Source: an uncultured Planctomycetales bacterium
GTDB taxonomy: Bacteria > Omnitrophota > Gorgyraeia > Aquiviventales > Aquiviventaceae
DNA length: 64,000 nt
Assembly (NCBI GenBank): GCA_964373175.1
Contig: CAYJTP010000001.1
Span: forward strand, 41,654-105,653
Reading direction: 5' to 3'
In this document: piece after piece, positions 1 to 64,000 of the stretch
Numbering within the stretch: position 1 is the first letter of the stretch
Layout: each line of letters begins with the position of its first letter
Position numbers and translations under genes: made by a program
The notes under the pieces: model-generated
Seen by the model: the letters and a program-made list of their open reading frames with translations, nothing else
Database searches by the model: none
Told to the model about the DNA's origin: nothing

Positions 1-179
1 TGAAGGGCGGTCGTACAGGAGGAGGTCGCCACGGCATCCCCCGCTCCCACATAGCGAGCGAAGGCCTCTTCGAACTCCGCCACCCTCGGCCCCTGCGATA
101 CCCAACCGGTTTCAAGGACCTTCACGACCGCCTCGGCTTCAGCAGCCGTCAACGATGGCCTCGTGATAGGGATCCTCAT
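1..179 (-). CDS. DegT/DnrJ/EryC1-family sugar aminotransferase, N-terminal fragment (gene continues beyond window start)
   Basis: Reverse-strand translation from ATG at 179: MRIPITRPSLTAAEAEAVVKVLETGWVSQGPRVAEFEEAFARYVGAGDAVATSSCTTAL, a typical DegT N-terminus. The ATG overlaps the TGA of the upstream epimerase gene (ATGA). No stop before coordinate 1. Confidence 0.6.
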   Translation of the reverse strand, partial: MRIPITRPSLTAAEAEAVVKVLETGWVSQGPRVAEFEEAFARYVGAGDAVATSSCTTAL

Positions 180-1174
180 CGCTGCCGCCCTATGAGCTGT
201 TGTTTGCGCCATTCGATGAGCTCTTGCAGCCCCTCCCGCAGTGGGACCTCAGCCCTGAAACCCAACAGCTGTTCAGCTTTCTCCGTGCTTCCGACCCGAT
301 GCTGGACGAAGGTCTGGCCCTGCGGTCGATGCTCAGGCAGGAGCAAGGACCCAGTCAGGTCCAGGAGCTCCCGCACCAGTTCGTTGAGGGTGGTGTGAAC
401 CCCCATGCCGATATTGAACGCCTCATCGGTGGCAGAAGCTTTGAGCGCCATCACGTTAGCCCGGGCCGCATCCCCCACGAAGATGAAGTCGTAGGACTGG
501 GAGCCATCCCCGTAGATGAGGGGGGGCTGTCCCTCGTCGATCCGATCCAGCGTCTTCATGATCACGTTCGTATACGCACCGCGATCATCTTGACGAGGCC
601 CATAGACGTTCATGTACCGAAGCGCCACGTATTCCAACCCATAGCGATGGGAAAAGGCTCGGCACATCTGCTCGCCGGCAATCTTCGTCGCCCCATAGAA
701 CGTTCGATTTGCGAACGGATGCTCTTCGGTCATGGGCACCTGGAGGGCATCGCCGTAGACGGAAGCCGAGGAGGAGTAGACCAACCGCTTGACCTTGTTG
801 GCCACGCACGCCTCCAGCACATTGAAGGTGCCCTGAACGTTGACCTCGAACGCCGATCTCGGGTAGTCCTGACAGTGCAACAGCCAGAGCGCTGCCAGAT
901 GCACGACGCAGTCCACATCTCGCATCGCGGCGTTGAGCACATCAGCATGCAGGATGTTGCCACCCAGTTCGTAGATCGTCACGCGAGGATCTCGAAGTGC
1001 GGCTTCGAGATTCTTCAGGTTCCCCCTTGAAAAGTCGTCGTACACGATCACCTGCGCAACCTCCTCTTGTGTGAGGAGGTCGACCACGTGAGAACCGATA
1101 AAACCGGCTCCTCCAATGACGAGAACGCGCTTTCCCTTAAGGTCCATCCGGTTGGAGGTCTTCTCGCTGCTCAC
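176..1174 (-). CDS. NAD-dependent epimerase/dehydratase (SDR family, UDP-sugar 4-epimerase-like)
   Basis: 332 aa. N-terminal [15 protein letters not shown] Rossmann motif; YGATK (YxxxK) catalytic motif; overall UDP-glucose 4-epimerase-like layout. Confidence 0.85.
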   Translation of the reverse strand: MSSEKTSNRMDLKGKRVLVIGGAGFIGSHVVDLLTQEEVAQVIVYDDFSRGNLKNLEAALRDPRVTIYELGGNILHADVLNAAMRDVDCVVHLAALWLLHCQDYPRSAFEVNVQGTFNVLEACVANKVKRLVYSSSASVYGDALQVPMTEEHPFANRTFYGATKIAGEQMCRAFSHRYGLEYVALRYMNVYGPRQDDRGAYTNVIMKTLDRIDEGQPPLIYGDGSQSYDFIFVGDAARANVMALKASATDEAFNIGMGVHTTLNELVRELLDLTGSLLLPEHRPQGQTFVQHRVGSTEKAEQLLGFRAEVPLREGLQELIEWRKQQLIGRQR

Positions 1175-2240
1175 CGTAGGCCCGCCAGCCGAACAGGCCT
1201 GTGGCGGTGACCCTCGAGCGGTCGAGCTGCGCGCGGCTCAGCCAGCTGTCAAGATCCCGGGCATCGTAATAGAAGCGGATGGGTGCCGTGAGGCGATCGA
1301 ACCAGTCCGCCCACACCACCTGAAATGGGTAGCGGCTATACACCTTGAGTCTCGGAAATGCAACCCTTCTGACCAAGGGTCCGAGGAACGGGAGTGTCGA
1401 CGTGACCTGATACGGCACGATAAAGCCTGCCCAGTCTACCGCCGCTGACACAAATGAGATCACCTGTTGAGCTCCCTTGGGTAATCGGGTTGTGACAGTC
1501 CGCGCACACTCCAGCGTGAAGTTCACGACCGGACGACTCTTGCTATAGACCCAGATGAAGACTGAGCCTCCAGGCTTGACCAGCGAGGGCAGGCAGCGGA
1601 ATCCCGCTTCTGGGTCAGGCAGGTGATGGAGGACGCCGATACTATAGGCAAAGTCAAAGCCCCTGTGACGAAACGGCAGCCGATACAGGTTCGCTTGAAC
1701 CAAGTGCACGTTCGGCAAGTGCTGGGTGTTGCGCCTTGCGACATCGATGGCCGCACCGATATCGACGCCGACCATTTCGGCGCCCAGGGTGGCTGCGTTA
1801 TAGATGTGCCGCCCAAACCCACACCCCACGTCGATGCCCACCTTGCCAGGGAAGAACGATTCATCGACTGGCTCGATGTAGTAGAGGAAGTTTTCACGGA
1901 AGTCGGTGACCATCTCGGAGAACAAGGTCCACTGGTACCCAAAACTCTCCCGTGTCTTCTCGATGATCCGAACGAAGCCGTCCCGAGGTTTCTCTGCTGC
2001 CTCAACTGTCCTGTTCCGTCCGAGCCGAACCCCGTACCGATCTCTCAACGATGGCCAGAGGTCAAAGGCGTTCTCCAGCATACGGGGAATGCCGTTGACG
2101 ATCGGGTAGCTCAATCCGCAGCGGCACTCGAGCAGCCCTTCGAGGACTTCGTCTCGCCCTAGTGACTCGACAAAGGGGGTCAGCTCGAGCGTCCCCAAAT
2201 ATCCCGGACAGCGAAGCAGCTCAACGAGTAGACCGCGCAT
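1137..2240 (-). CDS. class I SAM-dependent methyltransferase with N-terminal Trm112-like zinc-ribbon domain
   Basis: 367 aa. N-terminus ...RCPGY...ECRCGLSYPIVNGIPRML resembles a Trm112/DUF343 ribbon. GIDVGCGFGRH is a SAM-binding motif I. Confidence 0.8.
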   Translation of the reverse strand: MRGLLVELLRCPGYLGTLELTPFVESLGRDEVLEGLLECRCGLSYPIVNGIPRMLENAFDLWPSLRDRYGVRLGRNRTVEAAEKPRDGFVRIIEKTRESFGYQWTLFSEMVTDFRENFLYYIEPVDESFFPGKVGIDVGCGFGRHIYNAATLGAEMVGVDIGAAIDVARRNTQHLPNVHLVQANLYRLPFRHRGFDFAYSIGVLHHLPDPEAGFRCLPSLVKPGGSVFIWVYSKSRPVVNFTLECARTVTTRLPKGAQQVISFVSAAVDWAGFIVPYQVTSTLPFLGPLVRRVAFPRLKVYSRYPFQVVWADWFDRLTAPIRFYYDARDLDSWLSRAQLDRSRVTATGLFGWRAYGEQREDLQPDGP

Positions 2241-2254
2241 ACGACCCTCTCAGA

Positions 2255-3322
2255 CTACCTCAACCCCAGCAGGCTTCGCAGCGACGCCTGGTGGTGGGTG
2301 GCCCATACCAGTGGCCCTGTCAGCTTCAGACGCATGAGCACATTGAGCATGACGAAGATGCCATGTTGGACAAACCCAGTTCGGGAGGCTTCGAGTTGTT
2401 GAAGCACCTGCTGAAACTCTTCGGCGCTGAGACGGTAATCCAGAATTTCAAAGAGCGTCTGAGCAGCAGGCCGTTTCGATGCCCTCGAGTCCTGGTTTCT
2501 ACAGTAGAGGGCCAGCTCGTAGGCAAGCGCCCAAAACAGATAGCGATTGACCGAGGACCTCCATCGACTGACCATCTGAGCGTGGGCCGGCCAGCGCGTC
2601 ACGTGGGCATCGCAATAGCGAGAGAGGCACTCCTCATAATCACGGGCCATCGACACGATGGTCCGTGCGCTTTGTGACTGACGAAGCTGCCGACAGCGCC
2701 AGAGCAGCCTGTCCACATGGCCGATCTGCCAGCGTTCGGCAATCTGGAACCACACGACAAAGTCTCCGAACCCGATGGGTCCTTGCTCATCAAACCGAAT
2801 GTCACCGAGAGCCGTGCGCCGGATCATGGCACCCGGAATGCCGATAGAGGATCGTCCAGAGCGCATTGTGCGCTCAATGTACTCCAACCCCGGTGTGACG
2901 GACGGGACGTCGCACTCCCTGACGCCAAGGCACTCCCCCGCGTCGCTGATCAACTCCCAGTCGGAGCACACCACCCCCACCTCGGGATGGTGAGAGAGAA
3001 ACGAGACGTACTCGCTGACGAGTCGAAGACTCCGCTCATCATGGTCGTGGAAGAAACAGATGAACTCCCCATGGCTTTCGTCGATGCAGAAATTATGATT
3101 GCGGTAGAGACCCTGATTGTGAGGATGGCGCACATATCGGATACGCGAATCCGCTAACGCCGCCTGACGGCAGACAGCCTCTGTCTCATCTGCTGAACCA
3201 TTATCACTGATCAGGATCTCGAGCGGAGCGTAGTCCTGGCCTTGGATACTCCTGAGGCCCTCGCGCAGTGCAGAGGCCCGATTGTATGTCGGCACACAGA
3301 TTGAGACGAGGGGCTCGCTCAT
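2255..3322 (-). CDS. glycosyltransferase family 2
   Basis: 355 aa. VSICVPTYNRASALREGLRSIQGQDY...ILISDNGSADET is the classic GT2 (GT-A) N-terminal signature with a DxD-like region. Confidence 0.8.
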   Translation of the reverse strand: MSEPLVSICVPTYNRASALREGLRSIQGQDYAPLEILISDNGSADETEAVCRQAALADSRIRYVRHPHNQGLYRNHNFCIDESHGEFICFFHDHDERSLRLVSEYVSFLSHHPEVGVVCSDWELISDAGECLGVRECDVPSVTPGLEYIERTMRSGRSSIGIPGAMIRRTALGDIRFDEQGPIGFGDFVVWFQIAERWQIGHVDRLLWRCRQLRQSQSARTIVSMARDYEECLSRYCDAHVTRWPAHAQMVSRWRSSVNRYLFWALAYELALYCRNQDSRASKRPAAQTLFEILDYRLSAEEFQQVLQQLEASRTGFVQHGIFVMLNVLMRLKLTGPLVWATHHQASLRSLLGLR

Positions 3323-3332
3323 ACGACCATCG

Positions 3333-4172
3333 CTAGTCCGGAAAGTAAGTCATCACAATCGGCTTCCAGGTGCGGCAGAAGAGGTCTTCGCAGAGGACAT
3401 CTCGAAATCCCCACGCCTCCACGGACAACCATTCCATCACGGGCGAATGGCCAAGCCGTCTCAATGGGGCGTAATAAAACGTATAGTTCAAGAACCCTGC
3501 CGCGAAGAGACACTGGGTGAGCCGCCGCCGTGTCGTCAGCCCCACATGCTGAGGATCATCGGTCCCTGGGGCATGGGAGATGACATAGCGCATTGGATTC
3601 TGCAGCCGAAAGACCGCTCGGAGGCGTTTGTAGAGCAACGAGAGCCTCAGGTAATTCAAGTTTGGCGTCTTGATCACCAAGGGGGCACCGGGCTTGAGGC
3701 ACCTCCGCGCTTCTTTCAGGACCTCCACCTTCACGTCATCGGTCACGTGCTCCATGAAATCGCCGGAAATGGCCCCGTCAAAGAAATGATCGGGAAAATC
3801 CAGATGACGGGCGTCCCCGCAGCGGGCCTCCCCTTGGATGCCGAACCGTTTGAGGTACTCGTTCGCTTTGACGATATGTTGTTCTTCCAGATCTTGGCCG
3901 TACACGATGGCGCCTTGAAGACCACAGTAGACCATCATGGCCCCATCCCCGCATCCAATATCGAGAATCCTCTTGGAGGGACGCGGATCCAGCAGGTGAA
4001 GGGCAACATCCTTGAGCCGCAGGAAATCGACATTCTTCCAACAACGCTGGTGAGACCGATCGCCACCCAGCACATCGGTCTCATTCAGATAGAAGTACCC
4101 TTTGAGCCAACCATCCTGCGGGTACTGATCGCGCACCAGTTGGTTCTGGTCGTGTCCCTTTACCTCAGGCAT
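3333..4172 (-). CDS. class I SAM-dependent methyltransferase
   Basis: 279 aa. ILDIGCGDGAMM motif I, then an acidic motif II (ISGDFMEHV) and LKPGAPLVI motif. Confidence 0.75.
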   Translation of the reverse strand: MPEVKGHDQNQLVRDQYPQDGWLKGYFYLNETDVLGGDRSHQRCWKNVDFLRLKDVALHLLDPRPSKRILDIGCGDGAMMVYCGLQGAIVYGQDLEEQHIVKANEYLKRFGIQGEARCGDARHLDFPDHFFDGAISGDFMEHVTDDVKVEVLKEARRCLKPGAPLVIKTPNLNYLRLSLLYKRLRAVFRLQNPMRYVISHAPGTDDPQHVGLTTRRRLTQCLFAAGFLNYTFYYAPLRRLGHSPVMEWLSVEAWGFRDVLCEDLFCRTWKPIVMTYFPD

Positions 4173-4187
4173 GGTTCTTCTCCTATC

Positions 4188-5396
4188 CTATCCATGGAGC
4201 ATCTCTCGGTAGAGCGCCAAGTACTTCTCAACCCCTTTTTCCAGATCGAAATACCTCTCGGCGACCCGCCGGCAGCGACGCCGCAGCTCTTCTCCTTCTT
4301 GAAGCAGTTGACGTAACTGAGACACGGCCAAACGGTAGGAATCGTGGGACAGGGTCCGAACGACCACCCCTACCCTCTCTCGCTCGATGAGCGTGTCGCA
4401 GTCGCCCACCCCTGCGGTGATCACAATGGGGACGCCACAGGCCAACGACTCTCCCACCTTGGTAGGGCAGGCAGCACGTGCGGAGCTGACAGGCTTCACG
4501 AGACACAAGCTGGCTCTTGCATGCCGGAGTGCCCCAGGGACCTCCTCATGGGGCAGGGAGTGGATTCGATACAATCGGGGATCAACGGGAAACCGCTTCT
4601 GATCTATCCGCCCATCGGTACTATAGGTGAGGAGTTCCCACTCTGCATCCGGAATCTGCTCCTGGACCAGGGAGAAAAAGGAGGACATCGCGTCAAGCGC
4701 ATACCACCCCTCCAACGACCCGATATGCACGAGTTTAAAGCCCTTCCCGTTGTTCTGGGAAAGATCCTCAGCCAGGGTAAATCGATTCAGATTGACACAG
4801 GTGGGGATCGCCACCGTGGGAACCTGGATGCCCCGTTCTGCTAACCGAGCATCGAGGATGTTCTTTCCGGCTTCGGAGAGGATCACGATCCCATCTGCGG
4901 CCTGAAAGAAGCGGCGTTCGCACCACTTCGTTGTCCGATAGAGCATCCCGTTTGTCTTCCACAGTCCTCCTTCAACCCGTTGCTCCGGCCAAAATCCCCG
5001 GAGATCAAACAGAAAGCGCGCCCGAGTCAGGTGTGTGACCCACAAGGCGAGCAGGGCCACCACATAGCCCCTGGCGTGAACAATGTCAGGTCGCCATCGG
5101 CTGCAAATCTTCCTCGTTGCCACAAGTCCCTGAAGCAGATCCCACACCGTTGACATCACGGGGGGTCGCTTGTGGTAGCGAAGGGGCAGCCAATGAATCC
5201 GTTGACTCCTGAGATGGCGGCGACATCTCGAGAGGTCATCGTCAGAGAGGGTCGTCTTTTCAAAGCTGACGACGAATAGCTTGATGCCTCCTCGGGCGAA
5301 CCGCTCCAGGTACGGAACAACCTGAGAACGGCCCAACGGATCGAGCAACCCATCGTATGAAAGGTAGAGACAGCGAACTCCAACGGTCCTGTCCAT
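4188..5396 (-). CDS. glycosyltransferase family 4 (GT-B, retaining)
   Basis: The track ORF (4188..5753) has a low-complexity N-terminal extension. Internal Met MDRTVGVRCLYLSYDGLLDPLGRSQVVPYLE (residue 120, coordinate 5396) coincides with the stop of the upstream gene. The C-terminal half has the GT4 E-x7-E-like region (PTKVGESLACGVPIV). Confidence 0.8.
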   Translation of the reverse strand: MDRTVGVRCLYLSYDGLLDPLGRSQVVPYLERFARGGIKLFVVSFEKTTLSDDDLSRCRRHLRSQRIHWLPLRYHKRPPVMSTVWDLLQGLVATRKICSRWRPDIVHARGYVVALLALWVTHLTRARFLFDLRGFWPEQRVEGGLWKTNGMLYRTTKWCERRFFQAADGIVILSEAGKNILDARLAERGIQVPTVAIPTCVNLNRFTLAEDLSQNNGKGFKLVHIGSLEGWYALDAMSSFFSLVQEQIPDAEWELLTYSTDGRIDQKRFPVDPRLYRIHSLPHEEVPGALRHARASLCLVKPVSSARAACPTKVGESLACGVPIVITAGVGDCDTLIERERVGVVVRTLSHDSYRLAVSQLRQLLQEGEELRRRCRRVAERYFDLEKGVEKYLALYREMLHG

Positions 5397-6853
5397 CAGA
5401 CAGCCTCTCGGGACGGTTCTCGCTGAAGCCCTAAGGCTGTCAGGAAAAGGAGGAGTGGCCACACGGACGCCCGGTGTCGAAAGAGCGTCCCGATGTTTCC
5501 CTCCAGTAGGGCCATTGCACTGCAAAACACGAGAATGATGGTCAGGATCAACTGTTGCCCTGGAGACCCCAAGATCGCCCTGGTAGCTCCTCGGAAGGCG
5601 AAGAACAGGAGTGGATACCAGAGGAGCATTTCCAGGGATCCGAGAAGCTCTGTCGAGGAGCGCGCCATCCACGGAGCGGGCAGGGTGAGCACTCCCACCA
5701 GACCAATCGGCAAGAACATGACCACCTTCACCATCGTATCCAAGCGAACCCATTCAAAAAACGGGGTGCGGGCATCGAGCATCCGGACCCTTCTTGAGTA
5801 TTCGATCCATCCTGCGAGCTTGTTCGGCTCAAGAGCCTGTTCCACGATTGCCCGCTGAAAGACCATCGTGTCCACATCTCGACACAACCGTAATAATGGA
5901 CCAGGAACCTTTCCGGAAGAGATCGAGTAACACGTGAATACCGCTGCCGCGAGGAACACTACCCTCAGCATTCTGATATGAACAACCCCATACAACACGC
6001 AATAGATGAGAAGCGCAGCCAGAAACAACGAACCGATGAAGGGATTGACCTTGGCCAGTACCCATGTCACCCCAAGTCCCGCAGCCCAGGTGATCCCGCG
6101 TCCTCGCCGGAATGGGAAAAGGAAAAGAGCCAGGGCCGTCAGCAGCAACGTGAACGACATCGGTTCTTTGAGATTCTGTGTCGACCAAAGAAAAAGGGAA
6201 GGCCAAAAAGCCGTCAGGAGTCCTGCCGCTCGGGCGGCGCGTTCCCGTAGGTACAGTCGGGCAATCCAGTAGGCCAAGATCCCCGCCCATGAGCCAAAGA
6301 GGCAATTCACGCCGAAGAAGGTCAGGGGGTGATAGCCAAGCCAGTAGGCGACAAGCCCGTTCCAGTAATCAAAGGCCACCCCCGCCGCACCGGACAAGCT
6401 CACAGAACCGAGTGCCTCGGGAGTGGGAAATTCACCCCGCTTCCAATGCTCTGCTAGCCAATAGCCGTTGGCGGCATAGCCGTAACCATCTGCAACGAAA
6501 AAGCCCCCGTTCTGGAACATGCCCATCGGTGTCTCGTACCAGATCCTCGGGCAAACACCATACAAGAGCAGGGCGACGATCACCCTCGTCAACAGCGCGG
6601 TCAGGAAGAGTCGTCGCACCCACTTGCTTTGAACAGGCTCGAGTCGCTGAAGCAACACGAGGGAACACAGCGTCCCTGCCCCTAACGCCACCCAGCCCAT
6701 CCTCAGTGGGGAAGGACTGATCGCCACCAGACACCCCAACAGGCTTAAGCCCAGAAGCCGAACCCCCCCTCGGTGCCGACGCGCAAACGCCAACACCTGG
6801 CTATTCCCCCACTGGCAGCGGAAGAAGCCACCCCCCAGCAGGATGCTACTCAT
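5396..6853 (-). CDS. polytopic inner-membrane protein, O-antigen polymerase/ligase-like or GT-C-like (function uncertain)
   Basis: About 486 aa, highly hydrophobic with at least 10 predicted helices, W/Y/G-rich loops and a large loop (GYGYAANGYWLAEHWKRGE...). The first codon of the track ORF is TTG at 6868; an ATG (MSSILLGGG) at 6853 is preferred. Confidence 0.45.
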   Translation of the reverse strand: MSSILLGGGFFRCQWGNSQVLAFARRHRGGVRLLGLSLLGCLVAISPSPLRMGWVALGAGTLCSLVLLQRLEPVQSKWVRRLFLTALLTRVIVALLLYGVCPRIWYETPMGMFQNGGFFVADGYGYAANGYWLAEHWKRGEFPTPEALGSVSLSGAAGVAFDYWNGLVAYWLGYHPLTFFGVNCLFGSWAGILAYWIARLYLRERAARAAGLLTAFWPSLFLWSTQNLKEPMSFTLLLTALALFLFPFRRGRGITWAAGLGVTWVLAKVNPFIGSLFLAALLIYCVLYGVVHIRMLRVVFLAAAVFTCYSISSGKVPGPLLRLCRDVDTMVFQRAIVEQALEPNKLAGWIEYSRRVRMLDARTPFFEWVRLDTMVKVVMFLPIGLVGVLTLPAPWMARSSTELLGSLEMLLWYPLLFFAFRGATRAILGSPGQQLILTIILVFCSAMALLEGNIGTLFRHRASVWPLLLFLTALGLQREPSREAV

Positions 6854-8480
6854 CGGTTTTCTGGGCAACCCCTTCTTCGATTTCGACCACGGTTCCTTGA
6901 AGCGTATATCGAGAAGAGATGAGGGTCAGTAGGTCTCCGATCCGGATCGCCTCTTTGTCTATCTGCAACTCTGCTGTCACCTGTAATCGATGGAGATCCA
7001 CCCTCCGAACGAGGTAAGGATCGCCGGATCTCTGAACCAACCGATAGACTTCTGCTGGCCCGAGGTCTGTTACCCTCGCAATCCTGCCGATCACCTGGCC
7101 TCCCCCGAACAACAGGTCGTCCGCCTTAACAGCCTTTGCTAGCGGCTCAGGGATTTCCTCCGCAACCAGTTGGACCACCTCCTTCCTCGGCACAGTTGCA
7201 GTTTGCTGTGGCGGGGTTTCGCGGATCTCCAGGACAACCACGTCCAAATCGTACTCATCGCTCCGAAGGGACAATGAACTCCCCACCTTCAGGGGCTCTC
7301 CACTGAAGAAAAGCCAAGTCCCCTTGGAGAAGCAGTGCAGCTTCACCCAGAGTTGTATGGTTGAGCTGGTGGGGCGTACCTGGAGAAACCGCTCGGGATT
7401 CACCTCGATGTCGACGCTGGGCAAAAATGGCACGGGGGGAACGAGGAGAAACTGGACCACCTCACCAACAGGGACCATCCTGGCATCGTAGATCGGATCG
7501 TTGGGAGTGATGAGATTGAGGGCGTCGGGCTCGAACTCAGGTATGCGCACCCGGATGTACCTCCAGGCCGGCTCCGGGGCTACGACCACCGTTTCCGCTG
7601 GCGGGGTTTCGCGGATCTCCAGGATGTCGCCGGAGAAGTCATAGCGCAGACTGCGGAGCATCAGGGAAGCCCCGACCTTGAGGAGCTTGTCGTCGAAAAT
7701 AACATGACCACCGCGCTCCCACCCCACGAGCCTCACCCAAAGCTCCACCTGCGGAACCGAAACCGTGAGGGGAAGTTGGAAAAAGCCCTTTTGCTCAAGG
7801 GGAATCCATGACAGCCGTGGATTCGCGACAGAGATTTTCCCATCGATGACCTGACCGACAACCTCCCCCCGGTGATCATAAATCGCATCGCCTCGGTTAA
7901 AAAAGCCTGCCAAGTCCATGGAGGCAATGTTTCCACGAAGCAGAACAAATGCCTCCCTCGGCAAACCGGGGCGGACCGTCCCGGAGAGACCGTATTGCGC
8001 CGACCGGAAGTCAATCGAGGAACCATTCGTGACAGGTCGCCCCTGGAAGTAAAATTTGCCGTCATCACGAGAGAGCTGCCCATGGAGCCGCAACCGGGTC
8101 ACGACCCGCTTTAAAGGCTTACCCGGCACGATCGGAATGTACTGGATAGAGCTGAAGTCGGCGAGTGCCGTCGACGGCTGAGGCGCAAAGGCCTCCAGGA
8201 TCTCTGCCAGAACCCTCCCTGTGGAATCGTGGTACACATCTCCAACTTGAATCTTGGAACTCACCGTGTCCTCCACCCGATCAAAGACACACGCCACTTC
8301 GATTGCGTCGCTGAGCTCCCATGGTCCACCAGGGTGCTGTGGGGCAGTTAAGATGCGATAGCTTGAAATGGCCACAACCCCCCCGGCAATGAGCAGTCCC
8401 GAGAGCACCAGATCAGCAAGGTTGATTATTCCAAAGAGTCTCCCCTGGTCATCAAGCAGACGTCTCATCGCAACCCTCAA
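6846..8480 (-). CDS. membrane-anchored protein of unknown function with four internal ~130-aa repeats
   Basis: 544 aa. N-terminal TM helix (IINLADLVLSGLLIAGGVVAISSY), then repeated segments such as VELWVRLVGWERGGHVIFDDKLLKVGASLMLRSLRYDFSGDILEIRETPP and IQLWVKLHCFSKGTWLFFSGEPLKVGSSLSLRSDEYDLDVVVLEIRETPP. A near-identical ~34-nt DNA repeat is spaced 390 bp apart. Confidence 0.55.
   Translation of the reverse strand: MRVAMRRLLDDQGRLFGIINLADLVLSGLLIAGGVVAISSYRILTAPQHPGGPWELSDAIEVACVFDRVEDTVSSKIQVGDVYHDSTGRVLAEILEAFAPQPSTALADFSSIQYIPIVPGKPLKRVVTRLRLHGQLSRDDGKFYFQGRPVTNGSSIDFRSAQYGLSGTVRPGLPREAFVLLRGNIASMDLAGFFNRGDAIYDHRGEVVGQVIDGKISVANPRLSWIPLEQKGFFQLPLTVSVPQVELWVRLVGWERGGHVIFDDKLLKVGASLMLRSLRYDFSGDILEIRETPPAETVVVAPEPAWRYIRVRIPEFEPDALNLITPNDPIYDARMVPVGEVVQFLLVPPVPFLPSVDIEVNPERFLQVRPTSSTIQLWVKLHCFSKGTWLFFSGEPLKVGSSLSLRSDEYDLDVVVLEIRETPPQQTATVPRKEVVQLVAEEIPEPLAKAVKADDLLFGGGQVIGRIARVTDLGPAEVYRLVQRSGDPYLVRRVDLHRLQVTAELQIDKEAIRIGDLLTLISSRYTLQGTVVEIEEGVAQKTDE
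7201..7234. repeat. direct repeat copy 1 (intragenic, domain duplication)
   Basis: gtttgctgtggcggggtttcgcggatctccagga recurs near-identically 390 bp downstream at 7591-7624. Confidence 0.6.
7591..7624. repeat. direct repeat copy 2 (intragenic, domain duplication)
   Basis: gtttccgctggcggggtttcgcggatctccagga. The 390 bp spacing equals 130 codons, matching the protein-level repeat. Confidence 0.6.
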
Positions 8481-10426
8481 ACGGATGTAGGGATGGTGTC
8501 TGGTCTTTCCTGTTGGACGCCCTCATGGTGACCATCCATAAAGGTGTGCTGCCACAGTTCAAACATGATCAACGCCCACAAGCGGTACCGGTGATCGTGA
8601 ATGCCCCTCGTATGCTCATCAATGAGCCTCTGGACCGCCGCCGGCCGAAAGATCCCTCGCCGAAGCGCACGGGGATCAAGCAGGATTTCCCGCATCCAAG
8701 GATTCAGCTCCTGTTGAAGCCACCGGCCAAGCGGGATCCCAAATCCCATTTTGGACCTTCTGAGGACCGCGCGCGGTAAGACGCCGCCCATCACCTGGCG
8801 AAGCAAGACCTTTGTGGTCAAGCCGCTGACCTTATAGTGAACCGGCAACCGCGCCGCATATTCCATGAGTCGGTGATCGAGAAACGGGGAGCGCACCTCC
8901 AGCGCATGGACCATGCTCGCGATGTCGACTTTGGCTAACAGGTCCTCAGGGAGGTAGCTGCCGATATCCACGGCCATCAAGCGATCAATCACGGAGGAAC
9001 AGGGCCTCTCCTGATAGAGATCCCGTATGAACTGGTCCGATCGGAATCCGTCTACCAGCGCTCGAAATTCACCGGTATACAGCCCGTTGAGCTCCTCCGG
9101 CATGAAGTAACTGATCCATCGGAGGTAACGAGCCTCGAGGGTGGGGTAGCCGCTCACCGCGTTGAAGAACCGCGCCAAGCGATGCAGTCGATCGGTCGTC
9201 GGACGTGTCGCGCCTTGGGCCCCCATCCGGCTAAACAGCCAGCCAGCGATCCGCTTGGCCGAACGGGGGAGCCGATCGATCTGCAACGACACCGCGGCTC
9301 CCACGTAGCGCGGATACCCTGCGAACGACTCATCTCCTCCGTCGCCGTTTAAGGCGACCGTCACGTGCTGACGAGTCTCCCGCGCGACGTAGAATGTCGG
9401 GAGAGCCGACGAATCCGCGTAGGGATCACCATAGTGACGGACCAACATCGGGACGACCGTGGTGGCGTCTGGCCTGACGATGAATTCGTGATGGTCAGTC
9501 CCAAAGGCCTTGGCGACCAATCGAGCGTACGTGAGTTCGCTGTGCTCCGTTTCCTCAAATCCAATCGAGAAGGTCTTGACCGGCCTGTCAGAGAGCCGTG
9601 CCATCATGGCCACCACGCTGCTGGAATCCAAGCCACCGCTTAAGAAGGCTCCTAACGGGACGTCCGACCTCAATCGAATCCGGACGGCTTCCTCAAAAAA
9701 ACTGAGGAACTCCTCTCCGGCTTCCTGCTGGCCCACAGCTCGTTTCGGCTCATACACGAGGTGCCAATAGCGCTCGACCCTCAGACCCCTGGCATCCACA
9801 ACAACGCGGTGAGCGGGTGGGACCTTGGAGATGCCGCTGAAGATGCTGCGTGGGCTTGGGACATATCCGTACGTCAGGTAGAGATCGACGGCCTGCGGGT
9901 CCAACGGACGTTCCACCTCAGGCCCAGCGAGAAGCGCCTGGAGCTCCGAAGCAAAGAGGAGCCGATGCCCGTTGGCTGAGTACCAGAGGGGCTTCTTGCC
10001 GAGCCTGTCCCGCGCCAGCAGGAGGCGCCGTTCTTTTTCGTCCCACAAGGCAAAGGCGAACATCCCTCGGAAGGACTGGAGGCAGTCGAGGCCATCTTCT
10101 TCGTACTGGTGCACGATCACTTCCGTGTCGCTCTCCGTTGTAAACCGGTGTCCTCTTGACTCCAAGTCGCGTCGCAGCTCCACATAGTTGTAGATCTCCC
10201 CGTTACAGATGACCCAGACAGAACGGTCTTCATTGGCTATCGGCTGCCGGCCCCCTGCGAGATCGATGATGGAAAGCCGCCGGTGACCGAACCCAATCGG
10301 TCCGTTCACGTAGAAGCCGGACCCGTCAGGTCCCCGGTGAGCGAGGCAGCTGGTCATGCGTTCCAGCCCCTCCCGGTCAATAGGTCTCTGCGTGTCGAAC
10401 GAGAGCATTCCTGCAATGCCACACAT
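8477..10426 (-). CDS. asparagine synthase (glutamine-hydrolysing) family amidotransferase (AsnB/WbpS-like)
   Basis: Start placed at MCGIAGMLSFD (Met-Cys N-terminus required for class II glutamine amidotransferases). The track ORF extends 113 codons further upstream and is probably spurious. Synthetase domain carries the PP-loop SGGLDSS. Confidence 0.85.
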   Translation of the reverse strand: MCGIAGMLSFDTQRPIDREGLERMTSCLAHRGPDGSGFYVNGPIGFGHRRLSIIDLAGGRQPIANEDRSVWVICNGEIYNYVELRRDLESRGHRFTTESDTEVIVHQYEEDGLDCLQSFRGMFAFALWDEKERRLLLARDRLGKKPLWYSANGHRLLFASELQALLAGPEVERPLDPQAVDLYLTYGYVPSPRSIFSGISKVPPAHRVVVDARGLRVERYWHLVYEPKRAVGQQEAGEEFLSFFEEAVRIRLRSDVPLGAFLSGGLDSSSVVAMMARLSDRPVKTFSIGFEETEHSELTYARLVAKAFGTDHHEFIVRPDATTVVPMLVRHYGDPYADSSALPTFYVARETRQHVTVALNGDGGDESFAGYPRYVGAAVSLQIDRLPRSAKRIAGWLFSRMGAQGATRPTTDRLHRLARFFNAVSGYPTLEARYLRWISYFMPEELNGLYTGEFRALVDGFRSDQFIRDLYQERPCSSVIDRLMAVDIGSYLPEDLLAKVDIASMVHALEVRSPFLDHRLMEYAARLPVHYKVSGLTTKVLLRQVMGGVLPRAVLRRSKMGFGIPLGRWLQQELNPWMREILLDPRALRRGIFRPAAVQRLIDEHTRGIHDHRYRLWALIMFELWQHTFMDGHHEGVQQERPDTIPTSV

Positions 10427-10434
10427 CGCTGATG

Positions 10435-11703
10435 TCAAGCGGCTACGCGACCTTCCCCTGACAGATGGAACAGCCCTCTGACAGCAAAGATGGAAAGATA
10501 CGGCCACATCGGGATTTGGAACCGGGGTGAGGTGACAAACAAGGCATGCAGGGCCGTCAGATACACGAGAGGGACATACAGGGGCACAAGCTGCCGCCAC
10601 GACCTGCGACACACGTACAGTCCCCAGAAACCGAGCAGGACGATCGAGGAATGGATCAGGAACAGCAGCCCTTTCACGGAAAGCTTTTCCCATTGACGTG
10701 TTCGCCACAAGGTCACACTGGCCTCTTGAAGTCCCACGAAGGTATTCCCGTGACTCGCAAACCATAAGTGGAGAAATCGCCTGCCGACGTTCTTCACGTA
10801 ATGAAACGGGTAGCGTCGCAACTGGCGCAGGGCCTCATGGCGCAGGAGGCGCTGCCGTTCTGATGGAGACACGTCCCGACCTAAGGACTTGAACGGTTCC
10901 CGGGTCATATAGTCCAGCTCGGTTGGGCCGTCCTTGTGGAACGCCAGCCACAGGCTCTTATCGTGCTGGTAGGTGCTGAGAAACACGAACTGTCTCGCGA
11001 CGAGAGAGCTGCGCACGGTCCAGGGAAGAACCGTCAGCACGAACCCGGCGAGCAACGCGACCCCCCAGCGGAGGACTTTTCGCTTTTCGTGCTTCATCAG
11101 GAGCAGGCTCGCCAGAAGAACCAGTGGGAGGTATTGCACCCGTGAACTCACCAGTGCCGTGAATCCCAGAGACACCCCCGTCCAGAAGTACCACCGGCTT
11201 CTCTGCAAGCGGAGTGCAGTGAACAAACTGAGAGAGGCAACCAGCAGGATGAGTGTGAACAGCGTTTCTGTCATCAGCAGCCCGGCATAGGCAATCGTCA
11301 CAGGTACACACGTGATGATCGCCGCCGCGCAAACAGCAACCCGCCGATTATTCATGACGTGATCAGCCAAGCGGTACGTGAGGAGGACGATCACGGCCCA
11401 CATGACAGCCTGGGCAGCACGCGCGGTCATGGGATTCGACCCGGTGACGGCATAGATCGTCCCCAAAAAGATGACGTACAGGGGGAGCCGGTCAATCTCG
11501 TACCCGGACTCCTCCCACCCGGGAAACCCCTGCCCCGAGGCCCAGCGCTGCGCCAACAGGTCATAGGCGCCCGCGTCACTGGCCACAGGCAACTGTGGAA
11601 ACCCCAGGACGTACAGGAGCCGCAGCGCCAGTGCGACTATGAACAGCATCGCTACAGGTCGGATGGAATCCTGTAAGAAATACGACCTCCAATGACCCTT
11701 CAT
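10435..11703 (-). CDS. GT-C fold membrane glycosyltransferase (ArnT/PMT-like, GT39/83-like)
   Basis: 422 aa, about 11 TM helices. First periplasmic loop SDAGAYDLLA resembles the D-E/D motif of ArnT/PMT enzymes. Large soluble region near the C-terminus. Confidence 0.65.
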   Translation of the reverse strand: MKGHWRSYFLQDSIRPVAMLFIVALALRLLYVLGFPQLPVASDAGAYDLLAQRWASGQGFPGWEESGYEIDRLPLYVIFLGTIYAVTGSNPMTARAAQAVMWAVIVLLTYRLADHVMNNRRVAVCAAAIITCVPVTIAYAGLLMTETLFTLILLVASLSLFTALRLQRSRWYFWTGVSLGFTALVSSRVQYLPLVLLASLLLMKHEKRKVLRWGVALLAGFVLTVLPWTVRSSLVARQFVFLSTYQHDKSLWLAFHKDGPTELDYMTREPFKSLGRDVSPSERQRLLRHEALRQLRRYPFHYVKNVGRRFLHLWFASHGNTFVGLQEASVTLWRTRQWEKLSVKGLLFLIHSSIVLLGFWGLYVCRRSWRQLVPLYVPLVYLTALHALFVTSPRFQIPMWPYLSIFAVRGLFHLSGEGRVAA

Positions 11704-11725
11704 GGCGAGAACCCAAGGATCTCCA

Positions 11726-12628
11726 TCAGATCCGATCCAACGGCGAGAGCGAAAGGCCTTTCAGCGAGTTAGGCCGGAACGTCTCATCAAATACCTTGAC
11801 CATCGTTAACCGATCCTCTTGCAGAAGCGTCGTCCCCTCCTGTGGATCCGCTGGGCATACCCATTCTTTTGCATTCAAGATCAGCCCAAGTGCATTCAGG
11901 CATGGGCGCCGTCGTTCAGGCGGCTCAACGACGATTTCAAGAATCTGGGAATGATCGCCCACGACGGCATACCCGACGGCCTGATCCTTGTGCGTGAAGA
12001 GATAGGAACGCACGAGGCCAAAGTGCATATGCCACGACACCCTTGCAAGTGATAGGAAGTCTTCCTTTGTCCTCCAGAGGAATTGCTCCCCCTGTTGTGC
12101 CAACTGGAAAAGCCTTTCTCCATCTGAAATGGGGATTGCCGATACATCCTCCATCGGCTCAGAACACAGCACCCTCTGGGTTGGAAACAGGTTCTCCGGA
12201 TGCCATCCTCTTTTCGCATACAGGGCCTGTTTCGAAGCCCATAACAATCCAATACCGATCTGCTCTCGCACCGCGAGCCGATCGAACTCCGCCAACAGTT
12301 GGCGTGCGACTCCCATGCCCCGATAGCTCTCTTGCGTGGCAACAAAACCAACCAGGCCGAGTCTGAACCCCGGAGGATGAACCAATCGAACAACGAGCGT
12401 ACCAACTACAGCGTCCCCCTCATTCAACACCAAACAGAAATTCCGTTCATCAGGAGAGAACGCCAGCGGGAACATCTGGCGGAGATCGCCTGTCCTGCCC
12501 TTTTTGATCACGAAGATGTCCTGCAAGAAACGCACCACAGGATCCGGAATGGTCCCCTGGCAAACCTGAACGGTACGGGGAAACCCCAGATCGGTTGTGA
12601 GGCCACGATTCTCCATCCCGTTTTCCAC
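11726..12628 (-). CDS. GNAT-family N-acetyltransferase
   Basis: 300 aa. VATQESYRGMGVARQLL matches the acetyl-CoA-binding motif A (Q/RxxGxG/A) of GNATs. Confidence 0.65.
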   Translation of the reverse strand: MENGMENRGLTTDLGFPRTVQVCQGTIPDPVVRFLQDIFVIKKGRTGDLRQMFPLAFSPDERNFCLVLNEGDAVVGTLVVRLVHPPGFRLGLVGFVATQESYRGMGVARQLLAEFDRLAVREQIGIGLLWASKQALYAKRGWHPENLFPTQRVLCSEPMEDVSAIPISDGERLFQLAQQGEQFLWRTKEDFLSLARVSWHMHFGLVRSYLFTHKDQAVGYAVVGDHSQILEIVVEPPERRRPCLNALGLILNAKEWVCPADPQEGTTLLQEDRLTMVKVFDETFRPNSLKGLSLSPLDRI

Positions 12629-12639
12629 GCGTGCGAGAA

Positions 12640-14082
12640 CTATTTGCCTGCAAAACGTAAGTACATGAAATCACACATCTGCTGGAACCACAGGGTTCCA
12701 TTCCAGTGAGGATTCGTGTGCTGCGTAGCCAGAAAGTCAGCGAGCTTGAACGCAAGGAGCACATTGTCGTCCATGCTGTTATTGAGGAACAGGCCATGTC
12801 TCCCGACACTGAGGAAACTGTCCAACCGGTGGAGGACCTCTAGCACCGGAAACAAATTGTCCTCAAAGTGCATGTCATACACAGGGTAGACGTATTCCAC
12901 CCGACGCGTGAAAAATCCCTCAATAATCGAGAGGTCCTCAATCAGGTTGGCCCGACGCACATCCGCCAATACAATCTCGTACAGCTCTCGCTCCGAGGCC
13001 TCCCACACGGCATCGCCCTTGGTACAGGTCAACTCAAAGAGCAGCACCGTCTTGCCGTCGGGCAGCATCTCCTTGCTGACATTTTTCTGCTCGGAGATCC
13101 GGTTACAGCGGTAGAACTCATCCAGGAGGTAACACCAGTGATAATCGGTAATTCTCTCTCGGTTGAGAACAAGGTAACAAAATCGAAGACTCCGATACCT
13201 AAGACGGCTGGCCAGCTGTTGGACTTCTTGGTCAAGCGGTGGATCAAACAACCGAACGATCAACGGCAAGGGTAGTGTCGAGATGACGCCGCTACACTCT
13301 ACATTTCGTTCCTTGCCTTGAATGGAAGCGCAGACCCCCTCAATCCGATTCCCGCTCCGAACGATCCGGTGAACGGGAGCCTGAAGGTGTATCTGACCGC
13401 CGGACGCCAGAATGCTTTGCGCCATTCGCTCGTACAGCAGGCCGATCCCGCCACGGGGATACAGATACTTGTTAAAATAGACCACCGGATCTACCTTGAT
13501 CCCGAAGGTACGTAGGAGAAGTTCTGTGAGGTTGAGTTTTGCTACGCGCTGCGCCTGGCACGAGGAAATCTGACAGGTCGGCAGACCCCACACCCGCTGC
13601 GAATATATGCCGAAGCAAAGGTCGTAAAGCGTGCGACCTAAATTCTTGACGCCCCATTCCTCAAAGGAAGAGTCCTTGGTCGGCGGTTGAACCCGCAGGG
13701 TTGCATTGGCCCTCAGATAGTCCCAAAGGATCCGTATCGCTAACCAAGGTTGAATACCGGTTAACAACTCCGTGATCTTGAGGGGGTAGGTAAAGTACTT
13801 CTTTCCAAGCAGGATACGCGCGCCGCGCTTGAGTATCCTTGGGTTCTCCCCAAAAAACGGCATCAGCTCACGGATAATACGGTGGCTTTCTTCCGTCCCC
13901 CGGAGATGAAAGGTGTGTGGTCCATAATCGAGCCGGTACCCATTGACCGTGATCGTCTTCCCTAACCCGCCCACCGAGTCATCCTTGTCAAAGACCACGA
14001 CCTCCTTCCCGAGCTGAGACAAGCGCCACGCCGTGGTGAGACCAGCCGGTCCCGCTCCTAGAATCGCGATGGGTTTCCTCAG
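12640..14082 (-). CDS. FAD/NAD(P)-binding oxidoreductase (amine-oxidase / UDP-galactopyranose-mutase superfamily); start codon uncertain
   Basis: The reading frame stays open upstream of the first canonical start (TTG at 14022) and encodes RKPIAILGAGPAGLTTAWRL, a GxGxxG dinucleotide-binding fold. An in-frame TGA lies at 14119-14121. No ATG/GTG/TTG occurs between that stop and the Rossmann motif; candidates are CTG at 14082 (GAGGAG 7 nt upstream) or ATC/ATT. Confidence 0.65.
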   Translation of the reverse strand: MRKPIAILGAGPAGLTTAWRLSQLGKEVVVFDKDDSVGGLGKTITVNGYRLDYGPHTFHLRGTEESHRIIRELMPFFGENPRILKRGARILLGKKYFTYPLKITELLTGIQPWLAIRILWDYLRANATLRVQPPTKDSSFEEWGVKNLGRTLYDLCFGIYSQRVWGLPTCQISSCQAQRVAKLNLTELLLRTFGIKVDPVVYFNKYLYPRGGIGLLYERMAQSILASGGQIHLQAPVHRIVRSGNRIEGVCASIQGKERNVECSGVISTLPLPLIVRLFDPPLDQEVQQLASRLRYRSLRFCYLVLNRERITDYHWCYLLDEFYRCNRISEQKNVSKEMLPDGKTVLLFELTCTKGDAVWEASERELYEIVLADVRRANLIEDLSIIEGFFTRRVEYVYPVYDMHFEDNLFPVLEVLHRLDSFLSVGRHGLFLNNSMDDNVLLAFKLADFLATQHTNPHWNGTLWFQQMCDFMYLRFAGK

Positions 14083-14101
14083 TTCTTCTCTCCTCGTCTC
14101 G

Positions 14102-15262
14102 CTACCAGCCCTGCCGAATCACCTGAACGATAAACTTGGCCTCTTCCGGTGTCACCCACGACCCACAAGGGATGGAAATGTAGTGGCTGGTGAAAGCATC
14201 GACGCCGGGCAACACGGTACGAAATTTCCGAAACACCTCGTACTGATCGTTGCGAACGTGCACAACCGAGGTCGCGATTCCATCCTTGCGCAGGTGCTGC
14301 ACAAAGGCCTCTCGATCGTCGACAAGCATGGTGAAGATCCAAAAGGCTGATGTGCCGTCCTGCAGCCGTTTGAGATGGCGCAGTTTCGGCAGCCCCTGCA
14401 GATGTTCCAAGTAGACGGACGCGTTTCTTCGATGCGCGCTCAGGATCTGATCGATGTACTTGAGCTGTTCAATGCCAATGGCAGCGGCGACGTTGTTCAT
14501 GTGAAACTTATATCCGTACTCCTCGACGTTGTAGTCCCAGAACAGCTCCTGTCGCCGCGCATCCCGGTCGATCCCGAACCACCGCAATTTCTTCCCACGC
14601 ACATAGTCCTTCTCCTCCCGACAGAACACGGCTCCTCCGTCGATCGTGGTGATGTGCTTGATCGCCTGGAATGAGAAGCAGACAAAGTCCGAGTGCGTGC
14701 CGATCTTCGCTCCCTTGTACTGGGCGCCAAACGCATGAGCCGCATCTTCAATCACCTTGAGCCCGGAGGACCGGGCGAGCGCATTGATCTCGTCAATGGT
14801 GGCTGGATCGCCCGCCCAATGCACATAGAGGATCGCCTTGGTCTTCTTGGTGATGTTGCGTTCAATTGAACGGATGTCGATGTTCCCTGTGTCCGGGTCG
14901 ATATCCGCCCAACGAATGGTTCCGCCTGCTGCCAGCACGGGCGAGTTTGTGGCCACACACGTCATGGGAGAAGAGATCACCTCATCCCCAGGACCTACTC
15001 CTGCCAGCCGCAGCGATAGTTGAATGGCGCTGGTGCCCGAGTTGAGCGCTAAGACATACGGATTCCCAATGTAGGCGGCAAGCTGGTGCTCGAATTCTCG
15101 AACTTGCTCGCCCTCGGTGACATAGCCGCTAAAGAGCACTTGGGTCAGTGGTGCGAGAACGCCCTCGGGCATGAAGACCTTGAAGAGCGGAATGGGGGAC
15201 CTCGTTTCAGGAGGCGGCTTCTGCGCGTCGATGGCGAGATGGGCGTGAGCGCGGTTCGTCAT
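14102..15262 (-). CDS. DegT/DnrJ/EryC1/StrS-family PLP-dependent sugar aminotransferase
   Basis: IPLFKVFMPEGV..., EFEHQLAAYIGNPYVLALNSGTSAIQLSL, and the PLP-lysine region FSFQAIKHITT. Start set at the ATG overlapping the upstream TGA (TGATG); the track ORF starts 16 codons earlier. Confidence 0.85.
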   Translation of the reverse strand: MTNRAHAHLAIDAQKPPPETRSPIPLFKVFMPEGVLAPLTQVLFSGYVTEGEQVREFEHQLAAYIGNPYVLALNSGTSAIQLSLRLAGVGPGDEVISSPMTCVATNSPVLAAGGTIRWADIDPDTGNIDIRSIERNITKKTKAILYVHWAGDPATIDEINALARSSGLKVIEDAAHAFGAQYKGAKIGTHSDFVCFSFQAIKHITTIDGGAVFCREEKDYVRGKKLRWFGIDRDARRQELFWDYNVEEYGYKFHMNNVAAAIGIEQLKYIDQILSAHRRNASVYLEHLQGLPKLRHLKRLQDGTSAFWIFTMLVDDREAFVQHLRKDGIATSVVHVRNDQYEVFRKFRTVLPGVDAFTSHYISIPCGSWVTPEEAKFIVQVIRQGW

Positions 15263-15927
15263 CAGGGAGTCCTCCGCTTTTCCAAGACCATCACGTAATA
15301 CATGTTCCACCAGAACGAGAGCTTGCGAAACGGTAGTGGGTAGGCCTCGACCACGTTAAAATCTGCCGCCAAGCGGTGCATGAGGCGTGGTGTAGTGAAG
15401 GTCACATGATCGGGATAGCGGGGCGGCCATTTCAGCAGGAGCATCCGTCCCAACGTCATAGTCAGATCATTCGGCACAAGGAGCATCACCCGCCCCCCAG
15501 CTTTCAACACTCGATGCGCCTCGTTCAGGACCACATCGGGCCTCTGGACATGTTCCAGCACCGCGATGAGCAGGACCACATCGACAGAGTTACCCTGAAA
15601 GGGCATCGCGTAGAGGTCGGCGCAGATCACCTTGCCGTGAGGGTTCTCAAACTTTTTCAGCCGTGTCCAGGAGACATCGAGTTGAATCGGGCGGATGTCG
15701 CTCCCTCGGAAGAAGAACCCTTCGCCGCATGCGCCTTCCACAATGATCTCCGCTGGGAACTGTCTGAGATGGTGCATGGTCTCGCGGACACAGAGACGGT
15801 AGAACCATCCGACAACACCTACGCATTGCTGATCATGGCCGTGAGCCTGAGCCACTTCTTCGTGGAGCAGGCGCTCCTGGAGCTGTTCCGCTGACTCCGA
15901 CGCGACTAAAGATGTGTTCACGCTCAT
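15262..15927 (-). CDS. class I SAM-dependent methyltransferase (Methyltransf_11-like)
   Basis: Start at MSVNTSL (ATGA overlap with upstream stop). VVLLIAVLEHVQRPDVVLNEAHRVLKAGGRVML is a typical motif II/III region. Confidence 0.75.
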   Translation of the reverse strand: MSVNTSLVASESAEQLQERLLHEEVAQAHGHDQQCVGVVGWFYRLCVRETMHHLRQFPAEIIVEGACGEGFFFRGSDIRPIQLDVSWTRLKKFENPHGKVICADLYAMPFQGNSVDVVLLIAVLEHVQRPDVVLNEAHRVLKAGGRVMLLVPNDLTMTLGRMLLLKWPPRYPDHVTFTTPRLMHRLAADFNVVEAYPLPFRKLSFWWNMYYVMVLEKRRTP

Positions 15928-16124
15928 GACATGAATTCGTAAAAATGGTTCTCGTGCATCTGGAAGGCGTCGAACAGGTCCCTGCCACACTGCTGCGTGG
16001 CGCCCATCCCGCCCACGAACGGTGCACGCTCCAGGATGACGACGGCCTGCTCCCCTTCAAGCAAATCGCGGGCCGCCGCCAGGCCGCAGGAACCCGCCCC
16101 CCGGATGACCACAGGCTTATTCAT
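15924..16124 (-). pseudogene. 66-aa N-terminal fragment of an FAD-dependent oxidoreductase (probable gene remnant)
   Basis: MNKPVVIRGAGSCGLAAARDLLEGEQAVVILERAPFVGGMGATQQ has a GxGxxG fold and a 'VGG' motif like CDS 12640..14082, but terminates after 66 aa. It overlaps the next genes at both ends. Confidence 0.4.
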
Positions 16125-17310
16125 GGCTGTCAAACCCCTTGCCGGCCCGCAGATAGACAGACAGTCCCGTTCGCCATCGCGTTCGGTGCTGGCTATGGAC
16201 CTGCCGGTAAAGAGCTCCCAGTCGGCGAGCGGTCTCATCCGCATGAAAGTGCTCACGCACCCTCGCTCGACCCGCCTGGCCCAAGGCCTCACATCGAGAG
16301 GGGTCCTTCAACAGCGTGGCAATGGCCTGAGCCAACGCCTGTGCAGAGCCCGGCTCTGTTAAGAGACCCGTGACACCATCTGCAATGACTTCCGGCATGG
16401 GGCCGAGTCGAAACGCCACGCAAGGTTTTCCCGCTGCCATCGCCTCCAACAGCACGAGTGGCAGCCCTTCGCTCAGAGACGGAAAGATGAACAGATCACT
16501 AAGGGCTAGCAGTTCCGGGATATCGCGACGAGTCCCAAGAAATCGGACGTGGGTTTGAAGACCCAGCGCCTCGGTTTGGCGTTCTAATTCCTGGCGGCAG
16601 CATCCGTTCCCAACGATGAGCCAATACAGCTTGGACAGACTCCCCTGGAGAAGGGTGAGCGTCTGAAGGACGAACCGGTGCCCTTTGGGCGGATCCAGCC
16701 TGCCGATGGTGATCAAGATCTTCGACCCCTCCGGAAGGCAGAGCTCTTCCTTCAGCCGACGGACCCGCTCCGAGCCGACGGTCTCAAACAGTTGCGGATC
16801 GATCGCGTTCGGAATCACAGAGCAACGCTCCTCAGGAATCCGAAACCGCCGAACCACGGATTGCTTCACAAAGTCGGAGACCGCCACAAAGTGGGCTACG
16901 CAGGTCCGAGCGGTCAGACGATCGATCCATTCCCGTTTCCCTGAACGTAGGTAAGGATCCGGGCTTTCGTACGCCGAACCCTGGACTGTCGAAATGACTG
17001 GGATTCCCATCGCCCTTGCGACAACGCGGCCATAGCAGTCGGCGCCAAACAACTGGGTGTGCATCGCATCAGGTCGGATCTGACGAATAAGATTACGGAG
17101 TCTCGGAATCGCGTTGACATCCAACAATCCGCGAAGCCCCAACCCGATGACTGGAATGCCATTCTTGAGAAACAGGTCGGCCATCGAGGTATCGGAAAAC
17201 AGATGCACTACCGTGTGGCAACAGTCGTGGTTCAATCGGACAACGTCATTCAAGAGGCGCCGTTCGGCACCACCGATCCCGAGGCTGTCGATCAGGTGGA
17301 GGATCCGCAT
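16117..17310 (-). CDS. glycosyltransferase family 4 (GT-B)
   Basis: Start at MRILHLIDSLGIGGAERR (ATGA overlap with upstream stop). C-terminal FIFPSLSEGLPLVLLEAMAAGKPCVA is the GT4 signature. The track ORF has a 90-aa low-complexity extension. Confidence 0.8.
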   Translation of the reverse strand: MRILHLIDSLGIGGAERRLLNDVVRLNHDCCHTVVHLFSDTSMADLFLKNGIPVIGLGLRGLLDVNAIPRLRNLIRQIRPDAMHTQLFGADCYGRVVARAMGIPVISTVQGSAYESPDPYLRSGKREWIDRLTARTCVAHFVAVSDFVKQSVVRRFRIPEERCSVIPNAIDPQLFETVGSERVRRLKEELCLPEGSKILITIGRLDPPKGHRFVLQTLTLLQGSLSKLYWLIVGNGCCRQELERQTEALGLQTHVRFLGTRRDIPELLALSDLFIFPSLSEGLPLVLLEAMAAGKPCVAFRLGPMPEVIADGVTGLLTEPGSAQALAQAIATLLKDPSRCEALGQAGRARVREHFHADETARRLGALYRQVHSQHRTRWRTGLSVYLRAGKGFDSHE

Positions 17311-19397
17311 CAGGGAAGCCACTTCGGCGGGTGGTGATGAAACCGCATGAGGGCCTCCAGACTCAGGTCCAGCCAGCGGAACGACCGCAGGGATCTCCGG
17401 ATGAAGTACAGGAACGCCAACCACCGAACCCACTCCGGGTCCACGCCGATAGTCTTCGCGTAGGTTCGGCATGAAGCCGAAACCCTCTTGCGCCAGTCCG
17501 GCTGCTCCAACCGAAGGACGTTTTGCCACACGTTCCCCCCTGTACGGACTTGGACGGCGTTCAGCCACAGATGGAACCAATCCAAGAACGGCAGTTCCCT
17601 CCGGTCGGATTCTTCCCAGTCAACGATCCCGCAGCGCTGCCCATCCCAAAGAAGATTGCAGGGATGGTAATCGCCATGCTGGCACACCGCAAACAATGGG
17701 CTCGTCGGAAGACCTTGGAGCTCCTGATCGAGGTTGGCGAGGACGCGGTAGACGTCCCGGTACGGCCATGTATAACGGGCCGGTTCGAGCCTCTCTTGAA
17801 GCTGAAGAGCTGCTCCCAACAGTTTGGCTCTGACAACGGATGGGCTCAACGGCACACGCGTCGCCGCATGGAACGCCCGGAGCCATTCCTGCGCGGCTTC
17901 CAAGGCACCATCAAGCTCACCACCCTGGAGATGTTCCACCGGAATACCCGCCATCTTTCGGTACACGAACACAGCCGTCTCGCCATGCACGATGGAATCC
18001 ACAGGGACGGGGAGTGGGCGGGAGAGTGGAGGAGGAAGTTCCTGACGCAATTGTTGTACGATCTCAAACTCACGACCTGCTCGGATCCGGTCCTCCGAGA
18101 CCGTCACCCATTTCAGGACGAATGACTGCCCACTCGATGTTGTCTCCCCTAGCCAGCGCATGGCCCCCTCGAGATTCGGAAGTGGGCGGAAGGAAACAGA
18201 CAGATGAGTGGGTTTGGACTGACCGCACCACGCCTCCCAGCGACCGCTCACGACTTCCTTGAGATGCTCCACGTCGTGTCCATGGGGATTCGCGAGCTCC
18301 TGGGGCTTGTGGACTAGCCAACTGGTGTGAGGGATGAGCCAATCCAGTAGTCCCCAGCTGGCCATCTGGATCTTGACCAGGGTCTTGAGGTTCCATGGCT
18401 TTCCCTGGTCCAGCTGACCCAGCCGAGTGGCGAATATCCCACGCTGGTCGGCCGGGATGAGTTCACGGATGTCGTGGTAGGAGGGGCGCGGCCAGAAGAG
18501 CCGGGGCTCTTGGAATCCCGCCTGTGCGAGGAGCCGACGATACCCCCATGTGGAGTGCGTGACGGTCCGATACGGTTTTCCCGTCCGCCACCTGGAATAG
18601 AGTGTCGCCACCCGGTAGGGCAGCACAGAGATATACCGAAGCTTTGTGTGAGGATCCGGTGCCCCTCGAAAGGCGTCAACGCTGAACCGATTCTCGATGC
18701 CTAAATACAGCCAGCCGCCTGGCCGCAAGATCCGTTGTGCTTCGCGCAACATGGCTAGCTGTTTCTCACGCGGATGCCCGTGACTCGCCAGAGGAACCCA
18801 CTCCAACACCCCATTCATGATCACCAGGTCAAAGGAATTCGACGTGAAGGGAAGCAGCCGTTCGTTTCCCCCACACAAGACCTTCACCTGCGCCTCGAGT
18901 CCCTGTTGGCGAATACGCAACGCCGTAAAGAGCGCTCGCTCAAAGGAAAGATCCATGCTCACGACGTGGGCGCCCCTCTGGGCCCACGCGGTCGTCAGCG
19001 TCCCGCAGCCACAGCCCAGATCGAGAACCCTCCATGGCTGCGGCAGCGGAGGCAGGTGGATGGCCCAGGCGATCCGCGTCGGATTCACCAACAGCTTATA
19101 GAGACCGGGACGATTCCACTCTCTGGCCAGCCGTTCTGCCTCTTCCAACCATCGCTCACTCCGGAGCGCCTCGAGCAGCTTCTGGGTCTCTTCCCGACCC
19201 AGCCGTTCCCAAAAGATCGGCGAGCGTGTGAGGATTGGGATGCCCTCCCGCACAGGCCACTCCAACCGGCACCGAGCGCATCGCAGAGCATCTTCCTGCT
19301 GAACCTCCGCTCCACAATTCGGACACGTGAGGTCTTGCTCTCCGCCGCCACGCGTGGCCGATCCTGCAAGAGGCTTGGCGAGCTCGATACCTGCCAC
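17310..19397 (-). CDS. tridomain protein: Trm112-like zinc ribbon + class I SAM methyltransferase + protein-kinase/APH-like kinase domain (WbdD-like O-polysaccharide chain terminator candidate)
   Basis: 695 aa. CPNCG...CARCRLEWPVREGIPIL ribbon; VLDLGCGCGTLT motif I; C-terminal HGDYHPCNLLWD (HGDxxxxN catalytic loop) and DWE (DFG-like) as in eukaryotic-like/aminoglycoside kinases. This is the same domain order as E. coli O9a WbdD. Confidence 0.7.
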   Translation of the reverse strand: MAGIELAKPLAGSATRGGGEQDLTCPNCGAEVQQEDALRCARCRLEWPVREGIPILTRSPIFWERLGREETQKLLEALRSERWLEEAERLAREWNRPGLYKLLVNPTRIAWAIHLPPLPQPWRVLDLGCGCGTLTTAWAQRGAHVVSMDLSFERALFTALRIRQQGLEAQVKVLCGGNERLLPFTSNSFDLVIMNGVLEWVPLASHGHPREKQLAMLREAQRILRPGGWLYLGIENRFSVDAFRGAPDPHTKLRYISVLPYRVATLYSRWRTGKPYRTVTHSTWGYRRLLAQAGFQEPRLFWPRPSYHDIRELIPADQRGIFATRLGQLDQGKPWNLKTLVKIQMASWGLLDWLIPHTSWLVHKPQELANPHGHDVEHLKEVVSGRWEAWCGQSKPTHLSVSFRPLPNLEGAMRWLGETTSSGQSFVLKWVTVSEDRIRAGREFEIVQQLRQELPPPLSRPLPVPVDSIVHGETAVFVYRKMAGIPVEHLQGGELDGALEAAQEWLRAFHAATRVPLSPSVVRAKLLGAALQLQERLEPARYTWPYRDVYRVLANLDQELQGLPTSPLFAVCQHGDYHPCNLLWDGQRCGIVDWEESDRRELPFLDWFHLWLNAVQVRTGGNVWQNVLRLEQPDWRKRVSASCRTYAKTIGVDPEWVRWLAFLYFIRRSLRSFRWLDLSLEALMRFHHHPPKWLP

Positions 19398-19398
19398 C

Positions 19399-20679
19399 TT
19401 AGCTTCCTCCTGCCAGCCGTCTGGCTAACTGCGCGAGGCGCTGATGCGCTAAGCCGTCGCAAGGACCACACACGAACCTGACCAAGCGTCTGCGCTCCTC
19501 TTCCAAATACCGAGGATTCTCTAAGAAGCGATTGATACCGGCAATGAGACTCTCTTCATCCTGGGCGACCCAGGTTGCCCCGGTGTCCCGCACGACCCGA
19601 AAATGGCGCTGCCAGTGATCGTGGTGGATGTTGCGCTCAAACACCTCCGGATGCGCCCCATCGAACGCCACGTTGACCACCGGCGTATCGACCAAGCACG
19701 CTTCCAAGGTGATCGTCGAAGCGATGTTGACCACGACCGCGCTGTGACGAAGGAGATTCGCGATGTGGGTACTTTCCTCAAGCGTGGGATCCCATCCGAG
19801 GACACGGGAAACCCGATGAAACCGGTCAAAACGAAGGTCCGGGATCGATTCGAACTGCTCGTATTGGAAGCTCTGGAGCGGATGGGGCCGACAGAGAAAT
19901 TGGGGATTCCCCACGAATCGTTTCTGACGAACCGCCTGCGCGATCCGCTCAATGAAAAACCCACTGTCGATCTGAGGCATTCCCGTCGCAAGCGTCACCA
20001 CAGGACGGGAAGGATCCAGTTGCAACCTGTGAAGGAACTCCTCCCTTGGGAGGAAGGTGGAGGGAGAAGCATACACATCAAACTGGAGCGCGCCGATCAC
20101 CTCCACCTGTTCGGGGACGTAGTGGTACCGCTGGATGGCTTGCTCCTTCATGATGTCATTCCACACCGCAAGGACATCCGGCCGCTCCAACATCAAGCCT
20201 TTCATCCCGGTGAGGTTGTCCCAACTGTGGACCGCGTAAAGCGTCTGCACCCCGGCTGCCCTCGCTTCCCGAATTAACGGCACGTCGCGTGTCGTCGAGA
20301 ACCCAACGGAAGCCACCACCAACAGGTCTGGCCTGAGCGCGGCGAGGACTTGTCGATAGTGCGCCGGCCGAAACGTGCGGTACGCGGTGTGGTGCATCTG
20401 CATCGCTGCCAGGAAGAGGCCCCGATGAGGCAGGCTCATCTGACAGACCTTCCACAGCGCACGCTCCCAGAGAGCCCGGCCAATCGGCTCGTCGATCAAG
20501 GGAAAGAATGAGACGCGGCCATCCCATCGAAACTCATTCACAAAGTGGGGATCCTCCGCACCGGGACTAAAGATGGCCAGGTGCGTGAGGGGATCAGTCA
20601 ACAGGGCCCTCGGGAATCCGCTGCGTAAGAGAAACCGCGCATAGCGTCCCAACGAGACAGAGAGCGCGATCGTCGACAT
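19399..20679 (-). CDS. surface-carbohydrate/capsule biosynthesis protein, putative GT-B-fold glycosyl- or phospho-transferase
   Basis: About 426 aa, soluble. C-terminal ASTITLEACLVDTPVVNVAFDG resembles GT-B nucleotide-sugar-binding segments of capsule/teichoic-acid-type transferases. The track ORF begins at GTG 20706; ATG at 20679 is preferred. Family assignment is tentative. Confidence 0.5.
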   Translation of the reverse strand: MSTIALSVSLGRYARFLLRSGFPRALLTDPLTHLAIFSPGAEDPHFVNEFRWDGRVSFFPLIDEPIGRALWERALWKVCQMSLPHRGLFLAAMQMHHTAYRTFRPAHYRQVLAALRPDLLVVASVGFSTTRDVPLIREARAAGVQTLYAVHSWDNLTGMKGLMLERPDVLAVWNDIMKEQAIQRYHYVPEQVEVIGALQFDVYASPSTFLPREEFLHRLQLDPSRPVVTLATGMPQIDSGFFIERIAQAVRQKRFVGNPQFLCRPHPLQSFQYEQFESIPDLRFDRFHRVSRVLGWDPTLEESTHIANLLRHSAVVVNIASTITLEACLVDTPVVNVAFDGAHPEVFERNIHHDHWQRHFRVVRDTGATWVAQDEESLIAGINRFLENPRYLEEERRRLVRFVCGPCDGLAHQRLAQLARRLAGGS

Positions 20680-20681
20680 CC

Positions 20682-21611
20682 CTACACACCGTTTGTCCGG
20701 ATCCACCAGTTCTTCATAGTCGCCAGTGGGGTTTTCACGGTATTGATCAGGAACCGCCTCCGAACTTGGCCCCCCGCCTTCTCATACGGCACCTGTTCCA
20801 GGTGAGTGAAGCGCCGCTCAGTCTTTTGGGCTAGAAAGCGCAGTTGCACGACATAGCGCTTCCGAATCTGCCAAAACCGAACGACGCGAAACCCACTCAC
20901 GTGTAACAGCAGCCTCGCTGTGCCCTCCCCATACATGAAGGGATGGTCAATTTGGGCATCGACCTTCAGGAACGAGGAGGCGCGAACGACATCCGGGACG
21001 TCCACATAGAGGAACCCGCCAGGTTTCACGAGCCGGTAGACACTGCGCAGCGTCCCCACAGGCTGAACCACATGATTCAAGGTCCGTGCCAGAATCACCA
21101 GATCAAAGGTTTCGGAGTCGAACTCCGATCCGTCGAACGCCTGTTGGAGCACCGGGATCCCCAACGCCCTCGCCCTTCCACAGGCCACTTCATTCGGTTC
21201 CACCCCAACCACCTGGACCCCGCAGGTCTCCCGCAGGAGCGCGAGAAGCCCACCTTGGTCACACCCGATCTCCAGGACCTTGGAATGGGGGGCAAACTGA
21301 GCGATTTCTTTGAGCCCCTGATCGACGAGCCACTGACCGAACGCTCGCTGCGCGGCTACTCGCTCTTCCCCGTTGTCGATCGTCTCGGTCAACAGTCGGT
21401 AATCATGTTGGTAAAATCGGCTATATCCCTCCGTGGACCACATCGGGTTGAAAAACAGCAACCCACACCGTCTGCAGAGGACAATCTGGATCGGGAAGCC
21501 GTACTTTTCATCGGTCGGCAGCCCTTTCAATCGGTCGGAGCCACAGAGCGTACAGACCCGAGATTGCAGGAAGAGACGGTACCGATCAAAGAGGGTCTGC
21601 GCGAATTCCAT
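20682..21611 (-). CDS. SAM-dependent methyltransferase with N-terminal Cys4 zinc-binding domain (Methyltransf_13-like; sugar C-/O-methyltransferase-like)
   Basis: 309 aa. CTLCGS...CRRCGLLFFNP zinc ribbon; VLEIGCDQGGLL motif I. Confidence 0.75.
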   Translation of the reverse strand: MEFAQTLFDRYRLFLQSRVCTLCGSDRLKGLPTDEKYGFPIQIVLCRRCGLLFFNPMWSTEGYSRFYQHDYRLLTETIDNGEERVAAQRAFGQWLVDQGLKEIAQFAPHSKVLEIGCDQGGLLALLRETCGVQVVGVEPNEVACGRARALGIPVLQQAFDGSEFDSETFDLVILARTLNHVVQPVGTLRSVYRLVKPGGFLYVDVPDVVRASSFLKVDAQIDHPFMYGEGTARLLLHVSGFRVVRFWQIRKRYVVQLRFLAQKTERRFTHLEQVPYEKAGGQVRRRFLINTVKTPLATMKNWWIRTNGV

Positions 21612-21613
21612 GC

Positions 21614-22510
21614 TCAGACGTAGCCCGGACTGACGGGCGACTTGACCCTGCGCAGCTTCGTGAGGATTGGGCGCTCCCGCTCATAGACCACCTTGTTTCC
21701 ATCTCCAAGGATAACAGGAACTGCCCGGACATACTTGACCAAGAGCTCTAACCCATGGGGCTCAAGGCTTGCCGCCTGGTCCGAGCCCCACATGGCTCGA
21801 TTGAGCGTGATGTGACGCTCGACCATGCAGGCTCCCAGGAGGGTCGCAACCACCGAGGGCATGACGCCGGTCTCATGCCCGCTGTATCCGATCGGACACT
21901 GAGGAACGCGCTCCTTCAGTCGGGCGATGAGGCTGAGATTCAACTCGTCATCTTCAGCAGGATACGTGGAGGTACAATGGAGAATCACGAGGTCCTGTCG
22001 GCCCAACACCTCCACGGCGTGCTCAATCTCCTCCATCGTGCTCATGCCGGTGGAAAGAATCACTGGTTTTCCCTTCGAGCGAGTATGGCGCAAGAGGTGG
22101 TCATCGGTGAGGGAGGCAGAAGCAATCTTGTAGCCAGGAGGATTGAATCGATCGATGAAATCAACGGATAGCTCATCCCAACATGAGGCGTACCAGAGGA
22201 TCCCTTGTTGTCTGCACGTCCGAACGATCTCGTCGTACTCCTCCTCGTCCAATTCCAGTCCACGTTTGAGGTCCCCGTTCGTCGGCCCAAACGGGTTCTC
22301 CCGAGGTCGGCTCAATTCCGCCGGGGTGTAGACGACGTCCACGGTTCTCTTTTGGAACTTGACCGCATCTGCCCCCGCGCGGACGGCCACATCGATGAGC
22401 TGTTTCGCTAGCTCGATGTCCCCGTTGTGATTAATCCCAATTTCCGCTGTGATGAAGCAGGGGTGTCCTTCCCCTACCTGACGACCACCGATGGACACCA
22501 CGCCACCCAT
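21614..22510 (-). CDS. N-acetylneuraminate-synthase (NeuB) family aldolase without C-terminal SAF domain
   Basis: 298 aa. CFITAEIGINHNGDIELAKQLID...DAVKFQ...IGYSGHETG are NeuB/PseI/LegI hallmarks. It ends before the SAF (antifreeze-like) domain. Confidence 0.8.
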   Translation of the reverse strand: MGGVVSIGGRQVGEGHPCFITAEIGINHNGDIELAKQLIDVAVRAGADAVKFQKRTVDVVYTPAELSRPRENPFGPTNGDLKRGLELDEEEYDEIVRTCRQQGILWYASCWDELSVDFIDRFNPPGYKIASASLTDDHLLRHTRSKGKPVILSTGMSTMEEIEHAVEVLGRQDLVILHCTSTYPAEDDELNLSLIARLKERVPQCPIGYSGHETGVMPSVVATLLGACMVERHITLNRAMWGSDQAASLEPHGLELLVKYVRAVPVILGDGNKVVYERERPILTKLRRVKSPVSPGYV

Positions 22511-22530
22511 GAACGCGCTTCTCCTTTTTT

Positions 22531-23382
22531 CTACCAGCAGGTTAACCCACCATCCACGATCACATTGGCTCCTGTCATGTAGGATGACGCATCAGAAACG
22601 AGGAACAGGACCGCCCCTTTGTACTCATCCCGATGCGCCATCCTTCCCAGTGGAACTCGATGGGAGTACTGTCGCACGAAACGAGACTCGTGCCCGTCAA
22701 ATACCCCGCCTGGCGAGAGGGCATTCACCCGGATTCCTTGCGTTGCCCAGTAGGTCGCCAGGTAACGGGTAAATTGAATGACACCCGCTTTCGTTGTGGC
22801 ATACGCAATGGGGGTGTTAAACGGCTGCCCCGTAGAGGGGTTTTTGACCCCCCGATAGATGCGGTGGTCAGGCGCCACCACCCCGGCCGTGGAGGCCACG
22901 TTGAGAAGGACCCCGCGGCGCTGCTTCAGCATGATCTTCCCGACCGCCTGGGTGCAAAGAAACAACCCGGTCAAATTGACTTCCAGGGCCTGTCTCCACA
23001 GCGCAGCGGGGTACTCCTCGAACGGAGCAAAGTAGGAGCGCGCCGTCCCCGCCCCTTGCTTCACGGTCATGGCCGCGTTGTTGATCAGGATATCCACCCG
23101 GCCACATATGTTGACCACCTGACGAACCATCTTGGCCACCTGATCCGGCTTGGTGATGTCTGTCCGGACTCCGAAGACCTCGGTGCCAAACTGGCCTTTG
23201 AGCGCGATCGTAGCCTCATGGATCGCCGCAGCGTCCTGATCGACCAACACCGACACTCCGCCGGCTTCGGCGATTGCCTCTGCGTGCTTGCGGCCAAGCA
23301 TCCCTGCCCCACCGGTGATCACCGCGACGCGTCCGGTCAAATCGAACAGCTCATGCACACTTCTCGACTTATCCCGCATCAC
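22531..23382 (-). CDS. SDR-family short-chain dehydrogenase/reductase
   Basis: VAVITGGAGMLG (TGxxxGxG), NNAA, YATTKAG (YxxxK). Confidence 0.85.
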   Translation of the reverse strand: MMRDKSRSVHELFDLTGRVAVITGGAGMLGRKHAEAIAEAGGVSVLVDQDAAAIHEATIALKGQFGTEVFGVRTDITKPDQVAKMVRQVVNICGRVDILINNAAMTVKQGAGTARSYFAPFEEYPAALWRQALEVNLTGLFLCTQAVGKIMLKQRRGVLLNVASTAGVVAPDHRIYRGVKNPSTGQPFNTPIAYATTKAGVIQFTRYLATYWATQGIRVNALSPGGVFDGHESRFVRQYSHRVPLGRMAHRDEYKGAVLFLVSDASSYMTGANVIVDGGLTCW

Positions 23383-24472
23383 AGGTCACTGCTTCACCGG
23401 TCAGCATTGAGCGCTTCACCGCCAGGGCGACCTTCAAACTTTGAAGCCCATCCCAGAGACTGACCTTGGGACTGGCCTGGCCTGTCAGACAGGCCAAGAA
23501 ATGCTTCCATTCAGACAGGAACAGGTGGTTCCGTTCAAGCCCATCGAACCGATACACGTGAGGTGCCTTGGAGCCGGCGTTCCACATCTGAACCGTCTGA
23601 CGGTCATCATCCCAGGCCATCTTTCCCTCGGATCCTACGACGAGACACGATCTCACCGGCGGCTGCTGCAGATAGTCCATATGGACGTGGACAGGAAGCA
23701 GCCGTCCGTCTTCGAGGGGAAAGGACAGCAATGCGGATACCGTATCTTCGGCGTCGACCTCGAGGCGTCCTGACCTGCCTCCGATGGCAAAGACCCGCCG
23801 TGGCGCGCCAAACAACCAGCACGCCATATCAAATTCATGGATCTGAGTTAACACGGCTCCTCCCCCGAGCTCAGCCCTCGCGGCGTAGCTCGTTCGGTAG
23901 TCCTCGTAAGGGTGCCATTGCGGCAGGTACTCCCCGATCTCCAACCGGGCCTCAAGGGGGGCCCCGACCGCCTGCTCTCGAAGCAACCGATGGAGCAGTT
24001 CAAGTCCGGGGTGGAAACGAAACTGGTAGCCCATCAATACCACGAGTTGCTTCTCCTCCACCAGCTGAAGCAGCCGATCCACCCCCTCCAAGGAATGTGA
24101 GAGGGGCTTCTCGATGAGCAGATGACATCCGGCCTGAGCACAGGCAAGAGCCACCGGGATGTGCAGCGCGGTGGGATTGGCGATGACCGCCACTTCCGGT
24201 TTTTGCGCAAGGGCTTCTTCAAGATCTCGGAAGGAGGTCACTCGATAGGCCGCTTCCAGAGAACGGCTTGGATCGATGGCCATCTCCTCGGTCAACACCG
24301 CTTGGGATCCTCGAACTCGATAGGCCAGAATTTCCACATCGGAACCTAAGAGCGCTCGGATGTTTCTAAGATGCCGCTGCCCGACCCCGCCAAGTCCCAC
24401 TATCAGGACTTTTCGGGGAATCACCGCTGGAGACACGCGACGTTCCCTGGTGAGGGTTGTCTGGTTGATCAT
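23369..24472 (-). CDS. Gfo/Idh/MocA-family NAD(P)-dependent oxidoreductase
   Basis: VLIVGLGGVGQRHLRN N-terminal Rossmann fold; EKPLS motif; C-terminal alpha/beta domain. ATGA overlap with the downstream gene. Confidence 0.85.
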   Translation of the reverse strand: MINQTTLTRERRVSPAVIPRKVLIVGLGGVGQRHLRNIRALLGSDVEILAYRVRGSQAVLTEEMAIDPSRSLEAAYRVTSFRDLEEALAQKPEVAVIANPTALHIPVALACAQAGCHLLIEKPLSHSLEGVDRLLQLVEEKQLVVLMGYQFRFHPGLELLHRLLREQAVGAPLEARLEIGEYLPQWHPYEDYRTSYAARAELGGGAVLTQIHEFDMACWLFGAPRRVFAIGGRSGRLEVDAEDTVSALLSFPLEDGRLLPVHVHMDYLQQPPVRSCLVVGSEGKMAWDDDRQTVQMWNAGSKAPHVYRFDGLERNHLFLSEWKHFLACLTGQASPKVSLWDGLQSLKVALAVKRSMLTGEAVTCDAG

Positions 24473-25218
24473 GCGGGATGCCGCTGAACCATCGGCTGCG
24501 GCAGGACCTTGCCCTCGTTACGAGCTTTCATGAGGCGCTCCGCCACGTGAAGCGATTCCTCGTAGTCAATCTCCACACACGGCTCCTGAATCCGAAAGGG
24601 CAGAACCCGGGGGCCTGTCATCGAATTCAATTTCAGAATCGTCTGTGATCGTATGACGTCGACGTATCCGTTCTGCCAGAACATCTCGGGGAGCATCTGA
24701 CGTGGCTGGTTGTAAGGCTCCGGAACCCCGTCGAGCTCAAGCAGGGGCTTCAGATACCTGTCAACGATCCTCCACATCTTGTACGGAGTCTGAACCGGCC
24801 ACGAAACGGATCGAAGAGCGGTCGCCTCCTGATGCGCCTCCAGGGCGTCGATCGCCGCAGCGATCGTCTCGACGTTCCTGACCGGACAGGTGGGGCGAAG
24901 GTGAACCACGAGATCCGGTTCGTATCCCTGCTGCTCTTTGAGCCACCTCATCGCGTGCTGAAACACAGGCAGATCCGGTGTCCGGTCCTGGGCCAGCTCC
25001 GCAGGTCTGAGGAACGGGACCTCCGCTCCTCCCGCTAACGCGACCTGGGCAATTTCCGGATCATCGGTTGAAACCACGGTCCTCGTGATGTACCCGCACG
25101 CCAGGGCGTCTTGGATCGTGTAAACGATCAGAGGTTTTCCATACACAGACCGAAGATTTTTTCGCGGAATTCCCTTCGATCCGCCACGGGCCGGAATGAG
25201 CGCTAGGATCTCAGACAT
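24469..25218 (-). CDS. acylneuraminate cytidylyltransferase family (CMP-nonulosonic acid synthetase, NeuA/PseF-like)
   Basis: Start at ATG MSEILALIPARGGSKGIPRKNL...GKPLIVYTI...VPFLRP. The track ORF starts at an upstream GTG. Confidence 0.8.
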   Translation of the reverse strand: MSEILALIPARGGSKGIPRKNLRSVYGKPLIVYTIQDALACGYITRTVVSTDDPEIAQVALAGGAEVPFLRPAELAQDRTPDLPVFQHAMRWLKEQQGYEPDLVVHLRPTCPVRNVETIAAAIDALEAHQEATALRSVSWPVQTPYKMWRIVDRYLKPLLELDGVPEPYNQPRQMLPEMFWQNGYVDVIRSQTILKLNSMTGPRVLPFRIQEPCVEIDYEESLHVAERLMKARNEGKVLPQPMVQRHPA

Positions 25219-26036
25219 GTCAGGTGTTCTCGGATGAAGGACAGGTGACGCCACGCTGCCCGGATCGGATCGTTTCCCGGAGGGGTCTCCAGGATTAACG
25301 GACCCTGATATCCGACGTCTTGCAATGCCGCGAAGCAGGCTGGAAAATCGACCGCCCCGGATCCCAGCTCCACATTCGGTCCACCCAACGGCCGATCCTT
25401 GATATGGACACCGCCAATGAGGGGGCCCAGGAGTCGGATGTCAGCCGGGATGTCAAATCCTAACGCCGCGGCGTTGCCCACGTCATAGTAGGCCTTCACC
25501 AGTGGATGATCAGCCTGCCGAATCACGTCAAGGATCTGCCACGCCGGCTGATCCATCTCCAGCGCGAACTCCACTTCGGCGGCTTCAGCTTCGGGCAGGG
25601 CTTCTCGCAGGCACGCGAGGAAGGCTGACCTGTCGTCTGCCGTCTGCAGCGCCGCGTCCTCCAGGATCGGAATCCCAATGCGCTTCGCACCGACAGACTG
25701 GGCCGCCTGGATCAGGTCGTGAAGCAGGTGCAGACGCTGGGTGCGTGCGTTGGGCTGCCCACGAAAGAAGGGCTGGGTCTTGAAGACGTCGGCGCAGATC
25801 GAGGAGAGGGGCAGACCATCCCGACGCGCCAATGCCTTCAGCCTGTTTCTCCCCTCGTGAGACAGCAACGGGTTCGATGCGACGTCCTCTGCTGTCACCA
25901 AGAGCTCGAACGCCGTAAACCCAATCTCCGTCGCCCACGCAAACTCCTGTTCCCATGTCTGCACCGGGAAGATCTGAAGCCGACCGTCCATCGATCGCGA
26001 CAGACGTCCCTGGAGGATTCCAATGCGGTTCGTCAT
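25203..26036 (-). CDS. sugar-phosphate isomerase/epimerase (xylose-isomerase-like TIM barrel)
   Basis: 277 aa. TIM-barrel AP-endonuclease-2/xylose-isomerase-like pattern (GFTAFELL..., HIKD..., ILETP). Confidence 0.65.
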   Translation of the reverse strand: MTNRIGILQGRLSRSMDGRLQIFPVQTWEQEFAWATEIGFTAFELLVTAEDVASNPLLSHEGRNRLKALARRDGLPLSSICADVFKTQPFFRGQPNARTQRLHLLHDLIQAAQSVGAKRIGIPILEDAALQTADDRSAFLACLREALPEAEAAEVEFALEMDQPAWQILDVIRQADHPLVKAYYDVGNAAALGFDIPADIRLLGPLIGGVHIKDRPLGGPNVELGSGAVDFPACFAALQDVGYQGPLILETPPGNDPIRAAWRHLSFIREHLTCLRS

Positions 26037-27487
26037 GTCTCAGTGCGCGCTGGGACCAGGGTGACTGACCGACCATGCAAGGGGATCACATAGTCGCGCC
26101 GCGCTCGAGCCAACTGCACCTCGACCCTCCTCCGGAAGTTGGCTCCTGCCTCGTTCAGTTCACCAACAATGGCGTCGCTCACCTGGCGCACGGTCTGATC
26201 ATCAAAGTATTTGTCCGTGGTTTCCCATTTCCCATCGGGAACGATCCGCCATCGATGGAACGACCAATCTCGATGTACGCCGAGTTGCATCCGTACCCGT
26301 GCCAGGACGTTCGAGGAACGCGTCGACCTGGGCCACTGCACACCATAGGCCAATGCTTTGCATCGCTGCAGTCGAACCCTCTGACCGTCTCGGCCGTTGA
26401 GCGATGCCAAGATGCACGCGGCGACTCGGTCATGAGCACGACCATCGACCCGATAGAACCAATCTTGAATCACGTCGGTGAGGCGCTGTCGAATGTGCGT
26501 GGGAACCTCAAAGCCACCTCGCAAGATCTCCCTCAGGTTCCCCTTCAGCTCCTCCTCTGAACCACACGGAATGCTGACCGCCTCGACCGAGGGGATCTTC
26601 ACCGCATCAGGCATCCATGCTGGCGACAGGGTTGGCACACCGACCATGCCGGCTTCCACCCCTGTGGTACAGTTCTTCTGAATGAGGGCTTTGGACCGGA
26701 GGATCCAACCTTCCACCGTTCCTGACTTCACTAAGTGCAAGTTCGGCAGAGGCTCCAGCAGTTCCTGATACCTGTCAGTGCGTTCAAATGGATGAGGTCG
26801 ATAGACAAACGTCGCCGTGGGGAATTCCCGGGCCAGGCCGTTCGACAACGCGGTCAAGCCTCTCATCAACTGCCGCTCGCGCTGCTGAACGCCCAACAGT
26901 TCCTGCTGATCCTGCCCAAACCACTTGACGGTTGCCGCGACAACGCTTTCCGGAGTGAGCGCGATCGGGTTGGCAAGCGGAAAGTTTCCATTGATGAGCA
27001 CCAGGGGCTGTCCGTATCGCTCGACATACCCGGACGCTTCCAGAGCTGCCCGACGCCATGGCTCCACATAGAAATCCGATCGGGGCGTCCCGGTGAGCCT
27101 GACCTGTCGTGACGAATACCTGCCGCTGCGAAGGACGTAGTCGGCCAACAGCAGCCCCCAGCTACAGAAAAACTCCGCCTGGTCTCGCAACGTCTGGTCG
27201 TCACCCATCGCCTCGGCATACATCTCGATGCTCGGGAGCACCCCTCCCTCTTTGTCCAAGACACCAAACGGAATGCCCGCTGACACGAGGGCCCGGACAA
27301 AGGGTTCGTTCGTTTTATGCATCTGATTCACCAGCACAAAGTCTGGGGCCAAGGCGGGGATTTCGCTCCATCGCAGGTTGTATGGGACGAGATGTGACAC
27401 GATCCCTTCTTGGCACAGCCGATGGGCCACCAACACTGCGCTGGGGATGTCCCGGTAGGGACTATCCACGATTAACGCGACCCGCAT
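26033..27487 (-). CDS. surface-carbohydrate biosynthesis protein, putative GT-B-fold (CMP-sugar-dependent?) transferase
   Basis: 484 aa, soluble. Same tentative family as 19399..20679 (paired hydrophobic beta-alpha segments, TGVEAGMVGVPTL). Assignment is tentative. Confidence 0.5.
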   Translation of the reverse strand: MRVALIVDSPYRDIPSAVLVAHRLCQEGIVSHLVPYNLRWSEIPALAPDFVLVNQMHKTNEPFVRALVSAGIPFGVLDKEGGVLPSIEMYAEAMGDDQTLRDQAEFFCSWGLLLADYVLRSGRYSSRQVRLTGTPRSDFYVEPWRRAALEASGYVERYGQPLVLINGNFPLANPIALTPESVVAATVKWFGQDQQELLGVQQRERQLMRGLTALSNGLAREFPTATFVYRPHPFERTDRYQELLEPLPNLHLVKSGTVEGWILRSKALIQKNCTTGVEAGMVGVPTLSPAWMPDAVKIPSVEAVSIPCGSEEELKGNLREILRGGFEVPTHIRQRLTDVIQDWFYRVDGRAHDRVAACILASLNGRDGQRVRLQRCKALAYGVQWPRSTRSSNVLARVRMQLGVHRDWSFHRWRIVPDGKWETTDKYFDDQTVRQVSDAIVGELNEAGANFRRRVEVQLARARRDYVIPLHGRSVTLVPARTET

Positions 27488-29010
27488 CCTCGGAATCCTT
27501 CCTCGGCCACCCGCAGGGCTCCTCGTCCGTCGACCAGCTGCTGTCCTGTCGAGGACATGTGGTCCTGTAATTGTTCATCGTCTCGCAAGCGGTTCACCAA
27601 ACGCGACACACGGGACAGCAGCCTTGGATCCCCTGCCCGGCCGGCGAACTGAACGGCTCCGAGACCAGCCAGGGCCTTCAGTTGTGCTCGTTGATTCTCG
27701 GCCACCTCAATAGCGATCGTTGGACATCCGACACAGGCCAGCTCATAGAGCGATTGCCCTCCCGCGGTAATCGCCACATCGGCCTGCACCATGTAGTCAA
27801 CCAGTTGCGTGGGGCTCTCCACGACACACACGGGACGCCTGAGTCGCTTGACCAGCGATCTGATCCGTTCTGGGTTTTTGAAAAACGGCCCAAGGATCGC
27901 GGTCACGCTGAACTCGCCTTTTAATTCCTCTAAGAGACCCAGCAACCCTGGCATCAGGTGATGGGGATCCGAACCACCCCCGAGCATCACCAACACCTCC
28001 TGCACTCTTGGGCGTGGTCTCCGTCTGGGAGGACTCCAAAATTCCGGACGAAGCAGGGCGTACGCTGGACCCAACAGGAACCGCGTGTCTCCCGATGAGG
28101 AACGGTAGGACAGGTTGCGCGCATGGGCACCGGGGCTGACGACCAGCTGACAGGGAAACGGAAAACGGCCCAGATCGTCAATGGCCATGACGAACAAGCC
28201 GGCCGCTCGCAAACGAAGGAGGTACTCTGCGTCCACATGGTAGGAATCCACCACGACCCCTTCGCACCGACACCGGGCGGAGATCGCCAGCGTGTGTAAC
28301 AGGTCGGACGGTCCACCTCGTTCGATACCATTCATGCGCTCACTCTGAAAACCAAGGCCGGACAGGTGCCTCTCCACACCAGGGTCCCCATCGGACAGGA
28401 AGCAGGAACTGAGCCCCTTTTTGAATGCGAAGGCCTTTGCCAACGCACAGCAGCGCTGGAAATGGCCCAGCCCGCTCTTCGCGCTCGCGTCCACACGGAA
28501 CAGCATCTGTCGTGGTTCCTGTTGGCGATCCCGGTACACGAACTCCAGCACCTCCCCTTCAGCAGATCGCCGCGTGAGAGCCAACACGAACCCAACCCGC
28601 TCAAATGCCTTTCGAGAGGCGTCGTTACCCGCTTTGACCAGCGCCACAACCCGCTCGATCCGATCCCACTTCAGTGCCAACTGGCATACGCGGCGGATGG
28701 CGCTCACCCCATACCCCTGTCCTCGTTCGGCAGAATCCACGCTGAGGTGAATGAAGACGTCAGGAATCTTTGCCTCCAGCCGAACATACCCGATGGGGGT
28801 CTTTGATTCATTGAGGATGACGAACAGCGTCACCGTGGGATCGCGCAGGACCCGGTGGTACCAGTTCTTGTGGAGCGGATACTCAATGGGTGTCATGTCG
28901 AAGGAGGCCCGGCGCGTCTCCGGTTCGTTCCTCCACTCCCAGATACGCCGGCAATCCTCCGGTGTCCCTCGCCGCAGTGTGACCGTCGGCGATCCCGCCA
29001 CCTCACGCAA
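27472..29010 (-). CDS. bifunctional PseH-like GNAT N-acetyltransferase / PseG-like UDP-2,4-diacetamido-2,4,6-trideoxyhexose hydrolase (MurG-like GT-B)
   Basis: N-terminal GNAT (TPEDCRRIWEWRNEPE..., VALVKAGNDASRKAFERVGF). C-terminal MurG/PseG-like domain (LVMLGGGSDPHH..., ITAGGQSLYELACVGCPTIAI). The track ORF starts at GTG 29058; TTG at 29010 is preceded by AGGAGG with a 6-nt spacer and sits 2 nt after the upstream stop. Confidence 0.7.
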   Translation of the reverse strand: MREVAGSPTVTLRRGTPEDCRRIWEWRNEPETRRASFDMTPIEYPLHKNWYHRVLRDPTVTLFVILNESKTPIGYVRLEAKIPDVFIHLSVDSAERGQGYGVSAIRRVCQLALKWDRIERVVALVKAGNDASRKAFERVGFVLALTRRSAEGEVLEFVYRDRQQEPRQMLFRVDASAKSGLGHFQRCCALAKAFAFKKGLSSCFLSDGDPGVERHLSGLGFQSERMNGIERGGPSDLLHTLAISARCRCEGVVVDSYHVDAEYLLRLRAAGLFVMAIDDLGRFPFPCQLVVSPGAHARNLSYRSSSGDTRFLLGPAYALLRPEFWSPPRRRPRPRVQEVLVMLGGGSDPHHLMPGLLGLLEELKGEFSVTAILGPFFKNPERIRSLVKRLRRPVCVVESPTQLVDYMVQADVAITAGGQSLYELACVGCPTIAIEVAENQRAQLKALAGLGAVQFAGRAGDPRLLSRVSRLVNRLRDDEQLQDHMSSTGQQLVDGRGALRVAEEGFRGCGSR

Positions 29011-30061
29011 CGTCACCCTCCTGCAGCGCTGATTCAGCCGCAATGGCTCGCCGCACACGCCTGCCGAGCAGCTCGTCGAAGCGCTCCGGCTTCACTCCTC
29101 CATCCAAATTCCCACACCGCAGGACCGCGATGTTGTCGCGGGTCAAGACCTCTCCCGAGATGAGCTGCCGAACCGCGAAGATACTCCGGCGCGCAAACTT
29201 CCTCAACTCCGCCTCAACGGCCTGGACCGTCTTTTCACCGGATCCCAAGGCTCGTTCTCCTTCGCGGATCTTCTGAACCATCTGGTGCAATTCATGGGGC
29301 TCAAGCGCAAACGAGTGATCCGGCCCAGGCAGTGCGTTGCTTAAGGTGAAATGCTTTTCGATGAGGTCCGCCCCTAAGGCGACGGCGGACAAGGGCCCAA
29401 CAACCGGATCGCGCGAGTGGTCTGAGAATCCCACGGGGACACCAAATGCGGCTTTCATGCTCGCAACCGCCCGGAGATTCAGAGACTCCAGGGGTGCAGG
29501 ATACGCCGCCGTACAGTGCATCAAGATCAGGTCGCCGTTTCCGGTCCGTCGGAATTCCTCAACCGTGTTGGACACCTCCTCCAAGTTCGCGGCGCCCGTG
29601 GAGATGATCACCGGCTTGCCCTTCTTCGCTATATGTCGCACGAGGGGAATGTGGGTCATCTCATAGGAGGCAATCTTGAAGGCGACCACGTAGGGGTGAA
29701 GACGATCTGCCGTCTCTTCGTCGAACACAGAAGCAAGGAAGAGGATGTCTTTTTCCCGACAGTAGGCCGACAGCTCCGGCAACCATTCATAGGGCATCTG
29801 CATCTCGGCGATGATGTCATAGATGGAACGAGGATCCTTCAGGTACTCGCTGTGGCCCGCCCCTTTTGGATAGAGCGTCTCCGCACGGAACAGTTGGAAC
29901 TTCACGGCATCGGCGTTGGCAGAGGCCGCCACATCGATGAGTCGCTTGGCCTGCTGAAGACTGCCGTTATGGTTGCTGCCCGCCTCCGCGATGATGCAAC
30001 AAGGCTGCCCGTCGCCGATCCATCGACTGCCAATCCGCACCTTGGAAACCCCTGGTGTCAT
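29003..30061 (-). CDS. pseI: pseudaminic acid synthase / N-acetylneuraminate synthase family with C-terminal SAF domain (PseI-like)
   Basis: 352 aa. CCIIAEAGSNHNGSLQQAKRLID...DAVKFQ...GFSDHS plus a C-terminal SAF domain. Adjacent to the PseH/G fusion. Confidence 0.8.
   Translation of the reverse strand: MTPGVSKVRIGSRWIGDGQPCCIIAEAGSNHNGSLQQAKRLIDVAASANADAVKFQLFRAETLYPKGAGHSEYLKDPRSIYDIIAEMQMPYEWLPELSAYCREKDILFLASVFDEETADRLHPYVVAFKIASYEMTHIPLVRHIAKKGKPVIISTGAANLEEVSNTVEEFRRTGNGDLILMHCTAAYPAPLESLNLRAVASMKAAFGVPVGFSDHSRDPVVGPLSAVALGADLIEKHFTLSNALPGPDHSFALEPHELHQMVQKIREGERALGSGEKTVQAVEAELRKFARRSIFAVRQLISGEVLTRDNIAVLRCGNLDGGVKPERFDELLGRRVRRAIAAESALQEGDVA
29017..29022 (-). promoter_or_regulatory. 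Shine-Dalgarno AGGAGG for the TTG start of the PseH/PseG fusion
   Basis: Perfect AGGAGG 6 nt upstream of the in-frame TTG at 29010. Confidence 0.4.
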
Positions 30062-30095
30062 TGTGCTGCCTGCATGCCTGCTGCCAAATCGCCTC

Positions 30096-32093
30096 TTACG
30101 GTTCCCGGAATACCGGCTGCACCGGTTCTCCTTGCAACCGACTTCTCACATCGTCCGATCGAATAGCCGTGGCCAGAACCTGCAGGGCTTCCCGATACGC
30201 GCGAAGCGTCTGCTCGACATCCGCGTCGCTGTGGCTGTACGAGATATTCTGGCCTCCAGAAAACAGGATTCCCCTCTTGACGCATTCTTGTTGGAACAAA
30301 CTTTTGAGCGCCAGAGACTGTCTTTCCCTGTCGTCTGTGAAGACGATCACGGTGCGAGGCGGCAGACCGATGCACTCGGTGGTACGCTCTAAGCCCAACG
30401 CTCGTGCCAGCGCGTTGTATCCGTCCTTCAGCTTCCGTCCCTGGTTCCACAGGTGCTGGATCACGTCTTTCTCCCGAATCTCCGTAATCGTCGCCATGGC
30501 CGCAGCAAGGGACAGCGTCTCTCCTCCAAAGGTACATGAGAAGAAGACCTCGTCGAACAGCTTCATGATCTCTGCCCGACCAACCACAGCCGCCAGAGGA
30601 TAGCCGTTGGCCATGGCTTTACCAAGGCAGGTCAGATCTGGGATAACCCCAAGGAGCTCTTGCGCCCCACCTACGGCCAGACGAAACCCAGTGATCACCT
30701 CGTCAAAGATCAACACGGCACCCTCGCGGTGGGCCAGCTCCCGGACCTGTTGCAAGAAGCCCTCGAGGGGCTCCACCACGCCGACGGGCTCCATGATGAC
30801 GGCTGCCACTTGGCCAGGATGCTCGGCGAAGATGCGCTTCAAGCTGTCAAGGTTGTTGTACTCAAACGGGATCGTGAGTTCCCGGACCACCTTTGGTACA
30901 CCGTTGTTCCGACTTGTCGTGCCGATGTACCAATCCTGCCAGCCGTGGTACCCGCAGCAGGTGATCAGATCGCGTCCGGTGTAGGCACGCGCCACCCTCA
31001 CCGCTCCGGCCGTCGCGTCGGATCCGTTCTTGGCAAAGCGGACCATCTGCGCAGACGGAATGATGCGGGTGAGCATCTCGGCCAGCTCCACTTCCAAGGG
31101 ATGAGGCAAGGTGAAGGTCGTCCCGTCTTCGAGCTGACGCAGCACCGCCTTCGTGACCGACGGATAGTTGTGACCGAGAATCACTGGCCCCAGGGCCATC
31201 GGGTAATCAATGTACTCGTTCCCGTCGACGTCCCACACACGACACCCCTGGCCACGCTTCAAGAACACAGGAGATGCTCCTTGGATAAACTGCGTGGGGC
31301 CTTTGCTGAACGTCTGCGAACACGAGGGGATCAAAACGCTCGCCTTTTTCTTGAGTTCAAGGGAACGAGCGAGCCTGCGACGGTTGATCTGGGCAAGAGC
31401 GGGTTCTCGTTCCAGAAGCTGAAGGATCTCTTTGAAACCAAAGGAGAGCCCGTTCGAACTGAGTCTCGCATAGACCGAGCGGACAAACTCCAGATCAGAC
31501 GGTTCATCCACTGCCCAATGGAGATTCAGCGGGGAGAGATCGACCTCATGTTCGACATTGCGGGTGCGAAAGCGACCCGACGTGCGGAGGTACGGTGTGA
31601 CATGCTCCCGTTCCGCAGATGACCGGGCCTCCTGGTGGGCCCTCTCTAGGGCCTGAAAACTGAAGACCTCCACATCGAGACCATCGGGATAAGTATAGCG
31701 GAGCGTGTTGGTGACATAGTCGTAGCCTCCCTCACGGTACGCAGCCACAACCCGATCCAACACCTCTGGGTCGATCAGCGGACAATCCGCTGTGATGCGG
31801 GCGACCACATCGGCCTTAACCTGCTTGGCCACCTCGTACGTGCGACCCAGGACATCGTGTTCGCTACCCCGAAGACATCGAATCCCGTCCTTCCGGCAGA
31901 ACTCGACAATGGCGTCATCGATGGGCTCTGTCGAGGTCGCGACCACCACCTCGTCCACCTGCCGAGCTTGGCGGACCTGACCGACCACCCGCTTGAGCAG
32001 TGGCATTCCAGCGACGTCCATGAGGACCTTCCCGGGTAACCGGGTTGAGCCCATTCGCGCCTGGATCACGGCCACCACCCGCTCCTCCTTCAT
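30096..32093 (-). CDS. fusion of SpsF/NeuA-like cytidylyltransferase and class-III (glutamate-1-semialdehyde aminomutase-like) PLP aminotransferase
   Basis: 665 aa. N-terminus VAVIQARMGSTRLPGKVL (SpsF/CMP-sugar synthetase-like). C-terminus HNYPSV..., FDEVITGFRLAVGGAQ..., LTCLGKAMANGYPL (class III aminotransferase with PLP lysine). Confidence 0.75.
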   Translation of the reverse strand: MKEERVVAVIQARMGSTRLPGKVLMDVAGMPLLKRVVGQVRQARQVDEVVVATSTEPIDDAIVEFCRKDGIRCLRGSEHDVLGRTYEVAKQVKADVVARITADCPLIDPEVLDRVVAAYREGGYDYVTNTLRYTYPDGLDVEVFSFQALERAHQEARSSAEREHVTPYLRTSGRFRTRNVEHEVDLSPLNLHWAVDEPSDLEFVRSVYARLSSNGLSFGFKEILQLLEREPALAQINRRRLARSLELKKKASVLIPSCSQTFSKGPTQFIQGASPVFLKRGQGCRVWDVDGNEYIDYPMALGPVILGHNYPSVTKAVLRQLEDGTTFTLPHPLEVELAEMLTRIIPSAQMVRFAKNGSDATAGAVRVARAYTGRDLITCCGYHGWQDWYIGTTSRNNGVPKVVRELTIPFEYNNLDSLKRIFAEHPGQVAAVIMEPVGVVEPLEGFLQQVRELAHREGAVLIFDEVITGFRLAVGGAQELLGVIPDLTCLGKAMANGYPLAAVVGRAEIMKLFDEVFFSCTFGGETLSLAAAMATITEIREKDVIQHLWNQGRKLKDGYNALARALGLERTTECIGLPPRTVIVFTDDRERQSLALKSLFQQECVKRGILFSGGQNISYSHSDADVEQTLRAYREALQVLATAIRSDDVRSRLQGEPVQPVFREP

Positions 32094-33445
32094 CGGGGTT
32101 CCTCCACCGCAGGGTGGATCTCGGAACCGACTCTCCCGCAGTGATGATCGATAAAATCCACCAGGCCCTTGTCGCGAAACCGTTCGAGGTACGCAAGGAC
32201 CTTCTCATACGGCAGGCCGTGCTTCTGAGCGATATCAAGGACCGTCATGCGGCCGTCAAAATACCGTGGCAGACAATCCATCAGGTAGTTCCACTGTCGT
32301 TGCTCCATCTCCACCTCTGGCCGGATGGAAGGATCGGCCGTCGGGATGTACAGGTCATACTTCGGGTGACTCAGGGCCACCAAACCATCGAATTTTCGAT
32401 GCAGCCGGCTATTGGTTTCCAGGATTCTGACCAAGTCAAGCACCACGTCGACAGCCTCCTCCAAACGATGTTCCGAGATAATGCGGTCCGTATCATGGCT
32501 TGAGTGATACTCCGGAAAGGGAAAGCGAGAGAGCGAAATCGTGGGAATCTCGTACCCCGGCGCTTCCCACACGGTCTCATCGTTGCCGACGATCTTCCGA
32601 AACCGGTCAGCAAAGAAGTCAGGGTGCCGATGCCGCAGCACCTGATGCATCGCCCGGTCCAGCTCAGAGGCCCCTGTAAACGACTCTTGGAGGGCGAATC
32701 GATTGTCATTACCGAGGCACTCCAGAAAGACGGCTCCCCTGAAATGCGCCAATTCGGCCTTGGTCCGAGGCGCCAGATAGAAGACGGTCCCATGATGCTC
32801 TGGGGCAATGATGAGGCGATAGCTGTAGCGCCGCTCCGACTGGCTCTTCAGGTGTTTCATGACCTCCACACCAACGACGACCCCGGAGATGTCATCGTTG
32901 GCCTGACCCGCATGGCAATTGTGGGCGTTCAGGACGATGGTGTCCTGCGTATCTCCGGGAAGCAGGTAATCGCAGACCTTCATCGTGCCGGCCTCGTGGA
33001 CCGTCTCGAGGATCACCTCATACGTTCCTGGCTCCAGCTGATTGGACAAGGTCTGCGGCACAGAGAATCCCCAATCCTTCTGACCAACTTTGTAGTACAG
33101 GTCGCAATGATAGACCAGGGCGTCTGGCCATGTCGGATGGAAGAAGAGGTGCCGTTTCAACTCTTCTCGATCCACCGTGCCCTGAAACGGTTGTGAGTAG
33201 CCGATGACCCCAAGCGGATGCGCGAGGCCGTCATACACCACCCGACCGTGGCGACGGATCTCGGCGCGTCGGACTTCCCATTTCCACGGAATGACCCAGC
33301 CGTTATGTTCCTGACCAGACGCGTACGCATGGACCGTGAAGGGTAGCTCTTCACAGAGCAGTTCTGTACATCGGTCCAGGCCGCTGGAGACCGGAGCCAA
33401 CCGGAGAGGGTACAACGTTCGTAAGAGGTTCAGCATACCTGCCAT
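32090..33445 (-). CDS. DUF4910 / M28-aminopeptidase-like domain protein with C-terminal winged helix
   Basis: 451 aa. Central region with His/Asp/Glu-rich metal-site-like segments (AHNCHAGQANDDISGVVVG..., IAPEHHG). Architecture resembles aminopeptidase-like-domain proteins found in glycan loci. Tentative. Confidence 0.5.
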   Translation of the reverse strand: MAGMLNLLRTLYPLRLAPVSSGLDRCTELLCEELPFTVHAYASGQEHNGWVIPWKWEVRRAEIRRHGRVVYDGLAHPLGVIGYSQPFQGTVDREELKRHLFFHPTWPDALVYHCDLYYKVGQKDWGFSVPQTLSNQLEPGTYEVILETVHEAGTMKVCDYLLPGDTQDTIVLNAHNCHAGQANDDISGVVVGVEVMKHLKSQSERRYSYRLIIAPEHHGTVFYLAPRTKAELAHFRGAVFLECLGNDNRFALQESFTGASELDRAMHQVLRHRHPDFFADRFRKIVGNDETVWEAPGYEIPTISLSRFPFPEYHSSHDTDRIISEHRLEEAVDVVLDLVRILETNSRLHRKFDGLVALSHPKYDLYIPTADPSIRPEVEMEQRQWNYLMDCLPRYFDGRMTVLDIAQKHGLPYEKVLAYLERFRDKGLVDFIDHHCGRVGSEIHPAVEEPR

Positions 33446-33450
33446 GAGGG

Positions 33451-34032
33451 TTAGGACGTGTCCTCGGGTCGAACCAATCCAAACAACACCTCGTCCACGT
33501 AGGGGCCGTTACAGGCATACTGCTGAGGCCGAAGCCCCTCTTGGATGAACTGGGCCTTTCGGAGCGCCTTGGCGGACCCGATGTTGGTGGCGTAGCAGCC
33601 TGCGGTCACCTTGTGGAGCCCCAGCTCACGGAAGGCGTACTCAGTCACGAGCCGAATCGCCTCCGTGGCGTACCCCTGCCCCCACGCCGATTTCTCGCCG
33701 ATCAGGAAGCCCAGGTCCGCCGTCCGGTGAGCCCAGTTGATCGGCCCCAATTTAATATTGCCGATGTGCCGATCCCCCGCCTTCAGGATGATGGCCAGGA
33801 ACAGATAGTCAGGGTTTCGCGTGATCTGGGTCACGTAGTCCTCCAACGAAGCTCGGGTGTGCTGGACAAAGCGGCATTCCAGGTATTGGGTCACCTCTTG
33901 ATCATTCATCCAGCGGCAATACGCCTCCGTCACATCAGCAGTCTGTATTGGTCGAAGAGAGATCCGCTTGCCTGCAAGGAGCGGCCGGTGAACGGCAACG
34001 GTCCCGCTCGGGTCGTTGGCGATCGTGGTCAT
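33451..34032 (-). CDS. GNAT-family N-acetyltransferase (RimL-like)
   Basis: 193 aa. HIGNIKLGPINWAHRTADLGFLIGEKSAWGQGYATEA is the RimL-like acyl-CoA-binding core. Confidence 0.75.
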   Translation of the reverse strand: MTTIANDPSGTVAVHRPLLAGKRISLRPIQTADVTEAYCRWMNDQEVTQYLECRFVQHTRASLEDYVTQITRNPDYLFLAIILKAGDRHIGNIKLGPINWAHRTADLGFLIGEKSAWGQGYATEAIRLVTEYAFRELGLHKVTAGCYATNIGSAKALRKAQFIQEGLRPQQYACNGPYVDEVLFGLVRPEDTS

Positions 34033-35063
34033 CCCGCCCCCACCGTCTTCAGGCGCAGCCCCCTCGCATCGTAGCCAGCCCTGTCCATCATGGCGGCTTC
34101 CACATACCGGCGCGGTGTGTAAAACCGCTGCCCAAGCCGCAGCTGGCTGACGAGATTCTCTCCCGCGTCGTTCAACACCGTTTTGATCACGAGGGTCCCG
34201 TCGTGGGTGGCCACTGAGACACCCTCTGGCCCCTTGCGATAGATGAGCCCAGCCTGGAATGGATGGAATGGCCCATCGTCAGCATGGGCCGTGCAGCCCT
34301 TCAGTCGAACCCGCTTGCCGTTCAAGAACGTCGCCGCACCTGCATACGGATTATCGAACGCGCAGAGGAAGGCTTCGAGATCCTTCGTCCCCCATGCCCA
34401 ATCGGCGTATCCGTGATGGGCGGTCGACAGACGAGGAAAGTAGCTGCTCGTCGCCTCGTCCAGGCGCACCCGCCTGAAGGTCGTGCCTTCACGGACTTGC
34501 TGGAGGAATTCCTCGAGAAACTGTTGGCCCTCCTCGAGGACGATCGCGACGTCATCGGCTGGAATCCTTGCGGACTCAGGAAGGACATACTCCTGGGCCT
34601 TAATCACGTCGCCAACGTCAAGTTCTTCCTCGATCAGCTGGATGTAACAGCCCCACTGTCGGTCCCGGCGCATGATCCGCCAGGAGTGGTGCGCCCCGCC
34701 CCGGTAACGCGGCAAGGGGATGGGATGAACGTTGACGAACCGCTCTGCCAACAACTCCAGGAGTGGTTTCTTAAACACCCACGCTGGACCCATCGCCACC
34801 CCCAGGGTCGTTGGATGGATGTGTCGCGGAACCCGTTCATCGTCGTTGATCTCCTCCGAGCTGAAGCAGGGCAGATCCGCACGACGAAGCGCCTCTGCCA
34901 AGGTCAGTCCCTCTGCTGTCACAGGCTCCTCAGCGTGTCGCGGAGCGGTAAAAATGGTGGCGGCAAATCCCAGGGACTCAAGCTTGGGCGCTATTCGGGC
35001 AAGCAGCGCTCCACCCCCAATGATGAGGAGATGGTCGATCGGACCAAAACAGATCGTTGGCAT
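34029..35063 (-). CDS. formyltransferase family (Fmt/ArnA-N-terminal-like sugar N-formyltransferase candidate)
   Basis: 344 aa. Formyl_trans_N-like core (FVNVHPIPLPRYRGGAHHSW, with the SLLP-equivalent catalytic region) plus a C-terminal domain. Confidence 0.7.
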   Translation of the reverse strand: MPTICFGPIDHLLIIGGGALLARIAPKLESLGFAATIFTAPRHAEEPVTAEGLTLAEALRRADLPCFSSEEINDDERVPRHIHPTTLGVAMGPAWVFKKPLLELLAERFVNVHPIPLPRYRGGAHHSWRIMRRDRQWGCYIQLIEEELDVGDVIKAQEYVLPESARIPADDVAIVLEEGQQFLEEFLQQVREGTTFRRVRLDEATSSYFPRLSTAHHGYADWAWGTKDLEAFLCAFDNPYAGAATFLNGKRVRLKGCTAHADDGPFHPFQAGLIYRKGPEGVSVATHDGTLVIKTVLNDAGENLVSQLRLGQRFYTPRRYVEAAMMDRAGYDARGLRLKTVGAG

Positions 35064-35069
35064 GAGACG

Positions 35070-35900
35070 CTAGGAGACCCGAACGTTGAGTCCCGCCTGT
35101 TTCATGTAGGCCCTGGCTTTAATGACGCTCTGGTCCGTAAAGTGGAAAATGGAGGCCGCCGCAACGGCGGAGGCTCCTCCGAGCGTCACCGCTTCCACGA
35201 GATGCTGGAGCGTTCCTGCCCCACCAGCCACAATGACCGGGCAGTCCACGGCATCGGCGACGGCTCGAATCAGCCTTAGGTCATAGCCCAATCCGGTTCC
35301 GTCCCGATCGATGGACGTCAAAAAGATCTCCCCTGCCCCTGCCTCGAGCGCAGTCCGAGTCCAGCAGACCGGTTCGAGACCTGTCGGCTCCTTGCCCCCC
35401 TGTATGAACACCTCGTAACGATCCGGCACAACCTGCTTCGCATCGATGGCCACGACCACACTTTGGCTGCCGAAACGGACCGCGCAGTCCCCGATCAGCT
35501 TGGGGTTTAAGACGGCCGCCGTGTTGATGGCAACTTTATCCGCTCCTGCCTCAAGCAACCTTCGAGCATCCTCAACCGTTCTCACGCCGCCGCCAACGGT
35601 CAGCGGCATGAAGCAGGCCTCGGCCGCCTTCGCAACGACTTCGAGAAGGGTGGAACGATTTTCCTGGGTCGCTGTAATGTCCAGGAATACCAACTCATCG
35701 GCCCCTTGCGCGTCGTAGACCTTTGCAGCGGTGACTGGGTGCCCCACGTCCCGAAAATTATCGAACCGGATGCCCTTGACGCAGCGACCGTTCGACACGA
35801 GCAATGTCGGAATGAGGCGAATCTTCAGCGGGCACACGCACTCCGCCGTCGACCCTTCGACGCGGGCCACGGCCTCCCCGGCCCGCCTGGAGAACAGCAT
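35070..35900 (-). CDS. HisF-like imidazole-glycerol-phosphate-synthase cyclase subunit homolog (WbuY-like)
   Basis: [22 protein letters not shown]...DELVFLDI...AINTAAV matches HisF. Start uncertain: ATG at 35900 chosen, GTG at 35840 or ATG at 35996 possible. The track ORF (to 36086) carries a Pro/Arg-rich extension. Confidence 0.7.
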
Positions 35901-36004
35901 GCCGGGGCGGGCTGGCCGTGGGCCCTTGCTCAGGATGTCACCCCGAATGGGCGAAGAACAGGTGCCACCCCGCATTGGCGGGGTGGGGCTCCACATCTGG
36001 AGTG

Positions 36005-36646
36005 CTAAGTCGGCCATGTGACAAAGTTGCGCAGAAGTTTCAGACCCGCCATCTGGCTTTTCTCTGGATGGAATTGCACAGCCCACAGATTCCGGTCATG
36101 GAGGGCGACAGCGACCGGTCCACCATAGTTGCAGGTTGCGATCACGAACTCCGGGCGGTCACTCACAAAGTGATAACTGTGTGCGAAGTACAGGACCGGT
36201 TCCGGGCCTAAACCCTGAAAGAGCCAACTCTCGGTTGTGGGGTAGACCGTATTCCATCCCATATGCGGGACACGCAACTGTCGGCTGTTATTCAACGGTC
36301 TAACCCGGCCGGGGAGCCAGCGGAGCCCCTCATGAAAGCCGTGTTCGTATCCCTCATGGGCAAGGATCTGCATGCCCAGGCAGATTCCAAGAAACGGTTT
36401 TCCCTTTTGTCGAACCTCCTCATCCAGGACATCAATCCACCCCCCAGACTTCAAGTTCTTCATGCATTCCCCAAACGCCCCGACCCCGGGTAGCACAATC
36501 CGATCGGCTGCTTCGAGATCCTCAGGCCGGTCCATCACGGTGACCTGCGCACCCACGGTCTCCAAGGCCTTTGCGACAGAACGGAGGTTCCCGGTCCCGG
36601 CATTAATGACCGCCACACTGACCCTGGAAGATGAGCGGGGATTCAT
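36005..36646 (-). CDS. HisH-like class-I glutamine amidotransferase subunit homolog (WbuX-like)
   Basis: [14 protein letters not shown], catalytic GICLGMQ (Cys), and HFHPEKS (His/Glu). Start at the ATG overlapping the upstream TGA (ATGA). Confidence 0.8.
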
Positions 36647-37803
36647 TCGCGCGGCTGAGTCCGATCCCAAAGCGGTTGGTCCCAAAGAGCCGTTCCCCGC
36701 TCCGCGTTGGATGGATCGTGCTGGTAGGGGGCGACCGCATGGCCTAAGGCGATCTTCATGAACTCCTCTTCCGTAATCCCGACGGCCTTTAAGAAAAGAT
36801 CGAGGCTGGCCGGACGTTTGCCGTCGTACGCCGCCTCAAGCCGGAGCGCTTCCTCCCGTGAGGTCATCTTCCCTTCCCGCAGGTCTTTACTCACCAGATG
36901 GGCCGTCCGTCCAAACCCGCGCTTGATGAACTTCAGATAATCCCGCACCCCCTGCATGAAGCACTCGATCTTTTCATACCCGTATTCCGGCGGGACCCCC
37001 TCCACCTGTTCTTCCTTCCATCCAAGCTCTCGTTTGATGATCTCAGCTTGCGCCTTGGTCTCCCAGGGGATGTAGCTCCCCAAACAGATGGAGCGGTAAT
37101 TCAGCGCTCGTAATTCCTCGATCGGCGGGTACGCAAAGGGCTCCAGGTCCCGCATCGTGATCCCTTTCCCCAGCATCCCCAGCATATCCTCGGCGGTGAT
37201 TCCCAGGTTGACGAACCGGTTAAAGCGACGCTCGTCTACTTCTTCCTCTTCCTGATACGTGTAGTAGCTCGTATACTCAGCGCTGGGCTCTCCCCAGATG
37301 ACCAAGGGGACTTTGAACTTCACCGCAATGTGCATCGGATAGGCGAAGATCCCGGTATGGCAGTGCCAGCAGAAGTCCCCCTTGCGGATCAGCGCCTCCA
37401 GCATGAGCCGTCGGACAACCTGCCAGTTTGGACGAAACTTCAAGTAGTCGACCCCCAACGTCTTCATGGTCCGCTCAGTATTCGCCAGCACGGTTGGACG
37501 CATAAAGCCGTGATCGAAGGTGACCACCAGCGGCTTGAGATGGTAGCGCACCACCACGGTGTAGAGGGTAAACGTGCTGTCCTTGCCACCAGAAAACGGC
37601 ACAAGACAGTCATAAGGGTGCTTGTCGCGGTAGTGATCGAGGATCGCGATCAGCTCCTTCTCCTTCTGCTGCCAATCGATGTGCTTCTGTTTGTACTCAA
37701 TCTGGCGGCAGACGTTGCAAACGCCCTCCCCATCAAACACGATCGTCTCCTGGGTTTCCGGCAGCACACAACGGCTGCACCGTTTGAGCTCGGTCATCGG
37801 CAT
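36643..37803 (-). CDS. N-acetyl sugar amidotransferase, PP-loop ATP pyrophosphatase family (PseA/WbuZ-like)
   Basis: 386 aa. N-terminal Cys4 (CSRCVLP...CNVC), then PP-loop LVPFSGGKDST. This family pairs with HisH/HisF-like proteins for acetamidino-sugar formation. Confidence 0.8.
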   Translation of the reverse strand: MPMTELKRCSRCVLPETQETIVFDGEGVCNVCRQIEYKQKHIDWQQKEKELIAILDHYRDKHPYDCLVPFSGGKDSTFTLYTVVVRYHLKPLVVTFDHGFMRPTVLANTERTMKTLGVDYLKFRPNWQVVRRLMLEALIRKGDFCWHCHTGIFAYPMHIAVKFKVPLVIWGEPSAEYTSYYTYQEEEEVDERRFNRFVNLGITAEDMLGMLGKGITMRDLEPFAYPPIEELRALNYRSICLGSYIPWETKAQAEIIKRELGWKEEQVEGVPPEYGYEKIECFMQGVRDYLKFIKRGFGRTAHLVSKDLREGKMTSREEALRLEAAYDGKRPASLDLFLKAVGITEEEFMKIALGHAVAPYQHDPSNAERGTALWDQPLWDRTQPRE

Positions 37804-38834
37804 ACCTCAGATGGAGCCACGCTGGGAACAGCTCCGGCTGCGCAGGCCACTTCCCGGCCAAGACGGGCTGACGCGTGGGCCGCGACGACCACTTCAAGGA
37901 CCCGAAGGGCGTCCTCTCCAGACACGCGGGGGACGGCTTCTCCCTTGAGACAGCTCAGGAATTCCTTGAGCTCCTCCAGATACAGCACGTTTGGATCGAG
38001 AGGGGTCGGGATCGTCTCCCAGCAGCGCGTGTCGGCCCGGTACCATCGCAGGCCCTCCAGATAGTCCCAGATGAGCGTGCCCTCTGTGCCGATGACTTTG
38101 CAGGTCCGCGTGTAGGCCCGTTGGGCGCAGTCCAGGTGGAGGCTCGCGCGCCAGCCATTGCTCAACGACAGCCAGAGCAGCGCAAGATCCTCCGCATCCA
38201 TTTGTAAATCGCTCAGATGTGCGGTCAGCGCGGTGACCGTTTCCACCTCGCCCGCAAGCCAGCGCACATAATCAATTTCATGGGAGGCGTCGAGCAGTAT
38301 GCCCCCTCCCAATGCCGCGTGAGCCGTATAACTTTCCTCGTAGTGTTGAGCGGGACGCCAGTCAGGAAGGTACTGGCCGAACTCGGCCTGGATGAACAAC
38401 ACGCGACCCACCCGGCCTTCATCGACCCAAGCCTTGAGGCGCTGGAGACCAGGATGGAACCGGAGCTGATACCCGACCTGAATCACCCGAGAACTCAGGC
38501 GGGCCATGGCGCACAGATCGGCCACGCCCTCGAGCGTGTGAGAGATCGGCTTTTCAATGAACACGTGAGCCCCATGCTGGATGGCTTGCCGAGCAGGCTC
38601 CACGTGAAGAGCAGGAGGCGTGCAAATCAACACCCCTTGGGGCAGACGATCGAACCCCTCCGCGATGCTGCAACAAGGCACGACGCCCAACTCACGAACC
38701 ACCCCGTTGAGCCGATCCGGCAGAGGATCATAGGCAAACAATTCCTTGATCCCTAAGGTCCGGAGGTTGAGAAGATGTCGCCGGCCGATGGAGCCGCATC
38801 CTAAGACGAAGAGTCGTGGGGGGCTATTGACCAT
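37794..38834 (-). CDS. Gfo/Idh/MocA-family oxidoreductase
   Basis: RLFVLGCGSIGRRHL N-terminus, EKPIS motif. Start ATG at 38834 (alternative at 38840). The track ORF is longer. Confidence 0.8.
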   Translation of the reverse strand: MVNSPPRLFVLGCGSIGRRHLLNLRTLGIKELFAYDPLPDRLNGVVRELGVVPCCSIAEGFDRLPQGVLICTPPALHVEPARQAIQHGAHVFIEKPISHTLEGVADLCAMARLSSRVIQVGYQLRFHPGLQRLKAWVDEGRVGRVLFIQAEFGQYLPDWRPAQHYEESYTAHAALGGGILLDASHEIDYVRWLAGEVETVTALTAHLSDLQMDAEDLALLWLSLSNGWRASLHLDCAQRAYTRTCKVIGTEGTLIWDYLEGLRWYRADTRCWETIPTPLDPNVLYLEELKEFLSCLKGEAVPRVSGEDALRVLEVVVAAHASARLGREVACAAGAVPSVAPSEVCR

Positions 38835-40023
38835 ACGCATCCAGCACCTTGGTGACCGCTTCGATGCAATCTTCCACGTCCGCATCAGTCATGCTGTGAA
38901 ACAGCGGCAAGCTGATCAGGCGACGATAGGCCTCCTCGGCCACGGGGTATTCCCCTCCTCGGTAACCAAACCGGTGCCGATAGTACGGGTGCAGATGGAC
39001 CGGGATGTAGTGGACATTGACCCCCAGGCCTTCGGCCCGCAGCGCTTTGAAGATCTCCGCCCTCTCCACGTGCAGCTTCGACAAGTCCAGTTGAACAGGG
39101 TACAGATGCCACGCCGGTGTGGCATCGGGTCGCACCACCGGTGGCATCACCCCTCCCAGGTCCTTGAAGACCCTGGTATAGCGCATCGCAATCTGCTGAC
39201 GGCGCTCCAGATTTCGATCAAGCCGCTTGAGTTGGGATAACCCCAGCGCACATCCGATATCTGAGAGGCGATAGTTATACCCCAACGCGACCATCTCATA
39301 GTACCAGTCACCGCCCGCTTCACGCTCGTGGACGTCGTGCTCGATCCCCTGGTTGCGGAAGATGCGCAGTTGACGGGCAAATTCCGCGTTGTCCGTCGTC
39401 ACCATGCCCCCCTCTCCCGTCGTGATATGCTTCACGGGATGAAAACTGAAGACGGTCATATGGCTGACCGACCCGACCCGGCGACCTCGAAGCTCTGCGC
39501 CCAGCGCATGACAGGCATCCTCAATCACGACCAGTCCCTGTCGTTCGGCCAACGCGACGAGCGCATCGAGATCGGCCGGATGCCCCGCGTAGTCCACCGG
39601 GAGGATGGCTTTTGTCCTGGCTGTGACCGCCTGCGCGACACGGTTCGGATCAAGGTTCAACGTATCGGGGCAGACGTCGCAGAACACGGGCAACGCCCCT
39701 TGGTACAACAGGGCATTGGCCGTCGCGCAGAACGTCAGCGGGGTGGTCACCCCTTCATCCCCAGGCCCCAACCCAGCCGCAAAGACCGCTCCATGAAGCG
39801 CGGCAGTGCCGGAAGAGAAGGCCACAGCGTAACGACTCCCGACACGAGCCGCGAGGGCCGCTTCGAACTGCTCGACGACCGGACCGGTCGTCAACCAGTC
39901 CGACCGCAGGACTTCCAGGACCCCCTGGAGATCCTCCTCGAGCACCTCATGGTGCCCATACGGCAACCGTCTCTGGCGGACCGGTTGTCCCCCGTCGACC
40001 GCCAAGGTAGGTAGCGCCTTCAT
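38824..40023 (-). CDS. pseC: DegT-family aminotransferase (PseC-like UDP-4-amino-4,6-dideoxy-N-acetyl-beta-L-altrosamine transaminase)
   Basis: VLEEDLQGVLEVLRSDWLTTGP..., and FSFHPVKHITTGEGG (PLP lysine). Immediately downstream of the PseB-like gene. ATG at 40023; the preceding GTG at 40026 is used by the track. Confidence 0.8.
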   Translation of the reverse strand: MKALPTLAVDGGQPVRQRRLPYGHHEVLEEDLQGVLEVLRSDWLTTGPVVEQFEAALAARVGSRYAVAFSSGTAALHGAVFAAGLGPGDEGVTTPLTFCATANALLYQGALPVFCDVCPDTLNLDPNRVAQAVTARTKAILPVDYAGHPADLDALVALAERQGLVVIEDACHALGAELRGRRVGSVSHMTVFSFHPVKHITTGEGGMVTTDNAEFARQLRIFRNQGIEHDVHEREAGGDWYYEMVALGYNYRLSDIGCALGLSQLKRLDRNLERRQQIAMRYTRVFKDLGGVMPPVVRPDATPAWHLYPVQLDLSKLHVERAEIFKALRAEGLGVNVHYIPVHLHPYYRHRFGYRGGEYPVAEEAYRRLISLPLFHSMTDADVEDCIEAVTKVLDAYGQ

Positions 40024-40033
40024 CACCGGGGAC

Positions 40034-41014
40034 TCACCTCGAAAACTGCCCGATCATCTGATGCAACCGCTCCCCGCTCAGCCAATCCGTATTGGTGTTG
40101 CTAGCGTAGCGGGTGCCGGGCTTCATCGGCCGGCCTCCCGACCAGCTCTGTCCGTCCCACCAAGGATGAGCGGGCTGGATGATGTACATATCATCAAATT
40201 CGAGGGCCTGGGCGACTTCGTCCTCGGAAATGAGCACCTCATGGAGTTTCTCTCCTGGCCGGATGCCAATGAGCTCCACTTGAGCGTCCGGTGCAATGGC
40301 TTTCGCTAGGTCCATGATCGCCATGCTGGGAATTTTTGGCACAAACACCTCCCCGCCCTGCATCTGCTGGACACAGCGAATCACAAAGTGTACCCCTTGC
40401 TCGAGCGTGATCCAAAAGCGTGTCATCCGAGAGTCGGTAATCGGCAGCCGGCCGTTCTCGCGTTTGCCCAGGAACAGGGGGATCACGCTGCCCCGGCTGC
40501 CCACGACATTGCCATAGCGCACACAACTAAAACGCGGGCCCTCCGCACCGGAGTACGCATTGCTGTGAATACAGAGCTTCTCCGCACACAGTTTTGTCGC
40601 GCCATACAGGTTGACCGGATTGACCGCTTTATCAGAGCTGACCAGCATGACCCTCTTGACCCCCTGATCGATCGCGGCCTCCACGACGTTCCGCGAGCCC
40701 ATCACATTGGTCATGATCGCTTCGATGGGATTGTACTCACAGGTTGGGATCTGCTTTAAGGCTGCGGCATGCACGACGATCTCGACACCGTTGAAGGCCC
40801 GTTCCAGTCGTTCCCGGTCCCTGACATCCCCGATGAAATACCGAAGACAGGGATGGTCAAAGCCGGATTGCCGCATCTCATGCTGTTTGAGCTCATCCCG
40901 ACTGAAGACGATGAGTTTCTTGGGCTGATAATCCCGCAGGACGACTTCTACGAATTTCCGCCCAAACGATCCAGTGCCACCTGTGACGAGAATCGTTCGA
41001 CCGTTAAGCTCCAT
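40034..41014 (-). CDS. pseB: UDP-N-acetylglucosamine 4,6-dehydratase (inverting), PseB/FlaA1/CapD-like
   Basis: NGRTILVTGGTGSFGRKFVE..., YGATKLCAEKL. Short SDR-like protein of the Polysacc_synt_2 type. ATG at 41014 gives the typical 7-residue lead-in before ILVTGG; ATG at 41035 is also possible. Confidence 0.85.
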   Translation of the reverse strand: MELNGRTILVTGGTGSFGRKFVEVVLRDYQPKKLIVFSRDELKQHEMRQSGFDHPCLRYFIGDVRDRERLERAFNGVEIVVHAAALKQIPTCEYNPIEAIMTNVMGSRNVVEAAIDQGVKRVMLVSSDKAVNPVNLYGATKLCAEKLCIHSNAYSGAEGPRFSCVRYGNVVGSRGSVIPLFLGKRENGRLPITDSRMTRFWITLEQGVHFVIRCVQQMQGGEVFVPKIPSMAIMDLAKAIAPDAQVELIGIRPGEKLHEVLISEDEVAQALEFDDMYIIQPAHPWWDGQSWSGGRPMKPGTRYASNTNTDWLSGERLHQMIGQFSR

Positions 41015-42323
41015 TGGACGCTCGGCTCCCTCCATCGTTTGGAATCAGTTGGACGGCCACCCTTCTGCCATCGGGATAGACCCACTCGTAAGGAACGAAG
41101 AAGGGTGCGGCGCTCCGGGCCTTGATATCCGCCTGTTCACCCCTCAAACCAAAATCGGCCAGGGGGCCCACGACATGAAATGCTGCGACCTCTTGCGATT
41201 CGAGCAAGGTACGCTTGCTGTTCGCCTGCCGAACACACATCTTCACCGTGTAGAATTGGGGGAGCAGGGGAACAGCGCGGAAACGACAACCGATCACGTC
41301 GTCCCCCTCCATGGCATTCAGAAGCTGTCCATCGAGAGTCATGTTCGCAGCAAAGATTTCACCGAATCCGCTGTTAATCGAGATCCAGACGTAGGGTTTC
41401 TCCACCCTCTGCCGCGCAAAGATGTGCACGGCAATATCGATGTCGTCTCCCGGATGAAAGATCGTCGTTGGCTGACCCTTCGCGTTCCTCAACACGACCC
41501 GCCTCACTTGGATGACTCCCAGGCCTTGGGTCGCGAGTGAACCTTCGGTGACAGCGGAAAGATACGCCGCCACCGTCTCCTCCGGGGAGCCGACGTCCCG
41601 CAGTTGTCCGCCATCCAGCCAGATCGTCCGATCACAGAGACTCTCGATGGCCCCCATGTTGTGGCTGACGAAGAGGACGGTCCGACCCTCGCTGGCGACG
41701 TTGCCCATCCTTCCCAGACACTTCTTCTGGAACGCCGCGTCTCCTACAGCCAGCACTTCATCAACCAAGAGGATCTCCGGCTCCAAGTGGGCGGCGACCG
41801 CGAAAGCCAGTCGCACGTACATGCCGCTCGAGTAATGCTTCACCGGGGTATCCAGGAACCTCTCCACCTCGGAAAAGGCGACAATCGCATCGAATTTGCG
41901 CGTGATCTCCGCTGTTCTCATCCCCAAGATGGCGCCGTTCAAGAACACGTTCTCCCGACCCGTCAATTCTGGGTGGAACCCAGTCCCCACCTCCAACAAC
42001 GACCCCACTCGCCCCCGGACCGCTGCGAATCCCTCCGTGGGTTCTGTGATGCGGGAGAGGAGTTTCAGCAACGTGGTCTTGCCTGCTCCGTTGCGGCCGA
42101 TCACCCCCATCACCTCGCCCGGCCTGACCTCGAAGGAGACATCCTTCAGGGCCCAGATCATCCCACTGTCCGAGGCTCGGGAACAGGAAGGCGATCTTCT
42201 CAAGCGTCGAAAGGGAGCGTTCCAGGCCTCCGTCAAGGTGTCTCGAAGCGTGCGGTAGCGCTCCGGCTGACCGATGCGGTAGCGCTTGCTGAGATTCTTG
42301 ACGTCGATGGCGACATGGGTCAT
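41004..42323 (-). CDS. wzt: ABC transporter ATP-binding protein Wzt (O-polysaccharide/teichoic-type exporter) with C-terminal carbohydrate-binding-like extension
   Basis: 439 aa. Walker A GRNGAGKTT, signature YSSGMYVRLAF, Walker B LLVDE, then a ~180-aa extra C-terminal beta-rich domain. Confidence 0.85.
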   Translation of the reverse strand: MTHVAIDVKNLSKRYRIGQPERYRTLRDTLTEAWNAPFRRLRRSPSCSRASDSGMIWALKDVSFEVRPGEVMGVIGRNGAGKTTLLKLLSRITEPTEGFAAVRGRVGSLLEVGTGFHPELTGRENVFLNGAILGMRTAEITRKFDAIVAFSEVERFLDTPVKHYSSGMYVRLAFAVAAHLEPEILLVDEVLAVGDAAFQKKCLGRMGNVASEGRTVLFVSHNMGAIESLCDRTIWLDGGQLRDVGSPEETVAAYLSAVTEGSLATQGLGVIQVRRVVLRNAKGQPTTIFHPGDDIDIAVHIFARQRVEKPYVWISINSGFGEIFAANMTLDGQLLNAMEGDDVIGCRFRAVPLLPQFYTVKMCVRQANSKRTLLESQEVAAFHVVGPLADFGLRGEQADIKARSAAPFFVPYEWVYPDGRRVAVQLIPNDGGSRASNGA

Positions 42324-42326
42324 GGC

Positions 42327-43214
42327 CTACACCACATCAGCAAACGTCTTCTCCATGCGACGAAAGTACACGACCCCACCTGCGAGGAGCACGGCCACCG
42401 CGAACGCCGATACGAGAACCAGTGGTCCAGGGCTTCCCGTCTTGCCCAGCAGGGCCCAACGAAATCCTTCCACGACACCGGCCATCGGATTCAGCCCATA
42501 CAGAATGCGCCAGGATTCCGGAACGAGACTGCTTGGATACGCGATCGGCGTGGCAAACAGCCAGACCTGGGCCAGAAACGGAATCGTATAGCGGACGTCC
42601 CGGTACTTCACATTCATCGCCGACAGCCAGAGACCCACGGAGAGAGCCGTGGCAATGGCCAATCCGATGAACAGGGGCGTCAACCAGATCGCCGCTGTAG
42701 GAACGATCCCGTAATAGAGCATCATGCCGATCAAGACCACGAAGGCAACGCCAAAATCCACCAACCCGGCCAGAACCGCAGCGAGGGGGATGATCAGGCG
42801 CGGAAAATAGATCTTCTTGATCAGGTGTTGGTTGGCGATCAGGCTGTTTCCCGACTCCGTGAGCGCATGGGCAAAGAGCTGCCACGGGACCAGGGCCGCG
42901 TACGCGAAAATCGGGTACGGGATTCCATCAGATGGCACCTTGGCCAATCGACCAAAAAAGATGCTGAAGACGACCATCGTGAGAAACGGCTGCAGGATGG
43001 CCCACGCCGCTCCGAGCGCCGTCTGTTTATAGCGCACCTTGATATCCCGCCAGATCAGGAAATACAACAACTCGCGGTATTCCCAGAGCTCCTTCAGCTG
43101 GAGGGAGACGAAGCCCTTGGTCGGCTGAATCACCACGACGGGGACCGGCACCGATGGCACGGAAAGGAGATCCGCCTCCGGCAACGGGTGTGCAATGTCC
43201 GTGATGTGGGACAT
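42327..43214 (-). CDS. wzm: ABC-2 type transporter permease Wzm
   Basis: 295 aa, 6 TM helices, ABC2_membrane pattern (LWEYRELLYFLIWRDIKVRYKQTALG). Confidence 0.85.
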   Translation of the reverse strand: MSHITDIAHPLPEADLLSVPSVPVPVVVIQPTKGFVSLQLKELWEYRELLYFLIWRDIKVRYKQTALGAAWAILQPFLTMVVFSIFFGRLAKVPSDGIPYPIFAYAALVPWQLFAHALTESGNSLIANQHLIKKIYFPRLIIPLAAVLAGLVDFGVAFVVLIGMMLYYGIVPTAAIWLTPLFIGLAIATALSVGLWLSAMNVKYRDVRYTIPFLAQVWLFATPIAYPSSLVPESWRILYGLNPMAGVVEGFRWALLGKTGSPGPLVLVSAFAVAVLLAGGVVYFRRMEKTFADVV

Positions 43215-44078
43215 CTACCGTGGTGGGCTCTTCGACCGCCGATTCGATCCAAGGGGCAACAGCGGTTTCTCGTCTACTCGGTTCAGACGATACCGTATGG
43301 CCTGGCTCACATACTGCCGAAACCGAATATACCACTGCTTCAGGTCAGCAGGAGCGCGATCCCCGTAGTTCAGCTGTTGGACGGAAGGCTGGGTGTGATC
43401 GATTCCCACCCCTCCTTCCGTGGTCACGGTATAGAGCAGCGACATCATGGCGCTGCCATCACAGCGTCCGAAACAGGCGTACATGGTGGGGGAGGCTACC
43501 CCAAGCAGGCGATCCTCTAGAGCCAGCCAATAGGTCCCAAACGGGGCGATCTCTGCGCGACCGGCCTGGACCACGTGACCTCGAGGGTCGAAGATTTCAT
43601 ACTGATAAGACGCCACGCGCGCATAGTCGTTCTTCGTACTGATATTCATCAGGACGAGACCGCAGGATTGGACGGTCGAATCGACAAAGTGTACGGAAAA
43701 GCCGTGGTAGCGATGGGGTCTCCCTGAATGGTTGATCGAGGAGGGAGGGGTATACACCACATGGGTAAATCCCCCGCCTCTGAGATAGTAGTGATACCGG
43801 TCTTTCTTGTAGGGCCGGTCGCTCAGGAGGATGGTTTCAACCAAGCCCTTCTGTCCGTCTCTGATGGAGGGTTGCAAGAACGCGTGATCCAGTTCAATGG
43901 AGGCAACACCCTGGAGAGGCTCCCCGTCATTCCACACGTGTTCCTTGAAGACCCGACCCTGCTCATCACGAGCCCGAAGAAGGACCATGTATCGCTGCCC
44001 TTCATCACACCGCAAGACGGTTCTCATCCCCTCATGGATCTGGAAGTTGAATGGGAGCCAATCCTTGGAAATTTCCAT
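43215..44078 (-). CDS. hypothetical protein, no recognisable family
   Basis: 287 aa, soluble, no motifs recognised. Tightly coupled (1-nt gap) to wzm. Confidence 0.5.
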   Translation of the reverse strand: MEISKDWLPFNFQIHEGMRTVLRCDEGQRYMVLLRARDEQGRVFKEHVWNDGEPLQGVASIELDHAFLQPSIRDGQKGLVETILLSDRPYKKDRYHYYLRGGGFTHVVYTPPSSINHSGRPHRYHGFSVHFVDSTVQSCGLVLMNISTKNDYARVASYQYEIFDPRGHVVQAGRAEIAPFGTYWLALEDRLLGVASPTMYACFGRCDGSAMMSLLYTVTTEGGVGIDHTQPSVQQLNYGDRAPADLKQWYIRFRQYVSQAIRYRLNRVDEKPLLPLGSNRRSKSPPR

Positions 44079-44080
44079 CC

Positions 44081-44881
44081 TTAGAGGTGGTGGAGATTAA
44101 AATCGTCTGTCGTCTGGGTCAGGAGCCACCCTTTCCCCTTCGGACCTCGGACGAAGTACAGGTAGCGCGACGACGTCTTGAATTCCACCTCAAACAGCTC
44201 GCCCAGGTCGACCCAGAGACTGGGAACGAACGCGACGTCTTGGGTCACGTACCTCCATGGGGCTGACCCTTCTTTCAGGCCGAACGTATAGGTCAACCGT
44301 GTTGGCCTGTGCCGGTACGCATCCCAAGGGGCACACACGATGGCGGTCACGCGCGCTCCGTCCTTGGGCACCCAAAAGATCCGTTCCCGCGCATAGTTAT
44401 TGCGCGAGGCACTGGAGTGCACACAATCAAGCGTCCGCCGGATACGCCTGCTCTGATAACATGCGTAAAAGATGGGTGCCAGCCGGTGATGGTCCACGCA
44501 AAAACCTGCTGGATACCCCTCACGCTCCGTCCAGGCAAAACACACACCGCGGAGATCCGACTTGTTCAGCAGGGGTTCGAGCGACAGGCACTGGCTCTGA
44601 TGGTAGGGGAGGCGGACCCGAATCAGGTGGGCCGAACCCTTATCGAGGACCATGGCGTGAAACAGCATGGGTTCCCGAAATGTCTCATCGCAGACTGCAT
44701 GGCAGTAGGTGCATAACAGATGGGTGTCAAACCCATCGGCACACAACACGGGGAGACAGGAGCTGCCTCGGGCCACGTACCGACTCACCGCCCCAAAGAG
44801 ATCGCTTCCCAGTGATTCGACCTGGATTCGATCCGCGTCGTTGAGCTCCGTTGATCGCTGCATCGAGATGGTGGTCATCTT
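44081..44881 (-). CDS. hypothetical protein (Cys/His-rich), no recognisable family
   Basis: Start at MTTISMQRS, 1 nt after the upstream stop. Contains CxxC pairs (LLCTYCHAVCDETF). The track ORF extends 46 codons further. Confidence 0.45.
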   Translation of the reverse strand, partial: KMTTISMQRSTELNDADRIQVESLGSDLFGAVSRYVARGSSCLPVLCADGFDTHLLCTYCHAVCDETFREPMLFHAMVLDKGSAHLIRVRLPYHQSQCLSLEPLLNKSDLRGVCFAWTEREGYPAGFCVDHHRLAPIFYACYQSRRIRRTLDCVHSSASRNNYARERIFWVPKDGARVTAIVCAPWDAYRHRPTRLTYTFGLKEGSAPWRYVTQDVAFVPSLWVDLGELFEVEFKTSSRYLYFVRGPKGKGWLLTQTTDDFNLHHL

Positions 44882-45840
44882 TTCACGGCACCTCTGCTGA
44901 ACGCTTTTGCCCACGCGACACACGCCTTCGCGCGTTGGGGCCCGAGAACCCAATCGAGGCTCCTTCGTGCCCTGTGCTTCAACGTCGAACTGTAGAAATA
45001 GGTGATCTGATACCTCCAAAAAACCAGCCGCAGAGCTCTGGCTTTGGCCACAGCATGGTTCGAGCCCTGCAGGTTCAGTGCAGGTCTTTCGACCGGAGGG
45101 GCGGCCTTCGCCAACACCCGTAAGCCTCTTCCTTCATCCCCCACAACACAAGAAGAAAATCCAACCTGTCCCAGCAGGGACAAAAACGATGGGCGTGTGA
45201 AGAGCCGTAAATGCTGGGCCCCGAGGAACTCGCCCAGGTGGTGGCGAGGCTTCCAGGCATTGGGGACTTCAAGATACAACCGTCCGTCCGGTCTCAAGAG
45301 AGTCTTCACCCGCGTCAGAAAGGCGCAGGGGTCAGAGACATGCTCCAACACCCGCAAGGCGGCCACCAGATCAAATCTCCCTGGAGGCAGGGACGCCTCC
45401 TCGAAAGTCCCTCGCCGGATATCCAACCCGTACGCCCGTTGCCCAAACCGGGCAAAGGCGGAGGGCTCGATGCCGCACGTCTCCCATCCCAGCCGATGAA
45501 ATCTCAACAGGAAGGAACCCTCGGAGCAACCAATGTCCAGCACCCTCCCCCTCTGCCTGAGATGGGGAGCCGCCCAGTGAAAATCTTCCTCGGCCTGACG
45601 CCCCTTCCACCACAGGTGCTCCTCACTTGGGGTGTCTTCCGCCCGCAACGTTTCGTAGAGTCGTGTTAACTCCCCAGGCTCCAGTTGCGGCCGAGAGTAC
45701 ACCAATCCGCAGGTCTGACACATCACCTTCACTACGCGGGCCCGTTCCAGCCCCAATCGCTGGAGGTACGCATCCCGGCGCAGCACGTAGACCGGCACCG
45801 CCGCCCAGGAACCACACACAAGACACGGGACGTCCTTCAT
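44875..45840 (-). CDS. SAM-dependent methyltransferase with N-terminal Cys4 zinc-binding domain (Methyltransf_13-like)
   Basis: CLVCGS...CQTCGLVYSRP ribbon; VLDIGCSEGSFLL motif I. Start at the ATG in an ATGA overlap. Confidence 0.75.
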   Translation of the reverse strand: MKDVPCLVCGSWAAVPVYVLRRDAYLQRLGLERARVVKVMCQTCGLVYSRPQLEPGELTRLYETLRAEDTPSEEHLWWKGRQAEEDFHWAAPHLRQRGRVLDIGCSEGSFLLRFHRLGWETCGIEPSAFARFGQRAYGLDIRRGTFEEASLPPGRFDLVAALRVLEHVSDPCAFLTRVKTLLRPDGRLYLEVPNAWKPRHHLGEFLGAQHLRLFTRPSFLSLLGQVGFSSCVVGDEGRGLRVLAKAAPPVERPALNLQGSNHAVAKARALRLVFWRYQITYFYSSTLKHRARRSLDWVLGPQRAKACVAWAKAFSRGAVKR

Positions 45841-46541
45841 CGGCTGTATTCTCCTGAGCCACACAATTGTAGGAGAGCCTGCGCGAGCCTCAATCCATCC
45901 TCGTCATGGAGATCGACCTGGCTACTCACATCCCGGACTGGAACTAACCCGATTCGATCTCCAAGCCGTCTACCAGATCGAACGATGTCGGCTCGAATGG
46001 CGGTCGCCATCCCCGCCAACTCCTTATAGGTAGGTTGCACCTGATGACGCGTATGATCTCCCTCCTCAGGGTGGAGCTGCTCGAGGCTGTTTTCCGAAAA
46101 CCGCCAGAAGCGATGGCGCTCCTCCCGAGCGGCAAAGACCGTATCCAATCCTTCTGTCTGAAGCACCTCGACGACATCGTCGATCAGCCCTGGTGGCCGG
46201 ATCGGATGCGTCACCTCGAGCAAGACCACAATATCCACCGGGTAAGAGTCCTCTTGCTCGAGCCACTGGAGGCAATGTTGGAGGACCTGAATCATCGGCA
46301 CCCCTGCAGCCGCGAGGTGGGGTGGTCGGAAAAAGGGGACCTCCGTCCCGTAACCCCTGGCCACCTCCGCGACCACGGCGCTATCCGTAGAGACGAGAAT
46401 CCGGTCCAGACATGTCGCCTGACGTGCGGCCTCAATCGTGTAGGTGAGCACCGGTTTTCCACACAGCAGGGACTCTGGTGTCATCTGGGCCTCCGGGTCA
46501 CTGCCCCGGAGCGGGATGATCGCTACCGTGTTCAGATGCAT
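45837..46541 (-). CDS. NeuA-family cytidylyltransferase (CMP-ulosonic acid synthetase-like), divergent
   Basis: VAIIPLRGS...GKPVLTYTIEAARQ...ILVSTDS...EVPFFRP follows the CMP-NeuAc synthetase pattern but lacks the GSKG loop. Confidence 0.65.
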   Translation of the reverse strand: MHLNTVAIIPLRGSDPEAQMTPESLLCGKPVLTYTIEAARQATCLDRILVSTDSAVVAEVARGYGTEVPFFRPPHLAAAGVPMIQVLQHCLQWLEQEDSYPVDIVVLLEVTHPIRPPGLIDDVVEVLQTEGLDTVFAAREERHRFWRFSENSLEQLHPEEGDHTRHQVQPTYKELAGMATAIRADIVRSGRRLGDRIGLVPVRDVSSQVDLHDEDGLRLAQALLQLCGSGEYSR

Positions 46542-47920
46542 GATCGCCCTTCCAGCCATCGTGCGAGAAATGCCAGCGTGCGATCAACCGCCCCGCTCTC
46601 CTGTTGGATCAGGCGAGCCCCGGCAGTCCGAATCGCCTGAAGTGGAGCGTGGCCGGTCAGAACGTCAACCGCTCGGCTCGCCAGAGTCATGGGTGAATCC
46701 ACCTCAAGCCCTGGCCAAGCCTCCAACAACTGCGTAGTGGCGGTTCGCCAAAGATTCATATGGGGGCCAAAGAGGGGTGGCACCCCGTGCGCTAATGGCT
46801 CTAGGGGGTTATGGCCCCCTCTCCGTTCATTGATTGGGACAAGACTGGACCCAATAACGGCCACATCGGCCGCACCATAGATCGTCCGGAGCTCCCCAAA
46901 CGTATCCACTACTAACGCGTCGTACCGCCCCAACTCTGGCGTAGGATGTTGGGCCACCGCGGTTCGCGTCATGACCCTGAAGCCATGTTCCCTGACCCGT
47001 CCCACCATTGCGGGAACGTCGTGAAGCCAGCGTGGCGCGATGATCAACCGGCTGCTCGGAAGGCTCGCCCGGATCAGGCTGAAGGCCTCAAGCATGGTTC
47101 CAATTTCTCCTGGAGGCAGGCTCCCAGCAATCATGACGCGATCCTCTTCTCGAAGGCCGAGGCTACCCCGAAGCGCTTGACGCTCCGCTGGAGAGAGTTG
47201 GAGATGGCTCAGATCCCCTTCCAATTTCCCTGTGACGGCCAACCGATCGGTCGGCACCCCCAGCGAACGAAAGGCGTCGTAATCGGCTTCGCTTTGGACC
47301 GCGATGGCATCGAGCGTGCGGTGGACGCCCAAGGCGAGCGAACGTCGCAAACACGGGTTCGCCACGTGCACATTCCGAGTAAGCACGGCGTTCACCAGCA
47401 CCGTTGTCACCCCTCGCCGCTTCGCATGCTTGAGGAGCGTTGGGAAATAGGCATTCGCCACAAACACCAACGCCTTAGGATTCAACCGGCGGACCACGCG
47501 CGAGACTGGAAGTGAGGTATCCCAAGGTGGGAATGCCACCCGCCCTGGACCATACCACTGGCGGAGCAGCCCGTGTGCATCGTACGAATCGGTGGAGAAA
47601 TAACACGGGTCTCCTCCCGCTTCCAATTGGCGAATCAGGGACTGCGCCATGATCACCTCACCGCCAGAATTCATATGGATCCACAGCGGTTTGGTCCCAT
47701 CATACTGTTCGAGCTCTGCCGGCAACCACCCCCACTGATCCCAAAACCGACGGACCATCAGATCGTGCACAGCGCGACGAGGGTGCAGCAGCACGCGCTT
47801 CGTCAAGGTAATTGGGAAATACGCATACGCCAATGCTGCATAGGGCATCTGATAGCGAGCCCACGTGGTCCAGCGCTCCTGGGCGCTGCGGAACTCACCG
47901 GTCGAGGGATTCCCCATCAC
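46532..47920 (-). CDS. 3-deoxy-D-manno-octulosonic-acid transferase-like glycosyltransferase (GT30, KdtA/WaaA family)
   Basis: 462 aa. N-terminal LWIHMNSGGEV (WaaA HxxSxGE-like) and a C-terminal GT-B domain (VVDTFGELRTIYGAADVAVIGSSL). Confidence 0.7.
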   Translation of the reverse strand: MMGNPSTGEFRSAQERWTTWARYQMPYAALAYAYFPITLTKRVLLHPRRAVHDLMVRRFWDQWGWLPAELEQYDGTKPLWIHMNSGGEVIMAQSLIRQLEAGGDPCYFSTDSYDAHGLLRQWYGPGRVAFPPWDTSLPVSRVVRRLNPKALVFVANAYFPTLLKHAKRRGVTTVLVNAVLTRNVHVANPCLRRSLALGVHRTLDAIAVQSEADYDAFRSLGVPTDRLAVTGKLEGDLSHLQLSPAERQALRGSLGLREEDRVMIAGSLPPGEIGTMLEAFSLIRASLPSSRLIIAPRWLHDVPAMVGRVREHGFRVMTRTAVAQHPTPELGRYDALVVDTFGELRTIYGAADVAVIGSSLVPINERRGGHNPLEPLAHGVPPLFGPHMNLWRTATTQLLEAWPGLEVDSPMTLASRAVDVLTGHAPLQAIRTAGARLIQQESGAVDRTLAFLARWLEGRSCI

Positions 47921-49698
47921 GTCCGCAAGATGTATTCGACCAACCGGAACGGAAAGTCATCCTTCACGTGCAGGAGTTCAAGCCTAGCCCGTTCAAACAT
48001 CGATAACCAGCGCGCCGTCGTGGTTGGCAAGCCCTGCCACGTCAGGGGATGGATGATGTACTGGTAAAACAGCGGATGGATGCGGTCCGGAAACGGCAGT
48101 GCCTTAACCTCTTCATCCGACAGGCGGTTGAATTCCCCGACAAAGATATACCGCCCGGGGAACTGCCGCTTGAGCCCCGCAAAGAGCTGGACGACCGGCT
48201 CTTCGCCATCTCGCAGGAACTCATGGAAGGACATGATGCCGTTGAAGGCACCAACCTCCTTGACCTCGCTGGCAAACGTCTCTGGTCGGGTGAAATCGCC
48301 CTTGACCAGCCGAATGCGGTCAGTCAATCCGGCCTCTGCTACACGGCGCCGGGCCTCCTCAAGCGCCTCCTCTGAGATGTCGATCCCGATACCCCGAAGA
48401 GCCGGATCCAACCGACAGAAGGCAATGAGCGTTTCGCCAGATCCGCAGCCGAGATCAGCGAACGTCCGCACACCCCGCTTGGTCAGCTCTGACACGACCC
48501 AGGGATAGTTTGATTTGCCCGTGTAGTAACTGCCGCGGGCCAGCCAATCCCCTCGGCGGACGAAACCCACGCCGTAGCGCTTTTCCTCGCGTAGTGCGGG
48601 CACGAGTTCGTAGAGCAGACACGCATAGGCGCCGACCGCTCCAAAGGACATGGCCAGCACGGGATCGGTGAAGAGCCACTCGCCGCGGTCGGTGAGGGCA
48701 AATCGGTCCCCTTCTTTCTGCAGCACGCGGTCGGCAAAGGCGAGGAAGTGCAGCACGCCATCCAAGAGGTACGTGTTGAGTCCACATTCCGCGGCCAATT
48801 CTTTGACGGTCTTGGGACCGCTGCGGCGCAGCACCTCGAAGACACCGGTCTCGTGGAGAGCAAACAGGATAAAGGCCCTTGCGTACCCATTCCGAATGTT
48901 CTGAGACCACGTTTTCACATCGTCCCCAAGCCAACCCTCTTTCAGATCAGTGCCGCCGGCGCCATTGCCAGACAGTAGCGGGGCAGCGGGTGCCTCCGGA
49001 TAACGCAACAGCTGTTCCGCCAGCCAGAAATCCAAGGGGGTATGGATATCGATTGACGTGCGAAAATCATTCGTTTCCACAATGTCCACGCGCGAGCCCA
49101 CACGCTGGCCTGCTCGGATGAGCGACGCTCTGGTGGCGCAGGCCACGCCGGTATCCTCCCGGTAGAGGTACGCCTTGCGGCTCTGCCGGGAGGTATAGGT
49201 CGCTAATTCTGGCGCAAGCCGCTGGAAACCTTCCGGCGTCCGATGCCAGTAGTTTTTGTGCGTCTTGTACCCTGAGAAGACGGTTTCCAACTCGGGATGA
49301 GCCGCAAGCCGATGGACGCACTCCCGGATTATGTCCGGCGTCCGGAACAGGTCCGTCGTCTGCAGGTACACGACGATGTCAAACGTGATTCCCCGCAGTT
49401 GTTCGTACGTGACGAGGGCGTGCTGGAGCATGGGCTCGGCAGGTACAGAGTCCTCAGCGAGCTCGCGCGGACGAAGAAACGGGACCTCAGCTCCAGCGTC
49501 GCGGGCGATGCGGGCGACACGCTCATCCTCGGTGCTCACGAGCACGACATCGCACACCCCGGAGACCTTCGCGTGCTCGATGGTATGGACTAGGAGGGGT
49601 TTGCCGCCGATCGGCAGCAGGTTCTTACCCGGCAAGCCCTTTGAACCGGCCCGTGCCCCGATGATCGCGATTGTCCTTGGCAGCGCGGCTGGCATCAC
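47917..49698 (-). CDS. fusion: NeuA-family cytidylyltransferase + class I SAM O-methyltransferase (with dimerisation/wHTH-like linker)
   Basis: 593 aa. IAIIGARAGSKGLPGKNLLPIGGKPLLVHTIEHA...VPFLRP (CMP-sugar synthetase). C-terminal FADLGCGSGETL motif I, preceded by a winged-helix-like segment as in plant-type O-MTs. Confidence 0.75.
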   Translation of the reverse strand: MMPAALPRTIAIIGARAGSKGLPGKNLLPIGGKPLLVHTIEHAKVSGVCDVVLVSTEDERVARIARDAGAEVPFLRPRELAEDSVPAEPMLQHALVTYEQLRGITFDIVVYLQTTDLFRTPDIIRECVHRLAAHPELETVFSGYKTHKNYWHRTPEGFQRLAPELATYTSRQSRKAYLYREDTGVACATRASLIRAGQRVGSRVDIVETNDFRTSIDIHTPLDFWLAEQLLRYPEAPAAPLLSGNGAGGTDLKEGWLGDDVKTWSQNIRNGYARAFILFALHETGVFEVLRRSGPKTVKELAAECGLNTYLLDGVLHFLAFADRVLQKEGDRFALTDRGEWLFTDPVLAMSFGAVGAYACLLYELVPALREEKRYGVGFVRRGDWLARGSYYTGKSNYPWVVSELTKRGVRTFADLGCGSGETLIAFCRLDPALRGIGIDISEEALEEARRRVAEAGLTDRIRLVKGDFTRPETFASEVKEVGAFNGIMSFHEFLRDGEEPVVQLFAGLKRQFPGRYIFVGEFNRLSDEEVKALPFPDRIHPLFYQYIIHPLTWQGLPTTTARWLSMFERARLELLHVKDDFPFRLVEYILRT

Positions 49699-51356
49699 CC
49701 CTCCAGGGAACTCACGGACGCAGCGGTGGGGACGTGGGGTCGCTCATGGATAAGCTCGATGACGCGCGCCACACGCTGTGCCCGCCGCTCGTCACGGCCT
49801 TGGTGGATCCCGTGATAGTGGTACACGCTGGCGAGCGGCGTGTACACGATCTGGTGGCCCTCCGCCAGCACCTTCTTTGCCCAATCTCGATCTTCAACAC
49901 CGTTGAGCTGCTCGTCGAACGGGATTCGTTGCCACACGGCCTTGCAGATCATCGAGTTCGCGTTATGGAAGAAGTAGTCCTGCCCATGTTGCATGCGCCG
50001 CTCTGCTCCAAATGTCGTCCATAAGTCCCGTTTATCAAAATGACTCGTATCGGGCATCGGCTCTTGTCGGCCATAGGCAGCCGCCACAAATGGGAGTCGG
50101 CCATAGCCCGTCGCCCGTTCGCATGCGAAGCCCTCGAGCCACCGGTCGTGGACCGGGATGCAGTGGGCCGACAGGTTGACCACCCATGGGCAGTGCGCGG
50201 CGTCAATGCCCCGATTGAGGGCGCGGCCGAAACTGAACTCATCATCACGCATGGTGAGGACGCGGCACTCGAACTGGCGCGCGACCTCTACCGACTCATC
50301 CGACGAGTCGTTGTCCACGACGATGATCTCCTTCGGCGGCCGCTGCTGGTTGAGGAGGGCCCACAGCGAGCGACGCAGCCATCCGGCTTCGTTCTTGGTC
50401 CGAATGACCACGGAAATCTCCAGTGGCAACCCCGAACTCCTCACAGTCCACGGAACCACCATCCCGAAGGTCATGGGCTCGCCGGGCTCGCGGTCATACA
50501 GCAACTGCGCGCCCTCCAGGCGAGCCGTCATGGCAGGCGTGAAGCCTTTCAGCTTAGGCACCATCTCAACGTCGCTCGAGGCCAAACGACTGCCGGCTCG
50601 TAGGGACCGTCGGGCAACTAGGCTTGGCGCAAACGCCAGCGGCGATTCGCCCTGGGGAACCGCAGCCAGCTGTGCTGCTCCTTGCTGAAACGTGGAAACC
50701 AGCGACTCGTGTTCCCGCACGTAGGTGACCAGCCGCGCGAACTCATGTGGATAGAGGCTTCCCTGGTGCTCAGGTCCTCCAAGGCTTCGGTTCAAGGTCA
50801 ATCCCTTCAAAATCGTCTCGGCTCCGGCCAATGCCCCGTTCAGGGCTCGCCACGGCTCTGGAAACTCATCAGAATAGCCCACGCCCCATCCGAGCTCACG
50901 AACCTGTTGTCTGAGTCTGAACCACTCCGACAGCCGCTCGCCGCGGTTCATGACGATGACGACCAGATGGACTAACCGCTCGTCAACCGGCCCCAGGTCG
51001 AGGTCAACTGTAGCATTGTTGTCGATGAGCAGCAGCATCGGCTTCTGGCAGGTTCGAAGCGCCAGGAGGGACTGGAAGCCCTGAAGGTCTCTGGGACGGA
51101 GGAGATAGCCTGCCGCATCACGGAGTAGCGGCTGATGCAGATCGTCGGAGCTCGAGATTTCGAGGTAGGGATCAAGGTCACAGGCCCTCGCGCTCTGGCA
51201 TAGCTGCTGTGCCACATGGTTCGAAACCCATGGTCGCCGTGGGATGACCACACCAGAAACCTTGCACTCCACAGCCCACTCGATGAGTCGTAGTCCTCGT
51301 TCAGGCGCCTGCTGCTCAATCATCAGTTCAGCGAGGAGTTGCCGCGGTGTGCTCAT
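49695..51356 (-). CDS. fusion: degenerate NeuB-like (TIM-barrel) domain + GT2 glycosyltransferase
   Basis: C-terminal ISVVIRTKNEAGWLRRSLWALLNQQ...IIVVDNDSSDES is GT2. The N-terminal ~300 aa has NeuB-like spacing (GWGVGYSDEF versus NeuB IGYSDHT) but lacks the His. Start at the ATG in an ATGA overlap (MSTPRQL). Confidence 0.6.
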   Translation of the reverse strand: MSTPRQLLAELMIEQQAPERGLRLIEWAVECKVSGVVIPRRPWVSNHVAQQLCQSARACDLDPYLEISSSDDLHQPLLRDAAGYLLRPRDLQGFQSLLALRTCQKPMLLLIDNNATVDLDLGPVDERLVHLVVIVMNRGERLSEWFRLRQQVRELGWGVGYSDEFPEPWRALNGALAGAETILKGLTLNRSLGGPEHQGSLYPHEFARLVTYVREHESLVSTFQQGAAQLAAVPQGESPLAFAPSLVARRSLRAGSRLASSDVEMVPKLKGFTPAMTARLEGAQLLYDREPGEPMTFGMVVPWTVRSSGLPLEISVVIRTKNEAGWLRRSLWALLNQQRPPKEIIVVDNDSSDESVEVARQFECRVLTMRDDEFSFGRALNRGIDAAHCPWVVNLSAHCIPVHDRWLEGFACERATGYGRLPFVAAAYGRQEPMPDTSHFDKRDLWTTFGAERRMQHGQDYFFHNANSMICKAVWQRIPFDEQLNGVEDRDWAKKVLAEGHQIVYTPLASVYHYHGIHQGRDERRAQRVARVIELIHERPHVPTAASVSSLEG

Positions 51357-52483
51357 CGATCCCACTCGGTCGCCATCGCACAGAGCACCCGTTCGTGCGT
51401 GGTGGAATGATCCAGGCCTAACTGACGAAGCCATGGCCGGCAGACGAAACGCGTGAAGGCCTCAGCGGCCTGCGCGAGGTTCATCATCCGCCCGTTCAAC
51501 GTCGGATGCCCGCTCCATCGGGCATGGCGGAGGAACACCGTCTCCAAGGGACTGTAGATGATGTCGTAGCAGACAGTGGTACGAGGCAACCGACTGCAGC
51601 TCACCAGCGAGACCTCCTGATTACGCTGGATGTCTCCGACGGACTTCCAATACCAGTCCTCACGGAACACATCCTCTGCTCCCGGGGTGCCAGCAAGGAC
51701 TTCAGGATGGGCCGGCCCAAGCGCGGAATATGGCTCCAAGCAAGTCCACCGACCGTCCCGCAACTTTCGGATACCCCCCTGTCCCTTTACCGTCGCGTTG
51801 ATGACCAGATCCACTTGAGGCAGGTGGTGGACGATCATTCCTTCATCGATTGCGGTCAACCGTCCGGACCGCGTCCCTGCTAGACGCTCCACTAGATGCT
51901 GCGCCTGGGGTTGCGTTCGATTCGCAATGATCAGCTCGCCCTGCAGCATCTGGTCCCAGAGATAGAAGGCCAGCGCTTGAGCCGCACCCCCTGCTCCCAG
52001 TAACAGCACACGCGCACGGGAGAGATCTGAGAAGAGGGGCTGGCTGCCGCCAGCAGCCGGCGAAGTCAAGGCGCGCAGCCCGCCCAGCCCATCGGTGTTG
52101 TAGCCTACAAGCCGCCCATCTGCTCCCCGGGCGATGACGTTGACGGCGCCGATACGTTCAGCCAGTAGGTCGAGCTCGTCCAGCAAAGGGATCACGGCCA
52201 CCTTGTAGGGCACTGTCACGCTGCCGCCCAAGAAGGCGTCACTGCACCGCAGTAGCTGGATGACCTGAGACAACTGATCCTGCGAGACGTCGAAGGGAAC
52301 GTAGACCGCTTCAAGGCCAAGCGCGGCAAATGCCGCGTTCCATAGGCGTGGGCTCTTCGCATACGTCGAGGGCGTATCGCCCAGGATCGCGGCGATGCGC
52401 TTGCCCTGCAGTGCCGCCACGTCAAGCGGGTTGGTCACCAGCCGCTGGAGTTCCTCAAGCCACGTGTCCTGGGTGGTCGTCAT
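51353..52483 (-). CDS. shikimate 5-dehydrogenase (AroE) family oxidoreductase homolog
   Basis: 376 aa. N-terminal substrate-binding pattern (GDTPSTYAKSPRLWNAAF, NVTVPYK) and the glycine-rich NAD(P) site VLLLGAGGAAQA. Confidence 0.7.
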   Translation of the reverse strand: MTTTQDTWLEELQRLVTNPLDVAALQGKRIAAILGDTPSTYAKSPRLWNAAFAALGLEAVYVPFDVSQDQLSQVIQLLRCSDAFLGGSVTVPYKVAVIPLLDELDLLAERIGAVNVIARGADGRLVGYNTDGLGGLRALTSPAAGGSQPLFSDLSRARVLLLGAGGAAQALAFYLWDQMLQGELIIANRTQPQAQHLVERLAGTRSGRLTAIDEGMIVHHLPQVDLVINATVKGQGGIRKLRDGRWTCLEPYSALGPAHPEVLAGTPGAEDVFREDWYWKSVGDIQRNQEVSLVSCSRLPRTTVCYDIIYSPLETVFLRHARWSGHPTLNGRMMNLAQAAEAFTRFVCRPWLRQLGLDHSTTHERVLCAMATEWDR

Positions 52484-53325
52484 GCAACCCTCACCAGCCC
52501 AGCCGTCAGCCTCCGTCCAACAGCGGGAGCCATCGTTTCGAGCTGCTGCATGAGCTGCCCAAACGCCCCGTAGTCTAACGCCTGCAGGGGATCCACGGCT
52601 GCCTGCTCCGGTGTTGGATGGACGTCAATCAAGATCCCATCGGCACCAATCGCCAGGGCCGCGCGCGCCACGGGGGCGACATACGGCCGTCGAAACGTTG
52701 CGTGACTCGGATCAACCAAGATGGGGAGGTGCGTGTACTCTTGCGCCGCGGGAACCACCTGGAGGTCCACGATGAAGCGCGACGTAGGCGCATGGGTATG
52801 AGGCGCGACGATGCCGCGCTCGCACAAAACAACCTGTGAATTGCCGCCAGCGAGGAGATACTCAGCGGCCCCGAGCCAGTCGCGCAAGCTGGCTCCAAAG
52901 TGGCGCTTGAGGAGAACGGGTTTGCCTATTTTCGAAACGGCTTCAAGGAGCGGAACGTTCTGCATGTTGCGCGAGCCGATCTGCAGCATGTCGGCATAGG
53001 TGGCCACCACTTCCACCACCCGCACATCCATCACTTCCGTGACGACCGGTAACCCTGCGGCGTCCCCGGCTTCGCGCAGGTACCGCAGGCCTTCTTCACG
53101 CAATTCAAACATTGTGGTGTTCCGATACGGAAATGTGAGCGGCTTGAACGCCCCGCCACGCAACATCTGCGCCCCAAGCTCCTTGACGCGGTGGGCAATC
53201 TCACGGATCTGCGCGCGACTCTCGACCACACAAGGGCCAGCAATCACCGTGAAGGTCTCAGCGCCTATCGCGTGACCGCCAACCGTCACGATCGTCTTGT
53301 GGGTTGGGGTTCGCCGGGCTGCCAA
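52480..53325 (-). CDS. DAHP-synthase-I-beta / Kdo8P-synthase family aldolase, divergent active-site motif; start uncertain
   Basis: KTIVTVGGHAIGAETFTVIAGPCVVES...LRGGAFKPLTFPY (canonical KPRTSPY)...PILVDPSH. The track ORF (to 53517) would overlap the upstream gene by 154 nt; TTG at 53325 is provisionally chosen. Confidence 0.6.
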   Translation of the reverse strand: MAARRTPTHKTIVTVGGHAIGAETFTVIAGPCVVESRAQIREIAHRVKELGAQMLRGGAFKPLTFPYRNTTMFELREEGLRYLREAGDAAGLPVVTEVMDVRVVEVVATYADMLQIGSRNMQNVPLLEAVSKIGKPVLLKRHFGASLRDWLGAAEYLLAGGNSQVVLCERGIVAPHTHAPTSRFIVDLQVVPAAQEYTHLPILVDPSHATFRRPYVAPVARAALAIGADGILIDVHPTPEQAAVDPLQALDYGAFGQLMQQLETMAPAVGRRLTAGLVRVA

Positions 53326-53363
53326 GGGAAGGTTGTGCTCTAGGTCACTGGGTGAGATGTCTT

Positions 53364-54416
53364 TCAGTCCGCTCCTCCTCCGCTCCTGGCTAGCGCTGGC
53401 GAGAGGTTGACCACGCGTCGTTGCGCCGACGACTGGTAAATGGCTTCCATGACCTCGGCCAGCCGCACACCGCTGTCCACGACATTGGCTTCCGGGGTCG
53501 TTCGCGTCTCGACGCATCGCAGGAACGACTCCAGTTCGAGCTTCACCTGATCCACCGGGCCTAGGCTCGGCAGGTTCAGCCGAATACCCCCCTCATTGAC
53601 CAACTGCCATACCCCCTCGCGCAACGCATGGTGCACGCGAAACAACTCTACGGTCCCAGTCTCGACATCCGCTTCGATGGTCGCCTTTGACCCACAGACC
53701 ACGAGCTCTTTGGTGGTCTTGGCGTGTGGAACGACACGGTCGTTCCACCGACCAGGCTGAATATAGCCGGACTCCACGTGAGCAAGCACCCCATTGGGGT
53801 AGGTAAGCAGCACGACTGACAGATCTTCCAACCCACGATTCAAGTGATCGCGGGTCACGGCGAAGACCTCTTCAGGCTCGGCCGCCAGCAACCAGTTGAT
53901 CAAGTCAATGAAGTGGATGGCATCCGTGTGCGTGACGCCCACGTCGGTCCGCGCACGCTTAAATCCCATGAACCGTCCTGAGAAATAGCGGAGGCCGCCC
54001 AGCGTCCCCAGCGCGAGCTGCTGCTTGATCCACTGCGCGATCGGATGGACACGATAGTAGTAGCCGACCTGGACGATCCGGCCGGTCTGCGCAACCAGCT
54101 CGCTGAGTTCCCGCGCCTCGGCCGCCGTCATCGTCATTGGCTTCTCAATGAACGTATCCTTGCCAGCGGTCAGTGCCTCACGGCAGAGCATTCCGTGCGT
54201 ATCTGTCGCCGTCACGATGTCCACCACGTCCACTGTTGGCAACCAGGATCGGAAGTCAACACCAACCCGCTCACGCGGAACCCCACATGCCACAGCCCAC
54301 GTGTGCCGCTTGGGCAACACCTCTGCGACCCACAACGACTCTCGGTAGCCAAGCTCAAGCCACGCCTTCAGGTGGACCTGGCCGAAGCCGCCTAACCCAA
54401 TCTGGAGCACGTTCAT
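53364..54416 (-). CDS. Gfo/Idh/MocA-family oxidoreductase
   Basis: MNVLQIGLGGFGQVHL, EKPMT motif, 350 aa. Confidence 0.8.
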   Translation of the reverse strand: MNVLQIGLGGFGQVHLKAWLELGYRESLWVAEVLPKRHTWAVACGVPRERVGVDFRSWLPTVDVVDIVTATDTHGMLCREALTAGKDTFIEKPMTMTAAEARELSELVAQTGRIVQVGYYYRVHPIAQWIKQQLALGTLGGLRYFSGRFMGFKRARTDVGVTHTDAIHFIDLINWLLAAEPEEVFAVTRDHLNRGLEDLSVVLLTYPNGVLAHVESGYIQPGRWNDRVVPHAKTTKELVVCGSKATIEADVETGTVELFRVHHALREGVWQLVNEGGIRLNLPSLGPVDQVKLELESFLRCVETRTTPEANVVDSGVRLAEVMEAIYQSSAQRRVVNLSPALARSGGGAD

Positions 54417-54502
54417 CTGGTGTTCTTCAACCGCTCCTTACTACACGGTACGTCACGACAGGGAGGAATCACGTGCTGCAGGAGCTGGCTAAGAGAGCCA
54501 CT

Positions 54503-55162
54503 TCAAAGAATCGCGCTCGCTGGCTTAGATGAAGAGGCGGCTTGCTTTCGCACGATTTCTTTGACCTCTTGGCCAGTCTGCTCGAAACGCCGGCCACAGC
54601 GTGCACAGCGTCCAGTGGCATGGGAGACTACCGGTGTAAACGGAAGCCGCTGCCCACACACGCACATCCATCCCTGAAGTCTCGCCGGGTTACCGTACAT
54701 CAGTGCAAACGCCGGCACATCGTGCGTGACCACCGCACCGGCTCCGATGAATGCCTGCTCCTCAATCGTCAGGCCGCAGACGATCGTCGCATTCGCGCCA
54801 ATGCTCGCTCCGCGCCGGACACGTGTTGGTATGTATCCCGTCGCCGGGTCCTTGGGGAACGCTGAGCGGGGATCCTTCACATTGGTAAAGACAGCCGAAG
54901 GACCGCAGAAGACGTCGTCCTCCAGGGTCACCCCCGCGTAGATCGACACGTTATTCTCGATCTTCACCCGGTTGCCAATACTGACCCCCTTACCGATCAA
55001 CACGTTTTGCCCTAGCCGGCAGTCACGACCGATGCGCGCACCGCCCATCACGTGCGAAAAATGCCACACGTGCGTCCCTGGTCCGATCACCGCGCCAAGA
55101 TCCACCACGGCCGTGGGATGAATCATAACCGCCTGCTTGGCAGATTTCAGAGCCTGACCCAT
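54503..55162 (-). CDS. wbpD: hexapeptide-repeat (left-handed beta-helix) sugar N-acetyltransferase, WbpD/PglD-like, with C-terminal zinc ribbon
   Basis: Repeated [LIV]G..x..x hexapeptides (IGRDCRLGQNVLIGKGVSIGNRVKIENNVSI). C-terminal CVCG...CARCG. Confidence 0.75.
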   Translation of the reverse strand: MGQALKSAKQAVMIHPTAVVDLGAVIGPGTHVWHFSHVMGGARIGRDCRLGQNVLIGKGVSIGNRVKIENNVSIYAGVTLEDDVFCGPSAVFTNVKDPRSAFPKDPATGYIPTRVRRGASIGANATIVCGLTIEEQAFIGAGAVVTHDVPAFALMYGNPARLQGWMCVCGQRLPFTPVVSHATGRCARCGRRFEQTGQEVKEIVRKQAASSSKPASAIL

Positions 55163-56214
55163 GCGCCTCCACGATCCATCGACTGCTGGGCCGCATCCAG
55201 CACCCGCAGCACCCGCAAGCCGCCCTCACCGTCGCTGAGCGGTTGCTTCCCTTGGCGGACACACTCCAAGAAGTGTTCACACTCAAGCTTCAGCGGCTCA
55301 GTCAAGTCGATGCGGGGAATCCGGATGTCACCGCTGCGCAGCGTGATCCACCAGTCACCGTACGAATCATAATCACGCATCGCCCCCTTATCGTAGATGC
55401 GCAGCTTCTCGGTCGGCTCCATGTCATCGAACGTCACCATCTTCTGGCTGCCTACCACGGTCACCTTGCGAATCTTGTGCGGATCGAGCCAACTCAGGTG
55501 GATGTGGGCGAGTGGCTCGTCTGAAAACTTCAGCGTCACGAAGACGACGTCCTCAACCTTCTCCTGGACGTAGCACGCGCCGTGCGCCGCGACAGCAACG
55601 GGCAGTTCCCCGAGCAGATCGAGAATCATCGAGACATCGTGAGAGCCAAGGCTCCACAGCACATTCTCATCTCTACGGATCTGCCCGAGGTTGAGCCGCT
55701 GCGTATAGATGTAGTGCACCGTCCCGAGCTCACCAGATTCCACCAAGCGCTTGAGCGCTAGAAAGGCGGGGTGGTATCGCAAGAGATGGCCAACCATCAG
55801 GCACCGGCATTGCACTTTGGCCAACTTGATACACTGCTCTGCATCAGCCAACAGGAGCGCAACGGGTTTTTCGATGAACACATGCTTGCCCGCCTCGAGT
55901 GCCTGCAGGCCAAACTGAGCATGGGTCACCGCTGGGGTCGCAATCACCACCGCCTCGATCGATTCGTCTGAAAAAATGGGGGCGGTGGTCTTGACATACC
56001 GAACCTTAGGAAATGCGCGCCGCATGGCGTCCAGCCGTTCGTCCAGGATGTCGCAGCAATAGACGAGTTCGGACCCGGGTAATTGGTGAAACTCCCGCAC
56101 GAGATTCTTGCCCCAGTCCCCACACCCAATCACCGCCAGGCGTACAGGCGCTGTTGTCTCGGCGCGATCTGCAGATCTGCGTGTGGTTCTTGGGGCGGCC
56201 GCACGCACAGTCAT
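55147..56214 (-). CDS. wbpB: Gfo/Idh/MocA oxidoreductase, WbpB-like UDP-N-acetylglucosaminuronate 3-dehydrogenase candidate
   Basis: [20 protein letters not shown] motif. Adjacent to the LbH acetyltransferase, as in WbpB-WbpD pairs. Start at the ATG in an ATGA overlap. Confidence 0.75.
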
Positions 56215-57167
56215 CGGACCACCGACGCAAGGGACTGGGCGAACCAGGCAATGCTGCGCTGGAGGCCGTCCGACAACGTGGTCTTCGGCTCCCACCCTTT
56301 GAGCGTTCTCCTGGCCACACTGATGTCAGGGCGACGCTGCTTCGGATCGTCCTGCGGGAGTGACCGGAATTCAATCCGGCTCTTGCTCTTCGTTCCCTGA
56401 ACGTGCTTGAGAATGGTTTCTGCGAGACGGAGGATGGTCCACTCCTCGGGGTTGCCAAGGTTCACTGGGTCGGGGTGTGAGATGGTCATAAGCTGGGTGA
56501 TGCCTTCGATCAAATCATCAATGTAGCAGAAGCTGCGGGTCTGGCTCCCGTCGCCAAAGACGGTCAGGGGCTCCCCGCGCAAAGCCTGCGTGATGAAGGT
56601 GGGGATGGCGCGGCCGTCGTCCATCCTCATCCGGGGTCCAAACGAATTGAAGATGCGAGCGATCCGTGTCTCGACGCCATGTTCGCGGTGATAGGCCATC
56701 GTGAGGGCTTCCGCGAACCGTTTGGCCTCATCGTAGACGCCGCGAGGCCCGACTGGGTTGACGTGGCCCCAGTAGGATTCGGGCTGGGGATGGACCTGCG
56801 GATCGCCGTAGACCTCCGAAGTTGACGCCAAGAGGAACTTGGCCTGCTTGGCCTTGGCGATCCCCAGGGCATTAAGGGTTCCAAGGGAGCCGACCTTGAG
56901 GGTTTGGATCGGGTACTTGAGGTAATCGTGTGGACTGGCGGGCGAGGCGAAGTGCAGGACGTAGTCGACAGGACCATCCGGCTCGTACGGTTTGCTGACG
57001 TCGTGTTGCACAAACGCGAATCGGGCGTGGGTCTTGAGGTTGGCGACGTTGTCCATCTTTCCCGTGATCAGGTTGTCCACGCAGAGCACCTCATGGCCGC
57101 CTTCGATCAGCCGGTCGCACAGGTGCGAGCCGATGAACCCTGCCCCGCCGGTGACGAGGATTCTCAT
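56211..57167 (-). CDS. UDP-glucuronate decarboxylase (UDP-xylose synthase) / extended-SDR NDP-sugar dehydratase family
   Basis: [29 protein letters not shown] (YxxxK), UXS/ArnA-C-terminal-like length and pattern. Confidence 0.8.
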
Positions 57168-57418
57168 GAAGCCAGCGGTCCTCCTTCAGCGGCTTCGAGG
57201 AACGGCTGCTCTAGCGTCACCGTGAAGTCCAGGAACCGATGCAGGAGCTTGATGCCCCGATGCTTGTTCGAGGTGCGCTTGATGAAGCCTTTGCGTTCCA
57301 GGGCGTTGAGGCGGTCGACGGCGGATTTGTACGAGGCGATCTGGCAGTTGGCTTGGATCTCGCGGATAAAGGGGGCGCGCTGGTTCTGCGCCAGATAGCG
57401 CTGGATATACTCCAGCAC
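57164..57418 (-). CDS. small LexA-N-terminal-domain-like winged-helix DNA-binding protein (putative transcriptional regulator)
   Basis: 84 aa. [45 protein letters not shown] closely follows the LexA DNA-binding-domain consensus (..PPSIREIA..LGL.S.S.V..HL.ALE.KGYI.R). No peptidase domain. Confidence 0.55.
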
Positions 57419-57506
57419 GGCCTGTTGTTTACTGGTAAGTTTGGTCAGTCCAGGGCCTTAAGCAGAGTAAAAATTACTATCAACCGGTGAGCAATTATTA
57501 ACATAC
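57419..57506 (-). promoter_or_regulatory. AT-rich intergenic region upstream of the LexA-like gene with inverted repeat AGTAA-N3-TTACT; candidate internal promoter/operator
   Basis: The only AT-rich stretch in the cluster. Minus-strand reading contains TTGATA and TA-rich hexamers compatible with a sigma70-like promoter. Confidence 0.35.
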
Positions 57507-58655
57507 TTAGGGAACCTTGTCAAACGCTTTCTGGGCCTTCGGGGCCCCCAGAATCTGCTGGATGTCCTCCACCACACGACGCAACTGGGCACTCGAAAGT
57601 TCTGGATAGAGGGGAAGCGCCAGGACCTCGGCAGCTGCGCGTTCGGCCACAGGGTATCGCTCTGGCCGGCTGCCCAGAAAGGCGAGGGCTGGCTGGTGTG
57701 GGAGGATAAGTGGATAGACCACCTGGACACCGATACCTTCCTGGGTTAACCCTTCGTAGAGCCTCTCCCGTTGGGAGCACCGGATCACATACAATGAAAA
57801 CACGTGCCAGCACTCAGGGCGTTCCTCTGGCAGGGTGAGCCACTCGGTTAAGCCAGTGCTGGTGAACAGCGCCCGATACGTCTGAGCATGTTGCCGCCTG
57901 GCACGGGTCCATGCCTCGAGGTGGGGGAGCTTCGCCCGCAAGATCGCTGCCTGGAGTTCATCTAAGCGACTGTTCTTCCCCGGCAGGACGTGCACGTACT
58001 TCTCTCGACTGCCATGGACCCGAAGCAGACGAAGGCGCTCGGCGAGGTCGGCATCGTGAGTCACGACCAGTCCCCCGTCACCGTACGCCCCAAGAGGCTT
58101 GCTCGGATAAAAGCTGAAGCAGCCAGCACGGCCAAACGACCCCACAGGCACACCGCGATACCGCGCGCCGAGCGCCTGGGCACAGTCCTCAATCACCGCA
58201 AGATGGTGCCGTGTGGCGAATTCCATGAGGGGGGCCATGTCGCATGGGTGGCCATACAGGTGGACGGGGAGCACAGCCTTGGTTCGAGGGGTCAGCTGGG
58301 CTTCCAGGTGAGAAGGGTCGAGCGTAAAGGTCAGCGGATCAATGTCCACAAAGACCGGGATAGCCCCCATGGTGACAATCGCTTCCGCCGTGGCAAAAAA
58401 CGAAAACGCACTCGTGATCACCTCATCGTTGGGACCGATCCCACAAGCCCGCAAGGACAGCTCCAGCGCATCGGTCCCTGAGGCAACGGCAACGGCGTGC
58501 GTGGTGCCACAGTAGGCAGCCAGTTCCTGCTCGAGCGCTTCGACTTCGGGTCCAAGGATGAACTGTCCCTTGGCGAACACGCGCTGAATTGCCGCATCGA
58601 TCGCAGGTTTGAGGCTGGCGTACTGCGCCTTCAAGTCCACTAAGGGAATCTTCAT
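57507..58655 (-). CDS. wbpE: DegT-family aminotransferase (WbpE-like UDP-2-acetamido-2-deoxy-3-oxo-glucuronate aminotransferase candidate)
   Basis: MKIPLVDLKAQY... and FSFYPSKPLGAYGDGG (PLP lysine), 382 aa. Confidence 0.8.
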   Translation of the reverse strand: MKIPLVDLKAQYASLKPAIDAAIQRVFAKGQFILGPEVEALEQELAAYCGTTHAVAVASGTDALELSLRACGIGPNDEVITSAFSFFATAEAIVTMGAIPVFVDIDPLTFTLDPSHLEAQLTPRTKAVLPVHLYGHPCDMAPLMEFATRHHLAVIEDCAQALGARYRGVPVGSFGRAGCFSFYPSKPLGAYGDGGLVVTHDADLAERLRLLRVHGSREKYVHVLPGKNSRLDELQAAILRAKLPHLEAWTRARRQHAQTYRALFTSTGLTEWLTLPEERPECWHVFSLYVIRCSQRERLYEGLTQEGIGVQVVYPLILPHQPALAFLGSRPERYPVAERAAAEVLALPLYPELSSAQLRRVVEDIQQILGAPKAQKAFDKVP

Positions 58656-58676
58656 CGTATGGGGGTCCGAGGAGGA

Positions 58677-59630
58677 TCAGCGGCTTGCGGTGCGAGCGTA
58701 GCCGTTTTGAAACCACGCCACCGTATGCGCCAAGCCTTCAGCAAACCGAACGGTTGGCTGCCACTTCAGGTGCTGAGCAGCTTTGGAAATATCCGCGAGG
58801 GTTCGACGCACATCTCCAGGACGCGGCGGGGTAAATTGTGGCGAGATCGACAGCCCCAGGACCGTATTGAGCTGAGCAAGCAGATCTAAGACCGAGTAGC
58901 TTTCTCCGCAGCCGACATTGAAGACTTCCCCACTCACGCCTGGCGCGGTGGCGGCTCGAATGGTCACCTCGACGACATTCTCAATATACGTGAAGTCACG
59001 CGATTGCAGCCCATCCCCATGCACCGGTGGCGATTCGTGTCGCAGTAAGCACGTGATGAACTTCGGCACCACCACCGCATACTCGTTCTCCAGACTTTGC
59101 CGCGGACCAAACACATTGAAATAGCGCAAGGCGACCGTCTCCAGTCCGAAGCTGCGGGCAAAGAGTTGGCAGTAGTGCTCTGCGCTCAGTTTGGACATCG
59201 CATAGGGGGAAACCGGCGCCACCGGTTGCACTTCTCGTAGGGGGACGCGGTCCGTCTCGCCATACACGGAACTGGACGATGCAAACACGACCCGTTTCAC
59301 CTTCGCCGCGACAGCCGCCGCCAGGAGATTCACGGTTCCCAGCACATTGACCTCGGTGTAGCCGCAGGGATCCTCCATCGATTTGGGCACGCTGCGCCAG
59401 GCAGCCTCGTGGATCACATAGTCGATGTCTTTCACAGCTCGTCGGACAGCCTGTCGGTCACGGATATCCCCGCTGATGAGTTCGAGGCGGGTCTGGACAC
59501 TCGCGAGGTTGTCCGATCGGCCGGTGGAGAGATCATCCAGAACCCGGACCGCGTGTCCCTCGCGGACGAGCCGCTCGACAATGTGAGACCCAATGAATCC
59601 GGCACCGCCGGTGACCAGATACCGGGCCAT
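58677..59630 (-). CDS. NAD-dependent epimerase/dehydratase (UDP-sugar 4-epimerase-like, WbpP-type)
   Basis: [30 protein letters not shown] (YxxxK). Confidence 0.85.
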   Translation of the reverse strand: MARYLVTGGAGFIGSHIVERLVREGHAVRVLDDLSTGRSDNLASVQTRLELISGDIRDRQAVRRAVKDIDYVIHEAAWRSVPKSMEDPCGYTEVNVLGTVNLLAAAVAAKVKRVVFASSSSVYGETDRVPLREVQPVAPVSPYAMSKLSAEHYCQLFARSFGLETVALRYFNVFGPRQSLENEYAVVVPKFITCLLRHESPPVHGDGLQSRDFTYIENVVEVTIRAATAPGVSGEVFNVGCGESYSVLDLLAQLNTVLGLSISPQFTPPRPGDVRRTLADISKAAQHLKWQPTVRFAEGLAHTVAWFQNGYARTASR

Positions 59631-59653
59631 GCTAGCGAAGGCCTGGGACTGTG

Positions 59654-61021
59654 TTAGAGTGTCGTGACATGAGGCGCGGCGCTACGTCCCCGACCGTACT
59701 GGTTGCGGGTGTCCACAATCACTGGGGCGTGGCGCAGCACAAGGTCATAATCGACATTTGAATGGTTCGTCAGCACCACCACACAATCAGTCTGTTTGAG
59801 CAGGCTGGCCTCCAAGGGCATGGAGCGGACCATACGACCATTGAGCTGGACGGTGGGCACGTAGGGATCATGATACCGCACCTCAGCCCCACGCCGCTGC
59901 AGTTCCTGGGCCACCTCAAACGTGGGAGAGTCGCGGGTATCGTTGACGTCTTTCTTGTACGCCAGCCCAAGCAGGAGGATCCGCGAGCCGTTGAGCGATT
60001 TGCGATGGTCATTGAGCGCAGCCGCGACTTTTTCCACAACGTGGTGCGGCATGTACCGATTGGTCTGATCCGCCAGCTCGATAAACCGCGCTTCAAACCC
60101 GTGAAGCCGAGCTTTCCAGGCGAGGTACATCGGATCCGAGGGGATGCAATGTCCGCCGATCCCGGGACCTGGATAAAAGCCCATGAACCCAAACGGCTTG
60201 GTCTTCGCGGCCTCGATGACCTCCCAGACGTCGAGTCCGAGCTTGTCACACATCAGGGTAATCTCGTTGACTAAGCCGATGTTGACCGCTCGAAAGGTGT
60301 TCTCCAGCAGCTTCACCATCTCGGCGACCTTGGTGGAGGAGACCGGGACAACGCGCGTGACGACCTGGCGGTAGAGCAACTGGGCGACTTTCAAGCACGT
60401 GGGTGTGACCCCGCCGATGACCTTGGGGATCGTCCGGGTCGTAAACTGGGCATTGCCCGGATCAATCCGTTCCGGCGAGAAGGCGAGGCAAAAGTCGCGG
60501 CCGACTGTGAATCCTCGCGCCTCCAGCATCGGGAGGATCACCTCATCGGTCGTTCCAGGATAGGTCGTGCTCTCAAGGACGATCAACTGGCCAGGGCGGA
60601 GGGCGTTAGCAATCTCTTGTGCGGCTGAGAGGATATAGGAGATATCCGGCTCGCGGGTTTTTCGTAACGGGGTCGGCACACAGATGATGATCGCATCCAG
60701 GTCAGCCAACTGGGTAAAGGTCGCTGTCGCCGCGAGCCGTTTCGAGCGGACCAACTGGGTGAGTTTCCCGCTGGCAACATCCGCAATGTAGGAGCGACCG
60801 GCGTTCACCTGCGTGACACGGTTGAGGTCCAGATCGATACCCGTGACACGAAACCCTTCGGTGGCAAACTCGACGGCCAAGGGCAATCCCACATAGCCCA
60901 AGCCGATGACGCCAATCCGCGCGGTCTTCGTGCGCAGCCGCTGCTCCAGTTGCTTAAGGCTGGTAGGCTGGTGGGAAGATGCCGACGAATGTTTAGCAGT
61001 GCGAAGGCGCGCCGGGCTCAT
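59654..61021 (-). CDS. wbpA: UDP-N-acetyl-D-glucosamine/mannosamine 6-dehydrogenase (WbpA/WecC family)
   Basis: IGVIGLGYVGLPLAVEFA...; nucleotide-sugar dehydrogenase three-domain layout with catalytic Cys region (GGHCIPSDP). Confidence 0.8.
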   Translation of the reverse strand: MSPARLRTAKHSSASSHQPTSLKQLEQRLRTKTARIGVIGLGYVGLPLAVEFATEGFRVTGIDLDLNRVTQVNAGRSYIADVASGKLTQLVRSKRLAATATFTQLADLDAIIICVPTPLRKTREPDISYILSAAQEIANALRPGQLIVLESTTYPGTTDEVILPMLEARGFTVGRDFCLAFSPERIDPGNAQFTTRTIPKVIGGVTPTCLKVAQLLYRQVVTRVVPVSSTKVAEMVKLLENTFRAVNIGLVNEITLMCDKLGLDVWEVIEAAKTKPFGFMGFYPGPGIGGHCIPSDPMYLAWKARLHGFEARFIELADQTNRYMPHHVVEKVAAALNDHRKSLNGSRILLLGLAYKKDVNDTRDSPTFEVAQELQRRGAEVRYHDPYVPTVQLNGRMVRSMPLEASLLKQTDCVVVLTNHSNVDYDLVLRHAPVIVDTRNQYGRGRSAAPHVTTL

Positions 61022-62322
61022 TCCACCATAGGCCCCCGACCCACACCGACATAGCGAAATCCCAGGCGCCGCAAGGCGGCTGGATCGTAGAGATTGCGCC
61101 CATCCGCCACGAACGGCTGCCGCATCAGCTTCTTGATCCGGTTGAAATCGAGTCCCTTGAATTCATCCCATTCAGTGACAATTGCCAGACAATCCGCGCC
61201 GCACGCCGCATCATAGACATCCTTGCAGAACGTCACGCCCTGAAACACCCCATCGGCATGCGGCATGGCCTTGGGGTCGAACACCCGAACCTGCGCCCCT
61301 TCTTGCTGGAGCATGCGGATGATGTCAATGGCAGGGGCTTCGCGCAGATCATCCGTGTTGGGCTTAAACGCCAGGCCGAGCACCCCGATCGTCTTGTTGT
61401 TCAAATTCCAGAGGCTTTTGGCAATCTGTTTCACAAAGAGTTCCCGTTGCTCCTGGTTCACATGGGCAACGGCTTTCAAGATGGGCATCTCGACGCCAAG
61501 TTTTTCCGCGATGCGGATAAAGGCGGAGACATCCTTGGGAAAACAGTAGCCCCCATAGCCCACGCCGGCATCCAAGAACGCCCGGCCGATCCGTTTGTCC
61601 AGCCCCATGCCTTCAGTGACCTTAACGACATCAGCCCCGACCCGATCGCAGAGCTGCGCAATCGCATTGATGTACGAGACTTTCATGGCCAGAAATGAGT
61701 TGGAGGCGTGCTTGATCAGTTCGGCGCTCTTGATATCGGTGATGACCAAGGGGGCCTGCAACGGTTTGTAGAGTTTCACCAACGTATCTTTCGCCCGCTT
61801 GGTTTCCACCCCCAGGACGACACGGTCCGGATGTAGGAAGTCCTGGATCGCGGATCCCTCCCGCAGGAATTCGGGATTCGAGGCCACATCGAAGGCGACC
61901 CCGCGGTGGGCCGCCACACGCATCGTGCGCTTGATCCACTCCCCTGTTTCCACCGGAACCGTGCTTTTCTCGACGATCAACCGATACGAACGTATGGCAT
62001 GGGCGATCTCGCGACAGACGTTTTCCACCGCGGACAGATCGGCCTCCCCATTGGGGCGAGCCGGGGTGCCGACACAAATAAATATGACCAGACTCTGCTC
62101 AGCCGCCTCCTTGATGGAGGAGACCAATCGAAGTCGCTTCTCACTCAAGCCCCGGTGGACGAGCTCCTCCAGCCCGGGCTCGTAAAACGGGACCTGCCCT
62201 TTCTTGAGGAGGGTGAGCTTCTTCTGGTCATGATCCACCATGACCACTTGATTGCCCAAATCGGCAAAACAGGCTCCCGTCACCAATCCCACATGACCGG
62301 CGCCCACAATGCTAATATCCAT
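61018..62322 (-). CDS. ugd: UDP-glucose 6-dehydrogenase
   Basis: MDISIVGAGHVGLVTGACFADLGNQV...; catalytic GYGGYCFPKD. Confidence 0.85.
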   Translation of the reverse strand: MDISIVGAGHVGLVTGACFADLGNQVVMVDHDQKKLTLLKKGQVPFYEPGLEELVHRGLSEKRLRLVSSIKEAAEQSLVIFICVGTPARPNGEADLSAVENVCREIAHAIRSYRLIVEKSTVPVETGEWIKRTMRVAAHRGVAFDVASNPEFLREGSAIQDFLHPDRVVLGVETKRAKDTLVKLYKPLQAPLVITDIKSAELIKHASNSFLAMKVSYINAIAQLCDRVGADVVKVTEGMGLDKRIGRAFLDAGVGYGGYCFPKDVSAFIRIAEKLGVEMPILKAVAHVNQEQRELFVKQIAKSLWNLNNKTIGVLGLAFKPNTDDLREAPAIDIIRMLQQEGAQVRVFDPKAMPHADGVFQGVTFCKDVYDAACGADCLAIVTEWDEFKGLDFNRIKKLMRQPFVADGRNLYDPAALRRLGFRYVGVGRGPMVE

Positions 62323-62344
62323 GACGACTCACCACAGGGTTCAG

Positions 62345-62385
62345 GAAGGAAGCAGGATCCCTACCGTCTTGCAGAAGTGTTTATT
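62345..62385 (-). promoter_or_regulatory. candidate sigma70-type promoter for the glycan operon (TTGTGG-N18-TATAAT)
   Basis: Minus-strand TATAAT at 62352-62357 with a TTG-containing -35 box about 18 nt upstream, within the 105-nt gap between lptD and ugd. It is the only good -10 hexamer seen between genes. Confidence 0.35.
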
Positions 62386-62427
62386 ATAATGCAGCGTCCA
62401 CGAACCCACAAGGCCATTTCCCTGCTG

Positions 62428-64000
62428 TTAGCGCTTGGCCACCGGTGAGAAGGGGCTGCTCTGCGAACCAATCTTGGGTTGGTGGTACGATTCCGCCAGT
62501 CGGATGGGAAGCTCTGGATAGGCCTTCAAGGTCAGCGTAAAGTAGAGCTCTTCCCCGTATTCCCGATCGACGTGATAGACGGCCTCCGCCACCCAGTCAT
62601 GGAGGTCGCGCGTCAGCGTGTACTGGGTTTCTCGCAGATTGTGAAACCGCTTCGAGCTTCCGGCCACTTCCTTCCAGGTGTAGCGGTGAAACATCCCAAT
62701 CTGCCACTTCTCGCTCAACCGCCAATCGAATTCCGCGACCGTTTCGGTCTTATCGTTGTAGGAATAGCGATGGCCGAGGCCGAGGTACCATTGGCCTTTC
62801 GGCAGCGAGAGCGCAACAGCCCCTTCAGCGTGAGGCCCAACCTTGAACGCGCGTCGTGGGGGAGGCGCTTGGATGCCCGGAACCTGCTGGGCCTGGGACG
62901 GTTGCTGGCCTCCTCCCACCATCACGAGATCGAGATTCCATGCTGTCACCCGCTCGTCCCGCACCCCTTTGGGGAAATGGCTGGGGTAGGACCAATTGGT
63001 TTCGAGGCGCATCCACGGCCACGGGTAAAGCTCCAGCTTAAACGACCAATCCCCCACCCGCCCGCCCTGTTTGTTCCCGATTCCGCGAAAGGTGTAGGGG
63101 AGCGACGTCAAGAACCTGGCGAGGTCGACGCTCCGGGGGTTGCCTGACGCGTCGGGGCGTTTCGTCTGCAGCTTGTTCTCGATGCCAAAGGAGAGTTGGT
63201 TCGTAGGAGCCGAGGCGGCGGCAAAACTCAACAGATCGTTCGGGACGGTCGGTGGATGGATGTAGCTATAACCCACCGTGGGGGTGAGGACATGGCGCAG
63301 TTGATGGATATTCAGGCCAAGCCAATTCGTCAAGACCGGAACAATGCGGAACAGCTTGAGGCTCGCATCAGCCCCCGTCGAGAACTGCCCGCTGACGACA
63401 TCCCGCTTCCCCTGAGGTCGCTCAGAGCCCCCCTGCTTGTCTTTGGTGTAATAGGCCTGTTGGATATTGACCCTTGGGGTCACCAGAATCGGCCGAAAGA
63501 GGTTTAAGGCGTAACTGAACCCTTGTGACCACGTCGCCTTGACGACATCCGTGTCGGCATCCGAATGGGCCGTTCTGGTCTGGAGATTGGCAACGCTCGC
63601 CCCTGAGCTCGTGTACAGATTGGTCTCGCCGATTCGTTGTGACACGACATTAATCGACGCCTCTGGAAACGCTTCCGTCCCTCCCTGGAACCGGTTGACC
63701 CGCTTCTTGGCCAGGAGGCTTAAGGTGAAATGGGGGTCGTTGGTGACCATGGAGATGAAGCTCTCCGGGGTATCGTCGGCCACATATTCCTCTCGGAATA
63801 AGAGGTCTTTTCGAAAATTCGCATCGCTGAACTTCTGGAAATCGGTCACCACAGTTGTATCAGGGAGGATCGGCCAGTTGTGGCGCACCAGGACACGATA
63901 GCGCTTCAACGCGGCACCCTTCGGCAACTGCGCTTTAGGATCTGAGACGGTAAAATTGCGATTATCGAAGTACACCTTGACGATGCCTTTCCCGAAGTTG
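62428..64000 (-). CDS. lptD: LPS-assembly protein LptD (OstA family), C-terminal beta-barrel portion; gene continues beyond window end
   Basis: 515+ aa of beta-strand-rich sequence with alternating aromatic residues and a C-terminal F/Y-rich end typical of OMP barrels. OstA_C-like motifs; no start found within the window. Confidence 0.7.
   Translation of the reverse strand, partial: NFGKGIVKVYFDNRNFTVSDPKAQLPKGAALKRYRVLVRHNWPILPDTTVVTDFQKFSDANFRKDLLFREEYVADDTPESFISMVTNDPHFTLSLLAKKRVNRFQGGTEAFPEASINVVSQRIGETNLYTSSGASVANLQTRTAHSDADTDVVKATWSQGFSYALNLFRPILVTPRVNIQQAYYTKDKQGGSERPQGKRDVVSGQFSTGADASLKLFRIVPVLTNWLGLNIHQLRHVLTPTVGYSYIHPPTVPNDLLSFAAASAPTNQLSFGIENKLQTKRPDASGNPRSVDLARFLTSLPYTFRGIGNKQGGRVGDWSFKLELYPWPWMRLETNWSYPSHFPKGVRDERVTAWNLDLVMVGGGQQPSQAQQVPGIQAPPPRRAFKVGPHAEGAVALSLPKGQWYLGLGHRYSYNDKTETVAEFDWRLSEKWQIGMFHRYTWKEVAGSSKRFHNLRETQYTLTRDLHDWVAEAVYHVDREYGEELYFTLTLKAYPELPIRLAESYHQPKIGSQSSPFSPVAKR

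What the first reader, a model, noticed from the sequence alone, without database searches (positions are those of the whole stretch)
52480..53517. DAHP/Kdo8P-synthase-family enzyme with altered PEP-phosphate-binding motif and unresolved start
The conserved KPRTS(P/Y) phosphate-binding motif reads KPLTFPY (Arg replaced by Leu, Ser by Phe). This implies changed substrate specificity, for example a non-phosphorylated acceptor or a different donor. The only ATG/GTG/TTG-initiated ORF overlaps the upstream gene by 154 nt, so the true start may be an internal TTG/GTG or a non-canonical codon near the upstream stop (CTGA context after GGAGGAGGAG).
Basis: seen in the sequence. Interest (0 to 1): 0.5.

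Follow-up and report, generated by a model that had tools for sequence, protein, structure and literature searches.

The report
Repurposed DAHP-synthase-like sugar-acid synthase
This gene looks like the first enzyme of aromatic amino-acid synthesis, but it belongs to a conserved branch that has lost the pocket for that enzyme's sugar-phosphate substrate and always sits in surface-sugar gene clusters, so it most likely makes an undescribed Kdo-like sugar acid; here it also appears to start at a rare CTG codon.

Summary
ORF 52480..53517(-) is a type Ibeta DAHP-synthase homologue, and KPLTFPY aligns column for column with the canonical KPRTSPY. It is not an error or a pseudogene. All 128 clade sequences collected carry KP[L/C/A]T[F/Y]P, and 13 clade representatives are monophyletic in a neighbour-joining tree. 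The metal and PEP-binding residues are kept. The loops on the acceptor side are rebuilt (R77L, S79F, G156H, VAPHTH insertion, G225F, E248D). In 13 distinct loci from several phyla the gene lies in glycan clusters and never beside aro genes. It usually sits between a Gfo/Idh/MocA oxidoreductase and a divergent shikimate-dehydrogenase-like gene, near CMP-ulosonate cytidylyltransferases and GT30 or GT52 transferases. Best reading: a PEP-dependent synthase of a 3-deoxy-2-ulosonic acid, made from an acceptor other than E4P that is probably unphosphorylated. The acid is then tailored, CMP-activated and transferred. The start is resolved by homology: 116 of 120 homologues begin (M/V)KD, which here is CTG at 53367, 4 nt after GGAGGAGGAG and overlapping the upstream TGA. 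A 96%-identical relative has the same CTG. The acceptor is unidentified and nothing is tested biochemically.

The parts
52480..53367 (-). Coding sequence of the DAHP-synthase-like enzyme as re-annotated here: 295 aa, CTG start, TGA stop at 52480..52482.
   Evidence: Pfam DAHP_synth_1 at 1.4e-59. PDB type Ibeta DAHPS at 5.7e-80. AF2 model with pLDDT 89.1; Foldseek to 1vs1 gives E 2e-36 and TM 0.83/0.91. Homologues are 287-296 aa and 116/120 start (M/V)KD at this position.
53365..53367 (-). Probable CTG initiation codon. It overlaps the TGA stop (53364..53366) of the upstream oxidoreductase gene, giving CTGA.
   Evidence: ATG occupies the same position in L002, L004, L005, L007 and L088. The identical CTG is present in the independent assembly L001.
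53372..53381 (-). Shine-Dalgarno-like GGAGGAGGAG, 4 nt upstream of the CTG, lying inside the end of the upstream gene.
   Evidence: It is the only occurrence in 64 kb; 0.30 are expected by chance, and 25 of 100 shuffles give at least one. It is absent from the ATG-starting relatives.
53368..53517 (-). A 50-codon 5' extension of the mechanical ORF (ATG at 53517). It is probably not translated as part of this protein and lies inside the oxidoreductase gene in another frame.
   Evidence: No clade homologue has a counterpart. The upstream gene aligns to its homologues to its end.
53098..53160 (-). The beta2 loop RGGAFKPLTFPY-RNTTMFELR. The PEP residues R70 and K75 are kept. The E4P-phosphate residues are replaced (R77L, S79F). 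A 3-4 residue insertion follows, with clade-specific R82, F87 and E88.
   Evidence: Column comparison of 128 clade and 127 canonical sequences. Residue roles from PMC6362186. Coordinates.
52894..52908 (-). The beta5 loop KRHFG. The PEP-binding K154 is kept. The canonical Gly is replaced by the clade-conserved H156 (122/128).
52777..52818 (-). The beta6 loop RGIVAPHTHAPTSR. The PEP-binding R184 is kept. The canonical RGIRTFE is replaced by V-A-P-H-T-H: an insertion plus H190 and H192, invariant or nearly so in the clade.
   Evidence: The AF2 confidence dips here (block pLDDT 70), as it does in the beta2 loop.
52687..52713 (-). The beta7 loop DPSHATFRR. The metal ligand H222 is kept. The canonical Gly is replaced by F225.
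52582..52626 (-). The beta8 region DVHP...AAVDPLQ. The metal ligand Glu is replaced by Asp (D248). The metal- and acceptor-binding D259 is kept. S258V and G260P are further changes.
53364..54416 (-). Gfo/Idh/MocA NAD(P) oxidoreductase, translationally coupled upstream partner.
   Evidence: Pfam. A Gfo/Idh/MocA gene (Pfam or tblastn match) adjoins the synthase in 11 of 13 distinct clade loci.
51353..52483 (-). Shikimate-dehydrogenase-like oxidoreductase (376 aa), with an ATGA overlap on the synthase stop.
   Evidence: Pfam Shikimate_dh_N and Shikimate_DH. It falls below every NCBIfam AroE cut-off, with the best at 167.6 against 200.2. The K/D dyad motifs SVTVPYK and NTDG are kept. There is a ~55-aa insertion, and canonical HSLSP reads YAKSP.
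49695..51356 (-). Fusion of a degenerate NeuB-like domain (with a SAF-like C-terminal part) to a GT2-family domain. The start is probably the ATG at 51356 (ATGA overlap).
   Evidence: Pfam and NCBIfam. The module's NeuB-like proteins lack the SDH and EKH motifs of the window's true NeuB. Start.
47917..49698 (-). CMP-ulosonate cytidylyltransferase domain fused to a methyltransferase related to the C3-methyltransferases of alpha-keto acids.
   Evidence: Pfam CTP_transf_3. PseF-like at 2.7e-28 and ketoArg_3Met at 1.4e-27. PDB NeuA at 4.9e-19, MppJ at 1e-13 and 2-ketoarginine methyltransferase at 1.4e-8.
46532..47920 (-). Divergent GT30 (Kdo-transferase-like) glycosyltransferase.
   Evidence: Pfam Glycos_transf_N at 1.6e-26. 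NCBIfam WaaA models score 183.7 bits, below the 438 cut-off. Also present in L001 and L002.
45837..46559 (-). Second CTP_transf_3 cytidylyltransferase paralogue. It is fused to the GT2 domain in L010, L011 and L088.
41004..43214 (-). Wzm/Wzt ABC exporter. Wzt carries the C-terminal carbohydrate-binding domain.
   Evidence: Pfam ABC2_membrane, ABC_tran and Wzt_C.

Best explanation
The gene encodes a neofunctionalised member of the type Ibeta DAHP-synthase lineage.

The enzyme. It keeps the (beta/alpha)8 barrel, the divalent-metal site and the whole PEP-binding site. It should therefore still catalyse the metal-dependent aldol-like addition of PEP to an aldehyde with release of phosphate. The residues that clamp the phosphate of erythrose-4-phosphate, and four neighbouring active-site loops, have been replaced by a different, strictly conserved set. 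The acceptor is therefore not E4P and is probably a non-phosphorylated aldose.

The pathway. The product would be a 3-deoxy-2-ulosonic acid resembling Kdo or DAH. It is probably tailored by the two co-translated oxidoreductases (Gfo/Idh/MocA and shikimate-dehydrogenase-like). In this window it may also be methylated. It is then activated with CMP by the adjacent CTP_transf_3 enzymes and transferred to a surface glycan by a GT30-like transferase. Here that glycan is an ABC-transporter-exported polysaccharide, possibly with the acid as its terminal cap.

Translation. Translation of the gene in this genome starts at CTG 53367. It is helped by a strong Shine-Dalgarno sequence and by coupling to termination of the upstream gene (CTGA).

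Shown: the family, the fold, the conserved substitutions, the monophyly, the gene neighbourhood and the position of the start. Inferred: catalytic competence, loss of E4P use, the nature of the acceptor and product, the order of steps and the use of CTG.
For: Family and fold

Motif and clade
- The motif aligns to KPRTSPY.
- All 120 best homologues carry KPLTFP.
- Only about 8 of the best 150 clusters at 50% identity carry the variant; the rest are canonical.
- Thirteen clade representatives form one group in the NJ tree, with a stem of 0.038 against a median internal branch of 0.010.

Active site
- Retained: C46, R70, K75, R133, K154, R184, H222 and D259.
- Changed, and fixed or nearly fixed in the clade: R77L, S79F, the loop insertions, G156H, H190, H192, G225F and E248D.
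- Residue roles come from PMC6362186.

Context
- All 13 distinct clade loci are glycan clusters and none has aro genes.
- A Gfo/Idh/MocA gene and a shikimate-DH-like gene each accompany the synthase in 11 of 13 loci. The GT2-like gene and CTP_transf_3 genes are found in most.
- The transferases beside the module belong to families that use CMP-ulosonic-acid donors: GT30 in the window, L001 and L002, and GT52 in SAR86.
- No HAD or KdsC-type phosphatase appears in any Pfam-annotated locus.
- The module's NeuB-like proteins lack the SDH and EKH motifs of true NeuB, so this enzyme is the module's only evident synthase.
- The window has a separate, complete NeuB-based pathway.
- The methyltransferase fused to a cytidylyltransferase resembles alpha-keto-acid C3-methyltransferases, which fits an alpha-keto-acid substrate.

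Start codon
- dN/dS against the CTG-bearing relative is 0.28, within the range of the neighbouring genes (0.10-0.41), so the gene is still under constraint.
Against: - No member of the clade has been assayed, and nothing shows activity or identifies the acceptor.
- The clade also gains invariant or nearly invariant basic residues (R82, R162, H156, H190, H192). These could hold a phosphate or carboxylate at a new position, so 'non-phosphorylated' is not proven.
- One locus (L089) has the synthase, the shikimate-DH-like gene and the Gfo gene without any cytidylyltransferase within 10 kb.
- The roles of the GT2-like domain, the second cytidylyltransferase and the dead NeuB-like protein are unexplained.
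- CTG is a very weak initiator in the bacteria where it has been measured (my own knowledge), so expression could be low.
- The dN/dS estimate rests on only 20 substitutions.
- NCBIfam scores exceed the curated cut-offs for DAHP synthase. By sequence score alone it would be called a normal enzyme.
Confidence: 0.6

Rival explanations
1. It is still a bona fide DAHP synthase. In this reading it is a divergent housekeeping or pathway-specific isozyme, and the neighbouring shikimate-dehydrogenase-like gene marks a partial shikimate or quinate branch that supplies a cyclitol or aromatic decoration for the glycan. E4P would be bound by the new basic residues.
For: It scores above the curated NCBIfam cut-offs for 3-deoxy-7-phosphoheptulonate synthase (351.7 against 335, and 311.9 against 267.75). 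The PEP and metal sites are intact. A shikimate-DH-family gene is its most constant neighbour. The new conserved residues R82, R162 and three histidines could bind an anion.
Against: The Arg of KPRT is invariant in 127/127 canonical sequences and contacts E4P in the crystal complex, yet it is Leu here. The invariant Ser is Phe. No aroB, aroD/Q, aroK, aroA or aroC was seen in any of the 13 loci; without a dehydroquinate synthase, DAHP cannot reach the substrates of a shikimate dehydrogenase. The shikimate-DH-like protein fails every AroE cut-off. The context is always glycan assembly with CMP-transferases.
Confidence: 0.1
2. The enzyme makes a short 2-keto-3-deoxy acid, for example from glyceraldehyde. 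An oxidoreductase reduces this acid at C2, it is methylated, and it is then attached as an N-acyl side chain to a nonulosonic acid rather than being CMP-activated itself. The model is the 2-methoxy-4,5,6-trihydroxy-hexanoyl group on the flagellin nonulosonic acid of Treponema denticola.
For: That side chain is a 3-deoxy-hexonic acid, whose skeleton is what PEP plus a triose would give (structure quoted in PMC13439194). The window and L004 hold complete NeuB-type pathways near the module, and L004 lies beside flagellin genes. Two oxidoreductases and several methyltransferases are present.
Against: The marine loci L010 and L011 have the module but no NeuB or PseB/PseC genes within 10 kb. No acyl-activating enzyme (ligase, ATP-grasp or acyl carrier) is conserved with the module. 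Two dedicated CTP_transf_3 genes and GT30 or GT52 transferases travel with it. I could not check whether T. denticola has a clade member, because the original paper is not held.
Confidence: 0.15
3. The gene is decaying in this genome. In this reading the ATG-to-CTG change is a start-codon loss, and the protein is no longer made, or is made only from the internal TTG at 53325 without its conserved N-terminus.
For: CTG is a poor initiator (my own knowledge). A gene caller placed the start of the 96% relative at the TTG (P0001).
Against: The reading frame is intact in two independent assemblies that share the CTG. dN/dS is 0.28, like the neighbours. A strong, lineage-specific Shine-Dalgarno sequence sits at the right distance from the CTG, and nothing comparable precedes the TTG. 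The NTGA overlap favours reinitiation. All signature residues are intact.
Confidence: 0.1

Closest known systems
[quoted passage not shown]
   Same: Same Pfam family and fold, with 45-55% identity and TM 0.83-0.93. The same PEP-binding residues are present, as are three of the four metal ligands. There is no regulatory domain, as in the archaeal enzymes.
   Different: - The Arg and Ser of KPR(T/S)S are replaced by Leu and Phe.
- There are insertions in the beta2 and beta6 loops.
- G156H, G225F and E248D are further changes.
- A conserved MKDIS N-terminal extension carries a short helix.
- It is never found next to aro genes and always lies in glycan clusters.
KDO8P synthase (KdsA) and the Kdo pathway (KdsD, KdsA, KdsC, KdsB, WaaA)
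   Same: Same superfamily and reaction type. The pathway logic is the same: a synthase, then a CTP_transf_3 cytidylyltransferase, then a GT30 transferase.
   Different: It is only distantly related to KdsA (100 bits against a cut-off of 314). It lacks the KANRS sugar-phosphate motif. No isomerase or phosphatase genes accompany it. Extra oxidoreductases and a second cytidylyltransferase do. The GT30 protein scores below the WaaA cut-offs.
NeuB-type synthases (NeuB, PseI, LegI), which condense PEP with non-phosphorylated sugars
   Same: The proposed chemistry and role match: PEP plus a free aldose gives an ulosonic acid, which is CMP-activated for surface glycans or flagellin. The context matches too.
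   Different: It is a different family. The NeuB Pfam hit is marginal at 29.5 bits, TIGR03569 gives 19 bits against 399, and there is no SAF domain. It works like NeuB but is not one. The module's own NeuB-like proteins have lost the conserved SDH and EKH motifs.
Terminal beta-Kdo capping of ABC-transporter-dependent O-antigens (WbbB with a Wzt carbohydrate-binding domain)
   Same: The window combines Wzm/Wzt (with Wzt_C), a Kdo-transferase-like enzyme and a CMP-ulosonate supply. WbbB adds a terminal Kdo to an O-antigen (PMC9587256 abstract).
   Different: The transferase here is GT30-like, not WbbB-like. The sugar acid would not be Kdo. A capping role is inference only.
EpaA/EpaB tailoring of pseudaminic acid in Acinetobacter baumannii
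   Same: A second CTP_transf_3 domain travels with oxidoreductases that remodel an already formed ulosonic acid (PMC12053666). This may explain the paired cytidylyltransferases and dehydrogenases here.
   Different: The oxidoreductase families differ: aldo-keto reductase and SDR there, Gfo/Idh/MocA and shikimate-DH-like here.

Membership tests
Type Ibeta DAHP synthase (EC 2.5.1.54) | DAHP_synth_1 (beta/alpha)8 barrel | tested here: met
   Pfam at 1.4e-59. AF2 model with pLDDT 89; Foldseek to 1vs1 at E 2e-36.
Type Ibeta DAHP synthase (EC 2.5.1.54) | Score above the curated family cut-offs | tested here: met
   NF006421 scores 351.7 against 335. TIGR01361 scores 311.9 against 267.75. This explains the automatic name given by public sources.
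Type Ibeta DAHP synthase (EC 2.5.1.54) | PEP-binding residues (Arg and Lys of RGGAFK, G-A/S-R, LLK, ERG) | tested here: met
   R70, K75, S132/R133, K154 and R184 are present and invariant in the clade. Roles from PMC6362186.
Type Ibeta DAHP synthase (EC 2.5.1.54) | Metal ligands Cys, His, Glu and Asp | tested here: inconclusive
   C46, H222 and D259 are kept. The Glu is Asp (D248) in 121/128 clade members, against Glu in 123/127 canonical ones. Asp can still ligate a metal.
Type Ibeta DAHP synthase (EC 2.5.1.54) | E4P phosphate-binding Arg and Thr/Ser of KPR(T/S)S | tested here: not met
   The motif is KPLTFPY. Arg is found in 127/127 canonical sequences, and Leu, Cys or Ala in 128/128 clade sequences. 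Ser is 127/127 against Phe 127/128. The alignment is unambiguous.
Type Ibeta DAHP synthase (EC 2.5.1.54) | Association with aromatic amino-acid biosynthesis (aro genes, or a chorismate mutase or ACT-type regulatory domain) | tested here: not met
   There is no regulatory domain. No aro genes lie within +/-10 kb in any of the 13 loci, all of which are glycan clusters.
Type Ibeta DAHP synthase (EC 2.5.1.54) | Catalysis of E4P + PEP to DAHP | not testable with these tools
   This needs an enzyme assay.
KDO8P synthase (KdsA) | KdsA family score and the KANRS motif | tested here: not met
   TIGR01362 scores 100.1 bits against a cut-off of 314. PDB KDO8PS hits are near 1e-20 against 1e-80 for DAHPS. 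The motif is KPLTF.
NeuB / sialic-acid-synthase family | NeuB barrel plus a C-terminal SAF domain | tested here: not met
   PF03102 gives only 29.5 bits. TIGR03569 gives 19 bits against 399.65. There is no SAF domain.
CMP-ulosonic-acid glycan pathway (functional class) | A synthase encoded together with a CTP_transf_3 cytidylyltransferase | tested here: met
   There are two CTP_transf_3 genes within 7 kb in the window. The family is present in 11 of 13 loci.
CMP-ulosonic-acid glycan pathway (functional class) | A transferase of a family that uses CMP-ulosonate donors | tested here: met
   GT30-like in the window, L001 and L002. GT52 in L011. Not seen in every locus.
CMP-ulosonic-acid glycan pathway (functional class) | Existence of the CMP-sugar and of the sugar in a glycan | not testable with these tools
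   This needs metabolite and glycan analysis.

The most novel reading that the evidence does not exclude
This clade is a fourth functional class of alpha-carboxyketose synthase, beside DAHPS, KDO8PS and NeuB. It evolved once from type Ibeta DAHP synthase. It condenses PEP with a non-phosphorylated aldose to start a previously undescribed CMP-activated sugar-acid pathway. That acid may be redox-tailored and, in some lineages, C3-methylated. The pathway has spread by gene transfer among Nitrospirota, Acidobacteriota, Omnitrophota, Actinomycetota, Alphaproteobacteria and SAR86. Public databases uniformly label the enzyme as a shikimate-pathway enzyme.
Probability: 0.45. Interest if true: 0.75.

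Novelty: new variant of a known kind. Interest (0 to 1): 0.6.

Why it matters
If correct, a widespread environmental enzyme now auto-annotated as the entry point of aromatic biosynthesis is really the entry point of an unknown bacterial surface-sugar pathway. That would have four consequences:
- It would correct metabolic reconstructions, which otherwise show a false 'DAHP synthase' in MAGs.
- It would add a new branch to the well-studied DAHPS/KDO8PS/NeuB enzyme superfamily. That branch has a clear, testable specificity switch at the KPR(T/S)S motif, already regarded as the selector between E4P and A5P.
- It would point to a new sugar acid on cell surfaces or flagella of abundant uncultured bacteria.
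- It would offer a biocatalyst for 3-deoxy-ulosonic acids made from unphosphorylated sugars.

The CTG start is a natural case of a non-canonical initiation codon maintained inside a coupled NTGA overlap together with an unusually strong ribosome-binding site.

Tried and rejected
1. Substitution patterns in the 150-nt overlap. I compared the window with L001 to decide which frame is coding. There is only one difference, so the test is uninformative.

2. Literature. Seven full-text searches used combinations of DAHP synthase, DAH7PS, KDO8PS, ulosonic, nonulosonic, heptulosonic acid, flagellin glycosylation and shikimate dehydrogenase. None found a paper describing this clade or a DAHPS-like gene in a glycan cluster. 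The library lacks most subscription papers, so absence is weak evidence. The original T. denticola glycan paper is not held.

I could not test whether the same genomes also carry a canonical DAHP synthase.

4. A midpoint-rooted tree. It gave a meaningless common ancestor because one independent variant (P0126, KPCTYPY) sits elsewhere. After re-rooting and setting it aside, the clade is monophyletic.

5. Two PEP-condensing enzymes in series. I considered this because a NeuB-like gene follows the shikimate-DH-like gene in many loci. I rejected it because those NeuB-like proteins lack the conserved SDH and EKH motifs and the N-terminal motifs of true NeuB.

6. A different donor than PEP. I rejected this because all PEP contacts are kept.

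7. A frameshift fusion with the upstream gene. I rejected this because the relatives have separate genes with ATGA overlaps.

8. A PDB sequence search for the NeuB-like/GT2 fusion found nothing.

9. The AF2 model could not be inspected at atomic level with these tools, so the size of the acceptor pocket was not measured.

Full report
**1. The observation**

The mechanical ORF 52480..53517 on the minus strand (345 aa, ATG) is real. It matches Pfam DAHP_synth_1 at 1.4e-59. Its best solved relatives are type Ibeta DAHP synthases: A. pernix 1vs1 at 5.7e-80, then P. furiosus 1zco and T. maritima 1rzm. KDO8P synthases follow some sixty orders of magnitude behind.

In those alignments RGGAFKPLTFPY lies directly opposite RGGAFKPRTSPY. 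The motif is therefore not misaligned, and no canonical KPRTS is present elsewhere. It is encoded at 53125..53145.

The upstream gene ends at 53364, so the ATG-initiated ORF overlaps it by 154 nt. The CTGA context preceded by GGAGGAGGAG is present. That decamer occurs once in the 64 kb window.

**2. It is a conserved clade, not an accident**

A search of about 5.8 billion protein clusters returned thousands of relatives. All 120 best hits (66-96% identity, 281-307 aa) carry KPLTFP.

An exhaustive HMMER search of 1.84 billion representatives at 50% identity gave 7632 hits. Among the best 150, about eight clusters carry KP[L/C/A]T[F/Y]P, and the great majority of the rest carry the canonical Arg-and-Ser motif.

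In a neighbour-joining tree, thirteen clade representatives form one group. Its stem is about four times the median internal branch. One KPCTYPY sequence (P0126) arose separately.

The window gene and its 96% relative differ by 11 synonymous and 9 non-synonymous changes. That gives dN/dS of 0.28, within the range of the neighbouring genes (0.10-0.41).

**3. What changed and what did not**

I compared 128 clade members with 127 canonical type Ibeta sequences column by column. Numbering follows the 295-aa protein.

Retained:
- C46, H222 and D259, which are metal ligands.
- R70, K75, S/A132-R133, K154 and R184.

According to PMC6362186, which summarises the crystal structures, this second set is exactly the PEP-contacting set. 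That paper also states that the Arg and Thr of KPRT are the E4P-binding residues in the T. maritima complex.

Changed, and fixed or nearly fixed in the clade:
- R77L and S79F.
- A 3-4 residue insertion after PY, with new R82, F87 and E88.
- G156H.
- RGIRTFE replaced by RGI-V-A-P-H-T-H, with H190 and H192.
- G225F.
- The metal ligand Glu replaced by Asp (D248).
- S258V and G260P.

All of these lie in the loops at the C-terminal ends of strands beta2, beta5, beta6, beta7 and beta8, which is the catalytic face of the barrel.

The AF2 model is confident overall (pLDDT 89.1, pTM 0.89). It superposes on DAHP synthases at TM 0.83-0.93. Confidence dips only in the two loops that carry insertions.

The KPR(T/S)S versus KANRS motif is known from mutagenesis work on DAH7PS and KDO8PS to govern selection of the sugar phosphate. 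This point rests on my own knowledge of that literature and was not retrieved here.

**4. Genomic context**

The window is one long minus-strand glycan supercluster. Around the gene, in order, are:
- two UDP-sugar dehydrogenases, epimerases, a DegT aminotransferase, a Gfo oxidoreductase and a hexapeptide acyltransferase;
- a second Gfo/Idh/MocA oxidoreductase (53364..54416);
- the synthase itself;
- a shikimate-dehydrogenase-like gene (51353..52483);
- a NeuB-like/GT2 fusion;
- a CTP_transf_3/methyltransferase fusion;
- a GT30 Kdo-transferase-like gene;
- a second CTP_transf_3 gene;
- methyltransferases and a Wzm/Wzt exporter.

Four consecutive genes are joined by NTGA start/stop overlaps.

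I examined 13 distinct loci carrying clade members. They come from Nitrospirota, Acidobacteriota, Ilumatobacteraceae, Nisaea, an alphaproteobacterial single-cell genome, SAR86 and unassigned metagenome contigs.
- A Gfo/Idh/MocA gene and a shikimate-DH-like gene each accompany the synthase in 11 of 13.
- A GT2-like gene and CTP_transf_3 genes are present in most, and are fused to each other in three.
- No locus holds aro genes or a HAD/KdsC-type phosphatase.
- In SAR86 the adjacent transferase is GT52, the sialyltransferase family.
- In Nitrospirota the module abuts flagellin genes.

GT30 and GT52 both use CMP-linked 2-ulosonic acids as donors.

The NeuB-like proteins of the module have lost the SDH and EKH motifs and the N-terminal motifs that the window's genuine NeuB retains (29003..30061, 278.9 bits). 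From memory, the histidines of those two motifs are the metal-binding residues in N. meningitidis NeuB. The DAHPS-like enzyme is therefore the module's only evident synthase.

The methyltransferase fused to one cytidylyltransferase is most similar to MppJ and to 2-ketoarginine methyltransferase. Both methylate C3 of alpha-keto acids, which fits an alpha-keto-acid intermediate.

**5. Most likely mechanism**

Shown: the fold, the retained PEP and metal site, the rebuilt acceptor site and the constant glycan/CMP context.

Inferred:
- The enzyme adds PEP to an aldehyde that is not E4P and is probably unphosphorylated, giving a 3-deoxy-2-ulosonic acid.
- The Gfo and shikimate-DH-like enzymes oxidise, reduce or epimerise it, or prepare its precursor.
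- It is then CMP-activated and transferred.

Three points support the tailoring role:
- Quinate and shikimate are carbocyclic analogues of the pyranose form of such acids.
- A shikimate-DH-family enzyme acting on a ketose is known (5-ketofructose reductase 7cok).
- The EpaA/EpaB system is a precedent for a second cytidylyltransferase travelling with redox tailoring of an ulosonic acid.

In this window the Wzt carbohydrate-binding domain and the GT30-like enzyme suggest that the acid may cap an ABC-exported polysaccharide, as beta-Kdo does in WbbB systems. This last point is speculative.

The chain length and identity of the acceptor remain unknown. New conserved basic residues (R82, R162 and three histidines) leave room for an anionic group bound at a different position.

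**6. The start codon**

Of the 120 homologues, 116 begin (M/V)KD[ILV][ST]. The window reads L-K-D-I-S, with the Leu encoded by CTG at 53367..53365.

In L002, L004, L005, L007 and L088 an ATG occupies the same position. In L002 and L005 it forms an ATGA overlap with the Gfo gene.

The independent assembly L001 (96% protein identity) has the identical GGAGGAGGAGCGGACTGAAAGAC. The CTG is therefore inherited and not a sequencing error.

No ATG, GTG or TTG lies between 53517 and 53325. The 50-residue extension from ATG 53517 has no counterpart in any homologue. Starts at TTG 53325 or GTG 53289 would remove 14 or 26 conserved residues.

The strong Shine-Dalgarno sequence, 4 nt from the CTG, is specific to the CTG-bearing lineage. 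This may be a compensatory change. I put about 0.75 on initiation at CTG (or reinitiation there), and the rest on the TTG or on loss of expression.

**7. Comparison with known families, and novelty**

By fold and score the protein is a type Ibeta DAHP synthase, and public sources name it so. However, it fails the defining E4P-binding feature and the pathway association, so it should not be filed as one.

It is not a KdsA or a NeuB by sequence. It probably works like NeuB, using a free aldose, within Kdo-like pathway logic.

I found no description of this clade in the held literature.

I rate it a new variant of a known kind. It is of solid interest to enzymologists and glycobiologists, but it rests on inference until assayed.

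Noticed in passing
window 47917..49698 (-): A CTP_transf_3 cytidylyltransferase is fused to a methyltransferase. The methyltransferase's best solved relatives are MppJ (phenylpyruvate C3-methyltransferase) and 2-ketoarginine C3-methyltransferase. It may C-methylate C3 of a 3-deoxy-2-ulosonic acid. Such a product would resemble the unexplained '+CH2, C10' CMP-ulosonic acids reported in Magnetospirillum (bioRxiv 10.64898/2026.04.20.719630).
   Followed up: partly
window 49695..51356 (-); also L004 12158-13192, L005 12021-12938, L090 12207-12953, L091 11987-13009: The NeuB-like proteins that travel with the module have lost the SDH and EKH motifs and the N-terminal motifs of true NeuB, but keep the SAF-like C-terminal part. 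In the window this protein is fused to a GT2 domain. They are probably pseudo-enzymes of unknown role.
   Followed up: partly
window 22531..41035 (-): A separate, apparently complete nonulosonic-acid gene set is present: true NeuB (29003..30061), a GNAT, a CTP_transf_3/class-III aminotransferase fusion (30096..32093), another CTP_transf_3 (24469..25254), PseB/PseC-like genes, a HisH/HisF-like pair and a formyltransferase-like gene. Together with the module, that makes five CTP_transf_3 domains in 64 kb.
   Followed up: partly
window 51353..52483 (-): The shikimate-dehydrogenase-like protein keeps the catalytic Lys and Asp motifs. It has a ~55-residue insertion, altered substrate-binding motifs (HSLSP reads YAKSP) and falls below all AroE cut-offs. 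L004 carries two such paralogues flanking the synthase.
   Followed up: partly
window 49695..53367 (-): There are four successive four-base start/stop overlaps: CTGA at 53364-53367, ATGA at 52480-52483, ATGA at 51353-51356, and one at 49695-49698. All long ORFs of the whole 64 kb window lie on the minus strand.
   Followed up: no
P0126; L037, L045; P0270, P0261 (proteins and loci): Other departures from KPRTS occur among otherwise canonical type Ibeta enzymes: an independent KPCTYPY lineage (P0126), KPSTSPY (for example Dehalococcoidia L037 and Armatimonadota L045), KPTTSPY and KPQTLVY.
   Followed up: no
L014, L016, L032, L036, L080: Two canonical DAHP-synthase motifs lie 1.0-1.3 kb apart on the same strand, which indicates tandem paralogues.
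   Followed up: no
L088 3501..7086: In a distant clade member (KPATFPY), the Gfo and shikimate-DH-like genes are replaced by a radical-SAM/SPASM gene and a B12-binding radical-SAM gene. The CTP_transf_3 gene and the GT2-CTP_transf_3 fusion remain.
   Followed up: no
L011 11675..13429; L089 17729..18493: A 2OG-Fe(II) oxygenase gene lies next to the module in SAR86 and in another locus, and SAR86 also has a GT52-family gene. The oxygenase is reminiscent of Kdo hydroxylation to Ko, which I recall from my own knowledge.
   Followed up: no

Follow-up and report, generated by a model that had tools for sequence, protein, structure and literature searches.

The gene analysed here encodes a stand-alone winged helix of the LexA type. 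It is very probably preceded by a real internal promoter, and its upstream region carries an asymmetric box that recurs in front of orthologous genes and is almost absent from other sequence. We favor, at somewhat better than even chances, a regulator that represses its own expression by gating an internal promoter for itself and for the adjacent gene of a UDP-glucuronate decarboxylase (UXS), rather than a repressor of the SOS response.

The gene lies within 64 kb of DNA (hereafter the window) from a member of the Omnitrophota, a phylum represented in the data used here only by MAGs and metagenome contigs. A search of the literature on Omnitrophota and LexA returned nothing, and the papers found for the LexA DNA-binding domain (PF01726) do not treat stand-alone forms. 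The features of the region are collected in table 1.

Table 1. Features around the regulator gene, in positions of the window
Feature	Position	Strand	Remarks
Regulator gene, revised prediction	57164..57448	-	CTG start 57448..57446, TGA stop 57166..57164; 94 aa
Truncated ORF call	57164..57418	-	Internal GTG start, 84 aa; from the ORF listing and the public annotation (P0001)
Shine-Dalgarno-like AAGG	57456..57459	-	7 nt 5' of the CTG start; read from the sequence
Candidate box 1, AGTATGTTAATAATTGCT	57490..57507	-	Overlaps the -10 element; 24 bp upstream of box 2; PWM score 10.5 bits
Candidate box 2, TTGATAGTAATTTTTACT	57466..57483	-	Spans about +6 to +23 relative to the start of transcription predicted near 57488; PWM score 17.3 bits
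Predicted -35 element, TTGACA	57518..57523	-	Within the last codons of the DegT gene; TTGAC kept in orthologous loci
Predicted -10 element	57494..57500	-	TAATAA (57500..57495, 17-bp spacer) or AATAAT (57499..57494, 18-bp spacer)
UDP-glucuronate decarboxylase (UXS-type SDR)	56211..57167	-	ATG overlaps the regulator TGA (ATGA)
DegT/DnrJ-family sugar aminotransferase	57507..58655	-	PF01041, E 7e-119; stop TAA 57509..57507

Results

Domain and fold of the protein

A preliminary description of this DNA had taken the protein for a LexA N-terminal winged helix lacking the autopeptidase domain, and both statements hold. The regulator matches PF01726 with an E value of 4e-17 (62.1 bits against a cutoff of 23.7) over positions 2-65 of the 65 in the profile, it has no PF00717 match and no S24 peptidase domain, and it ends at residue 94. 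The full-length NCBIfam lexA model (TIGR00498) is covered only at positions 2-70 of 203, with a score of 61 bits against a cutoff of 111. Neither an Ala-Gly autocleavage site nor the Ser/Lys dyad is present in the regulator, and beyond the wing the chain continues as a variable tail in which no motif is conserved. The relatives P0121, P0125 and P0130 likewise score above the PF01726 threshold. LexA was the sole significant match in a PDB profile search, and the MarR and HxlR models of Pfam scored 12-13 bits, well under threshold (12.5 against a cutoff of 24.6 for MarR).

The AF2 model agrees with these matches, showing a winged helix-turn-helix over residues 1-70 (pLDDT ~80-90; helices 6-22, 28-34 and 40-52, strands 56-58 and 66-68) followed by a variable, low-confidence tail at residues 76-94 that is predicted to be disordered. 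The nine best Foldseek matches of this model were all LexA chains, with an rmsd of about 1.2 Å (range 1.0-1.5 Å) and 35-37% identity, and its TM score against 1lea was 0.87. No helical dimer interface appears in the model, and no domain for dimerisation or ligand sensing can be recognised in the regulator. An input signal is not evident.

The invariant residues of the family cluster in helix 2, in the recognition helix (S39, Y40, K41, S42, D45, R46, L47, N48) and in the wing (H63, R64, I66). In Escherichia coli LexA, DNA is contacted through Ser39, Asn41, Ala42, Glu44 and Glu45 (PMC3091678). At these positions the regulator family reads S, K, S, V/I and D, four of the five being changed, which predicts a fixed DNA specificity different from that of the SOS box.

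A predicted CTG start codon

The minus-strand ORF given in the preliminary description is present in the sequence, but its length of 84 residues results from a mis-called start codon, since homology and near-invariant residues extend 10 codons further upstream. Positions 2-65 of the PF01726 profile are covered only when these 10 codons 5' of the GTG are added, and the family alignment places the near-invariant T5, K7 and Q8 all upstream of that GTG. In the 84-aa call, helix 1 is thus five residues short at its start, and three near-invariant residues are missing. Between an in-frame TAA (57460..57458) and the T5/K7/Q8 motif, the CTG is the only start-like codon, and the regulator is almost certainly the 94-aa form that begins there. 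A Shine-Dalgarno-like tetramer is found at -17 to -5 in 35 of 44 orthologous loci, commonly as GGAG six nucleotides before the start. Many members of the family are truncated in the public annotation because gene callers ignore CTG starts, and their products are described there as "hypothetical" or, wrongly, as "repressor LexA".

A 19-codon upstream ORF runs from an ATG at 57504 to a TGA overlapping the CTG. It was treated as a chance occurrence because its ATG falls 5' of where transcription is predicted to start, and because conservation does not extend to its length (9 codons in locus L004 and 17 in L008).

A family of the Omnitrophota

We found the family almost only in Omnitrophota, with at least 48 loci, nearly all of the taxonomically labelled ones belonging to this phylum. 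The 48 members range from 73 to 118 aa, and the best match among GTDB representatives is 72% identical to the regulator. The next relatives are full-length LexA proteins: outside the clade, at 50% identity or less, all are 195-228 aa long and carry the G.SM motif. Within the family the isolated LexA-head domain is under strong purifying selection. Its conservation (57-72%, compared with 65-78% for UXS) is about that of the neighboring enzymes. Such enzyme-like conservation is high for a transcription factor; it counts against autorepression and could point to a protein partner.

Upstream region and predicted promoter

The upstream region had been singled out in the preliminary description as uniquely AT-rich, and it does have the lowest GC content of the whole window at all three sizes tested (0.33, 0.38 and 0.38 for 60, 88 and 100 nt, against a window mean of 0.593). 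The gap of 88 bp given for it derives from the mis-called start. With translation starting at the CTG, the non-coding gap (57449-57506) is 58 bp, with a GC content of 0.38.

The promoter-like hexamers noted earlier in this region could also be confirmed, with 11 of 12 positions matching the sigma-70 consensus. Promoters of orthologous loci have TAAYAT, TAATTT or TAAAGT as -10 element at a 17-bp spacing. In 25 of 44 non-redundant loci the 140 nt preceding the orthologue contain a perfect TTGACN-N17-TAnnnT, compared with only eight matches in the rest of the ~700 kb of strand sequence from the same loci; the window's own TAATAA is one base short of this pattern. The proposal of an internal promoter is thus upheld by a near-consensus sequence that recurs upstream of the orthologues, and the promoter in front of the regulator gene is very probably real.

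The leader was also inspected for RNA elements. A permissive Rfam search returned only a chance snoRNA match (18 bits, the gathering threshold being 47), and the 61-nt leader folds no better than shuffled sequences (z 0.77).

A conserved asymmetric box

An EM search of 44 non-redundant upstream regions yielded the motif AATAT(A/G)GTAAT(A/T)TTTC with 17.5 bits, shuffled sets reaching 8.3-9.7 bits. The box was found in 37 of the 44 regions, at or just after the -10 element and often twice, and was missing from the other seven, which counts against autorepression. At 13 bits or more, 39 matches lie within 120 nt upstream of a regulator gene, compared with nine elsewhere in 350 kb searched on both strands, three of these nine being the same sites read in reverse. 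Within the window no further site reaches 9 bits on either strand. When the window was left out of the PWM, box 2 (14.0 bits) and box 1 (12.8 bits) remained its top two sites on both strands, followed by one of 8.6 bits.

The position of the box relative to the promoter varies by class: it may lie inside the -10 element, follow a separate TAAAGT, or be accompanied by a second copy 23-25 bp downstream. Ten loci have two boxes, with a spacing of 23-25 bp in nine of them and 23-31 bp over all ten, and the second copies have no -35 element of their own. These arrangements indicate that the box is not just a -10 hexamer. It is also asymmetric, with G at position 7 of the PWM and A rather than C at the mirror position 10. 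Box 1 falls on the -10 hexamer itself in most loci, so that promoter function may explain part of its conservation; this counts against autorepression.

An inverted repeat of the form AGTAA-N3-TTACT had been proposed as an operator. The repeat, AGTAAAAATTACT, does exist at 57466-57478, within box 2, and is the only match in the window, none being found in 100 shuffles. Its role as an operator finds no support, as the symmetry is not conserved: the arms are complementary at five of five positions in only one of 46 family boxes, that of the window itself, and the commonest value is two of five. The LexA box of the cyanobacterial and Gram-positive type is AGTAC-N-GTACT (PMC3091678), to which the repeat is loosely similar.

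One orthologous locus (L014) has a second box-bearing promoter in front of a membrane glycosyltransferase-like gene directly after UXS, which fits a factor acting in trans. No further box target was found in the window or in ~475 kb of orthologous loci with flanks of 4-10 kb, and the regulon may consist only of the regulator's own promoter, which counts against the proposed reading. What we found is a candidate operator lying over the gene's own core promoter and almost absent elsewhere, as expected of an autoregulated winged-helix repressor.

Gene order

The regulator is surrounded by genes for sugar-nucleotide enzymes, not by DNA-repair genes. The product of the gene downstream matches the human UXS1 structures 4gll and 2b69 with an E value of 1e-111. 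Its orthologues, with 65-78% identity, directly follow the regulator in ~31 of the 40 loci with enough sequence, and in most loci the regulator stop and the UXS start codons overlap. A DegT orthologue lies upstream of the regulator in 13 tblastn-screened loci, and the whole order UGD, SDR, DegT, regulator, UXS is repeated in L086, L087, L168 and L169. The internal promoter had been suggested to govern ~15 kb of downstream DNA with the WbpB/D-like and ulosonic-acid modules. This extent finds no support, since gene content past the first downstream gene varies between loci and UXS is the only conserved downstream partner.

Discussion

The fold, the lack of an S24 domain, the conserved promoter, the box with its exclusive gene association, the UXS synteny and the CTG at the start were all computed directly. 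From them we propose a LexA-derived factor of 94 residues that kept the winged-helix head but not the S24 domain, which serves autoproteolysis and dimerisation. The 3' end of the DegT gene would harbor a strong promoter of the sigma-70 type, giving a transcript carrying the regulator and the translationally coupled UXS, possibly reaching further genes. The regulator would be the protein that recognizes the asymmetric box of ~12-15 bp (core AT(A/G)GTAAT(N)TTT), presumably binding as a monomer, with one box over the -10 element and the other 24 bp further downstream, in the stretch that is transcribed first. DNA binding by a lone winged helix is usually weak, and this, like the lack of an evident input signal, counts against the model. 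Occupancy of the boxes would repress the promoter that drives the regulator and could, as a roadblock, also hinder polymerases reading through from upstream. Such negative feedback would hold expression of the regulator and UXS at a set level, and weak initiation at CTG would keep the regulator scarce.

The box might instead be a lineage-specific strong promoter, with an extended -10 or discriminator and possibly tandem -10-like sequences, the winged helix acting elsewhere or through other contacts. The box is AT-rich and -10-like. About 20 loci have the T of TTGAC and the G of GTAAT 21-23 nt apart, which makes the TAAYAT or TAATTT within the box the -10 element at 17-bp spacing. We nevertheless regard this alternative as rather unlikely, given that TAAAGT promoters have the box after their -10 element and that ten loci carry the downstream copy lacking a -35 element. 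Moreover, the motif is almost missing from other promoters and sequence in ~475 kb of the same genomes, so that it is not a general consensus, and box and invariant recognition helix occur together. A LexA-like dimer switching the ~15-kb downstream operon from the palindrome AGTAA-N3-TTACT would account for the presence of that repeat, its uniqueness in the window and its loose resemblance to AGTAC-N-GTACT (PMC3091678). It is distinctly improbable, however, as the right arm is conserved in no family box other than the window's own, the PWM is asymmetric at positions 7 and 10, the regulator lacks the C-terminal domain through which LexA forms dimers, and the genes beyond UXS are not conserved.

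Two further readings concern what the protein does. It could serve UXS, or some other enzyme of the pathway, as a protein partner or chaperone, its winged-helix fold being incidental; the overlap of stop and start codons is typical of subunits made in a fixed ratio, sequence conservation is enzyme-like and a sensor domain is lacking. Against this, the invariant residues lie on the helix-turn-helix and the wing and not on another face, every significant match, in sequence or in structure, is to a DNA-binding LexA head, and the gene comes with a conserved DNA box of its own. The CTG start, in addition, implies a copy number far below that of UXS, unlike a stoichiometric partner, and we hold this reading to be very improbable. 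Least credible to us is an activator or promoter-specific initiation factor needed for the internal promoter: the box goes with a single type of promoter, and L014 has a second promoter carrying it, yet promoters of the TTGACA-17-TAATAT class are already near consensus and need no activator, and boxes at the -10 element and downstream of it, not 5' of the -35, are at classic repressor positions.

The autorepressor may be part of a wider picture that we put forward only tentatively. A LexA-derived single-domain factor would have passed from the SOS response to surface-glycan metabolism, acting as a monomer on asymmetric direct-repeat boxes that double as -10 elements in a promoter type reserved for it, with its level set by systematic initiation at the near-cognate CTG. 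Regulator and UXS would then form a conserved two-gene homeostat for the flux of UDP-xylose and UDP-glucuronate, possibly extended to a small glycan regulon as in L014.

The regulator family, with its predicted operator and promoter, offers an experimentally tractable regulatory handle in Omnitrophota. It would also single out UXS as the one step under specific control in surface-glycan clusters that otherwise vary, and it shows clearly how a LexA head can persist as an independent protein. We infer the function of the regulator computationally, and current understanding is not overturned by it.

Comparison with other regulators

Small factors encoded in or beside surface-glycan clusters and acting with a promoter-proximal cis-element are found in RfaH with ops and in UpxY/UpxZ of Bacteroides, a setting equal to that of the regulator. 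RfaH and UpxY/UpxZ differ from it in being NusG-like antiterminators that act on elongating polymerase, without homology to the regulator. Nothing observed here points to antitermination, and the leader has neither significant RNA structure nor an Rfam match. Repressors of the MarR, MepR and BlaI/MecI type share the winged-helix fold, with weaker Foldseek matches (E ~1e-2), and resemble the regulator in having an operator over their own -10 element and in being co-transcribed with the gene they control, both of which are predicted for the regulator. They differ in their obligate dimerisation, for which they have a helix bundle, and in the palindromic form of their operators.

The tandem proteins P0142, P0148 and P0153 consist of LexA heads without S24, like the regulator. 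With two heads per chain, 150-350 aa and 33-40% identity to the regulator, they form a separate family.

The LexA SOS repressor itself (E. coli LexA; TIGR00498; PF01726 plus PF00717) has the same N-terminal three-helix winged helix at 35-37% identity, including the LT.(K/R)Q..V that opens helix 1 and the RGI of the wing, and likely shares with the regulator the control of its own promoter. Unlike LexA, the regulator lacks the S24 peptidase and dimerisation domain, the Ala-Gly cleavage site and the Ser/Lys dyad, and it sits in a glycan gene cluster and not in an SOS context. Its predicted cis-element is an asymmetric direct repeat, in contrast to the palindromic SOS box of LexA. The structured part of the regulator corresponds in domain boundaries and fold to the N-terminal fragment left by LexA autocleavage (residues 1-84, 1lea). 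In LexA this fragment is an intermediate on the way to degradation and binds the operator more weakly, whereas in the regulator family the isolated head is the genetically encoded end product.

Protein fold and relatives

The small minus-strand ORF encodes a protein that is homologous to the LexA head and yet is not a LexA. Its sole Pfam-type match is PF01726 (LexA DNA-binding domain; 62.1 bits, cutoff 23.7). Against the NCBIfam lexA model TIGR00498 it scores 61 bits, below the cutoff of 111, and matches model positions 2-70 of 203. No S24 peptidase domain appeared among the Pfam and NCBIfam profile matches of the translation. We do not call the protein a LexA because it lacks the S24 domain, the cleavage site, the SOS box and an equivalog-level score.

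When a family profile was compared with all PDB sequences, LexA entries were the only significant matches. An AlphaFold2 model, with an alignment of 23 relatives as input, predicts the topology H6-22, H28-34, H40-52, E56-58, E66-68 (pLDDT ~80-90 for residues 1-60, down to 68 for 61-70) and a low-confidence tail at residues 76-94. The best nine Foldseek matches in the PDB were all LexA chains (rmsd 1.0-1.5 Å, 66-69 residues, 35-37% identity), with a TM-score of 0.87 to 1lea, the isolated LexA head. The stand-alone LexA head of the preliminary description is thus confirmed by profile and fold, and both sequence and structure matches lead to LexA rather than to a non-DNA-binding family.

Coordinates of the features discussed (positions in the window unless a locus is named)
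Feature	Position	Strand	Remarks
Small ORF as first called	57164..57418	minus	84 aa, GTG start; from ORF listing
Regulator gene as revised	57164..57448	minus	
Putative CTG start	57448..57446	minus	
DegT/DnrJ aminotransferase gene	57507..58655	minus	one side of small ORF
SDR gene (UXS)	56211..57167	minus	its ATG overlaps TGA of small ORF
WbpB-like GFO/IDH/MocA ORF as listed	55147-56295		GTG at 56295; 85-nt overlap with UXS
Non-coding gap after start correction	57449-57506		58 bp, GC 0.38
-35 hexamer TTGACA	57523..57518	minus	
Box 1	57507..57490	minus	12.8 bits
Box 2	57483..57466	minus	14.0 bits
AGTAA-N3-TTACT	57466-57478		AGTAAAAATTACT
19-codon uORF	57449-57504	minus	MLIIAHRLIVIFTLLKALD
Gap with second possible promoter	62323-62427	minus	105 bp; upstream of gene 61018..62322
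Extra box-bearing promoter	2987-3046 of locus L014		box AACACGGTAACATTTCCC, 14 bits

A word-indexed protein search returned 202 relatives, and the 120 of them that were listed have 78-159 aa, carry PF01726 alone and are labelled 'hypothetical' or 'repressor LexA' at their source. A scan of genomes from GTDB and metagenomes from JGI added 47 further loci with proteins 51-72% identical; Candidatus Omnitrophota MAGs account for 17 of the 20 labelled loci (those from GTDB genomes). Distant matches (at most 50% identity, many phyla) are, judging from their sequences, ordinary LexA: all 32 checked have 195-228 aa and the S24 'G.SM' motif. In an exhaustive search of 1.84 billion representatives, ~25 short ones (67-109 bits) stood clearly apart from the rest. 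The short LexA heads form a discrete clade, so far almost only from Omnitrophota, which derives from LexA and has lost its C-terminal domain. A separate family (proteins P0142, P0148 and P0153; 150-350 aa) has two tandem LexA_DNA_bind domains without S24, a 'covalent dimer' of LexA heads, and protein P0144 has two LexA heads plus S24.

Translation start

The length of 84 aa, taken over in the preliminary description, did not hold. Profile position 2 of PF01726 is reached only after ten codons are added 5' of the GTG, and T5, K7 and Q8, conserved in at least 90% of 23 aligned family members, all lie within this added 'LTKLTSKQQA'; in the 84-aa form, helix 1 would start one and a half turns late. 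The in-frame codons 5' of the GTG read TAA GGC CCT GGA CTG ACC AAA CTT ACC, where CTG is the sole start-like codon from the in-frame stop to the conserved motif, with AAGG 7 nt 5' of it. The true protein is therefore most probably 94 aa long, and the GTG start mis-called.

Among 48 orthologous loci, up to 24 have CTG as the homologous start codon, 12 have GTG, 7 ATG and 5 TTG, and 13 loci contain no ATG, GTG or TTG between the upstream stop and the conserved N-terminal motif. An SD-like tetramer, commonly GGAG six nt 5' of the start, is present in 35/44 loci. Since the neighbouring UXS genes mostly start with ATG, the weak start is specific to the regulator gene. The pattern concerns the window and loci in the series L004-L023 and L088-L113. 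With CTG at this position, many family members were probably truncated or mis-extended by gene callers, including the public 84-aa protein P0001.

Promoter and conserved box

The gap upstream of the regulator had been described as 88 bp long and uniquely AT-rich; the corrected start shortens it, while its composition is indeed the lowest in GC of the whole window (0.33, 0.38 and 0.38 at 60, 88 and 100 nt; mean 0.593). The largest gaps in the window measure 126, 105, 86, 79 and 58 bp, and only the last is AT-rich, the other minus-strand gaps of 79-126 bp having GC of 0.52-0.72. The promoter-like hexamers noticed there are real matches: TTGACA, an 18-bp spacer and AATAAT agree with the consensus at 11/12 positions, by far the best score of a consensus scan over 14 kb; TTGACA-17-TAATAA is an equally good reading. 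The -35 falls in the final codons of DegT. No terminator-like site was found in a scan between DegT and the small gene, so the promoter would supplement upstream read-through and not replace it. Perfect TTGACN-N17-TAnnnT lies at most 140 nt upstream in 25 loci and occurs 8 times in the remaining ~350 kb, both strands.

The uORF in the gap, whose TGA overlaps the CTG start (CTGA), is probably due to chance: transcription is predicted to start downstream of its ATG, and its length differs in loci L004 and L008. An RNA element in the leader was not supported either. A second possible promoter, TTGTGG-N17-TATAAT (-10 perfect, -35 weak, GC 0.52), lies elsewhere inside the one-strand gene array and was missed by the consensus scan.

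When the 130 nt preceding each corrected start were aligned, a promoter and a box recurred. Refined by EM on 44 non-redundant regions, the box motif reads AATAT(A/G)GTAAT(A/T)TTTC, with 17.5 bits against 8.3-9.7 in ten shuffled sets, and it is present in 37 of the 44. Matches of at least 13 bits fall within 120 nt upstream of the gene in 39 cases and elsewhere in nine, three of which are the same sites read on the reverse strand. A PWM trained without the window ranked boxes 1 and 2 as the top two window sites on both strands, the third reaching 8.6 bits. The box may lie inside the -10 (TTGACN-N12-aaATAG-TAAYAT, about 20 loci) or directly after a separate TAAAGT -10, and a second same-orientation copy follows 23-25 bp downstream in nine loci, including the window, and at 31 bp in one more. 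With so variable a placement, the box is unlikely to be just a -10 hexamer.

One further box-bearing promoter (TTGACC-N17-TAACAT, geometry unchanged) was found at locus L014, directly after UXS and 5' of a gene for a multi-pass membrane protein (~600 aa) with a GT2 gene behind it. No other extra box site turned up in ~475 kb of orthologous loci, and this one hints at a small regulon.

Genomic context

The minus strand carries all long ORFs of the window (176-63975); neighbouring ORFs mostly overlap or are less than 30 bp apart. An SDR orthologue (65-78% identity), a UDP-glucuronate decarboxylase by its match to human UXS1 structures (E 1e-111), lies immediately 3' of the regulator in about 31 of the 40 loci with enough sequence, usually overlapping its stop (ATGA or TGATG). 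Among the loci screened by tblastn, 13 have a DegT orthologue upstream. The window and loci L086, L087, L168 and L169 share the order nucleotide-sugar dehydrogenase - SDR epimerase - DegT - regulator - UXS, which adjoins lptD twice.

Beyond UXS the loci diverge: WbpB/D-like and Kdo-like genes in the window, MurJ and NeuB in one locus, PMT_2 and GT2 in another, a carbamoyltransferase in two. Such variation points to regulator plus UXS as the conserved unit, and control of the downstream ~15 kb as a whole, as previously suggested, is not sustained. The public call for the WbpB-like ORF on the near-identical contig L001 has 355 aa and shares only 4 nt with UXS, which makes an ATG near 56214 the probable real start.

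Proposed mode of action

Residues invariant in the family lie in helix 2, in the recognition helix (S39, Y40, K41, S42, D45, R46, L47 and N48) and in the wing (H63, R64 and I66). All 23 aligned members (alignment A1) have a cysteine, C35, at the end of helix 2 (GCQI), where LexA has Leu or Gly. Escherichia coli LexA contacts DNA through Ser39, Asn41, Ala42, Glu44 and Glu45 (PMC3091678); in this family those positions carry S, K, S, V/I and D. The DNA-binding surface thus appears to be maintained, with a specificity other than the SOS box.

The invariant reading head is paired with a dedicated conserved box, which lies at the -10 of the same gene and in the part transcribed first; negative autoregulation of an internal promoter would account for this most simply. 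The regulator would repress its own promoter, which would also drive UXS, and little repressor would be made from the weak CTG start. The 12-bp conserved core (AT-GTAAT-TTT) would suit one winged helix, its recognition helix entering the major groove and its wing the neighbouring AT-rich minor groove; we infer this fit, as well as monomeric binding, the direction of regulation and how far the transcript extends. No signal-sensing element is evident in the protein.

A rival reading takes the box for a special promoter and nothing more; its near absence from other promoters of these genomes and its varying position speak against that. Binding of a dimer to the inverted repeat AGTAA-N3-TTACT, the operator first proposed, fails: the repeat is present, single in the window and absent from 100 shuffles, but its right arm is not conserved (arm complementarity 5/5 in the window, 4/5 in two other loci, mode 2/5), and the protein has no dimerisation domain. 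The box itself is asymmetric, with G at position 7 and A rather than C at the mirror position. Translational coupling and high conservation would fit a partner protein of UXS; such a role would explain neither the invariant DNA-reading surface nor the dedicated box, and the CTG start implies sub-stoichiometric amounts. An activator is unlikely, as the promoters are near consensus and the boxes lie at or downstream of the -10.

We found no publication on a stand-alone LexA-head family in the literature. In our reading the protein is a LexA head, so far almost only from Omnitrophota, that would act as a factor in its own right, linked with UXS and with a conserved promoter and candidate operator. 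The evidence from comparison is unusually clean, and the CTG starts form an odd pattern, while the type of regulation is conventional: as a repressor of its own promoter, the protein would work like the small autoregulated winged-helix repressors.
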